32,000 nucleotides of DNA from Trichodesmium erythraeum IMS101 (GCF_000014265.1 NC_008312.1:1830001-1862000), one strand, 5' to 3'. Positions 1 through 32,000 are shown, numbered from the stretch's first letter. The notes: generated from the letters alone by a model not told the origin. A program made the numbers and translations.

Positions 1-477
1 TGAGCTCACATCATTAGAAAAACTGCTCAAAACTTTAGAGTGAATTGGTTTTCGAGTAATATTCTGATCGATAGCTTCACTTACCTGTTTAGAAATCAAA
101 TGTTGAAGCTCATCCTTAGCTTTAGACCTTTGAAACTGAGCACCTTCTTCAGTAGTCGCATACAAAGGAGGGAGTCTATTTAAAGCATAAGCTGCAATGT
201 CTCCCACATCAAGAGTTTGATCGCTACTCCCTTCATTCTCTGCTACTCGTGCGATCGCCTCAGATAGAACTAACTCTTCCATCACATTAATAAATTGTTT
301 GCGAGGTAAAACAACTACTTCTCCTGTTAATAAAGCTCCCATTAAACGATCAAGGGACATATACTCCTCAATAGACAATTCAGAAGCTGTATTACAAATT
401 CGTCCTACTTCTGCTTCCATAGAAGGAGTTAAATAACCATCTTGTAGAGCTTGTTCAACAATTTTTTCTATACTCAT
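1..477 (-). CDS. ComFB-domain protein, 3-prime truncated by the window edge
   Basis: The minus-strand frame is open from the ATG at 475-477 to position 1. It is absent from the ORF track because it is truncated. My translation is MSIEKIVEQALQDGYLTPSMEAEV...FINVMEELVLSEAIARV...DIAAYALNRLPPLYATTEEGAQFQRSKAKDEL. The ALNRLPPLYA-x-x-E-x-G block is the hallmark of the ComFB family (PF10719). Confidence 0.55.
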   Translation of the reverse strand, partial: MSIEKIVEQALQDGYLTPSMEAEVGRICNTASELSIEEYMSLDRLMGALLTGEVVVLPRKQFINVMEELVLSEAIARVAENEGSSDQTLDVGDIAAYALNRLPPLYATTEEGAQFQRSKAKDELQHLISKQVSEAIDQNITRKPIHSKVLSSFSNDVSS

Positions 478-935
478 AACTTTTATGTAAGTTTATTTAT
501 AATAACTGTCTAATATAGCAGTCGAATATTTTTCAGCAGACATTACTAAATTCTGAAATTTAGTCAGGGATGAGTTTTTACTCTTGAATTTTGTATAGCG
601 CCTAAACATCTCTAACTTAATAATTTAGAATATGGTAATAAGTCCATCAAAGTCAACAGGAACCACCATATAATTTTTTTTTTAAAGTATAACTAATCAG
701 TTATCAGTTATAACTATCTCCGGCTCTCGCCATAGACTGGAAATACTAAACTTGATTTTTTCATTTTCTTAAAAGATCAGAGTTGATTTATTATCACCTT
801 GTGAAAATTTCTATGCTATGAAAATCCTGTATCTTACTAAAGTTAATAAATATACAGTATGAGGTTACAAATACTCTCTAACCATAACGAGTTATCTCTA
901 TCTTAAAAGTGGAGGTAATGGTGCTGACTTTTTGG

Positions 936-1820
936 TCATTCAATACCATCATATCGCCAAGGAATCGGATCTACAGCTTGACCATGTACATATAATCCCC
1001 AATGAAGATGAGGACCTGTAGAAGCACCTGTAGATCCTACAGTACCAATTTTCTGGCCAGCTTTCACTATACTACCTTCTTTCACATTGATACCACTCAA
1101 ATGGATCAAAATACTGGTTACTCCCTGACCATGGTCAATACCTACAGTATTACCATGAATTTCAAAACCTTGAGATTCTAATCCCACTAGAGCAATACGA
1201 CCAGCAGCAGGGGCAACAACAGGGGAACCATTGTAATCTGCGTAATCAACTCCGCGATGATAATAGTTTTCAGCAAAATTTCCATTATAGTACCTTCGCA
1301 CTCCGTAGACGGTACTAACTGGACCATTGTTAGGGCGAACAAATGGGCCTTTCCAGAGTTTGTCTGGGGTTACAAGTTGTTTAAATGCTCCCACTCTATC
1401 AAATTCTAAGTCTGTTCCTTCAATAGATTCTTTCTCAGGAGGTAGCCAAATAGATTGAGTGGGAAAAGAACGGCTTTGCAAATTCACAGTTAGATTTTGC
1501 ATACCTGTATCAGTAGTTACCTGAATTTGTCGGAGGCCAGATTTATCTAAAGGAGTTGTGGGTAACAATGCCCGGAATTTATTTTGTCCAAGAGGAAATG
1601 AGGGGTAAGTTTTTCCATCTATACTAACTGTGGGAGTTGAGAGCTTTGTATTTGATTGCTGAATCACAACAGATAGAGTATCCCCTAATTTTGGGTTATT
1701 GGGAGTTATTACTACAGTTTGACTGAGACCAGGTATGACTACTACAAGAATTGCTGTAACACTAGCTAAGATCAAACTATAGAGAAATCGCTTAATTTTA
1801 ACTGATAAAAATAAAAACAT
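936..1820 (-). CDS. M23 (LytM-type) metallopeptidase with N-terminal membrane anchor or signal
   Basis: 294-aa ORF. It has a hydrophobic N-terminus (LILASVTAILVVVIPGL). It carries the HxxxD motif (HRGVDYA) and the HxH motif (GPHLHWGLYVHG) typical of M23 peptidases. Confidence 0.9.
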   Translation of the reverse strand: MFLFLSVKIKRFLYSLILASVTAILVVVIPGLSQTVVITPNNPKLGDTLSVVIQQSNTKLSTPTVSIDGKTYPSFPLGQNKFRALLPTTPLDKSGLRQIQVTTDTGMQNLTVNLQSRSFPTQSIWLPPEKESIEGTDLEFDRVGAFKQLVTPDKLWKGPFVRPNNGPVSTVYGVRRYYNGNFAENYYHRGVDYADYNGSPVVAPAAGRIALVGLESQGFEIHGNTVGIDHGQGVTSILIHLSGINVKEGSIVKAGQKIGTVGSTGASTGPHLHWGLYVHGQAVDPIPWRYDGIE

Positions 1821-2197
1821 TAATTATTTGTATTTGAGATTCTTTAGTTCAATTAAATAAAAGTTCAATTTTTTTATTTATACAATTTAGAAATATCCAA
1901 TAATTCATGTGAAACTATTATCGAAAGGTTCTTAAATTTAAATTTGCAGATATTACTTTTAAAGTAGGAATAATAATAGTTCAAGATACAAATTAATTTT
2001 AACTAATCAAAATAAAAATATTAATTATTTGTATTTGAGATTCTTCGGTTCAATTAAATAAAAGTTCAATTTTTTTTCTTTATACAATTAGATATCTCCG
2101 ATAATTCACCTGAAACTATGATTGAAAGGTTGTTAAATTTGAGTTTGCAGATATTACTTTTAAATTAGGACTAATAAGAGTCAAGAGACAAAAGTTA
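1792..2197. repeat. Two tandem copies (period 201 bp) of the M23 gene 5-prime end plus its upstream region
   Basis: ttaattttaactgataaaaataaaaacattaattatttgtatttgagattc at 1792 recurs at 1993 as ttaattttaactaatcaaaataaaaatattaattatttgtatttgagattc. Similarity continues for about 200 bp. The start codon cat (1818-1820) reads tat in copy 2. Confidence 0.85.
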
Positions 2198-2650
2198 ACC
2201 AATATAAAAAAAACTATTGCTTCTGGCCTGACAAGTTTTGGAAGATGATGAACTAAGGTTTATTAAGGATTTTCCCTGGAGATGTTAAACAAGAGTTGGT
2301 TATTTACTAACAATAAAAAGTCTTCTAGTAACTTCTTACTTGTTGCCTTTTGCTGTTGGCCTAAAAGTAGCTAGTTTTTTTAGACTGCTCAAATTAAAAT
2401 TAATAAATAACATAAAATATGTAAAATGTCAAACAAGTATTTAAGCAGGTATATAAAATCAATTACACATTTTTGTCAGCTGCATTCTTCATAATGTATA
2501 TCTCACATAGAATGAGGTGAGGGTTACAATTAAATTTTAAGTGCTTCCAAATTGAATCCGAATCAATATAGAATCCTAATTCTATATCACTGTTGATGGT
2601 GCAGGGGTGTTGATTCTTATAGAGTAAAACAACAGTAAACAGGGGGAAGT

Positions 2651-2825
2651 ATATGGCTATGATGGTAGTAAAAAAGAAAAATAACCTAATGGTAATATCT
2701 TGTCTGATAGTTAAAAACTACTACTATGAGTAGGGATACATAGCTATAATAGTGGTAAAAAAAATAAACAGGACCTAATGGTAATATATTATTTGATACT
2801 CAATAAATACTACCAGGAGTAGTGG
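2651..2825. repeat. Diverged tandem repeat, 2 copies of about 86 bp
   Basis: atatggctatgatggtagtaaaaaagaaaaataacctaatggtaatatcttgtctgatag... is followed by atacatagctataatagtggtaaaaaaaataaacaggacctaatggtaatatattatttgatac... Confidence 0.6.
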
Positions 2826-2835
2826 TAAGTGAGGT

Positions 2836-3160
2836 AAATATGGAAGAACTCTTAGGGGCTAAAGTTATGGTCATGGAACAGGCTGAAAATATTTCAGAAG
2901 GAGGAATTAGTTTGGGCTGAGTCTGGTTATAGAGGAGCGAAATTTGCTATGGCGATCGCAGGCCTGATTTCAGCAGGAGTGGAAATACTCAAGGGTAATA
3001 CTCAATAATTTGAAGTTTTACCTAGAGAATGGGTAGTAGAGAGAACTTTTGGATGTCGAGTTCAGAAGCGTAGAGTATGAACAACTACCTGAGAGAAGTG
3101 AAGCTCTGATTTAGACTGCAATGATTAGATTGATGTTTGGAAGGCTTGGTACTAAAAACT
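2836..3160 (+). mobile_element. IS5/IS4-superfamily DDE transposase C-terminal remnant (pseudogene)
   Basis: Frameshifted translation gives WAESGYRGAKFA ... FEVLPREWVVERTFG ... EYEQLPERSEALI-stop-TAMIRLMFGRL. This matches the conserved C-terminus of IS5-type DDE_Tnp_1 transposases. It is interrupted by stops and frameshifts. Confidence 0.65.
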
Positions 3161-3561
3161 CAGGCCGTTTTAAGATTTTTTTGACAAACAGTCTCTTAGC
3201 AATAGCTGGGTATTTTCCTTACTCCTACTAGTAATCATAGGTATTTTTGCTATTGAAAAAAAGTCAAAGTACAGTAAATTCAAAATTTTAATACTGATTA
3301 TAAAAAAAGGTATCAATGCTCTTTTTGAAAGGGGATTAAAAAATAAAGTTTATGATTTTAATTTATCTACTGAATTAGAAGATATTGATAAATGATAGGG
3401 GTAACTTTTTTATATCGAAAAATTTTTGATGATCACTTTCTTAAAGTAAGGTTTGTCGTCAGGTATATTTAAGGGTTTTGGAACTGGTCTAACTTGAGTC
3501 ATTACATCCAGACTCTAAAAATTGCCCCACAGCTATTAAATTGCGGAAAAATTTGTCCTTG

Positions 3562-3774
3562 TTAGTTTTTTGCTTTGAGATAAACAATAGATTGTCGCCA
3601 AATTAAAATTGGTGAGTCATACTGACCGAAGAGGCAGATACAATTTGGATCTTGCCAGAAAACTTTTCCTACATAAAGGTCATTAGTAATTAGTTTTATT
3701 TCTACTTCTTTTTTCTCTTGAATGTAGGTTTGAATTTGGCGAGTACTTGGTAAACTTGTATCAAAATCAGACAT
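3562..3774 (-). CDS. hfq: Cyanobacterial-type Hfq (Sm-like) protein
   Basis: 70-aa ORF. LPSTRQIQTYIQEKKEVEIKLITNDLYVGKVFWQDP follows the LPSxRQxQ...VEIKLxTxD...G...WQD pattern of the short cyanobacterial Hfq orthologs. It sits divergently from dapF, as I recall for other cyanobacteria. Confidence 0.75.
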   Translation of the reverse strand: MSDFDTSLPSTRQIQTYIQEKKEVEIKLITNDLYVGKVFWQDPNCICLFGQYDSPILIWRQSIVYLKAKN

Positions 3775-3836
3775 AATTACTATTTGATATATTTTCTGTC
3801 AGAGTAAATTTTTACCTAATTATTTGGAGCATAATA

Positions 3837-4673
3837 ATGACAAAATCATTCACTAAATATCATGGTCTAGGGAACGATTTTATTTTGATTGATAATCGCC
3901 ACCAATTACAGCCTATACTAACACCAGAACAAGCAATAGAATTGTGCGATCGCAATTTTGGTATTGGTGCAGATGGTGTAATTTTTGCTCTACCTGGAGT
4001 GAAGCAAACTGATTATACCATGCGGATTTTCAATTCTGATGGTTCAGAGCCTGAAATGTGTGGAAATGGGATTAGATGTTTAGCTAAGTTTATAGCAGAA
4101 CTAGAAAACAATAACAAGACTAAATATAATATCCATACCGGTGCCGGTATAATTGTTCCTGAATTGCAAGGTGATGGTCAAGTAACAGTTGATATGGGAC
4201 AACCCAGACTTTTGGCATCGGAAATACCGACAACTTTAGCTAATGCTGATGATAAAGTTGTGGATCAACTCTTAGAAGTAGGTGGAAAGTCTTGGTTTGT
4301 TACCTGTGTGAGTATGGGAAACCCCCACTGCATAACTTTTGTAGAAGATGTTACTGCTATAGATTTAGCTAAAATAGGTCCTAAATTTGAACATAACCCA
4401 GTATTTCCAGAACGTACTAATACAGAATTTATTCAAGTTATTAGTCCAAAATATGTGAAGATGCGAGTATGGGAAAGAGGAGCTGGTGCAACACTTGCTT
4501 GTGGTACAGGAGCATGCGCGTCAGTTGTGGCAGGAGTTTTAACTCAAAATAATGAGCGCTTAGTTACAGTAGAGTTACCTGGAGGTTGTTTGGAAATTGA
4601 ATGGTCAACTATAGACCAAAAAATTTATATGACTGGACCGGCAGAAAAAGTATTTACAGGAATCATAGCATAA
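3837..4673 (+). CDS. dapF: Diaminopimelate epimerase
   Basis: 278 aa. It has [13 protein letters not shown] at the N-terminus. The two catalytic Cys motifs are present (MCGNGIRC and ACGTGACA). Confidence 0.95.
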
Positions 4674-4957
4674 GTAAGAAGTCAGATAGGGGAGTTGTCA
4701 GATTGGTGAGGTACAAAATTTAAATTTGGAGTATGAACTATATTTGAAAGTGCAATAATATCGTAACTGTCTTGGTGGCTGCTATATTAATGAATCAGTA
4801 ATAAAATGATACTCAGTACTAACTCATAACTCATAGAGGTCTATCAAAGTTGATAACGGCTGAGAGCTAAAGCAGTGTTTAAGAGAGAAAGCTGGTAGCT
4901 AGTTAAATTAGGATTTGGATTAATTTGAAGTTGTAACTTAATAATAGGGGTATATTC

Positions 4958-5885
4958 ATGGGAATGGAAGGAGGTATTTATTTAATTCAGGACAACGATC
5001 AACTTGTAGAGATGACGGAACAAGCTTATGACTCCGAAGATCAGCTACAAGAATTTTGGGAAACTTATCCTAATCTCTTAGCAGAAGATGATATATACAG
5101 AGGTATCCCTAGATGATGGTTATTAATTTGAAGGTAAATAGCAGCACTAAAATGGGAAGAAATAACTCAGCAATGGGTATTATCTTATTTGTTTCTGGAT
5201 CAAGAACTAATTCCGACATTGGTAGACATCAAACAGACTCATAACACTGAAGTCCCCTAAAAATTAGTGAGTCAAATGTTCATTATGCTGCTAATGTCGG
5301 TATTTATTGACCTTTGGAGTCAATTATTGCTAAGTTTTAAGTGAATTGCAAAGAAAATTGTAGAGACCCAGAATAACTATTTGAAAAATTTCTGGGGAAA
5401 TAAACTAATTAGGAAAAGTTTTAACCTTCTGCCAAAACGAATCTACAAGCAGGGAAAATTCGTTTAGTATTTGTGAAAGAGGATATTCTGGCGGAATTAG
5501 GAAGGATCTTAGAATGGCTCTACGAACAGACAGCGCTAGTATAAATTCTAGGATTAGAAATTAAATAGTATATTAGTCAAGAGGGTTTAAGAACTTTAGC
5601 TGCTAGAGTAATTGCTCAAACTACAGAATTACAATTGAAAAAATCAAGCACAACTTGTGAAAGAAGTAGATGAAAGAAATACTTTTTTTCGGGAGTTTAA
5701 AATAAGATTGGGTGTTGATAAAGCATCAAGAATCATAAAAATGCAGATGTTGGGCCAAAAATCAAGGGTGAAAGATGGGGTACAGGGGATATTTACATTG
5801 GTTTTGCAGCAATTTTAAATTAACAAGGGAGAAAAAATCTAGGGTTATTCGGTGTTTATCTTTCTGTTCGTCTGGAAATTTAAGT
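4958..5885 (+). pseudogene. Decayed gene for a PD-(D/E)xK nuclease-like hypothetical protein
   Basis: The ATG at 4958 gives MGMEGGIYLIQDNDQLVEMTEQAYDSEDQLQEFWETYPNLLAEDDIYRGIPR-stop-WLLI. Further on it reads YLFLDQELIPTLVDIKQ and HYAANVG. This resembles the PRRWLLI...LDxLFLDQDGIPTLVEVK...DYAAN family. It carries many stops and frameshifts. The family name is uncertain. Confidence 0.4.
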
Positions 5886-5897
5886 AAATCATTGTTG

Positions 5898-6005
5898 AAA
5901 TTAGTTGCTATGTAACAAAATGTAAATTTACCTCAAATGAATTCTGTAGAGGGGCTTGAAGTCAGTAGACAAATATTAATATAGCTAAGTTTTTTCATGC
6001 CTACC
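5898..6005. repeat. Dispersed repeat of about 105 bp, copy 1 (copy 2 at 9153-9259)
   Basis: aaattagttgctatgtaacaaaatgtaaatttacctcaaatgaa...cttgaagtcagtagacaaatattaatatagctaagttttttcatgcctac compares with aaatttgtcgctctataacaaaatgtaaatttacctcaaataaa...cttgatattcagtctagaaatattaatatggctaagtttttttatgcttac. Confidence 0.75.
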
Positions 6006-6058
6006 TATTTAGACAGATGTCAACTATCCTGTAACTTAACAACTGATATAATATTATT

Positions 6059-7185
6059 CAGGACTTACACAAAAACACTATATATAGTGTTTGACTTTAA
6101 AGGTTTATTTATTTAGTGATATAGCTGCCACCACTATCCTCCGCCAACGCTTGAACAACAAAATATAAAAACTTTAAAAATTTGCTTTAAGACAAATTAC
6201 TTTGTAGACTAAATTAGTATCAAAGTAATTACTTTTCAATGCTTTGAATATGAACTTTAATTATATAAAATATTGTCAATATCTAATAAGTAATCATAAA
6301 AATTATACTCTCGCAAGTATTGTCGCTTATCTTGAATAAATTAGCCACGATTAATTTGATCGTTATTTAACAAATGTTAATTTATTTAGGGATAGAAATT
6401 TGGTGGCAAAATTTCAGTGAGGAAATTATTGTTTCTGAAGTATGAAAAAAGTAAAATAGAGCATGTAGAATAAATGATAGTTGAGGTGGTAAAAAAGAAT
6501 AAAATACGAGTAAAAACAGTATTAATGGAGATTTTTTATACAAATAATGTGACTAATGCCATTAATAGATAATTGAAATAAAGGTTACTATTACCTGTGA
6601 AAAATTAGTCGTTTAGTAGATGATAGTGGGGGGTAAAAAATATCAGAAACTGGAAGAATTAAAATGGAATGAGTTGGAATTAATATTAGGAAATATTATC
6701 AAGATTAAAGGTTTTTCTAAAGATTAAAAATTTAAGTTATTCTGGGGTGGCTGTTTCCACAAATTTTAGCAGAATATATTGCTACTAATGACCTCTGTTA
6801 TCAAAGTACAGACGATGTTGAGTTTGAGATTTAAACGAGGTGGAAAATTGAGGAATTTGACGCCATAGTTAAACAACTAATAGAACTCAAACTTTGCCAA
6901 TTTTGTAGGGCAAAAATTATAAAAAATCACGTTGTTTGTGCTATGGAGTGTATGGAATTATTTGAAAATAATAGCAAATTTTTTAGGAAAAACTATTTAT
7001 CAATTGAAACATCAATTGTTATCTAAATATCTAGTATCTAATCTAAAATATCCTACAATTAAAATGATAGTTGTTTAAATTTTTATAGACTGTTTAAAAT
7101 CAGCAAAACTTGGGAATGGCCATAATATTTTAGGTGGTTGCTCTATTTAGCATACGCTATATATAGTGTCTTTGCGTAAGTCTTG
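6059..7185. mobile_element. Non-autonomous element of about 1.1 kb bounded by 32-bp terminal inverted repeats (copy 1)
   Basis: The left end is caggacttacacaaaaacactatatatagtgt. The reverse complement of the right end is caagacttacgcaaagacactatatatagcgt (28 of 32 identical). There is no intact ORF inside. Internal blocks are shared with 18019-19443. Confidence 0.55.
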
Positions 7186-7407
7186 ATTATTATTATAATC
7201 AATTTAACTATAAACTTAAATGATTAAACAGAGAGACAAAACGGTTTTTCCCAAAAGGCTAACAAGGCTAACATGGGTGAGCTTGAGCAACCAAAAAGCA
7301 GACACTTTTTTTTGAACCCCAAAAGGCTAAGTGCCAATATTACTCAATATTTTGATAGTTAATTATCCAGCCCTAATTATATTAGAGAGTTATCTAAAAT
7401 AATAAAT

Positions 7408-8166
7408 ATGAATCAGCTAAAATTTGTAGGTAAGGTGTATTTAGTAGGAGCAGGACCGGGAGATCCTGGATTAATTACACTAAAAGGTAAAGTGCTATTA
7501 AAACAAGCTGATGTTGTTATCTATGATGCTCTTGTCAGCGCTTCTATCTTAGAAATGATTAACCCAAATGCTGAAAAATTTAATGCAGGTAAACGTCGAG
7601 ATCGCCATTCTCTAGAGCAAACACAAACAACTCAACTACTAATTGAAAAAGCAAAAACTCATGCAGTTGTGGTACGTCTAAAAGGAGGTGACCCTTTTGT
7701 ATTTGGTCGTGGTGGAGAGGAGATGGAAGATTTAATGCAAGTAGGAATAGCTGTGGAAGTTATTCCGGGGGTTACTTCCGGTATCGCTGCACCTGCTTAT
7801 GCTGGTATTCCTTTAACTCACAGAAACTATAGTTCCTCGGTTACTTTTGTCACAGGTCACGAAGCAGCAGGCAAATATCGACCAGAGGTTAATTGGGAGG
7901 CGGTCGCCCAGGGTGCAGAAACGATAGTAATTTACATGGGGGTTCATAACTTACAAAATATTATCAAAAAACTAATCGCTGCTGGACGTGACCCAGAAAC
8001 ACCAATTGCTTTAATTCAGTGGGGAACTTATCCAAAACAAAAAGAATTAATTGGAACTCTTAATAATATTGTGGGACAAATTGAGTCAACTGGTTTTGAA
8101 GCACCAGCTATTACTGTTATTGGTAATGTAGTTAATTTACATCAAATATTAGGAAATAGGGAGTAA
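7408..8166 (+). CDS. cobA: Uroporphyrinogen-III C-methyltransferase (SUMT)
   Basis: 252 aa. VYLVGAGPGDPGLITLKG...ADVVIYDALV...GGDPFVFGRGGEE...IPGVTS are canonical SUMT (CobA/CysG C-domain) motifs. Confidence 0.9.
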   Translation: MNQLKFVGKVYLVGAGPGDPGLITLKGKVLLKQADVVIYDALVSASILEMINPNAEKFNAGKRRDRHSLEQTQTTQLLIEKAKTHAVVVRLKGGDPFVFGRGGEEMEDLMQVGIAVEVIPGVTSGIAAPAYAGIPLTHRNYSSSVTFVTGHEAAGKYRPEVNWEAVAQGAETIVIYMGVHNLQNIIKKLIAAGRDPETPIALIQWGTYPKQKELIGTLNNIVGQIESTGFEAPAITVIGNVVNLHQILGNRE

Positions 8167-8474
8167 TACTATTTATTAAAAGTAATGGTATTTTTTACAT
8201 CTTATCAAAATAACTAGAGAAATAACATAGTTTAGTAAACAATGAAATTACGCTAATAAATAGTATTTATAAATATAAGGTTTAAGTCTAATAAAGTGTT
8301 TTATAATTGATATAAGGGAGTTAGACTAGATTTGGATAAAAATAGAGAATTGGTAAAAAGGGAAAAAAAAGAGTAGATATTAAGAGCTATTTATCGTAAA
8401 AGTATAAGTTGGTGTCTCTATTCGATTTATTTGAAAATGCTGTAGAACTCTAATTTTTGATATTTTGAAAGTAT

Positions 8475-9092
8475 ATGAATAAATCTTCACTCGCCAAAAA
8501 TTATTTAGTAGCACTTATTCTGGCAGGTGGAAAAAGTTCCCGTATGGGTCAAGATAAAGCCTTAATTCCTTGGAAAAATATGCCTATGTTAGAAAGGGTT
8601 TATCAAGTAGCAAATAAATGTACAGAAAAAGTTTATGTTATTACTCCATGGCCAGAAAAATATAAATCAATTTTACCAACAAAATGTGAATGGTTAACTG
8701 AGTTAAAAAGTGAAGGTCCTTTAGTTGCTTTAGGTCAGGGATTAACTCAAATTAATAGTAATTGGATTTTATTATTGGGATGTGATTTACCTCTGTTGAA
8801 CTCAGATATTATTGAAACTTGGATAGCTCAATTAAACCAACTTTCTCCAGAAATTTTAGCTTTAGTTCCGAAAAAATATCAAGGGTGGGAGCCTTTATGT
8901 GGTTTCTATCGGCAACAGATCAAAATAGAATTAGAAAATATTATTGGGCGAGGCGATCGCTCTTTTCAAAGATTACTTGCTCAAATTCCAGTTCAACCAT
9001 TATCTATTGATTCTCAGACAGCGAAAATGTTGTTTAACTGCAATACTCCTTTAGATTTAGAGGTGGAAAAGGGAATAGGGAACAAAGCTTAA
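8475..9092 (+). CDS. mobA: Molybdenum cofactor guanylyltransferase
   Basis: 205 aa. It has the N-terminal nucleotide-binding motif LILAGGKSSRMGQDKALI and the later LLGCDLP motif typical of MobA. Confidence 0.8.
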   Translation: MNKSSLAKNYLVALILAGGKSSRMGQDKALIPWKNMPMLERVYQVANKCTEKVYVITPWPEKYKSILPTKCEWLTELKSEGPLVALGQGLTQINSNWILLLGCDLPLLNSDIIETWIAQLNQLSPEILALVPKKYQGWEPLCGFYRQQIKIELENIIGRGDRSFQRLLAQIPVQPLSIDSQTAKMLFNCNTPLDLEVEKGIGNKA

Positions 9093-9152
9093 AAAGAGTT
9101 AGCACTTAGGTTTTTTTTGCTTTACCTTTGTAGTTTAAGTAGGTCGGTGTTT

Positions 9153-9259
9153 AAATTTGTCGCTCTATAACAAAATGTAAATTTACCTCAAATAAACTGG
9201 GTGGGAGACTTGATATTCAGTCTAGAAATATTAATATGGCTAAGTTTTTTTATGCTTAC
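9153..9259. repeat. Dispersed repeat of about 105 bp, copy 2
   Basis: See copy 1 at 5898-6005. This copy starts 61 nt after the mobA stop. Confidence 0.75.
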
Positions 9260-9414
9260 TTAATTAACTTAAATAAAAACTGCTATAGTGTTTGTAATTT
9301 GCGATCAAAGTTTCAAAAAAAATGTTACGTTATGAATAATAATAATCTGTGGAAGTCTTCAATCAATTTTCTCAATTTTAAGTAGTACAATCATATTCTC
9401 GAAGGTGCGGAGTA

Positions 9415-9570
9415 CTAGAAGGGTACCATTAAAATCACTGATAATATTTTTGAGAAGCAGAGGGTAAAAAATCTAAAATAAAACTCTATTATCTAGAAGG
9501 GTACTATTAAAATCACTGATAATATTTTTGAGAAGCAGAGGGTAAAAAATCTAAAATAAAACTCTATTAT
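9415..9570. repeat. Near-perfect tandem repeat, 2 x 78 bp
   Basis: ctagaagggtaccattaaaatcactgataatatttttgagaagcagagggtaaaaaatctaaaataaaactctattat repeats immediately, with a single c/t difference seen. Confidence 0.9.
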
Positions 9571-10139
9571 TCTGTGAGATTAATTGCTTTTTATAGTTAA
9601 TTTATTGTTAATAAATTTTATTCTGGAAAGCGTTTAAATATCCATATTAATGTCGGAGTAGTTTTCATTTTTATCCTATTGTTTTTGAATTTTGTATAAG
9701 TTATTTTTCAAATATTTCTTAGTTCTATTTTAAAGAGATTATATACTAACAAATACAGTAATATAAAAAATAATATTGTTTCTCATATTTTAGGATTTTA
9801 GATAAAAAAAACTATTTGCAAATAATTGTGTTTATTTAATAAATACAAAGCCTCTTTAATAAGAAAAGTTAATTTTTATAGTTCCATAAATCCTCTGGTA
9901 ATTGCATTTCTGGAGGTGATTAAATATTTATCCCGAAAATAAATTTGTCAAGCACTAAATTTTTTTTTCTCTCTCCGAGACTCTTTGTCGAGCTTCCATT
10001 TAATGATGATAAACTACAAGCTATTTATCCAAATTTTTTTCCTGATTTATATGAATTATAAGCTCTACAAATATTTTTCAATATAAAGGAATTATAGGGA
10101 TTTTAACAAAAATAGACTACAGCAACAACAGTGAGTAAA

Positions 10140-11067
10140 TTAGTTGCGTAACATTTTAGGAGTGACTAATTTTATCAAAGTAGCGATCGCCAGTTCTAAT
10201 TGTTGACGAGTTGTGGCCATTTTTTTTTAATGGGCTTTAAGACTTGACCACCATTTTTCAATAAGGTTAAATTGAGAAGAGTAAGGAGATAGATAAATTA
10301 ATCTCGTCCTGATAGTTTTAATAGCTTCAGAGATACCCTTAACCTTATAAGCCGGCAAATTATCTCCAACCACAACTGCTCGGGGGCCATAATTCAGGGA
10401 CTAGTAGTTCTTCGATAAAAGTTTTAAATACCCTGCCACTTGTTCGGTGCATTAATGGTCATAGTGTTGAGGACTTGTTTAAAAATGATTGCTCCGATGA
10501 GGGTAATCATTTGGCCATGAGGATAGGGTGCTACACTATATACTTTATCTCCACATGACCTTCTACCATAAGCAGGTACCATGCCTAGTTGTAATTGGGT
10601 TTCATCAATAAAGAGAAGATTTGTGACTTCTACTGAAGCAAAGGCTAGCCAATACTCAACTAAACCCTTAACTCTTGTACAGCTTTAGTTTCAGCCTGAG
10701 GACTGTGGTTAGTTTTTTTTGTGAGGAGGGTTTGTGTCCTTGTAAGAAACGACTTATTGTAGGAATGCTCACCTTAATAACTGTATCTGTTGTGAATTTT
10801 TGACACAGTTGTTCTAGGATTAAATCTTTGTTTAGTTCTAAGTATTCTAGAATTTTGTGTTTATATGGTTCAAGTTTTCCTTTTTGAGGACGGCCAATAG
10901 GTATTGGTTCTACAGTATTTTCCTTGCAATTTCGATAAGGTAAAATTACTCTTGTAATTAAGCTTAAATTAACTCGAAAACTCTGGGCGATAAGTTTATA
11001 GGAACTTTCTACCTTCAGTATATGTTCCTAAGATTTTTTCTATCAAGTCCATAGAATAGGGTTTCAT
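10140..11067 (-). mobile_element. IS630-family transposase pseudogene
   Basis: The minus-strand reading from the ATG at 11065-11067 begins MKPYSMDLIEKILGTYTEG. It ends ...QLELAIATLIKLVTPKMLRN-stop. Internal DDE_3-like blocks are present (LLMKP..., GDNLPAYKVKG). There are multiple stops and frameshifts. Confidence 0.75.
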
Positions 11068-11221
11068 ATGGCCAGGAGTATATGGAGTAATTTTTGAGGC
11101 TTTTATAGTTAAATAAGTAGTTCCATGAATGTGGAAGAGAGCTTGTGTTGTAATGGAAAATGGGAAAATTTATTTCTCCTAAATGGTGAGAGAAGTTGTT
11201 GAATAAGTTGGAGTTAGTCTG

Positions 11222-11413
11222 TTATTTTTATCTCTTTATTGACCTGAATTTTCTCCAATTGAAAACTTTTGGTGAAAGGTGAAAGCTATTCTAAGAAAAG
11301 TTAAAGCAAGAAATTATAAAGATTTAATTAATATCATTGCCTCAGCTATATTAAAAGTTAGTCAAAAAGATATTCGCAATTGGTTTATCCATTGTTGTTA
11401 CTGTACCTCATAG
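11222..11413 (+). mobile_element. IS630-family transposase C-terminal fragment
   Basis: Translation gives LFLSLY-stop-PEFSPIENFW-stop-KVKAILRKVKARNYKDLINIIASAILKVSQKDIRNWFIHCCY. This matches the YSPELNPIE..W..K tail of IS630 transposases. Confidence 0.6.
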
Positions 11414-11439
11414 CTATGGGAATTGCTATAACAGAACAA

Positions 11440-11960
11440 CAAGGAGTAATTTGTCTTATTTTAAGATTATTGAAAAAACATCAACTAATTCTAGTAGGGG
11501 ATAGGGATTTTTATAGTATACATTTATTATTTGGTTTGAAAGATTATTGTCAAAAACATCTATACCTTTGCATTTCAAAAAAATAAATCAAACCTAAATT
11601 AAGGGTGTTAGTAAATATTGTAAGCTAGAGCAATTAAAAGTAAACTTTGGGTCGATTTTTTTTTAATTAAAAATTTGCCAAAATAAAGAAGGTCTTGATT
11701 GACAATTTGTTGATATATAAAAAGCGCTAAATTAACCAAAAAATCTATCATAAATCTGGTATATTATTAGTGATTTATCGTCATCAGATACAATTAATAA
11801 AGTATATAGTCAAAGAATGGTCATTGACGTCATGTTCAAAGATTGTAAGAGTTGAATTTACAATCTTGAAGAAAAAAAAGCAAATGAAGCTAGATTAAAT
11901 AATTGAATTTTACTAATAGCTATTTCTTGCACAATTAGTTCATTTAAATAACAAAAAAAA
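11440..11960 (+). mobile_element. IS4-family transposase fragment (pseudogene)
   Basis: LILVGDRDFYSIHLLFGLKDY matches the second-D region. Later, in shifted frames, it reads IYKKR...W..L(V)IY...YSQRMVIDVMFKDCKS-stop-IYNLEEKKANEARLNN. This resembles the Y-R-x-IE-x-FKD-x-K-x-GGYNLE block. The sequence is heavily decayed. Confidence 0.5.
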
Positions 11961-12289
11961 TAAAAATAAAGGCTTCAAAATATATATCAAAAAGGAATAA
12001 AAGAGGTAGGATATAGAGAAGGTATAGTAATTTTTGGATTAGATTATATGGTGTTTCTTAGACATTTTATTATAATTTTATTCAAGAATGGGTAGAGAAT
12101 TTAATGATCCGAAATTTTTATAAGTTACTTTATTATCGAAAAGTAATTAAAGCTATGTCAAAGATTAATACTATTTTTCAAAAATAATGCTATTAGGTAT
12201 ATGTAAAAAAATTACTTATTCATATATGCGATCGCTAAAACTACCATTATTGATAACTGGCTTACCCAGCCGGAACAGACTAATTAAAA

Positions 12290-13260
12290 TTATTAATTAT
12301 ACCTACTTTTTCTAAAGCTTCAATGATGAACTACCATCCTGTTAATTAAGCTAAAAAATCCTGGTTAATATTTAGTAGAATTTCCTTAAATCTTTTCTAA
12401 AAAGGTCTGATAAATATCCCAATATTATCCACTTCAGTTTTTGTTTTATTGCTAACCATAACCTCTCTATCAGGTTAAATTCCGGACAATAACTTGGTTG
12501 AAATATGAGAATAATATTATCGGAATTATTAAGTTTAATGATTGATAATATCCAGAATTATCTACTTGAATTATATGTAAATAATTAGGGTAATTATGGG
12601 AAAATATTTCCCAGCAAAAATCGTTTAAATTACTCAACTTATAGAAAAAATTTTTCCATGAATTTGCTTCGATTTAACCCATATAAACACAAATATTTAT
12701 ACTCCCATTGTTTAGTTCCTTTACCCTTGATTCTTTTAAGATTTATTACTTTTCCTGTAATAGTTTTTAATCCCATTCTAGTTTTATAACTACACCAGAA
12801 CCTAATTTTTTTCAGGATTTTTCCTGGCATTAAAATTTTTTAATAGCTTTTTATAGGAGTTCTGACATTTTTTTACTATTCAAAATCTGTTGGATGTTGT
12901 TGAATACTCACTGGACTAGGCACTTTAAATTTGGCATTTTAGTGCTCATAAATATATCTATGTACTGTTGAGTATGGTAGATTAATATCACACACTACTT
13001 TTAACTATTTTTGTATTTCATTATCACTATTAAAACCTTCTAATTATTCTAGTTCAGCTCTAAGTATATTTTTTAATATTGGTGATATTTTTTTCAGTTT
13101 ACCAACAATTTTTTTCTTGTTCAATAAACCTTCTATACTCAATTTTGTTTAGGTAGCAAACTATTGTGATAGAGTTGTACGATGACATCCTAATAACATT
13201 AATATATATTCAATAGTATCTGCCGGAATAATATTTCTTGGAGTTCTTCAACCGATTCCA
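12290..13260 (-). mobile_element. Second IS630-like (DDE_3) transposase pseudogene
   Basis: The minus-strand translation has an HTH-like part (...INLPYSTVHRYIYEH). It is followed by MPGKILKKIRFWCSYKTR...WEYKYLCLYGLN, then IIQVDNSGYYQSLNLIIPDNIILIFQPSYCPEFNLIERLWLAIKQKLKW. The last block is the DNAxxHKS...PPYSPELNPIERxW signature, here with stops. Confidence 0.55.
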
Positions 13261-13453
13261 GAATATCTATTTTAACAAGACACACCATATTATTCACTGT
13301 TTTTATTTTTATTTAAGTAAAGTCTTGCTTTTGATAAATAGTATTATACTCTCTACAATTGTTAATTTTTTTATGATTAATTAAAATTAGTAAAAGTGAC
13401 CTTTTTTCTAATGTTTTTAGCTATTACAGTTGAACTATTGTTCAATGCAGTGG

Positions 13454-13490
13454 GGGTGTAGTGTAAGTGGAGAGGGCTTACACTACACCC
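13454..13490. repeat. Perfect 14-bp inverted repeat (hairpin) with a 9-nt loop
   Basis: gggtgtagtgtaag tggagaggg cttacactacaccc. Confidence 0.8.
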
Positions 13491-13559
13491 TATTATTTAT
13501 ATCAATAGGGATTTTATTTTAATTGAAGTATTATTCAGTCCCTAAAGGCCAATTCTTTT

Positions 13560-14145
13560 CTACATATGGCTTTCAACTAGCTTGTCACCCCGTGAGGTCA
13601 AAAATTTCTTTAACGGCATCAGACTCCGAGCTATTGAAAGAATAACTGGTATTTCTCTGTTGGACAGTGCTTAACTGGGTACGACTTGCTACAGCACAAA
13701 TTTCTGAAAAGAACATAGAAATTCCTGAAACTGCTGAAATTTGCTCACGCTTGATGAACTACAAACTTTTATAGGCTAAAAAAAACAAAGTTTGGGTCTG
13801 GAGTGTTGTAAATAATCAAATGCCAGGAATTTTTAAGCTTGTTATTTGTTATTGGCTGCGCTGTTACCTTCACAATATTGTGACAGATGATTCAAAGTTG
13901 GACTTATTTTCTTTCTATTAATGATGACTACAAGGTTTATACTTACTTAATTGAGGATTGCGATCACAAGGTCAATAAAACAGCCATGACCAGAGTAGAA
14001 GGAGAAAAATGCCGTCGTTGCTACTACTTAACTAGGTTACATCGTAAAACTTTATGCTATTCCAAATCAATTGATATGTTATGCAAGTCAATTGTTTGCT
14101 GATCTATTATTTGAAACATCGGCACGTTCCTCAATTCTCTTTATC
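13560..14145 (+). mobile_element. IS1-family transposase pseudogene fragment
   Basis: Translation reads ...RAIERITGISLLDSA-stop-LGTTCYSTNF, then DELQTFIG-stop-KKQSLGLECCK. ORF 13887-14102 reads ...DDYKVYTYLIEDCDHKVNKTAMTRVEGEKCRRCYYLTRLHRKTLCYSKSIDMLCKSI. This matches the conserved IS1 InsB C-terminal region (TRVEGxNxRLRHYLxRLxRKTLCYSKS). Confidence 0.6.
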
Positions 14146-14522
14146 ATTCGTAATTGTGCAAAGCTAAATAAAATGTAGAAAAGTTTTTGAGAAATGGTAT
14201 TAGTTTTTGATGTTTTAATTTCAGGCCCAAAACAAAAATATAACTAATGCCAACCACTATCAGATTAAAGACTTCAGGCATTTATCTTCATATCAACTTT
14301 TCTTTTTGCAAGATGTAAGTTTCCCTGTTTACCTCCCACATTTTCTTTAATCCCTAAAATATATAAATTATTAATTATTCGGTAATCTAGGTTCCTTCAA
14401 GTCACTGAGTTACAGTTGTTTTTTCTGTTTTCTATTCCCGGCAAATTGCGCCCTTACTACTCCTTACAGCAAAAAATAACTTAAACTAGGAAGAAGTAAA
14501 TATTCATAGTAATTCATTTTCT

Positions 14523-17486
14523 ATGCCTTTATTAACAGAAAGAACAATTGAAGTTGGACAAAAACTACAAGGCTTTGAAGTCAAAGCTATTACTGACCTG
14601 AAGCAACAGCGAATGGTGGCATATCAGCTAGAACATATCAAAACAGGTGCAAAACTGTTACACCTATATTCAGAAGATGCTGAAAATCTCTTTTCAATTA
14701 GTTTTCCCACTCCCCCTCCAAATAGCACAGGAGTATCCCATATCCTAGAACATTCTGTATTAGCAGGTTCAAAAAAATATCCTGTACGCGAACCATTTTT
14801 TGAAATGCTAAAAATGAGTCCAGCAACCTTCATTAATGCCATGACTGGCCCTGACTGCACTTACTATCCAGTTTCCAGTAAAGTTAAACAAGACTTATTC
14901 AACTTGGCAGAAGTATACTTTGACGCTGTATTTCACCCACTGCTAACCGAAAATACGTTTAAACGAGAAGGACACCACTTAGCTCCTACCGACAAGGAAA
15001 ACCCAACAGGGGAATTAAAATTTACTGGGGTAGTTTACAATGAAATGAATGGAGCTTTTTCTGACCCTGAACAAAGGTTAGATAGTATTGCTAACCAAAG
15101 TCTATTTCCTGATAACATTTATGGTCTTGAATCTGGAGGGAACCCCCAAAATATTCCTGAACTCACTTACAAAGACTTCCGTGACTTCCATTCCAGCTAT
15201 TATCATCCCAGTAATGCTTACTTTGTTTTTTACGGCAATATTTCTACTCCTGAATATCTTGAATTTTTAGCCAAAAAGCTAGAAGCTTTTGAAAGACAGA
15301 AACCTAATATCAATATTAATCCTCAATCTCGCTGGAGTGAACCTCGTTTTAAAGAAGATTCCTACCCTATTAGTGCAGCGGATGAAACAACACAAAAAAC
15401 TTACATAATGATCAAATGGTTGGTGGGAGATAGCACTGACTCTGAGGAATGGGTAGCTTTAGATATTCTCAGTCGCATCTTGTTGGGAAATGAAGCGGCA
15501 CCATTGAAAAAGGCGATTGTTGAATCCCAAATTGGTCAAGATCTACTCGGCTCTGGAGTAGATTCTGTGGGTAAGGAGGTTACTTTTCATCTGGGTATTC
15601 AAGGAAGCGAACCTAACCAGGGTGAAGCATTCAGTCAGTTAGTAATCAAGACTTTAAAAGAAATTGCTGAAGAGGACATTGAACCTAGTATTGTTGAGGC
15701 AGCGTTTCAACAGGCAATTTACCAACACCAGGAAATAGGTAGTATGTATCCTTTACGGATGTTGTTTCGGGTGATGCAAACCTGGATTTATAGTAATGAT
15801 CCATTGAAGTTTTTACATATTAGCGATCGCCTCGCCGAATGCAAACAACGTTACCTGGAAAAACCTAGATATTTTAATAACCTAATTCGTGAAAAATTAC
15901 TCAATAACCCCCACCGTTTGACACTGGTATTAAAACCAGATAAAGAATGGCAATCTAATTATGACAAAGCAGTAGTAGCACAGGTGGAACAAGTACGTTC
16001 TCAATTAACTTCAGAAGAATTAGAACGCATAGCTACTGAAGCAACAGAATTAGAAATAGAGTCAGGAACTCCTAATTCTCCTGAAGAAATAGCTAAACTG
16101 CCCCAACTACAAGTGAAGGACTTACCTGACAAACCAGAACATATTCCTACTGATGTCGAAGAACTTGATGGCCAAGTGACACTTTTAAGGAATCATGTGC
16201 TAGCAAATGGAGTAAATTATTTACAACTAGATTTCAGTTTGCGTGGGTTGCCTGAAGATTTGTGGTTGTATCTATCTATTTATATAGATGCACTGCGGAA
16301 GTTGGGTGCAGGAGAAATGAACTACGAACAGGTGGCTCGCGGCATTGCTTCTTATACCGGGGGAATTAGTTTTCAATCTCTGTTACGGACTTCTACTAAA
16401 GATGCCTATCATTCTGTGCGTGGACTTCGCGTCACCATTAAAACCCTAGATGAACAGATTGAACCAGCATTAGAGTTGTTACACAACATGATTTTTGCAG
16501 TTAATCCTCGGGATACAGCTCGACTACGGGAAGTGATGATTCAGTCTTATTCTCAATCTAATTCAGATTTGATTTATAACGGTATCTACACTGCTATATT
16601 GCGAGCTAGTGCTGGTATGACATCAGAAGCTAAGATTAGTGAGATTGTTAACGGTTTACCTCAACTGGAGTTGTTGAAAAAAGTATGCGATCGATTTGAT
16701 GAACATGGGGCAAATTTGATGAGCAAGGTTGAAACTATCCGGGATTATGTAGCCAATCAACCTTTGACTGCTAGTTTTACTGGTTCAGATAATGCTTATA
16801 ATGTGGTCAAGAAGACTCTCTCGGAGTGGGGTCATCAGCAAAAGCAACAAGAAGGAGATACTTTTGGTAGTCGCTTTGAACCAGTTTATAATATGCGGGA
16901 AGCTTTAGCAGGTCCAGTACAGGTGGCTTATTGCGTTCAGACTATGCCAGCTCCTCACTTTAGTGATGAAAGAGCGCCATTTTTAAGGTTAGGTACTCAT
17001 TTATTAGGTTTGGGTTATCTATTTACAGAAGTTCGTCTTAAGGGTAATGCTTACGGTGCAGGATGTCGTTATAGTGGTTTAGGAAAAGTTATTTCTCTCT
17101 ATTCTTATCGCGATCCTCATGTCAGTCGTACTCTTGATGTATTTGCTGGTTTGATAGATTATCTTAAGGATGTAGATTGGACTCAGATTGATGTTGACCG
17201 GGCAATTATTGCTACAATTCAAGATGATTCTCCAGTTTTGCGCCCAGAAGTAGCCACAAGCTTAGCTTTGGAACGTCATTTGATAGCGCAAACTGCTGAA
17301 CTTAGGGAGGAACGTTATCAGCGAACGCTCAAAGCTACAGTTGCAGATGTGAAAGAAACTTTGTTAGATGTTTTTACTGCGGGGATGGAACGTAGTAATG
17401 TTTGCGTAATGTCTTCTCGCGAAAAATTGGAAGAAGCAAACCGTTCTCGGGAGGCGGATCCATTGACAATTTCTGATATTATGTAA
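14523..17486 (+). CDS. M16C (PreP/insulinase-like) zinc metalloprotease
   Basis: 987 aa. It has the inverted zincin motif HILEHSVLAGS (HxxEH), with the downstream E in YNEMNGAF. Its length and architecture are typical of presequence-protease-like M16C enzymes. Confidence 0.9.
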   Translation: MPLLTERTIEVGQKLQGFEVKAITDLKQQRMVAYQLEHIKTGAKLLHLYSEDAENLFSISFPTPPPNSTGVSHILEHSVLAGSKKYPVREPFFEMLKMSPATFINAMTGPDCTYYPVSSKVKQDLFNLAEVYFDAVFHPLLTENTFKREGHHLAPTDKENPTGELKFTGVVYNEMNGAFSDPEQRLDSIANQSLFPDNIYGLESGGNPQNIPELTYKDFRDFHSSYYHPSNAYFVFYGNISTPEYLEFLAKKLEAFERQKPNININPQSRWSEPRFKEDSYPISAADETTQKTYIMIKWLVGDSTDSEEWVALDILSRILLGNEAAPLKKAIVESQIGQDLLGSGVDSVGKEVTFHLGIQGSEPNQGEAFSQLVIKTLKEIAEEDIEPSIVEAAFQQAIYQHQEIGSMYPLRMLFRVMQTWIYSNDPLKFLHISDRLAECKQRYLEKPRYFNNLIREKLLNNPHRLTLVLKPDKEWQSNYDKAVVAQVEQVRSQLTSEELERIATEATELEIESGTPNSPEEIAKLPQLQVKDLPDKPEHIPTDVEELDGQVTLLRNHVLANGVNYLQLDFSLRGLPEDLWLYLSIYIDALRKLGAGEMNYEQVARGIASYTGGISFQSLLRTSTKDAYHSVRGLRVTIKTLDEQIEPALELLHNMIFAVNPRDTARLREVMIQSYSQSNSDLIYNGIYTAILRASAGMTSEAKISEIVNGLPQLELLKKVCDRFDEHGANLMSKVETIRDYVANQPLTASFTGSDNAYNVVKKTLSEWGHQQKQQEGDTFGSRFEPVYNMREALAGPVQVAYCVQTMPAPHFSDERAPFLRLGTHLLGLGYLFTEVRLKGNAYGAGCRYSGLGKVISLYSYRDPHVSRTLDVFAGLIDYLKDVDWTQIDVDRAIIATIQDDSPVLRPEVATSLALERHLIAQTAELREERYQRTLKATVADVKETLLDVFTAGMERSNVCVMSSREKLEEANRSREADPLTISDIM

Positions 17487-17492
17487 TATCAA

Positions 17493-17563
17493 CAGGACTT
17501 ACGCAATAATTTTGGATAGCTATCTCAAGCGTCTTAAACTACAACAATAATAGGTAAGTCCTG
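17493..17563. mobile_element. Miniature inverted-repeat unit carrying the same termini as the 1.1-1.4 kb elements
   Basis: caggacttacgcaat...(about 50 nt)...aggtaagtcctg starts 7 nt after the M16 protease stop codon. The 10-bp arms caggacttac and gtaagtcctg are perfect complements. Confidence 0.55.
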
Positions 17564-18018
17564 TAATAGTCTTTTGGTTTCTGGTTAATACATTTCTGCT
17601 ATTGTTACCAAAAGCTATGTCATCGTTTACCTAAAAAGGTCAAATCTAATTTTAAGTTAACCAAACAACGTTTGAATCTCCCAGGGATGAATATAATCTT
17701 GAATTACACTTGCCCCTGGGAGATCGCTAACTACCATTAACAGTTGCTATTTGTGCCAAGTTGATATTTCTCTAAATACAGCTTAGATAAATAAAGGGAT
17801 AAATTTAATTCTGGCTTCATAGCAATAAAAGTGGTAATTTATAAGTTGTTTGTAGTCAACTAATCTCCCAAATATTCAGGTTTCATAGAGATTATGGTTT
17901 AAGTACTATAAACTTTTTCCTATTCTATAAGTCAAGCTTTTTGTCCTGTACTTAGGAAAGTAAATCTTTTTAAGAAGTTCCACACGCTCTATCCCACAAA
18001 CAATATGATTTTTTTGAA

Positions 18019-19443
18019 CAGGAATTACTCGAAGACACTATATAAGTGTATATGCTTGCCAAGAGAGATAGAATTACCTGAGCTTTTGCGAACACTAATT
18101 TTTTTTAAGGGATATAGCTGCCATAGTTCCTCCCCTAGTGCTGAACAACAAAATCATCATAACTAATACAAAGATATGTTCTTTAAATTGATTTTAGCTC
18201 TATATAGATGTGGCAAATGGTAAAGATTTTTTGCTAAAATACCTGGATTATTGTATAATAATATTATTGTTAATTTGAGCCAACAATATAAATTTTAAAT
18301 ATATTAATTATAGTTAATAATTACTCAATTTTTATACAAATTATACGGTCAAAATTTTTAAAAAATTACCAAAAAATGTTAGCTGTGACATGATAAGTAA
18401 TCATTTAAAAAAATAAAAAAATGATAATCATAAATAAAAAAAATGTTGGCAAAATATAACTTATACAGAAGCTTATTTGATATTTTATTATCTTTTTTAA
18501 CAAAAAATATAGTAATAAAACTAACTTTTTTTCGTCAACAGTATAGTAGTAATGAGTATCAAGTAGTTTGTGGTGTATGAATAGCAAACTTTATATCTTT
18601 TAAGCTGAAATCGAAAATTTTGGCTCATAGGTTATCGAGTTTATGACCCAGATACTGAGAAAAAAAACCAATATATAAAAATATAAAATAAATAATTTTA
18701 TACGTAATAAATAATAACAAATTACTATTTAAGATTGTATTAATAGATAATTTTTATAGGACAAAAAGAGCAATAAAATTGATAGATAATATGGAAAAAT
18801 TTATTATTGCCTCTGCAAATAAATTGTTATCTTCGATAATACTGGTAGTATATAAAAATATAAAATTATAGGATAATTGATTTAGAATAACTTAGAAAAA
18901 ATATTATGTAAAATAATTCAAATTAAAAGAATTATTTTGAGTTCAAAAAAAAGTCAAGCTATCATAGAAAAATATTTATCCTAAATTCAGCAGAATATAT
19001 TGTCACTAATCATTTCAGTCAATCTTCAGTATATACTGTATAATCTGAGTCACAAACTAAATCTAATATCGAATAAATTATCCCCAGAATTAAGAAATTA
19101 AACGCAATTAAATTTTGTCAATTTCGTCGATTACAATATAAAAAAACCACATAGTTTTTGCTATTTTAGTCTGGAATTTATCAAAAAAATTAACAGTAAA
19201 AATAGGAAAAAATATTGATGAAGTTAAATACAAATTACTCTCAGATTATTTTCTTCAATAGTTAAAAAAATCTCACAATAAAAATCAGGGATATTTTTAT
19301 TTTATAGGTGCTTTAACCCTTGTTTTAACAATGGCAAAAATCTTAAGGGGGTTGTTAAACTTTTAGGCGATCGCGAAGGTTCAGCTCCTTATATTGCTAT
19401 CGGCAAGAATACGCCCTTATGTAGCTTCTTTGTGTAAATCCTG
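18019..19443. mobile_element. Non-autonomous TIR element, copy 2 (about 1.4 kb, more diverged)
   Basis: The left end caggaattactcgaagacactatataagtgt and right end atacgcccttatgtagcttctttgtgtaaatcctg match the copy 1 ends. Shared internal blocks include gatatagctgcca...gaacaacaaaat, aaatt(t/c)agcagaatatattg and ttttgt...aaaa(t/c)cac.t.gttt.tgctat. There is no credible ORF. Confidence 0.5.
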
Positions 19444-19483
19444 AAAGTATTAAATCCTTATTCTTTTATTAAGTTAATACTCT

Positions 19484-20875
19484 CTAATTTTTCTGAATAC
19501 CATAACAAAGCCGAGCAAGTACTATTGGATTATTTTCCATCAAATCATTTGTTAGACTTTTTAAACCCTGTAAAAAGTGTTCCAAATTATGAGTTTTTGA
19601 ACCGTCATTTTCGCAATCACGATCCTCACAGTTCCAATTCTGCCACCAATCTTGTTCTCCCAAACCATTAGCGACTACATCAACTTTGAATAAATAAATA
19701 TTTGCTTGTGGTAATTCATTAGGTTTAATTGTATTTGTATAACTTAAATCACGATTTTTGCCTACTTCCCAATTACTAAATTGCATTGAATTGAAGAGTT
19801 TTTTTGCCATTATAGCCTCTGAAGAAATGAATTCTGTTGTTGACTCATCAAAATATTTACTTTCACTAATTTTAGCTTTTATAGAATTAGCTGATGGTGG
19901 CAATGTATACTCATTTAAAATCGGCAAATTAACCTTGTATTCAATTGGTATTTCTTTTGAGAAATTGGGGATTATTTCTAACAATTCAAATTCTTTACGC
20001 TTCGGGAATTCGATCGCTACTTTACCATTATTAAGAGAGAAGGGTCGCTTCAGACCTGATATTGGTTCGCCTGGGTTTTTCAATTCACTCATGACCGATA
20101 AATCATTTATAATATTATTAGGTGAAAAGATTGTAAATTCACTGTTTTTAATTAATTCTCCTCCATCCCGCTTGAGTTTTTCAAAGTAGTAGAGAATATG
20201 TTTGTAGGGACCTAAAAATATCACATAAAAAGGCCGAAACTTTTCTATTGGTTTCCCTTCAGTGTTATAAGGAAAGTTAAAGTTATCTCTATTGCTACCA
20301 ACAACATAAACTTTTCCATTAAATTCACTTCTAATTGCTAAAATACCTGCTGCATATCCTTCTTTATTAAGATAATGTTGTCTAATTTTTTTGTTGACTG
20401 CAGTGACATCGCCTTGATTTTGATACAAATCTGTGATCAGAACTAAAAGTTCTTTTCCTTCCTTTTGTGGTGCAATAGCACCTGTTAGATTACTTGTGAC
20501 TCGATCTTCGTAGTAAAACCTCTCTTTTATTGCTTCTAGGAATTTTGAACGACTGATTTTTTGTTTCTCCGGCCCTCCAACACGATAGTATTCAACTAAG
20601 TCAGATATAGAAAATGTGCGGTCTAGCAGTTGTATTGTTTTTATATAACGACTAGCACCGTTAGTTAAATATCCCGGCATAGATTCTGAGCCATCTATAT
20701 TAAGGCTAATATTAATTGGGCCTGGTGGGGCATCCAATGAGGGAGACTGACCTTTCGTCAAAGGTACATCACAAGATAGATCGTTGTAAGTTTTTGGTCT
20801 ACAGGCTGTTGTGATACCTATTAGCATGAATAATAGAAGGGGAATTTTCCATCTTGTAATTTTTGTTGAATTCAT
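19484..20875 (-). CDS. Predicted lipoprotein with vWA-like (MIDAS) domain and an uncharacterised C-terminal half
   Basis: 463 aa. The signal peptide has a lipobox (LLLFMLIGITTAC). It has the MIDAS DxSxS motif (NIDGSESMPGY). Later NLTGAI and LLVLITDLYQN strands are typical of the vWA fold. It is the last gene of the minus-strand cluster. Confidence 0.7.
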   Translation of the reverse strand: MNSTKITRWKIPLLLFMLIGITTACRPKTYNDLSCDVPLTKGQSPSLDAPPGPINISLNIDGSESMPGYLTNGASRYIKTIQLLDRTFSISDLVEYYRVGGPEKQKISRSKFLEAIKERFYYEDRVTSNLTGAIAPQKEGKELLVLITDLYQNQGDVTAVNKKIRQHYLNKEGYAAGILAIRSEFNGKVYVVGSNRDNFNFPYNTEGKPIEKFRPFYVIFLGPYKHILYYFEKLKRDGGELIKNSEFTIFSPNNIINDLSVMSELKNPGEPISGLKRPFSLNNGKVAIEFPKRKEFELLEIIPNFSKEIPIEYKVNLPILNEYTLPPSANSIKAKISESKYFDESTTEFISSEAIMAKKLFNSMQFSNWEVGKNRDLSYTNTIKPNELPQANIYLFKVDVVANGLGEQDWWQNWNCEDRDCENDGSKTHNLEHFLQGLKSLTNDLMENNPIVLARLCYGIQKN

Positions 20876-21087
20876 AATAAGTTACTTAATTTATTTTATT
20901 AATTTTCAAAGAATATAATACAGCAGTTTTTATTTGAGTAAAGCAGATTAGGAAAGCTTTATAGAAAGTCCTTACGAGGTTTTGATTTTGACGTGAGGTC
21001 ATCAATACTGAAAAGCTCTCTAATACGTTTTCACAGAAATCATTTGACTTTCTTTAATTCTGACTTTTGACTTTTGACTTTTGACTT

Positions 21088-22776
21088 TTAACTTTCTTTT
21101 GTCTGATTTTCATTTTCAGAGTTATCCTCATCTTTTAACTTCCTAGATTCAAATTTTAATACTCCCAATTCTAAAACTTTCCACTTACCTCTATCTTCTG
21201 TAGGTTCGACTTTTGCTAGCTTCAGTAATTGAAACTTCTTCAACTCCCCTGACGAATCTCCATAACATTCAAATAAACCTTGTACATCTTCATTATTATC
21301 TGGGTTAATGTTGGCCTTCTGTCTGGGAGCTAAATAGTCACCGCTTTCCTCCGATAATATCCAGTAATTTCCGAATCTCTTTTTTTCCAAAATAACTGTA
21401 TTGCTACTATCATTGACTTTTGCAACAGTTGTAGGTTTTTTCGAGCGCCAGCTCTGACTGCTATTGTAAAGCTCTACAAAATTAGCTTCTTCAGGTGGTA
21501 GCGGTGGCAGAATTCTTGTTGGTTCTGGTGTTGGTTCTGGTGTTGGTTCTGGTGTTGGTTCTGGTGTTGGTTCTGGTGTTGTTTCTGGTGTTGGTTCTGG
21601 TGTTGGTTCTGGCGTTCGTTCTGGTGTTGGTTCTGGTGTTGGTGTTGGAGTATCTGAGGATGACATTTTTATCTGTATCCACTTAACTATACCAGGCTCG
21701 GACAACTGCCAACTTTTACCTAAATTAATTGGAGATACTTTAGCGGGTTTTAGGAGTAATAGTTTACTAGAGTCTTCCTGGAAACTGGAAGATTCAAATA
21801 ATCTAGTAAACATTTGTTTATTAAATTGATTAAGTTTGATATGTTGTTTAGGAATTAGATAGTTGTCACTTTCTTGGGATATTATCCAATAATTTCCCCG
21901 GCGGTTAGTTTCAAATACTACTTCCTGAATGGATTGATTCATACTTGCTTCTGTTTCTGAGACTGTTATTGCTATTTCTAATAATGAATCTGGACTTGCA
22001 TTATAAGTTGCTGCTAACTCAGCTTCTTGCCAACTTAGATTGAGACCTATTGGCGATGGGGGTGGTGATATTTCTTTTGGGGAGGAAGATTGTTTAATGT
22101 TATCTAGCCTTTCTGTTAAGGAACTAACTTGTTGAGAAATTATTTCTAAGAGTTCGTCTTGACTACTCTCTTGAGACAATTTTTTCCAACACTTTTGCAA
22201 ATTTGTTTCTATGGTTGATAACTGAGATTGAATACGCACTCCTACTTGCTCGTTCAAATTTTCCAATATTTCTAGCAACCCAGACTCTAGATTTTCTGCA
22301 GGATAGATTTGTTGGGATAATTGTTCTAAAACCTTCTGCAAATTTGTTTCTATGATCAACAACTTAGATTTTTGAACCTCCTGTTCTTGATTTCCCGCTA
22401 CAACTTGCTTAGTTAAATTATTCAACTTTTCTGCTATTTCTGGCGATCGCTCTTTTTGAGACTCCTGTAATTCTGTTTCCAGTTGATTGTGCTTTTCTGT
22501 GTAATCATCCAATTTTGATTTCATCTCCCTTCCCTCTTGTTGAGATTCCTGAAATTCTGTTTGCAGTTGATTGTACTTTTCTGTATAATCATTTAATTCT
22601 GATTTCATCTCCCTTCCCTCTTGTTGAGATTCCTGAAATTCTGTTTCCAGTTGATTGTACTTTTCTGTATAATCATTTAATTCTGATTTCATCTCCCTTC
22701 CCTCTTGTTGAGATTCCTGAAATTCTGCTTGCAGTTGATTGTACTTTTCTGTATAATCATTTAATTCTGATTTCAT
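21088..22776 (-). CDS. Coiled-coil repeat protein with two copies of the cluster-specific C-terminal module (downstream part of a gene interrupted by an in-frame TAA)
   Basis: 562-aa ORF. It has 28-aa tandem repeats (MKSELNDYTEKYNQLQAEFQESQQEGRE). The shared module occurs at 21679-22005 and 21151-21468, separated by a (PEPT)n linker. It lies in the same frame as ORF 22807-23136. Confidence 0.7.
   Translation of the reverse strand: MKSELNDYTEKYNQLQAEFQESQQEGREMKSELNDYTEKYNQLETEFQESQQEGREMKSELNDYTEKYNQLQTEFQESQQEGREMKSKLDDYTEKHNQLETELQESQKERSPEIAEKLNNLTKQVVAGNQEQEVQKSKLLIIETNLQKVLEQLSQQIYPAENLESGLLEILENLNEQVGVRIQSQLSTIETNLQKCWKKLSQESSQDELLEIISQQVSSLTERLDNIKQSSSPKEISPPPSPIGLNLSWQEAELAATYNASPDSLLEIAITVSETEASMNQSIQEVVFETNRRGNYWIISQESDNYLIPKQHIKLNQFNKQMFTRLFESSSFQEDSSKLLLLKPAKVSPINLGKSWQLSEPGIVKWIQIKMSSSDTPTPTPEPTPERTPEPTPEPTPETTPEPTPEPTPEPTPEPTPEPTRILPPLPPEEANFVELYNSSQSWRSKKPTTVAKVNDSSNTVILEKKRFGNYWILSEESGDYLAPRQKANINPDNNEDVQGLFECYGDSSGELKKFQLLKLAKVEPTEDRGKWKVLELGVLKFESRKLKDEDNSENENQTKES
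21514..21657. repeat. 12-bp microsatellite-like repeat encoding a (T/E)P-rich PEPT linker
   Basis: ggttctggtgtt is reiterated about 10 times. On the minus strand it encodes TPTPTPEPTPERTPEPTPEPTPETTPEPTPEPTPEPTPEPTPEPT. Confidence 0.9.
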
Positions 22777-22938
22777 CTCCCTTCCCTCTTGTTGAGATTG
22801 CTGAAATTATGTTTGCAGTTGATTGTACTTTTCTGTGTAATCATCTAATTCTGATTTCAATCGCGATCGCTCTTGTTGAGATTGCTGAAGTTCTGCTTGT
22901 AACTCTTCATATTTGGCCCTCAATTGTTTTAGCTGAGA
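22435..22938. repeat. 84-bp tandem repeat array (4 near-identical core copies plus diverged flanking copies) inside a coding sequence
   Basis: tttcatctcccttccctcttgttgagattcctgaaattctgtt(t/c)(g/c)cagttgattgtacttttctgtataatcatttaattctga starts at 22519, 22603, 22687 and 22771. Diverged copies start at 22435 and 22855. Confidence 0.9.
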
Positions 22939-23136
22939 TTCCTGTTTCTTTAGAACGTGCAACTTTTGTATCGCCCACTTTTCTACTTTTTGAAGAGCGT
23001 CGGACGAACTAAACCCCGAACCTTCAAGAACTTCATCGCCACTATTGGAATAAAGCCTTAAATACCAACCGCATTTGAGACAAAAATTCACCTGTTGCTG
23101 TTGATATTCTGTATTGCAAACCGGACAATTTGGCAT
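22807..23136 (-). CDS. Zinc-ribbon plus coiled-coil N-terminal part of the interrupted repeat protein
   Basis: 109 aa. MPNCPVCNTEY...NFCLKCGWYL is a CPxC...CxxCG zinc ribbon. The ORF ends in repeat sequence ...LKSELDDYTEKYNQLQT-TAA. The TAA at 22807-22809 replaces the GAA found in sister repeats. Confidence 0.7.
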   Translation of the reverse strand: MPNCPVCNTEYQQQQVNFCLKCGWYLRLYSNSGDEVLEGSGFSSSDALQKVEKWAIQKLHVLKKQESQLKQLRAKYEELQAELQQSQQERSRLKSELDDYTEKYNQLQT

Positions 23137-23301
23137 TAGTTATCTTTCCATTTATAAATTTACTTCAATCTACAAACCACTGTTCCTCTTTACTCAGATA
23201 TAATACATCTTCTCATTTTCCCTCTCGTTTTGTGGTAGTAGCTGGTTCTATAGATATGTGAAACTTTACTTGCGGGTCTATCGTTGTAGTCGATGCAGAT
23301 A

Positions 23302-24318
23302 TTATGGACTATTTCGTAGCCATCCTCCAAACAGACTAACAAGCTCTTTGATTGGCCTCAACTCTCCTTCCAGCAGTCTTTGCAACTCCTCTTTGAGTTT
23401 TAATATTTGACTATTAATTTTGTTAATTTCTGCTCCTACCGCTTTTAAATAAGTAGTATTGTTTTTCTGCTTATGAGTTATTTCTTGCAACTGATAGATG
23501 TTATTAATTTCACTTTCTTCTAGTTTTGATAATTGAGACTGCAACTGCACCAACTTCTCACTTAACTCAGACTTCAATTGTGCCAACCTCTGAAAATAAT
23601 CGGCCTCCAAATTAGAACATCGTTGCTCCTGGAGCGCCCCTGCCTGTTCCAACCGTTCTAAACGCTCCGTCAAATTACTCCGCCAGCGATCGCCTTCCTC
23701 CAACTTGGCCAAAGTCTTCTGTAAGCGATCGTAAGCCAACTCTGCCACCTGAGAAGCAAAGCGATCGCGCTCGTCCCTGGCCAACCTCAACTCAGATTCC
23801 AGTTTTTCTCGCTCCTCCTTTACTCCTTCCAGTTCCGACTGTAGCCGAGATAATTGAGAATTACCACCAAAATCTAACACCCCCCGCTCCTCCAACCGCC
23901 ACTGATCTCCCCCTGGCGTCAGAGAAACCTTAGCCAGTTTAACCAGGATAAACTCCCGCGCATCCTCTGAAAGAGAACCATTGAACTTGAACAAAGATTT
24001 AACAGTATCCTTGTTAAAAGAATTAATTCGGAAATTTGCTTTAGGTAATAACCAGTAACATCCCTTCTCCGTAACCATTACCCAATAATTCCCATTTCGC
24101 TCTTCACCGAGCAAAACTTCTGAATTAGAATATCTCCATCCCCTAAAGTCAATTTTTGAAACCTTAATAGCCTTTCTTGAGAGAACCCTCGGCGCATAAT
24201 TATAAGCTTCGATCAATTCATCTTCAGACAAACTTATCCAACCCCGTGGGAGAGTTTCCAGGGTTTTCGTCACCCGCACCGAGTTAGTTAATTCTGAGGA
24301 ATAATTATCTGGTTTCAT
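23302..24318 (-). CDS. Permuted paralog: shared module at the N-terminus followed by a coiled coil
   Basis: 338 aa. The shared module lies at 23869-24204 (YNYAPRVLSRKAIKVS...NGNYWVMV...LFKF...ILVKLAKVS...WRLEERGVLDF). The C-terminal coiled coil ends QKNNTTYLKAVGAEINKINSQILKLKEELQ...LRPIKELVSLFGGWLRNSP. That tail is homologous to the middle of the 27687-28649 protein. Confidence 0.75.
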   Translation of the reverse strand: MKPDNYSSELTNSVRVTKTLETLPRGWISLSEDELIEAYNYAPRVLSRKAIKVSKIDFRGWRYSNSEVLLGEERNGNYWVMVTEKGCYWLLPKANFRINSFNKDTVKSLFKFNGSLSEDAREFILVKLAKVSLTPGGDQWRLEERGVLDFGGNSQLSRLQSELEGVKEEREKLESELRLARDERDRFASQVAELAYDRLQKTLAKLEEGDRWRSNLTERLERLEQAGALQEQRCSNLEADYFQRLAQLKSELSEKLVQLQSQLSKLEESEINNIYQLQEITHKQKNNTTYLKAVGAEINKINSQILKLKEELQRLLEGELRPIKELVSLFGGWLRNSP

Positions 24319-24402
24319 TGTTTTTTTATGATATATAGCCTTTTTTACTGGTCAAATATTATCGAGTTTATTTAACGAAATTTCAATATATTTTACTACC
24401 TA

Positions 24403-25686
24403 TTAATCAAATTGTAGTATACCACGTTCGACAAGCTGCCAAGTTTCACCTTTTGAAATAGCAGATACTTTGGCGGGTTTTATTAGTTGAAACCCGGAGT
24501 ATTCAGGTCGGTATCCCTGACATTCAAATAAATTTGCAACTGTCTTACTGTTATATTCATTAATTTTGATGTTATGCCTAGGAACCATGTAATCAATATC
24601 AGCCTCATTTAGTATCCAATAGTTTCCTCTGCGAACTTTCTGAATAATTACTGCTTGAGTGCTACTTATACGAGGTTGAACCATGCTTCGGTCTGCTTCT
24701 GAGACCTCTATAGCATTTTCTGATAAAGAACGGGTATCTTCTTTATATATTAACATAAACTCAAGATTGGGCAAACCTCCAGCTATATTATCTGGAGTCT
24801 TTAGTTGCTGATTTTGTTGGGGCTGGTTTATTTGATTTGGTAGGTTCCTTAATTCAATATCCAATCTTTTACGAATTTCTTGTTGTAATTGCCCATGAAT
24901 TTCCTCTTTCACTGCTTCAAAAATCAGCTTTTTATTATCGGCATTGTTGTCTGAAGTCTTTAGTTGCTGATTTTGTTGGAGCTGGTTTATTTGATTTTGT
25001 AGGTTCCTTAATTTAATATCCCATCTTTGATCAATTTCTTGTTGTAATTGCCTATAAATCTCCCCTATTTTATCATTTACTACTTGAACAATCAACTTTT
25101 TATTATCGACATTATTACCTGGAGTCTTGACTTGCTGATTTTGTTGTAAATAGTATATTTGACTTTTTATTTTTTTCGTTTCAGCATCCCATAATTTAGA
25201 CATTTTTTCTAATTTATAATAAGCATCTTCTACTTTATAGTCTACTTCATAAACAAGTTCTTGAGTATCTAAATTACTGGGTTTATTAACAGCATTATTC
25301 TGTTTTATCTGCCATATTAATAGCGAAATATAAAACAACAATAAGACTGTGAATAGTACTAATAGAATGAAAGAAAATATCACTGTTCTTCGTATATTCT
25401 TAAACTGATTTAATTGATTAAAAATTGCTTGTTTTTCATAGTTTAAATTCTTAATTTCTTCCTCATTGTTATTAGCTATAGCGGCTAATTCATTGTTTGT
25501 TTTTTGAACATCATCAAAGCTGTTCTTTAAATTTTCCTGATCTGGATTTAAAGGAATTGATGTTGTCGAAGTACTAGGTGGTATTTCTGGCTCTAGTTGT
25601 ACACAAGCCACGAAAGAACCAGATATTAATACCAAAGACAGCAATAAACTGTATGTGCTTTTCCAACTGTGTATGCTTTTCCACAT
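24403..25686 (-). CDS. Lipoprotein-signal / TM / coiled-coil protein with shared C-terminal module
   Basis: 427 aa. It has the lipobox signal MWKSIHSWKSTYSLLLSLVLISGSFVAC. An internal TM helix reads TVIFSFILLVLFTVLLLFYISLLIW. There are Q/N-rich repeats of about 55 aa. The shared module lies at about 24403-24744 (RRGNYWIL...LFECQGY...LIKPAKVS...WQLVERGILQF). Confidence 0.8.
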   Translation of the reverse strand: MWKSIHSWKSTYSLLLSLVLISGSFVACVQLEPEIPPSTSTTSIPLNPDQENLKNSFDDVQKTNNELAAIANNNEEEIKNLNYEKQAIFNQLNQFKNIRRTVIFSFILLVLFTVLLLFYISLLIWQIKQNNAVNKPSNLDTQELVYEVDYKVEDAYYKLEKMSKLWDAETKKIKSQIYYLQQNQQVKTPGNNVDNKKLIVQVVNDKIGEIYRQLQQEIDQRWDIKLRNLQNQINQLQQNQQLKTSDNNADNKKLIFEAVKEEIHGQLQQEIRKRLDIELRNLPNQINQPQQNQQLKTPDNIAGGLPNLEFMLIYKEDTRSLSENAIEVSEADRSMVQPRISSTQAVIIQKVRRGNYWILNEADIDYMVPRHNIKINEYNSKTVANLFECQGYRPEYSGFQLIKPAKVSAISKGETWQLVERGILQFD

Positions 25687-25866
25687 AAAAACTCACTTTT
25701 TTCTTCAAAATACATCCCCATAATAAGGTTTGTAAACCCTTATAGCACTGTTCCAAAATTAGTATTTTGGGAGAAGTCTAATAAACGAACTAATAAACTA
25801 TCGTATCCTTTTCACTGCGCAATTATCTAACTGAGAATTGACTTCCCCAAAAGGTTCCATTGCCCA

Positions 25867-27660
25867 TTAATAAAATTGCAGTACTCCAAGTTCTACAAGC
25901 TGCCAAGTTTCACCTCTGGAAATAGCAGACACTCTCGCTGGTTTTATCAGTTGAAACCCGGAGTATCCAGACCTATATCCCTGACATTCAAATAAATTTT
26001 TAACTGTTTCCAAGCTATGCTCGTTAATCTTGATGTTATTTTTAGGAACCATGTAATCAACCCCACCCTCGTTTAATATACAATAGTTTCCCCTGCGAAC
26101 TTTCTGAAGAATTGCTCCTTGACCGCCACCGAGACGACGTTGGTCAATGCTTTGTTCTGTTTCCGAGACCTCTATAGCATTTTTTAACAAAGAACGGGCG
26201 TCGTGCTGATACATTGATATCAATTGCAGATCTGACGACCCAAAATATTGATGGGTAGGTATTTGTGGGTTCATTTGAGGTACTGGTGTTACTTGGCTAG
26301 TTAAATGATTGGTTGTTATTCGAGATTCTCTGTGAACTCCAGCTACATTGTCTGAAGTCCTTAGTTTCTGATTTTGTTGGAGCTGGTTTATTTGATTTTG
26401 TAGGTTCCTTGATTCAATATCCCATCTTTGATCAATTTCTTGTTGTAATTGCCTATAAATCTCCCCTATTTTCTCATTTACTACTTGAACAATCAACTTT
26501 CTATTATCGACATTATTACCTGGAGTCTTGACTTGCTGATTTTGTTGGAGATAGTATATTTGACTTTGTATTTTTTTCGCTTCATTCTCCCAGATTTTAG
26601 ACATTTTTTCTAATTTATCATAAGCATCTTCTACTTTATCGTCTACTTCATAAACAAGTTCTTGAGTATCTAAATCACCAGTTTGATTAACACCATTATT
26701 CGGTTGTTTGGTATTTGTATAAGCTTTGTTATATCTTTTCAAAAGCAGCTTTATTCTCCTCCAATCTTGCCAAATATAAACACATAAACCACTTAAAAAT
26801 ACAGCTATTACCAGCACTATTATGACAACAAATGTCTCTAATTTTAGTCTACTTTGAAACTGATTTAATTGATTATAAATTTCTTGTTTTTCAGAGTTTA
26901 AATTCTTAATTTCTTCCTCATTCTTCTTAGCTATAGCGGCTAATTCATTATTTCTTGCTTCCAAATCAGCTATTTTTCTAGCCAATTCTTTGTCATCATC
27001 TTTATCGAGGGTAACAGATGAAGGTAAACCAGTAACTTGACCAAGATCGATAATTTTAGCTTTTAGCTGTTTGCTGTTTTCTGTCAATGACTCATTTATT
27101 TTACTTTGCGTATCTGGACCTAAGCGTCCAAAATAAGATACTTCCGGATTTGTAATAATCTGCAAATTTAGTTGGACTTCACCAATTTTGTCTTTGCCTA
27201 ATCCACCTTTTAATTTTTCAGTTATTTCTTTAATGTTACTAATATTTTGATTTATGCTATTAAAATTTTGCTCTAAATTTTCTTGATTTCTTATTTGCGA
27301 AATTTGATTTTTATACGTATTAACTTTTTCTTCCAGTTGTATTAGTTTTTCATTAACCTTAGAACTATTTACTGATTCCCTATTTTTGGAACCCTCTCTT
27401 ACTGCAGCAATGTCCTTAATAAAATCGTCTAATAATGTTTGAAATTCATCGTTTGTTTTTTGAATATCATCAAAGCTGTTCTTTAAATTTTCCTGATCTA
27501 AATTTCCCTGATCTGGATTTAAAGGACTTGATGTTATCGAAGGACTAGTAAGTATTGTGTTTGGATCTGTTTGTACACAAGCCACTAAAGAACCAGACAT
27601 TAATACCAAAGACAGCAATAAACTGTATGTGCTTTTCCAACTATATATGCTTTTCCACAT
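25867..27660 (-). CDS. Lipoprotein-signal / long extracytoplasmic coiled coil / TM / coiled-coil protein with shared C-terminal module
   Basis: 597 aa. Its N-terminus is nearly identical to the previous gene (MWKSIYSWKSTYSLLLSLVLMSGSLVAC). About 240 aa of coiled coil precede the TM helix FVVIIVLVIAVFLSGLCVYIW. The same Q/N-rich repeats follow. The shared module lies at 25867-26211. Confidence 0.8.
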   Translation of the reverse strand: MWKSIYSWKSTYSLLLSLVLMSGSLVACVQTDPNTILTSPSITSSPLNPDQGNLDQENLKNSFDDIQKTNDEFQTLLDDFIKDIAAVREGSKNRESVNSSKVNEKLIQLEEKVNTYKNQISQIRNQENLEQNFNSINQNISNIKEITEKLKGGLGKDKIGEVQLNLQIITNPEVSYFGRLGPDTQSKINESLTENSKQLKAKIIDLGQVTGLPSSVTLDKDDDKELARKIADLEARNNELAAIAKKNEEEIKNLNSEKQEIYNQLNQFQSRLKLETFVVIIVLVIAVFLSGLCVYIWQDWRRIKLLLKRYNKAYTNTKQPNNGVNQTGDLDTQELVYEVDDKVEDAYDKLEKMSKIWENEAKKIQSQIYYLQQNQQVKTPGNNVDNRKLIVQVVNEKIGEIYRQLQQEIDQRWDIESRNLQNQINQLQQNQKLRTSDNVAGVHRESRITTNHLTSQVTPVPQMNPQIPTHQYFGSSDLQLISMYQHDARSLLKNAIEVSETEQSIDQRRLGGGQGAILQKVRRGNYCILNEGGVDYMVPKNNIKINEHSLETVKNLFECQGYRSGYSGFQLIKPARVSAISRGETWQLVELGVLQFY

Positions 27661-27686
27661 GATAACTAACCTCTTAGTTCAATAAA

Positions 27687-28649
27687 TTAACCAATAAATT
27701 CCAGTTTCCCTGGCTCGGACAGTTGCCACTTTTCTTCTCCAATAGAAGAAACTTTAGCAGGCTTTAATAGTTCAAATTTACCCTTAGATCCTTCACTATT
27801 GACACCTTGACACTCAAACAAATTTTTCAGAGTATCGATGCTATATTCATTAATCTTTATTGTATCGCTAGGAACTAAATACTGCGAACTACCTTGTTTT
27901 AATATCCAATAGTTGCCCCGGCGCTTTTTTTCCAGAACTGATTTACCAATACCTAAACGACTGTTATCAATACTCTCTGTTGCTGCTGAAACAGTTATCG
28001 CATTTTGTGATAAAACAGTACGTTTTTCTTCGTCCTTGTAGTCTTTTAACAACTGTTCTTCTTCACTCAGAGGTAATTGATATTTTCCTTCCTCCTCTAC
28101 TTCTCTGGTGGTATTTAGTTCTGTAGATGTTTGCAACTTTACTTGCGGGTCTATCGTTGTGCTCAATGGCAGATATTCTGGATTATTTTTGAACCATTCT
28201 CCAAACAAACTAATCAACTTTTTGATAGGCCTCAACTCATCTTGGAGTTTTGAGATCTCATTATTAATTTGGTTAATTTCTTCTCTTCCTGCCTCTAAAG
28301 AAGCAGTATTGTTGTTCTGCTTCTGAATTAGTTCTTGCAACTCCTCTTGGAGTTTTGAGTTCTCATTATTAATTTGGTTAATTTCTTCTCTTTCTGCCTC
28401 TAAAGAAGCAGTATTGTTGTTCTGCTTCTGAGTTAGTTCTTGCAATTGAGATTTGAACGATTCTAACATTTGAACCAATTGCTCTTTTATGTTATGCTCC
28501 CAAGTTGCAGCATGTGCTGATGTTTCTCTAATATTTTCAAACCCTTGAGGTTTATCGCCAGTTAAACTATCATGCAGAGCATAACCACAATTCCGACAAA
28601 AATTATCGCCCTTGTTTACTTCAGCCTGGCACTGTGGACAGTTACTCAT
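27687..28649 (-). CDS. Zinc-ribbon / coiled-coil protein with shared C-terminal module
   Basis: 320 aa. The zinc ribbon is MSNCPQCQAEV...NFCRNCGYAL. A 2 x 35-aa repeat (105-bp period, 28241-28450) is present. The shared module lies at 27687-28040. An AAGGAG Shine-Dalgarno sequence sits upstream. The next gene starts only 26 nt downstream. Confidence 0.8.
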   Translation of the reverse strand: MSNCPQCQAEVNKGDNFCRNCGYALHDSLTGDKPQGFENIRETSAHAATWEHNIKEQLVQMLESFKSQLQELTQKQNNNTASLEAEREEINQINNENSKLQEELQELIQKQNNNTASLEAGREEINQINNEISKLQDELRPIKKLISLFGEWFKNNPEYLPLSTTIDPQVKLQTSTELNTTREVEEEGKYQLPLSEEEQLLKDYKDEEKRTVLSQNAITVSAATESIDNSRLGIGKSVLEKKRRGNYWILKQGSSQYLVPSDTIKINEYSIDTLKNLFECQGVNSEGSKGKFELLKPAKVSSIGEEKWQLSEPGKLEFIG

Positions 28650-28961
28650 ATTTCCTACTAAGCTCCTTAACTTCTCTAAAATGGTATATTGTGACGAATT
28701 ATTAAATCATTTTTACAGCTAGTCATTAAAGCTATCTAACACACCCTACTAGACCAACAAATCTCAAATTGTGCATGACTACGGATTAATAAATCCCTTT
28801 TTTAGTATGAATTTAAGCCCTCTAAAGCACCCTAAAAGTTTTGCTACAATAGCCCAAATTAAGCAAATTAATATGATTGCAGATTCAGACATATCTAGTA
28901 GTATCCCTAGCAGCCTAATTTCTGGCTGCCAGTATTGAGATTCTAGTCAGAATTAGACCAC

Positions 28962-30110
28962 CTACTTACCTGCCCACTCCTTAGCTAAAACATGTAATAA
29001 AGCCTTCAGCCCCATAATAAAAGGCGGTTCCACACGAATATCATCCGTTTCTCCCTTCATATTCAACAAAACATTTGTCAACTCCCTCTGGGTATTTCGC
29101 CAAAGAGTCTGGTTATAAGTAGATTCTGGTTCTGCCCCTGGCTCGTTCCCCAGTTCATAATCCTGTAGCGGGAGAATTTCCTCAATCTCCAACTCCTTCA
29201 AAGATACATGAAAATCATCTAGAAACGTTCTTAACTGTACTAAATCAGGAATTTTTAACTCCCGAATATTTCCCTCAAACTCCAAGCGTTCTCTCCAGTT
29301 GATGGGATTACCATTAATTTCACAATCCTCTCCTGCAATCAACGGATCTTTAGTTTTCCTCCCTAATCCTGTCAACTTAGTACGACCCAAGACCAAACCA
29401 CAAGCTACCTCGTCTTTTGGTCTCTGACTCAATCTCGTTTTTTCCAATATGCGATCATCAAATCCAGAGCCTTTAGTCAACATCTGACTCAGCAGCTCGT
29501 TAACTTCCGAAGAAGGAAGAAATTTACCCCTTTCAGCTAACCAGTTTAACAATCGAGAACCATTTCCGCCAATATAAACAGGAGTAATTTCGCGACTCTT
29601 GTATTTTTCCTCTTGTTCAAGAACTCCCAAGATTGTCCCCACATAGTAATACAATCCCCCCATACCAATTGCCATCAGCCGGAGCAAACCTTGAAACTTC
29701 GGATCGTCCTCTGCAAAATCCCTTTTATTCTTCAGCCACTTTTCACTTTCCAGGCGTAGAAATACATCCAGCTTGGCACTAAACTTGTCTTCAGTTAATC
29801 GATCCCAGTCTTTCAAATTCTGCTCGAATAGCTGGGAGAAAAAATTTGGATTCAATTCTAAAAAATTCGACAACAAATGACGACCAGCCAATAAAACCGA
29901 ACATTGATGAATGAGCTCGTTGTTGTACCAAACCGAAATATCTGAAGTTCCACCTCCCATATCAATACAAGTTGTTCGGATTAAATCATGTCTTTCCTGG
30001 TCTGCAAAATATTGAGCGATCGCCAAACTCTCAGTTTTGAATAAACCTACATCATCTGACTGCGGGCAAATGTGTGTAATTCCAGTTTGAGCTTGAAGTT
30101 CCTCCGTCAA
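28962..30110 (-). CDS. C-terminal two-thirds of the Hsp70/actin-fold (ASKHA) ATPase core; continuation of the upstream ORF after an in-frame TAG
   Basis: 382 aa from a TTG codon. TCIDMGGGTSDISVW is the phosphate-2 motif. VYIGGNGSRLLNWL is the adenosine motif. ESLAIAQYF occupies the position of EPTAAALAY. It lacks its own phosphate-1 motif, which lies in the upstream ORF. Confidence 0.7.
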   Translation of the reverse strand: MTEELQAQTGITHICPQSDDVGLFKTESLAIAQYFADQERHDLIRTTCIDMGGGTSDISVWYNNELIHQCSVLLAGRHLLSNFLELNPNFFSQLFEQNLKDWDRLTEDKFSAKLDVFLRLESEKWLKNKRDFAEDDPKFQGLLRLMAIGMGGLYYYVGTILGVLEQEEKYKSREITPVYIGGNGSRLLNWLAERGKFLPSSEVNELLSQMLTKGSGFDDRILEKTRLSQRPKDEVACGLVLGRTKLTGLGRKTKDPLIAGEDCEINGNPINWRERLEFEGNIRELKIPDLVQLRTFLDDFHVSLKELEIEEILPLQDYELGNEPGAEPESTYNQTLWRNTQRELTNVLLNMKGETDDIRVEPPFIMGLKALLHVLAKEWAGK

Positions 30111-30116
30111 ATCTTG

Positions 30117-32000
30117 CTAAGTCTTCGCATACCTATTTTTATCACGACGAGAAAAAGCCGTAGGATAGGAAATACACCACTGAATTTGTTTGACTCCTTC
30201 CTTGGCGGCAACCGCGCTTACATGTAAGGCTAAATGTTTCAAAAACAATTTGTTAGGATGGTAATTTTTCCACTTCAAGTCTGTTTCTATCCATCCCCTG
30301 AGCGGTTCAAACCTGTTGCGATCAGGAATATATATCCTGCCATCAATAATTGGGAAATCTAGGTTTTCCGTCTTATTTGGCTTCCCCCTAGTTGTCAGCA
30401 CGCTAGACAAGGGTAACGGTTTGTCAGTCGGGATAAAGCTTTCCGGGACAAAGTATTCAAACAATACAGGCCTGCGGGTTTCTGTCAAAACCTCCGTCAC
30501 CTTCAAGTGCAAATTTTCCAACTTCAATGGCTCCGATAAACCGTTACTATTGACATAGATATTGGTGAAAGAAGTGCCGAAATCTACCCCCACTTTCCAT
30601 CGTTCTCCCAGCCTAATTTTCTCTGGACTTTTCAGCAGAATCAAGCCAATGGGACTTCCAGAACTATCCTGACACTCAATGAAACTAGGAAATTCTTCTA
30701 GGTGAGTTATTTGATAAGCACCCCTACCATCTATAAAAGGATGACGATCTTTCGCTTCCGGTAGAAACACTTGAAAAGTATCCTCTCCAAATTCAGCATC
30801 GTAATAAAAAGCATAATAAGAGCGCCATCCATCCGCCAGGAAATTAGGCCATACTTCCAATACCGGAACTTCCGGCAAAGCATTTTTATCTTCTATGGGA
30901 TAATCTTTGGAAATCCGATAATTCTGAGGTTGCCGAGGGTCATCTTTCATCCCTGACAAAGGCAAGTCCAGGGTTACCCGCACTTGAGGTCCATCACTAC
31001 TATTTATTTGAGCAAACTCGACCTTAGCGATTAAATCTTCCGGAGTAAAATAGTCGAGAAGTATAGGATTGATAGGTATCAGGGGCGTAATACTTTTACC
31101 CTGAAAAATTAACTTCGTCCCCGGAGGTAGGAAAGCTCCCGGTAGAGCATCTTCTTGGTCTACAAACCGAAATTCTTCCATAAATAAATCCTTGGACTCC
31201 TTCCACTCAACATCTGGCCAAGTAATTTTCTTTTCACGCAAGTCTTGTATTTGTAGGGAAGCCAGAGTTTGCTCCTCGTGTATCCAAATATCTTGAGGCG
31301 GTTTTCCCCAAGCTGAAGAAATGTTCTGGTCAATAATCAATAGAGGTTTTACCTGCCCCTTATTCTTACTAGGAACTAAGCGAACCCAAGAAGACTGAGC
31401 CTCAGCTTTCACCGGACGATTAATACCTTCCAACACCCCTCGATTAATGGCCACACCAAAAAACTGAGGATTATTGCTCAAACTCAGGCCCTGGTCCATT
31501 GGGCGAGGCCCCAAACTATTTTGGAAGTCATCTAGCAATCCGCCGATCGCATCAATTGCCTCTGCTTGGCCCTCATAGGAAGTATCGCCTAAAATTCCCC
31601 GCAAATTTTCTAACCAGCGCCAGAGGAGAGCCTTCTCGCTGACATTGAGATGTGGTTGAGGAGACTCCAACTGACCCGTCAGTTTGTTCCACCAAGGCAA
31701 GCCATTCCATTTTCCTTCTTCAGAGGGGGCCACTATAGTACTAGGAGTAGTAAGACCCACAAGTATACCATACCACAGAAATATATAAATGTCTTGCCAG
31801 GGATTTTTGGTTTCTAAGGCATACAGGGCATTAACTGGATCCGGTAGCAGTTCGTATAGAGAACGGGCGAAAGGATTTTGGTCTTTTTCTAGCCCCAAGT
31901 CTAAAAATTGAGCAGTTATGGGAAAGCGGCGTACTTCTGCCAAAGCAACCGCCGCCAACATCCCCTGCCACTGTTGGACCATTTTATCTCGGATGGGATA
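30117..32000 (-). CDS. N-terminal extension plus the phosphate-1 part of the same Hsp70/actin-fold ATPase; 5-prime end probably outside the window
   Basis: The track ORF is 621 aa. RWKVGVDFGTSFTNIYV is the phosphate-1 motif (about 30570-30590). QWCISYPTAFS is the Hsp70 VITVPAYF equivalent. More than 460 preceding residues have no motif I recognise. The frame stays open (YPIRDK) from the listed Met at 31982 to position 32000. Confidence 0.7.
   Translation of the reverse strand, partial: YPIRDKMVQQWQGMLAAVALAEVRRFPITAQFLDLGLEKDQNPFARSLYELLPDPVNALYALETKNPWQDIYIFLWYGILVGLTTPSTIVAPSEEGKWNGLPWWNKLTGQLESPQPHLNVSEKALLWRWLENLRGILGDTSYEGQAEAIDAIGGLLDDFQNSLGPRPMDQGLSLSNNPQFFGVAINRGVLEGINRPVKAEAQSSWVRLVPSKNKGQVKPLLIIDQNISSAWGKPPQDIWIHEEQTLASLQIQDLREKKITWPDVEWKESKDLFMEEFRFVDQEDALPGAFLPPGTKLIFQGKSITPLIPINPILLDYFTPEDLIAKVEFAQINSSDGPQVRVTLDLPLSGMKDDPRQPQNYRISKDYPIEDKNALPEVPVLEVWPNFLADGWRSYYAFYYDAEFGEDTFQVFLPEAKDRHPFIDGRGAYQITHLEEFPSFIECQDSSGSPIGLILLKSPEKIRLGERWKVGVDFGTSFTNIYVNSNGLSEPLKLENLHLKVTEVLTETRRPVLFEYFVPESFIPTDKPLPLSSVLTTRGKPNKTENLDFPIIDGRIYIPDRNRFEPLRGWIETDLKWKNYHPNKLFLKHLALHVSAVAAKEGVKQIQWCISYPTAFSRRDKNRYAKT

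Follow-up and report, generated by a model that had tools for sequence, protein, structure and literature searches.

The window analysed here, 32,000 nucleotides of Trichodesmium erythraeum IMS101 taking in Tery_1180 to Tery_1186 and genes beyond, carries between 19484 and 32000 on the minus strand a giant ATPase gene, five coiled-coil genes and a lipoprotein gene (Table 1). All substantial ORFs of this interval lie on that strand, separated along the cluster by gaps of 312, 26, 180, 84, 165 and 212 nt, and every element of the initial annotation was recovered at its position. The window is flanked by housekeeping genes. The genes of what had been described as a seven-gene cluster are thus all present, but the description is incomplete: a Tubulin_2-type GTPase gene and a gene for a protein with four transmembrane (TM) helices, both invariant partners, lie upstream, outside the window.

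Table 1. Features of the cluster, in order of transcription (positions counted from the first nucleotide of the window)
Feature	Position	Strand	Description
ATPase, N-terminal part	30117..32000	-	Residues ~80-706 of ~1091 aa; exceeds window end; translation
In-frame TAG in ATPase	30114..30116	-	TGG>TAG, invariant Trp
ATPase, C-terminal part	28962..30113	-	DMGGGTSD, IGGNGSR, C-terminal helical region
Tery_1186	27687..28649	-	Zn class; Zn ribbon, coiled coil (105-bp x2 repeat), C-terminal module 27690-28073
Tery_1185	25867..27660	-	Membrane class; signal/lipobox LVAC, ~245-aa predicted exported coiled coil, TM helix
Tery_1185, inner part	25867..27660	-	Predicted cytoplasmic coiled coil, C-terminal module 25870-26238
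Tery_1184	24403..25686	-	Membrane class; TM helix, 159-bp x2.2 repeat, C-terminal module 24406-24774
Tery_1183	23302..24318	-	N-terminal module 23866-24231, then coiled coil
Zn-ribbon gene	21088..23136	-	28-aa (84-bp x5.4) coiled-coil repeats; TAA at 22807-22809
Zn-ribbon gene, parts	21088..23136	-	Module a 21676-22032; PTPEPT linker (12-bp x10.6) 21517-21643; module b 21151-21495
Tery_1180	19484..20875	-	463-aa lipoprotein, MIDAS-like DGSxS...TD motif, putative vWA

Relatives of the ATPase occur in 264 species genomes, and all named genomes among the best 80 of these loci are cyanobacterial. We sampled 79 further cyanobacterial loci for synteny, and nearly all show the same order: the lipoprotein gene on the opposite strand, then genes for a 160-aa membrane protein, a Tubulin_2-type GTPase of about 500 aa, the ATPase and one to seven proteins that carry a shared module. 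In most cyanobacteria the lipoprotein orthologue is divergently transcribed at the 5' end of the operon, and in IMS101-type assemblies the tubulin-like gene lies directly 5' of the ATPase gene. Because the conserved order includes the membrane protein and the GTPase, the window lacks two core genes, and its cluster makes up the seven 3' genes of a conserved nine-gene operon specific to cyanobacteria. Clustering of all flanking ORFs in 83 loci gave five conserved families and no sixth, with no P-loop GTPase among the five, and this five-family synteny, across about 80 loci, covers all major cyanobacterial orders. The ATPase, module and lipoprotein genes are syntenic in essentially all 79 additional loci, which strongly supports the earlier view that they form one coherent, uncharacterised system. 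As that view also implied, searches of Pfam, NCBIfam, PADLOC, PHROGs and PDB sequences linked none of them to a functionally characterised family, and we found no published study of this operon.

The initial annotation had predicted an ATPase of more than 1000 aa if read through, and 28962-32000 indeed form a single frame of 1013 codons, interrupted by one TAG, with the motifs VGVDFGTS, ISYPTAFS, DMGGGTSD and IGGNGSR. The phosphate-1 (DxGxS/T), phosphate-2 (DxGGGT) and adenosine (GG) motifs vary little or not at all across 60 homologues. The homologues are 1075-1100 aa long, and the window therefore lacks approximately the first 80 residues. In the N-terminal part, an unassigned alpha+beta region of about 540 aa precedes phosphate-1 (VGVDFGTS) and ISYPTAFS, and this part is 95% identical to an intact orthologue (P0001). 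A Foldseek search of the PDB with the AF2 model (pLDDT 85) returned 187 matches at E<=1e-3, the best being MreB/Mbl and the nucleotide-binding domain (NBD) of DnaK at probability 1.0. The C-terminal half resembles the Hsp70 NBD, MreB, MamK and PilM at E 1e-7 to 1e-5, with TM-scores to the target of 0.45-0.55 and 10-15% identity to the solved structures. On this model, the C-terminal half is a predicted two-lobed, RNase-H-like actin/Hsp70 (ASKHA) fold, in agreement with the fold first proposed. The protein has no Pfam HSP70 or NCBIfam match and no C-terminal substrate-binding domain that would place it in the Hsp70/DnaK family proper; Pfam and NCBIfam gave no family-level match above threshold, only sub-threshold matches to FtsA/MreB at the phosphate-2 motif. 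Since the fold search did not favour Hsp70 over MreB, a chaperone-like clamp is not distinguishable from a polymer. The ATPase shares the ASKHA fold and the three motifs with MreB, MamK, PilM, FtsA and the DnaK NBD, but is about three times larger. Comparisons among intact lineages give it a dN/dS of 0.15-0.16.

A profile HMM derived from the copies in the window detects the shared module in all five coiled-coil genes, as had been claimed, but in six copies rather than five (E 1e-49 to 1e-59), two of them in the gene at 21088-23136. The module is an alpha/beta unit of about 120 aa, with 16 positions at least 80% conserved among 241 copies from 69 loci; a library-wide search returned 911 representative clusters. 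Proteins carry one to four copies, and in 171 of 203 the module is the extreme C-terminus. Its AF2 model is confident (pLDDT 86, pTM 0.81), and neither sequence nor fold searches matched it in PDB, viral, Pfam, NCBIfam or PADLOC data, in keeping with its description as novel. It might be argued that these are unrelated neighbouring genes, alike only by chance or through low-complexity coiled coil, and most database matches of the adaptor proteins are indeed coiled-coil noise. That explanation is extremely improbable given a globular, conserved module that scores down to 1e-59 per copy and the synteny described above, and on these two grounds we ruled it out.

The front ends of the adaptors also agree with the initial annotation. 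CPxC...CxxCG zinc ribbons open the genes that start at 28649 (Pfam Zn_Ribbon_1, 27.5 bits against a cut-off of 25) and 23136, and the genes that start at 27660 and 25686 combine an internal TM helix with a predicted lipobox (SLVAC in Tery_1185, SFVAC in Tery_1184). Tery_1184 is a paralogue of Tery_1185 with a shorter predicted exported segment. The paralogues do diverge, but the "paralog diversification" first noted is better described as three architectural classes in an order fixed across the phylum: the Zn type comes first (39/69 loci), directly after the ATPase gene in most genomes, the TM type second (38/56), and the N-terminal or double-module type third. The adaptors evolve much faster than the ATPase (52-83% identity where the ATPase has 87-95%). 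Their coiled coils include tandem repeats (84 bp x5.4, 105 bp x2, 159 bp x2.2 and 12 bp x10.6), and the repeat copy number of gene 21088..23136 varies between strains. Strains also differ in a gene-conversion patch at 26411-26640 of Tery_1185, and the Tery_1183 orthologue of Trichodesmium MAG_R02 has a second, C-terminal module.

The lipoprotein had been credited with a complete-looking vWA MIDAS, and the motif itself is well conserved: 53/53 orthologues have D61-G-[ST]-x-S65 and 55/55 have T148-D149, so that DxSxS and the later Asp are in place, with Ser128 (80%), not Thr, at the middle position. The lipobox reads [LFV][LIV][TVS][AGS]C, its Cys being conserved in 53/55 orthologues. Similarity to vWA domains did not extend further. 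Pfam found no vWA match in 27 orthologues at E<=1, PDB profiles gave no match, and hhalign against a vWA profile validated on the PDB aligned only 12 columns, at a probability of 1.4%. The vWA assignment is therefore putative, based solely on the conserved DxSxS...D motif. One orthologue is named "VWFA domain-containing" in UniRef. The two genes beyond the window complete the operon. The GTPase (490-506 aa) belongs by sequence to the FtsZ/tubulin superfamily, Tubulin_2 type (Pfam Tubulin_2, 37.4 and 35.5 bits against a cut-off of 27), and 71 loci retain the glycine-rich T1/T4 loops IGGxG and GSIFGGTGASG. The four-TM protein, of about 160 aa, is translationally coupled to it.

The initial annotation had also suggested a conflict/defence locus or a surface-variation locus. 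Nothing favours the latter, since the predicted location of the modules, and of most of the coiled coil, is cytoplasmic. A possible role in conflict or defence has indirect support from two kinds of fusion. Rare copies of the ATPase are fused to caspase, or to trypsin and VMAP-M1, in conflict islands, where they adjoin Trypco1, caspase-NACHT-WD40 and caspase-iSTAND genes, and proteins exist that join two modules to a WD40 propeller. The ATPase motifs are degraded in two of the three protease-fused copies. The canonical operon has no recognisable effector or toxin domain, PADLOC-DB 2.0 gave only coiled-coil noise (JetC, LmuB and ZorA models) with no hit to the ATPase or lipoprotein, and PHROGs matched no operon component.

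The closest published relatives are two groups of systems known only from comparative genomics, the FtsZl1-vWA "membrane remodelling" systems (Makarova & Koonin 2010, Biol Direct 5:33, PMC2875224) and the DO-GTPase/GAP1-N2 systems with their tubulin/vWA/HSP70 theme (Kaur, Burroughs, Iyer & Aravind 2020, eLife 9:e52696, PMC7159879). The operon lacks the defining genes of either. Like FtsZl1-vWA systems, it has a Tubulin_2-type GTPase, a divergent member of the FtsZ/tubulin superfamily, linked to a DxSxS MIDAS protein (there often secreted or membrane-bound) and to lineage-specific membrane and low-complexity proteins. However, FtsZl1 proteins are 900-1130 aa long and themselves include a coiled coil and a helical C-domain, whereas the GTPase here has about 500 aa. 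FtsZl1-vWA systems as described have neither an actin-fold ATPase nor the shared module, and of their OmpA, GTPase or B-family partners, neither an OmpA nor a GTPase family is conserved in the flanks of the loci surveyed. The FtsZl1 locus listed for IMS101, Tery_1705-1709, is separate from this cluster (PMC2875224). With the systems of Kaur et al., the operon shares constant NTPases (tubulin homologues and an HSP70 fold), vWA proteins (putative here, and partly extracytoplasmic there), Zn ribbons, TM components and variable linked genes. The caspase, trypsin, VMAP-M1, Trypco1 and iSTAND domains found with or near the fused ATPase copies also belong to that network. In contrast, those systems are firmicute and actinobacterial, our ATPase is not a canonical HSP70 (it has an unassigned 540-aa N-terminal region and no Pfam HSP70 match or substrate-binding domain), and their description includes neither the shared module nor the three adaptor classes. 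None of the loci surveyed has either a DO-GTPase or a GAP1 gene, and Pfam gave no GAP1 match. Nor does the operon conform to the MoxR-vWA-VMAP ternary type, in which a MoxR AAA+ ATPase adjoins vWA and VMAP: the canonical operon has no AAA+ gene, and VMAP-M1 is confined to a rare ATPase fusion encoded elsewhere.

Considering these parts together, we propose, at about even confidence, that the locus encodes a membrane-anchored, NTP-driven system of regulated assembly, thematically like the predicted tubulin/vWA/HSP70 conflict systems. The predicted topology, which agrees with the sequences, would place the lipoprotein and lipidated N-terminal coiled coils outside, TM helices across the membrane, and the modules, Zn ribbons and ATPase inside. 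The module would be a common docking or oligomerisation domain through which three kinds of coiled-coil adaptor attach to a cytoplasmic NTPase core: those headed by a Zn ribbon, those that are lipid-anchored and span the membrane, and cross-linkers with two modules. Membrane-spanning adaptors might provide a link across the inner membrane towards the lipoprotein, and the two NTPases may control, through turnover of GTP and ATP, how the scaffold is assembled or remodelled. A physical link between module and ATPase is suggested by one protein (locus L046) that consists of a module, coiled coil and an N-terminally truncated ATPase. Alternatively, the module could act homotypically, as an adaptor in the manner of Death-like or effector-associated domains, and cluster the coiled-coil proteins with each other instead of docking them onto the ATPase. 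Several module proteins per operon, several copies in some proteins, and the likeness of the module-WD40 proteins to the adaptor-plus-repeat proteins of conflict systems (PMC7159879) would suit such a role. We nevertheless consider it rather unlikely, in view of the L046 fusion and of the module genes adjoining the ATPase gene in all 69 sampled loci that carry them.

Whether regulated assembly serves conflict is the weakest step of our argument, and we regard a conflict-type role as slightly more likely than a housekeeping role in the envelope or cytoskeleton. The latter, to which we give appreciably less than even probability, would be a lineage-specific machine with no part in conflict: a tubulin-like and actin-fold filament or chaperone pair that organises or remodels the envelope or internal membranes, with the adaptors as fixed structural subunits. 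The restriction to cyanobacteria, an ATPase tree broadly congruent with taxonomy, strong purifying selection on the ATPase (omega 0.15), the invariant order of the adaptor classes, and the housekeeping genes around the window all argue for it. An operon free of effector domains and defence-database matches, together with that tree and those neighbours, fits a cell-biological machine at least as well as defence. Membrane remodelling has been proposed for the related FtsZl1-vWA systems (PMC2875224). The ATPase copies with degraded motifs in conflict islands may just as well be decoys of a cellular subsystem, and their fusion to proteases fits the idea of Kaur et al. that inactive copies of such subsystems are borrowed by conflict systems (PMC7159879). 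Against a housekeeping role stand the patchy distribution over 264 species genomes, with the usual model strains absent from the named matches, the nonsense mutations tolerated across T. erythraeum assemblies, and adaptors that differ in copy number, repeat length and sequence even among close relatives. More tentatively still, the operon may specify a new cyanobacteria-specific trans-envelope machine, in which a tubulin-like GTPase tethered to the membrane would cooperate with the giant actin-fold ATPase, and coiled-coil stalks, built via a new docking fold, would connect an exported MIDAS lipoprotein with the cytoplasm; its parts would have been copied repeatedly by conflict systems as decoys or baits. 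If true, such a machine would pair both cytoskeletal NTPase superfamilies within one operon.

The nonsense codons reported earlier bear on the state of the system in T. erythraeum itself. The TAG of the ATPase replaces a Trp invariant in 60 homologues, and the second (GAA>TAA) lies within an 84-bp repeat of gene 21088..23136. Both are also carried by GCA_018457135.1 and an independent metagenome scaffold, and so are common to the three assemblies examined; being found in independent assemblies, they are genuine and not sequencing errors. The ATPase is split into 706 + 382 aa in two independent T. erythraeum assemblies, and gene 21088..23136 is split likewise in others. In this species the system has either been recently disabled or is produced as split proteins. 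It is possible, though doubtful, that the ATPase and one adaptor are pseudogenes in this genome and the remainder no longer a working system. T. erythraeum is rich in pseudogenes and non-coding DNA. Both stops are single-base changes at conserved positions, and the IMS101 ATPase, compared with its intact orthologue in MAG_R02, has a dN/dS of 0.39 (51 N : 35 S), as against 0.15 among intact lineages. However, the IMS101 branch carries 17 derived amino-acid changes against 24 on the intact MAG_R02 branch, and only one affects a conserved column. Aside from that one stop, the ORFs of the two ATPase halves are intact, and a two-piece ATPase is conceivable because a TTG restart codon lies two codons downstream of the TAG. 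The remaining genes are intact and identical between strains.

The gene cluster in this window is part of a conserved cyanobacterial operon, and our analysis supports a coherent, uncharacterised and probably envelope-associated system. The initial annotation had proposed an uncharacterised seven-gene cluster, made of a giant ATPase, five coiled-coil paralogues and a vWA lipoprotein, and had staked the proposal on these families occurring together in other genomes; among the surveyed loci, the same gene map appears almost everywhere. The seven genes are present, but the whole operon comprises nine, of which the window holds seven. The reading of the sequence itself was confirmed. All substantial ORFs from 32000 down to 19484 lie on the minus strand with gaps of 26-312 nt, the ATPase motifs VGVDFGTS, ISYPTAFS, DMGGGTSD and IGGNGSR share one frame, the adaptor front ends are as claimed (CPxC...CxxCG zinc ribbons in two genes, a lipobox signal plus internal transmembrane (TM) helix in two others), and the coiled coils are partly built from tandem repeats. 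Of six window proteins looked up by sequence, five had exact matches in Trichodesmium erythraeum IMS101 (Tery_1180, Tery_1183, Tery_1184, Tery_1185 and Tery_1186). Searches of all window proteins against Pfam, NCBIfam, PADLOC and PHROGs returned only coiled-coil noise, the Zn ribbon and sub-threshold FtsA/MreB matches.

In Calothrix and Raphidiopsis/Cylindrospermopsis, a divergently oriented gene for a protein of ~467 aa is followed by genes for proteins of ~155 aa and ~500 aa, the latter with a Tubulin_2 match, then by the ATPase gene and four or five more. The ~467-aa protein is orthologous to the window lipoprotein, with 33-35% identity along its entire length. The genes 3' of the ATPase gave no Pfam matches, and a profile search placed the module, the domain common to the coiled-coil adaptors, in every one of them. 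A wider survey, which scanned one genome per species and then ran profile searches over the best 80 loci, detected ATPase relatives in 264 genomes; the named genomes among those best 80 loci are all cyanobacterial and cover every major order, unicellular and filamentous. The ATPase family is large, with 316 clusters, and well conserved, at 52-66% identity between orders; every member carries the annotation 'hypothetical'. The usual map sets a minus-strand lipoprotein gene against plus-strand genes for the TM protein, the tubulin-like protein, the ATPase and one to seven module proteins, and the lipoprotein gene lies at the 3' end only in Trichodesmium and Okeania. In IMS101-type assemblies, the tubulin-like gene is directly upstream of the split ATPase. 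Clustering of all flanking ORFs did not reveal a sixth conserved family. Calothrix anomala carries a second full-length ATPase gene, whose ~237-aa N-terminal extension has no Pfam match, in the usual lipoprotein position, ahead of the genes for the TM and tubulin-like proteins.

This distribution bears on two readings of the operon, as a conflict-type regulated-assembly system or as a cell-biological machine. Patchy occurrence points to the former, while the latter is favoured by restriction to one phylum and by an ATPase tree that contains two old clades and for the most part agrees with taxonomy. A search of the accessible literature found no experimental or computational paper on the operon or its locus tags, and it thus appears unstudied although it is present in hundreds of cyanobacterial species, including the bloom-formers Microcystis, Raphidiopsis and Dolichospermum and the ocean nitrogen-fixers Trichodesmium and Crocosphaera. 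Cytoskeletons rest on two pillars, NTPases of the tubulin/FtsZ type and those of the actin/Hsp70 type. The operon is unusual in tying one NTPase of each type to a graded set of coiled-coil adaptors, an exported lipoprotein with a MIDAS-like motif and a membrane protein.

Since ATPase homologues are 1075-1100 aa long, about 80 N-terminal residues of the window ATPase lie beyond the window. The structural model is good (pLDDT 85, pTM 0.73), and over residues ~545-1000 it resembles Hsp70 nucleotide-binding domains, MreB, MamK and PilM to an equal degree (E 1e-7 to 1e-5, probability 1.0). Pfam and NCBIfam scans gave no family-level match, and a PDB profile search returned nothing significant. The protein is an ASKHA-fold ATPase that belongs neither to the bona fide Hsp70s nor to MreB. 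A hidden module copy in its N-terminal region (first ~540 residues) was considered and rejected (hhalign probability 0.1%). The tubulin-like protein scores above the Pfam Tubulin_2 gathering threshold, and its IGGxG and GSIFGGTGASG loops are retained across 71 loci. The gene for it either overlaps the four-TM gene or lies immediately beside it, which suggests that the GTPase is membrane-tethered.

The ATPase frame is interrupted by a TGG>TAG change at a Trp conserved without exception among 60 homologues, with a TTG codon two codons after, and a second nonsense codon, GAA>TAA, falls in the first full unit of an 84-bp repeat. Both are also present in GCA_018457135.1 (T. erythraeum GBRTRLIN201) and in a metagenome scaffold of independent origin; the nonsense codons reported earlier are therefore real and common to all three T. 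erythraeum assemblies examined. Between IMS101 and MAG_R02, a Trichodesmium genome with an intact orthologue, ATPase dN/dS is 0.39, compared with 0.15 elsewhere. Derived changes, compared to look for decay after the stop, show no clear excess in either lineage, and a single one in IMS101 affects a conserved site, which suggests that the stop is either recent or tolerated, through read-through or a split protein restarted at the TTG. The shared nonsense codons offer a natural case of loss of function or of a split protein. Tolerated nonsense mutations would fit a conflict-type system, whereas an ATPase omega of 0.15-0.16 is what a cell-biological machine would be expected to show.

The window lipoprotein combines a lipobox Cys with a DGSES...TD pattern. 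Among its orthologues, the Cys is conserved in 53 of 55, D-G-[ST]-x-S in 53/53 and T-D after a hydrophobic strand in 55/55. The family has no Pfam or PDB profile match. In a profile-profile comparison with a vWA test profile, built from five I/A-domain sequences and validated against PDB, only the DxSxS motif aligned, and UniRef labels a single orthologue VWFA. Hence the motif behind the proposed complete-looking vWA MIDAS is conserved, but similarity to vWA domains did not extend beyond it, and for these reasons assignment of the lipoprotein to the vWA family is plausible at motif level only. A MIDAS-like partner, as in the ternary MoxR-vWA-VMAP systems, adds to the case for a conflict-type system.

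A profile derived from the module copies of the window itself detected six modules in its five adaptor genes, each at E 1e-49 to 1e-59; one gene carries its module N-terminally. The module is modelled with confidence (pLDDT 86, pTM 0.81) as a pair of helices ahead of a region that is mainly beta, and Foldseek found no convincing structural neighbour (best E 0.5 in PDB and 0.28 in BFVD, all TM-scores low). An exhaustive profile search recovered 911 representative clusters, whose proteins carry between one and four copies. Among 241 copies, pairwise identity has a median of 32%, conservation reaches at least 80% at 16 positions, and the consensus includes GnYW, yLvP, lF, kPA.V and W.L...G...F. 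We therefore regard the module as a new domain family of ~120 aa, with at least 911 sequence clusters, a confident model and nothing matching in PDB. In four module proteins (P0214, P0225, P0255 and P0264), a pair of N-terminal modules precedes a WD40 propeller of seven blades, an architecture absent from the window.

To classify the adaptors, we used 203 module ORFs from 69 loci. Zn ribbons begin 47 of them, ~75 have TM segments, often as a signal/lipobox plus internal helix, and 81 have neither; the module is at the end in 171. The Zn class directly follows the ATPase in 39/69 loci, the TM class takes second place in 38/56, and the N-terminal-module or double-module class comes third. The window has precisely this arrangement (Zn, TM, TM, N-module, Zn + double-module). 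Given the conserved order, the five paralogues represent three old classes with lineage-specific duplication, rather than a free-running expansion. Such a fixed order is in keeping with a cell-biological machine.

The adaptors nonetheless evolve fast. Relative to MAG_R02, identity is 95% for the ATPase and 90% for the lipoprotein, and drops to 68-83% for the adaptors; relative to MAG_R03, another Trichodesmium genome, the values are 87% for the ATPase and 52-55% for the adaptors. Copy number of the 84-bp (28-aa) coiled-coil repeat differs among T. erythraeum assemblies (L086, L087), with a downstream ORF of 562 aa against 536 aa, within 9 kb of otherwise identical sequence. All 15 coding differences between IMS101 and the metagenome scaffold L087 fall in one 230-nt patch of Tery_1185, within a segment common to its tandem paralogue Tery_1184, a pattern that fits gene conversion from the latter. 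Constant NTPases beside fast-evolving, repeat-rich variable components favour a conflict-type system. A shorter repeat in the last adaptor gene encodes a Pro/Thr-rich linker; it also gives rise to long spurious ORFs, both on the opposite strand and in a different frame of its own strand.

Fusions and additional copies extend the family. In Lyngbya confervoides, a single protein joins a module and coiled coil to an ATPase without its first ~325 residues, a fusion that ties module and ATPase together. Seven loci encode a ~730-aa ATPase paralogue that lacks the first ~340 residues and is placed after the module genes. More broadly, shorter paralogues of ~600-800 aa, without the first ~270-460 residues, stand after module genes or alone (Okeania). 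Three homologues bear an N-terminal caspase, or trypsin plus VMAP-M1. Two of the three could be placed genomically, both outside the canonical operon: one adjoins Trypco1, ParAB and DUF3854, the other caspase-NACHT-WD40 and caspase-iSTAND-AAA genes. Both have damaged nucleotide-binding motifs (GGRTSD/GGDGLW; DFGTY/GGTTSD); in the third, which lacks genomic placement, the motifs are intact. The presence of such protease-fused, motif-degraded copies in conflict islands hints at the borrowing of parts of this machine by immune-like systems in multicellular bacteria.

Coordinates of features in the window and at homologous loci (L numbers)
Sequence	Coordinates	Feature	Detail
Window	1-14500	Region of very low coding density	
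Window	17487-19483	AT-rich stretch	Between PreP-like peptidase and lipoprotein genes
Window	21517-21643	12-bp x10.6 repeat	(PTPE)n linker between two modules
Window	22450-22899	84-bp coiled-coil repeat	
Window	26411-26640	Tery_1185 patch	
Window	28962-32000	ATPase frame	1013 codons, one internal TAG
L012 (Calothrix anomala)	3218-7162	Second full-length ATPase gene	
L046 (Lyngbya confervoides)	15359-18376	Module-ATPase fusion	
L014	9252-11723	Shorter ATPase paralogue	
L023	16759-18960	Shorter ATPase paralogue	
L027	15846-18035	Shorter ATPase paralogue	
L044	19752-21563	Shorter ATPase paralogue	
L051	10246-12744	Shorter ATPase paralogue	
L065	15329-17710	Shorter ATPase paralogue	
L068	15913-18153	Shorter ATPase paralogue	
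L083	5639-9733	Protease-fused ATPase homologue	Away from canonical operon
L084	3466-6789	Protease-fused ATPase homologue	Away from canonical operon
L085	2984-6307	Protease-fused ATPase homologue	Away from canonical operon

Similar themes have been described computationally. Kaur et al. 2020 (PMC7159879) reported DO-GTPase/GAP1-N2 systems with tubulin plus vWA or HSP70 themes and inferred regulated cytoskeleton-like assembly, and Makarova & Koonin 2010 (PMC2875224) proposed membrane remodelling for systems of FtsZl1 (= Tubulin_2) and vWA proteins. The operon resembles both in theme and belongs to neither. Flanking-ORF clustering found no DO-GTPase, GAP1, MoxR, OmpA or long FtsZl1 proteins in the operon; membership of the DO-GTPase/GAP1 and MoxR-vWA-VMAP systems was rejected because their defining genes are absent from these clusters. 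The FtsZl1 system was rejected because protein length and architecture differ, and the FtsZl1 locus of IMS101 is Tery_1705-1709. Caspase, trypsin, VMAP and WD40, which accompany the ATPase or module, are also domain partners in the conflict systems of Kaur et al., and such domains in common again argue for a conflict-type role. An operon without effector domains, flanked in the window by housekeeping genes, would instead suit a cell-biological machine. Both the topology and the biological role of the system are inferences, and we place a conflict-type regulated-assembly system only slightly ahead of a cell-biological machine, on evidence that fits either reading. Study of the operon could reveal how 'regulated assembly' works in the tubulin/vWA/HSP70 systems predicted by computation.

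Scanning the whole window for tRNAs and against Rfam gave no matches; promoter-like sites were at chance level and minus-strand terminator-like sites were none, counts that have no bearing on transcription. The remainder of the window holds genes for an M23 peptidase, DapF, a tetrapyrrole methylase, a MobA-like transferase and a PreP-type M16 peptidase, spaced by long AT-rich non-coding stretches. The first four are the only ORFs of at least 80 aa in the initial 14.5 kb, and the 2-kb stretch that separates the PreP-like peptidase gene from the lipoprotein gene has a GC content of ~22-29%.

Follow-up and report, generated by a model that had tools for sequence, protein, structure and literature searches.

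The window analyzed here, a 32,000-nucleotide stretch of the genome of Trichodesmium erythraeum IMS101 (GCF_000014265.1, NC_008312.1:1830001-1862000), contains five adjacent genes, A through E, that share a module of ~115 residues, provisionally named the GNYW module. It is present in six homologous copies, all encoded in frame on the minus strand (Table 1), and the cluster sits among housekeeping genes. Rfam and tRNA scans gave no matches, and a promoter and terminator scan was uninformative.

Table 1. Features of the module gene cluster, in window coordinates
Feature	Coordinates	Strand	Remarks
Cluster lipoprotein, ~465 aa	19484..20875	-	Signal ..ITTAC; orthologs in related loci
Gene E	21088..23136	-	Zn ribbon, coiled coil, module, PTPE-repeat linker, module
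Module copy 6	21151..21468	-	Near C-terminus of gene E, acidic tail after it; profile domain E=4e-42
Module copy 5	21679..22005	-	Internal in gene E; profile domain E=2e-47
Gene D, 338 aa	23302..24318	-	N-terminal module, coiled coil, C-terminal ELRPIK motif
Module copy 4	23869..24204	-	N-terminus of gene D; profile domain E=5e-43
Gene C, 427 aa	24403..25686	-	Shorter paralog of B; from ORF and hydropathy scan
Module copy 3	24406..24744	-	C-terminus of gene C; profile domain E=1e-59
Gene B, 597 aa	25867..27660	-	From ORF, sequence, and hydropathy scan
Module copy 2	25870..26211	-	C-terminus of gene B; profile domain E=3e-61; GNYC replaces GNYW
Gene A, 320 aa	27687..28649	-	N-terminal Zn ribbon, coiled coil, ELRPIK motif, linker, module
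Module copy 1	27690..28040	-	C-terminus of gene A; from alignment; profile domain E=1e-50
Putative actin/Hsp70-fold (ASKHA) ATPase	28962..32000	-	~1,085 aa in orthologs; 5' end outside window

Besides the module, the five genes encode coiled coils together with various other segments. The Zn ribbon of gene A passes the Pfam cut-off (PF13240, Zn_Ribbon_1; E=2.5e-6), and its coiled coil is encoded by a 105-bp tandem repeat present twice. Gene B specifies a lipoprotein-type signal peptide (..LVAC), an external coiled coil, and one transmembrane (TM) helix at about residues 270-295, followed by a cytoplasmic coiled coil and then the module, and gene C specifies a signal peptide (..FVAC), a TM helix at about residues 98-122, a coiled coil (159-bp repeat, 2.2 copies), and the module. 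Gene E contains an 84-bp repeat (5.4 copies) in its coiled coil and a 12-bp repeat (10.6 copies) in the PTPE linker; an in-frame TAA at 22807-22809 splits it into two ORFs (22807-23136, with the Zn ribbon and coiled coil, and 21088-22776), so that the five adjacent genes of the preliminary description include one that is interrupted. Its ortholog in Trichodesmium MAG_R02 (L001) is a single uninterrupted ORF of 599 aa. Zn ribbons, signal peptides or TM segments, and the short ELRPIK motif each occur in subsets of the five genes only, leaving the module as the sole element common to all, as had been claimed.

Identities to copy 1 range from 36 to 53%, and 16 columns are invariant in the six-copy alignment. 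BLASTP connects copies 1 and 5 at E=1e-25 and even the most divergent pair, copies 4 and 6, at E=1e-19, so that a similarity initially recognized by hand survives statistical alignment. Searched with a profile, the window translated in all six frames yields exactly six copies (domain E 4e-42 to 3e-61) and no further ones, at the positions originally reported. The hand-written consensus pattern fits approximately, except that copy 2 departs from it at GNYW and that the AI-x-VS part is missing from copy 6; the double module in gene E and the N-terminal module in gene D had both been read correctly. Copy 4 is a member of an ancient "N-type" subfamily (NGNYW, YWLLP): in seven other loci, the copies that match it best are N-terminal too, with identities of 37 to 98% (41 to 51% in four distant loci and 37% in L005), and its identity to the closest paralog within the window is 37%.

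The preliminary description could name no family for the module, and this holds: no family in Pfam-A, NCBIfam, or PADLOC covers it in the five window proteins, whose matches are coiled-coil noise (SMC, LmuB, JetC, Filament) and Zn ribbons only, and PDB sequences contain no match to the module profile. In an exhaustive homolog search, the family amounts to 961 clusters at 50% identity (E≤1e-3), 712 of them with E≤1e-10; its size is taken from this search instead of from a word-indexed search with module profiles, which gave ~20 short fragments. All named members are cyanobacterial, including those from unicellular forms, and RefSeq and UniRef annotate members as "hypothetical" or "uncharacterized." Viral contigs yielded no relative. 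Scans of 95 and then 112 members revealed no recurring Pfam family (WD40 in four, otherwise sporadic coiled-coil or Zn-ribbon matches), and none of the 207 members scanned has an enzyme or toxin effector domain: the regions accompanying the module are coiled coils, TM segments, Zn ribbons, and WD40 repeats. Scored copies are mostly C-terminal (167), less often N-terminal (75) or internal (27), and at least two copies occur in 78 of 183 proteins. Between orthologs, the module is 72 to 95% identical and usually free of indels, set against 48 to 86% for the remainder of the same proteins, where many indels and tandem repeats distinguish orthologs. In 258 instances of the module, conservation falls on hydrophobic residues, Gly, and Pro, polar or charged residues are invariant at no position, and the pI has a median of 6.3, a profile that fits a binding scaffold and not an enzyme or a nucleic-acid binder.

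The AlphaFold model of the module (pLDDT 88) has three helices and nine strands, and Foldseek searches with two such models, both made with copy 1 as the query, returned no significant neighbor. The prediction supports a real, compact domain of mixed alpha/beta, strand-rich character; of the "small, mostly beta" domain proposed earlier, the compactness and the abundance of strands are thus retained, but not a purely beta fold. The proposed cytoplasmic location is very probably right, because the module lies beyond the single TM helix encoded by genes B and C, which are lipoprotein-like, and is found in Zn-ribbon proteins as well. We regard the module as a candidate new domain family, perhaps with a new fold.

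Beside the module genes lies a conserved core encoding a small 4-TM membrane protein, a tubulin-like GTPase, the ATPase, and usually the lipoprotein. The GTPase gene (just past the end of the window) and the 4-TM gene are both outside the window and, therefore, could not be considered in the preliminary description. The GTPase is ~495 aa long (451-511 aa); PF13809 (Tubulin_2) matches all seven orthologs tested from related loci (best E=3.7e-10), that of L001 reaches 35.5 bits, above the cut-off of 27, and PGAP annotates the Gloeothece protein as "tubulin-like." The ATPase has the invariant motifs DFGTS, DMGGGTSD, and GGNGS, which suggest, at the level of motifs, membership in the actin/Hsp70 (ASKHA) superfamily; its only Pfam matches, FtsA and MreB, are weak and under the Pfam cut-offs, and it has neither a PF00012 match nor a recognizable Hsp70 substrate-binding domain. 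In the window, an in-frame TAG at 30117-30119 breaks the ATPase gene at a position occupied by Trp in eight of eight orthologs, and inactivating mutations occur in both the window and L001. Orthologs of the lipoprotein, whose genes follow the array or lie upstream of the core in divergent orientation, are present in the window, L001, L002, L004, L007, L008, L013, and the Gloeothece plasmid (L010). They share a DGSES...ITD motif (D61, S65, and D149 invariant) that resembles the MIDAS site of vWA domains; a vWA identity could not be substantiated, since no Pfam or PDB match appears even at a permissive E-value. PDB searches with profiles of the lipoprotein, the tubulin-like protein, and the ATPase yielded nothing; for the ATPase, the best PDB sequence was FtsA at E=0.86.

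The canonical core is devoid of the module (hhalign against the ATPase, tubulin-like, and lipoprotein profiles, P>0.2), which excludes homotypic docking onto the core. A faint likeness between the module and ATPase residues 510-547 (FIECQD..LLKSPE..W.V) is not significant (E=0.27), and a strong match to ATPase residues 1-280 proved to be an artifact of a fusion protein from Merismopedia, disappearing once that sequence was removed from the alignment.

The arrangement recurs in other genomes. In 12 of 14 other contexts, the array of module genes directly follows the core, with the tubulin-like gene, the ATPase gene, and the array all present (L001-L004, L006-L010, L012, L013, and L015); in the remaining two (L005 and L014), the ATPase gene persists as fragments beside the module genes. 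Arrays comprise four to eight genes, whose products have only the module in common, in a fixed order, kept across genera: a Zn-ribbon/coiled-coil/module protein, a membrane-spanning protein with a C-terminal module, two- or three-module proteins, and proteins combining the module with WD40 repeats. Among the other loci listed, a Zn-ribbon protein ending in the module takes the first place in 10 of 14 and a TM protein ending in the module takes the second in 12 of 14; N-type and C-type modules occur together in 12 of the 15 loci listed, window included. In the 12 complete clusters, no conserved gene is left over as a candidate DO-GTPase or GAP1. Genes for Ser/Thr kinases or periplasmic-binding proteins sometimes adjoin the cluster, and the module genes of L005 adjoin a genuine HSP70-GrpE-TPR operon.

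In Merismopedia (L013, 11618-14728), one ATPase paralog joins a module and a coiled coil to ATPase residues 279-1091, such that the module replaces the ATPase N-domain and is not added to it; this non-canonical paralog is the sole ATPase that carries a module. Among the other ATPase paralogs are one whose ATP motifs are degenerate and another joined to a trypsin-like peptidase. A plasmid search at the DNA level gave no match, and one at the protein level found plasmids of Gloeothece and Picosynechococcus. In Gloeothece PCC 7822, the entire cluster lies on a 47.5-kb mobilizable plasmid, alongside WD40 and two TIR-domain genes. The plasmid-borne version in Picosynechococcus has an ATPase with only 28% identity, and the genes after it encode correspondingly weak C-terminal modules (E 5e-6 to 0.2): module and core diverge in parallel. 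We found no account of the cluster or the module in the literature, and this conserved gene cluster is apparently unstudied.

The preliminary description offered, as one example of a function, a docking or substrate module for the neighboring ATPase. That tie is tight, with an ATPase gene or remnant adjoining the module genes in all 14 other contexts and the Merismopedia fusion in addition, and the overall interpretation is borne out in part; the "substrate" reading has little in its favor, there being no recognizable Hsp70 substrate-binding domain in the ATPase. As regards binding, partner, and cellular role alike, we infer that the module is, on balance, probably a self-contained, non-enzymatic cytoplasmic docking domain for proteins, linking variable tethers with the NTPase core. 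Modules would plug the array proteins into this core, with the ATPase as the most likely docking partner. What remains of each array protein would be a coiled-coil stalk, longer or shorter, capped by a Zn ribbon, a WD40 propeller, a second module, or a membrane anchor that carries a coiled coil on the periplasmic or lumenal side. Two- and three-module proteins would cross-link core units, and the whole would constitute a membrane-tethered, nucleotide-driven scaffold. The tubulin-like GTPase and the 4-TM protein, which are as conserved as the ATPase, are equally good candidate partners. Since the fused module takes the place of the ATPase N-domain, the fusion may equally mean that module and N-domain share a third partner, such as the tubulin-like protein. 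The premature stop in the window ATPase beside intact modules suggests either that the cluster is decaying here or that module proteins work without an intact ATPase.

The many proteins with two or three modules would also be expected if modules bound one another, homo- or hetero-oligomerizing the array proteins into a coiled-coil lattice for which the NTPases act as regulators or assembly factors. The lack of a module in the canonical core proteins agrees with such self-association, and the N-type and C-type modules that coexist in most loci could pair as complements; but oligomerization is already supplied by the coiled coils, and the adjacency to the ATPase, the parallel divergence in Picosynechococcus, and the fusion to an ATPase paralog would go unexplained, so we consider this account unlikely. 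The module could instead work like a J-domain, recruiting and stimulating a divergent Hsp70-like ATPase that remodels whatever the variable part holds. As with J-domain proteins, one small domain occurs on many differing proteins beside a gene for an Hsp70-fold ATPase, and one set of module genes adjoins the HSP70-GrpE-TPR operon; yet the ATPase has no Hsp70 substrate-binding domain or PF00012 match, an invariant polar motif of the HPD kind is missing from the module, tandem modules are atypical of J-domain proteins, and the conserved cluster has no GrpE-like gene, all of which makes this role very improbable. That the module senses a small ligand, a lipid, or a nucleic acid, and does not dock proteins, has no positive support; a fold matching nothing known might possess a pocket. 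We regard it as extremely unlikely, given the complete lack of invariant polar or charged residues, the near-neutral pI, and the tandem copies and terminal positions, which favor protein-protein avidity.

A further alternative concerns what the cluster is for: a regulated biological-conflict system (anti-phage defense or abortive infection) of the type set out by Kaur et al. in 2020, in which the module would be an effector-associated adaptor that brings variable sensor or effector proteins to an NTPase threshold switch. Carriage on plasmids in Picosynechococcus and in Gloeothece, there near WD40 and TIR-domain genes, is consistent with such a system, as are the variable size of the arrays, the inactivating mutations in the window and L001, and the ATPase paralogs with degenerate motifs or a peptidase fusion; tubulin/vWA and HSP70/GrpE themes likewise feature in GTPase-centered conflict systems (PMC7159879). 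Conversely, the members scanned contain no enzymatic or toxin effector domain, PADLOC gives coiled-coil noise only, the loci show no sign of the paired TRAFAC-class DO-GTPases and the GAP1 protein that define such systems, housekeeping genes surround the window cluster, and viral contigs yielded no relative; array composition and order are, moreover, conserved across genera and not shuffled. A conflict function thus seems improbable to us. It bears on what the system as a whole is for and can stand together with a docking mechanism.

Returning to the module as a docking domain, a more tentative possibility is that it represents the new-fold universal plug of an undescribed membrane-tethered machine, widespread in cyanobacteria, in which GTPase and ATPase act together. 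Such a machine could be a cytoskeleton-like scaffold or a nucleotide-gated defense assembly, to which a constant complement of coiled-coil tethers would be attached via the module, namely a protein with a Zn ribbon, one that spans the membrane, cross-linkers with several modules, and WD40 proteins. Bacterial tubulin-like and actin-like NTPases usually belong to separate systems, and an operon that pairs both types with its own adaptor family would be new prokaryotic cytoskeletal or conflict machinery. The hosts include ecologically important cyanobacteria (Trichodesmium, Crocosphaera, Nostoc, Cylindrospermopsis, and Planktothrix), and the plasmid versions in culturable Gloeothece PCC 7822 and Picosynechococcus strains make the system experimentally approachable. 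As a candidate Pfam/InterPro domain family, the module offers a handle on it: a single profile finds every accessory subunit, and its boundaries define constructs for interaction, localization, and structural work.

Several described systems resemble the cluster in part. Clusters of FtsZl1 (Tubulin_2, PF13809) and vWA proteins are predicted to function in membrane remodeling, and one listed FtsZl1 operon includes a giant HSP70 (Makarova & Koonin 2010, PMC2875224). The present cluster likewise combines a PF13809-family GTPase with membrane-associated partners and, occasionally, Ser/Thr kinase or periplasmic-binding-protein neighbors. It differs in that its GTPase is about half as long as FtsZl1, which has 900-1,100 aa and a C-terminal coiled coil, and in the constant presence of the large ASKHA ATPase and the module array, neither of which is described for FtsZl1-vWA (PMC2875224). 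The lipoprotein with its DGSES...ITD motif is at most a putative vWA protein. The FtsZl1 locus of Trichodesmium itself (Tery_1705-1709; PMC2875224) has a different makeup.

With the GTPase-centered conflict systems (Kaur, Burroughs, Iyer, and Aravind 2020, PMC7159879), the cluster shares the joint occurrence of tubulin-family and Hsp70-fold proteins, WD40-type partners, and an apparently inactive paralog of a core enzyme; DO-GTPase, GAP1, FNIII, and enzymatic effectors are not apparent here. The effector-associated domains (EADs) of those systems, inferred to act homotypically and structurally comparable to Death-like domains (PMC7159879), resemble the module as small domains at the termini of diverse proteins, arrayed beside a constant NTPase core. 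The module differs from them in being alpha/beta and not Death-like alpha-helical, and its cluster ranges over cyanobacteria, including unicellular forms. The same EAD is reportedly also present in a core component, whereas the canonical core here lacks the module and hence any homotypic coupling.

J-domain co-chaperones provide a parallel for one small domain, placed at either terminus of many unrelated proteins, in association with an Hsp70-fold ATPase. The module has no sequence or predicted-fold similarity to the J-domain, no DnaJ match, and no HPD-like invariant motif, and the ATPase differs from the Hsp70 served by J-domain proteins in having no substrate-binding domain. In bacterial cytomotive filament systems (ParR-ParM, TubR-TubZ, and MamJ-MamK), operon-encoded adaptors link an actin- or tubulin-like NTPase to cargo or membrane, a role to which that of the module proteins can be likened, with filaments here being putative. 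There, the adaptor is a single protein binding DNA or an organelle, whereas in the present system a domain of ~115 aa is distributed over four to eight proteins, and both types of NTPase are encoded in one cluster.

Read as open reading frames (ORFs), the module-bearing region of the window contains five genes in a row (genes A to E), and the six stretches previously named as copies of a shared module translate into sequences that align cleanly over about 115 columns. Relative to copy 1, used as reference, the other copies (2 to 4 in genes B to D, 5 and 6 in gene E) are 36 to 53% identical, and all six agree in 16 columns, among them R-x-G-N-Y, P57, L-F, L-x-K-x-A-x-V, W105, E109, and G111. 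The claim of six copies is upheld: the similarity survives statistical alignment (BLASTP E = 1e-19 for the most divergent pair and 1e-25 for another), and a profile search against the whole window, translated in six frames, returns exactly these six. The pattern that the preliminary description had derived by hand holds approximately, with GNYC in copy 2 and no AI-x-VS in copy 6. Its five adjacent genes are indeed consecutive on the minus strand, but the fifth is split by an in-frame TAA.

That description had been unable to assign the module to a named family, and database searches bear this out: with Pfam-A, NCBIfam, and PADLOC, the five window proteins yield Zn-ribbon and coiled-coil matches only, and module profiles have no match among PDB sequences at E ≤ 10. 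An exhaustive profile search covering 1.84 billion representative proteins found 961 module clusters at E ≤ 1e-3, of which 712 reach E ≤ 1e-10 and 222 reach E ≤ 1e-30. All members with a named source are cyanobacterial (genera Trichodesmium, Okeania, Microcoleus, Planktothrix, Merismopedia, Stanieria, Sphaerospermopsis, and Gloeothece, as well as Xenococcaceae) and are annotated as "hypothetical" or "uncharacterized." No Pfam family recurs among the module proteins scanned (95, then 112), in which WD40 was matched in four and coiled-coil or Zn-ribbon families sporadically. AlphaFold2 models built from 13 sequences (pLDDT 78.6) and from 69 diverse sequences (pLDDT 88.0, pTM 0.80) agree on the succession of secondary-structure elements (helix, strand, helix, three strands, helix, five strands), and Foldseek searches with two models recovered no recognizable structural neighbor. 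A literature search found neither the cluster nor the module described; the module is an unannotated domain family and marks a cyanobacterial gene cluster that has apparently not been studied before.

We compared 14 further contexts (four reference genomes, eight assemblies with family members, and two plasmids), 12 of which contain the same cluster. Its core encodes a ~160-aa protein with four hydrophobic helices (4-TM), a ~495-aa tubulin-like protein (seven of seven tested match PF13809 [Tubulin_2], the best with E = 3.7e-10 and above the Pfam cut-off; three also match PF00091), and a ~1,085-aa protein with invariant DFGTS, DMGGGTSD, and GGNGS motifs, whose C-terminal half is, to judge from these motifs, a predicted actin/Hsp70-fold (ASKHA) ATPase domain. 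Directly after the ATPase gene lies an array of 4 to 8 module genes encoding 5 to 11 modules. A conserved ~465-aa lipoprotein, encoded after the array, as in the window, or divergently upstream, carries a DGSES...ITD motif resembling a vWA MIDAS site and has no match in Pfam or PDB. In the other two contexts, Xenococcaceae (L005) and Stanieria (L014), fragments of the ATPase gene adjoin the module genes, such that an ATPase gene or its remnant accompanies module genes in every sampled context. The cluster is cut off by the window, whose end at 32,000 falls within the ATPase gene; the genes for the tubulin-like and 4-TM proteins must therefore be located just outside.

Coordinates of features in the window and in the compared contexts
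Feature	Record	Position	Strand	Remarks
Genes A to E	window	21,088-28,649	minus	
In-frame TAG, ATPase gene	window	30117-30119	minus	
In-frame TAA, gene E	window	22807-22809	minus	GAA in repeat consensus
Gene E, first ORF	window	22807-23136	minus	109 aa; Zn ribbon and coiled coil
Gene E, second ORF	window	21088-22776	minus	562 aa; same frame as first
Tandem repeat, gene E	window	22450-22899		84 bp (28 aa), 5.4 copies
Lipoprotein gene	window	19484-20875		
Stretches without ORF ≥100 aa	window	9093-14522; 17487-19483		
Motif ELRPIK-L-SLFG-W-(K/R)N-P	window	28140-28180 (gene A); 23302-23360 (gene D C terminus)		elsewhere only in L001 (MAG_R02) orthologue of gene A, P0010, P0142
Module genes and ATPase fragments, Xenococcaceae	L005	1-6403		adjoin divergent operon for genuine HSP70 (PF00012), GrpE, and TPR proteins
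Whole cluster, Gloeothece verrucosa PCC 7822 plasmid Cy782204	L010 (NC_014503.1)	37627-47534 and 8-8020		spans record origin; 47.5-kb MOBP mobilizable plasmid; followed on opposite strand by large WD40 gene and two TIR-domain genes
Distant cluster, Picosynechococcus sp. PCC 8807 plasmid	L011	8622-18969		ATPase only 28% identical; last gene, annotated TM2-domain, ends in weak module match (E = 5e-6)
Second ATPase paralogue, Merismopedia glauca	L013	11618-14728		

Across the window and 14 other loci, the array follows a recurrent order. Its first gene encodes a Zn-ribbon, coiled-coil, module protein in 10 of the other loci, as does gene A, and its second a signal-peptide/TM, TM, coiled-coil, module protein in 12, as does gene B. 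Farther along come genes for products bearing two or three modules, among them gene E and forms resembling gene D with the module at the N terminus; in many arrays the last product, of about 710 aa, combines module and WD40. Among 183 family members, module copies are C-terminal in 167 cases, N-terminal in 75, and internal in 27, with at least two copies in 78 members; a TM-like segment occurs in about 30% of the full-length members and an N-terminal CxxC...CxxC in 16%. The N-terminal copy 4 is 41 to 51% identical to the N-terminal copies of four distant loci but at most 37% identical to its own paralogues, showing that the N-type and C-type subfamilies are old paralogues.

The cluster in the window is interrupted twice. 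In the ATPase gene, a TAG replaces a Trp codon (TGG) that is invariant in all eight orthologues, so that this gene is either a recent pseudogene or affected by a sequencing error. The TAA of gene E falls inside a tandem repeat that has fewer copies in Trichodesmium MAG_R02, where the orthologue is a single 599-aa ORF; that genome seems to have a frameshift in its orthologue of gene C, another member of the array. The window modules are themselves intact and 77 to 98% identical to those of MAG_R02. Either the Trichodesmium clusters are decaying or the sequences contain errors. Elsewhere in the window, the ORF-poor stretches sit among housekeeping genes (M23 peptidase, DapF, tetrapyrrole methylase, MobA-like, and PreP/M16C peptidase), G+C falls to 22 to 27% in places, and no tRNA or Rfam match occurs anywhere.

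When orthologues from the window, Trichodesmium MAG_R02 and MAG_R03, and Okeania are compared, the module is 72 to 95% identical, usually without indels; the remainder of the same proteins is 48 to 86% identical with many indels, and tandem repeats of 12, 84, 105, and 159 bp lie in the non-module parts. Over 258 instances, the most conserved positions are G111 (100%), F75 and W105 (98%), G42 (95%), and P57 and F115 (94%), followed by V17 (93%) and Y44 and A95 (90%); none of the polar residues is invariant, and the median pI is 6.3. As read from sequence, this pattern is the signature of a putative folded binding scaffold, not of an enzyme or a nucleic-acid binder.

Several observations link module and core. 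In the second ATPase paralogue of Merismopedia glauca, an N-type module and a short coiled coil precede ATPase residues 279-1091. Degenerate nucleotide motifs (HFSTS, GGETSD, and GGYNSS) suggest that this protein is probably an inactive, module-tethered copy. Further paralogues are without residues 1 to about 277-340 (Okeania P0255, 808 aa, and 741-aa forms), and a metagenomic paralogue (P0309, 1,364 aa) has an N-terminal trypsin-like peptidase (PF13365). The peptidase fusion and the truncated forms indicate a domain boundary near residue 278, with residues 1-278 as a separable N-domain replaceable by a module. The core encoded on Picosynechococcus plasmids is only 28% identical, and weak C-terminal module matches (E = 5e-6 to 0.2) occur in the genes that follow the ATPase there, a joint divergence consistent with coevolution of module and core. 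Profile comparison detected no module in canonical core proteins; a module-like match in the core ATPase was an artifact of including the Merismopedia fusion protein in the alignment.

The module is best read as a docking head, on the cytoplasmic side given the layout of genes B and C (lipobox signal peptide, external coiled coil, one TM helix plus basic residues, cytoplasmic coiled coil, module) and the cytoplasmic Zn ribbons of genes A and E. Coiled-coil stalks of variable length would join this head to the membrane and periplasm or lumen (genes B and C), to a Zn ribbon (genes A and E), to a WD40 propeller, or to a second module head, and multivalent proteins could cross-link. We lean slightly toward a docking domain for the NTPase core, which is probably the receptor; gene adjacency and the fusion favor the ATPase as partner, with the tubulin-like and 4-TM proteins as real alternatives. 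That modules bind each other is unlikely, and other readings of the module are less likely still.

For the whole system, a membrane-associated scaffold would account for the constancy of the subunit classes and for the lack of enzymatic effectors, and would agree with the membrane remodeling predicted for FtsZl1 systems (PMC2875224). A regulated conflict system would fit as well, in light of the plasmid location beside TIR and WD40 genes in Gloeothece, the varying array size, the probably inactive ATPase paralogue, the peptidase fusion, the frequent inactivating mutations, and an analogy with the tubulin/HSP70 themes of PMC7159879.

Conflict systems also offer a comparison for the module itself, namely, effector-associated domains (EADs). 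The same domain is reportedly also present in a core component of EAD systems. By its alpha/beta make-up the module departs from EADs as described by Kaur et al. (2020), and it is absent from the core, so that it differs in two features attributed to EADs. The nearest described systems are FtsZl1-vWA clusters and NTPase-centered conflict systems with shared adaptor domains. The cluster differs from both in the size of its GTPase, in its constant giant ASKHA ATPase, in having no demonstrable vWA, DO-GTPase, or GAP1 component, and in the module itself; what it has in common with them is a Tubulin_2-family GTPase and the general logic.
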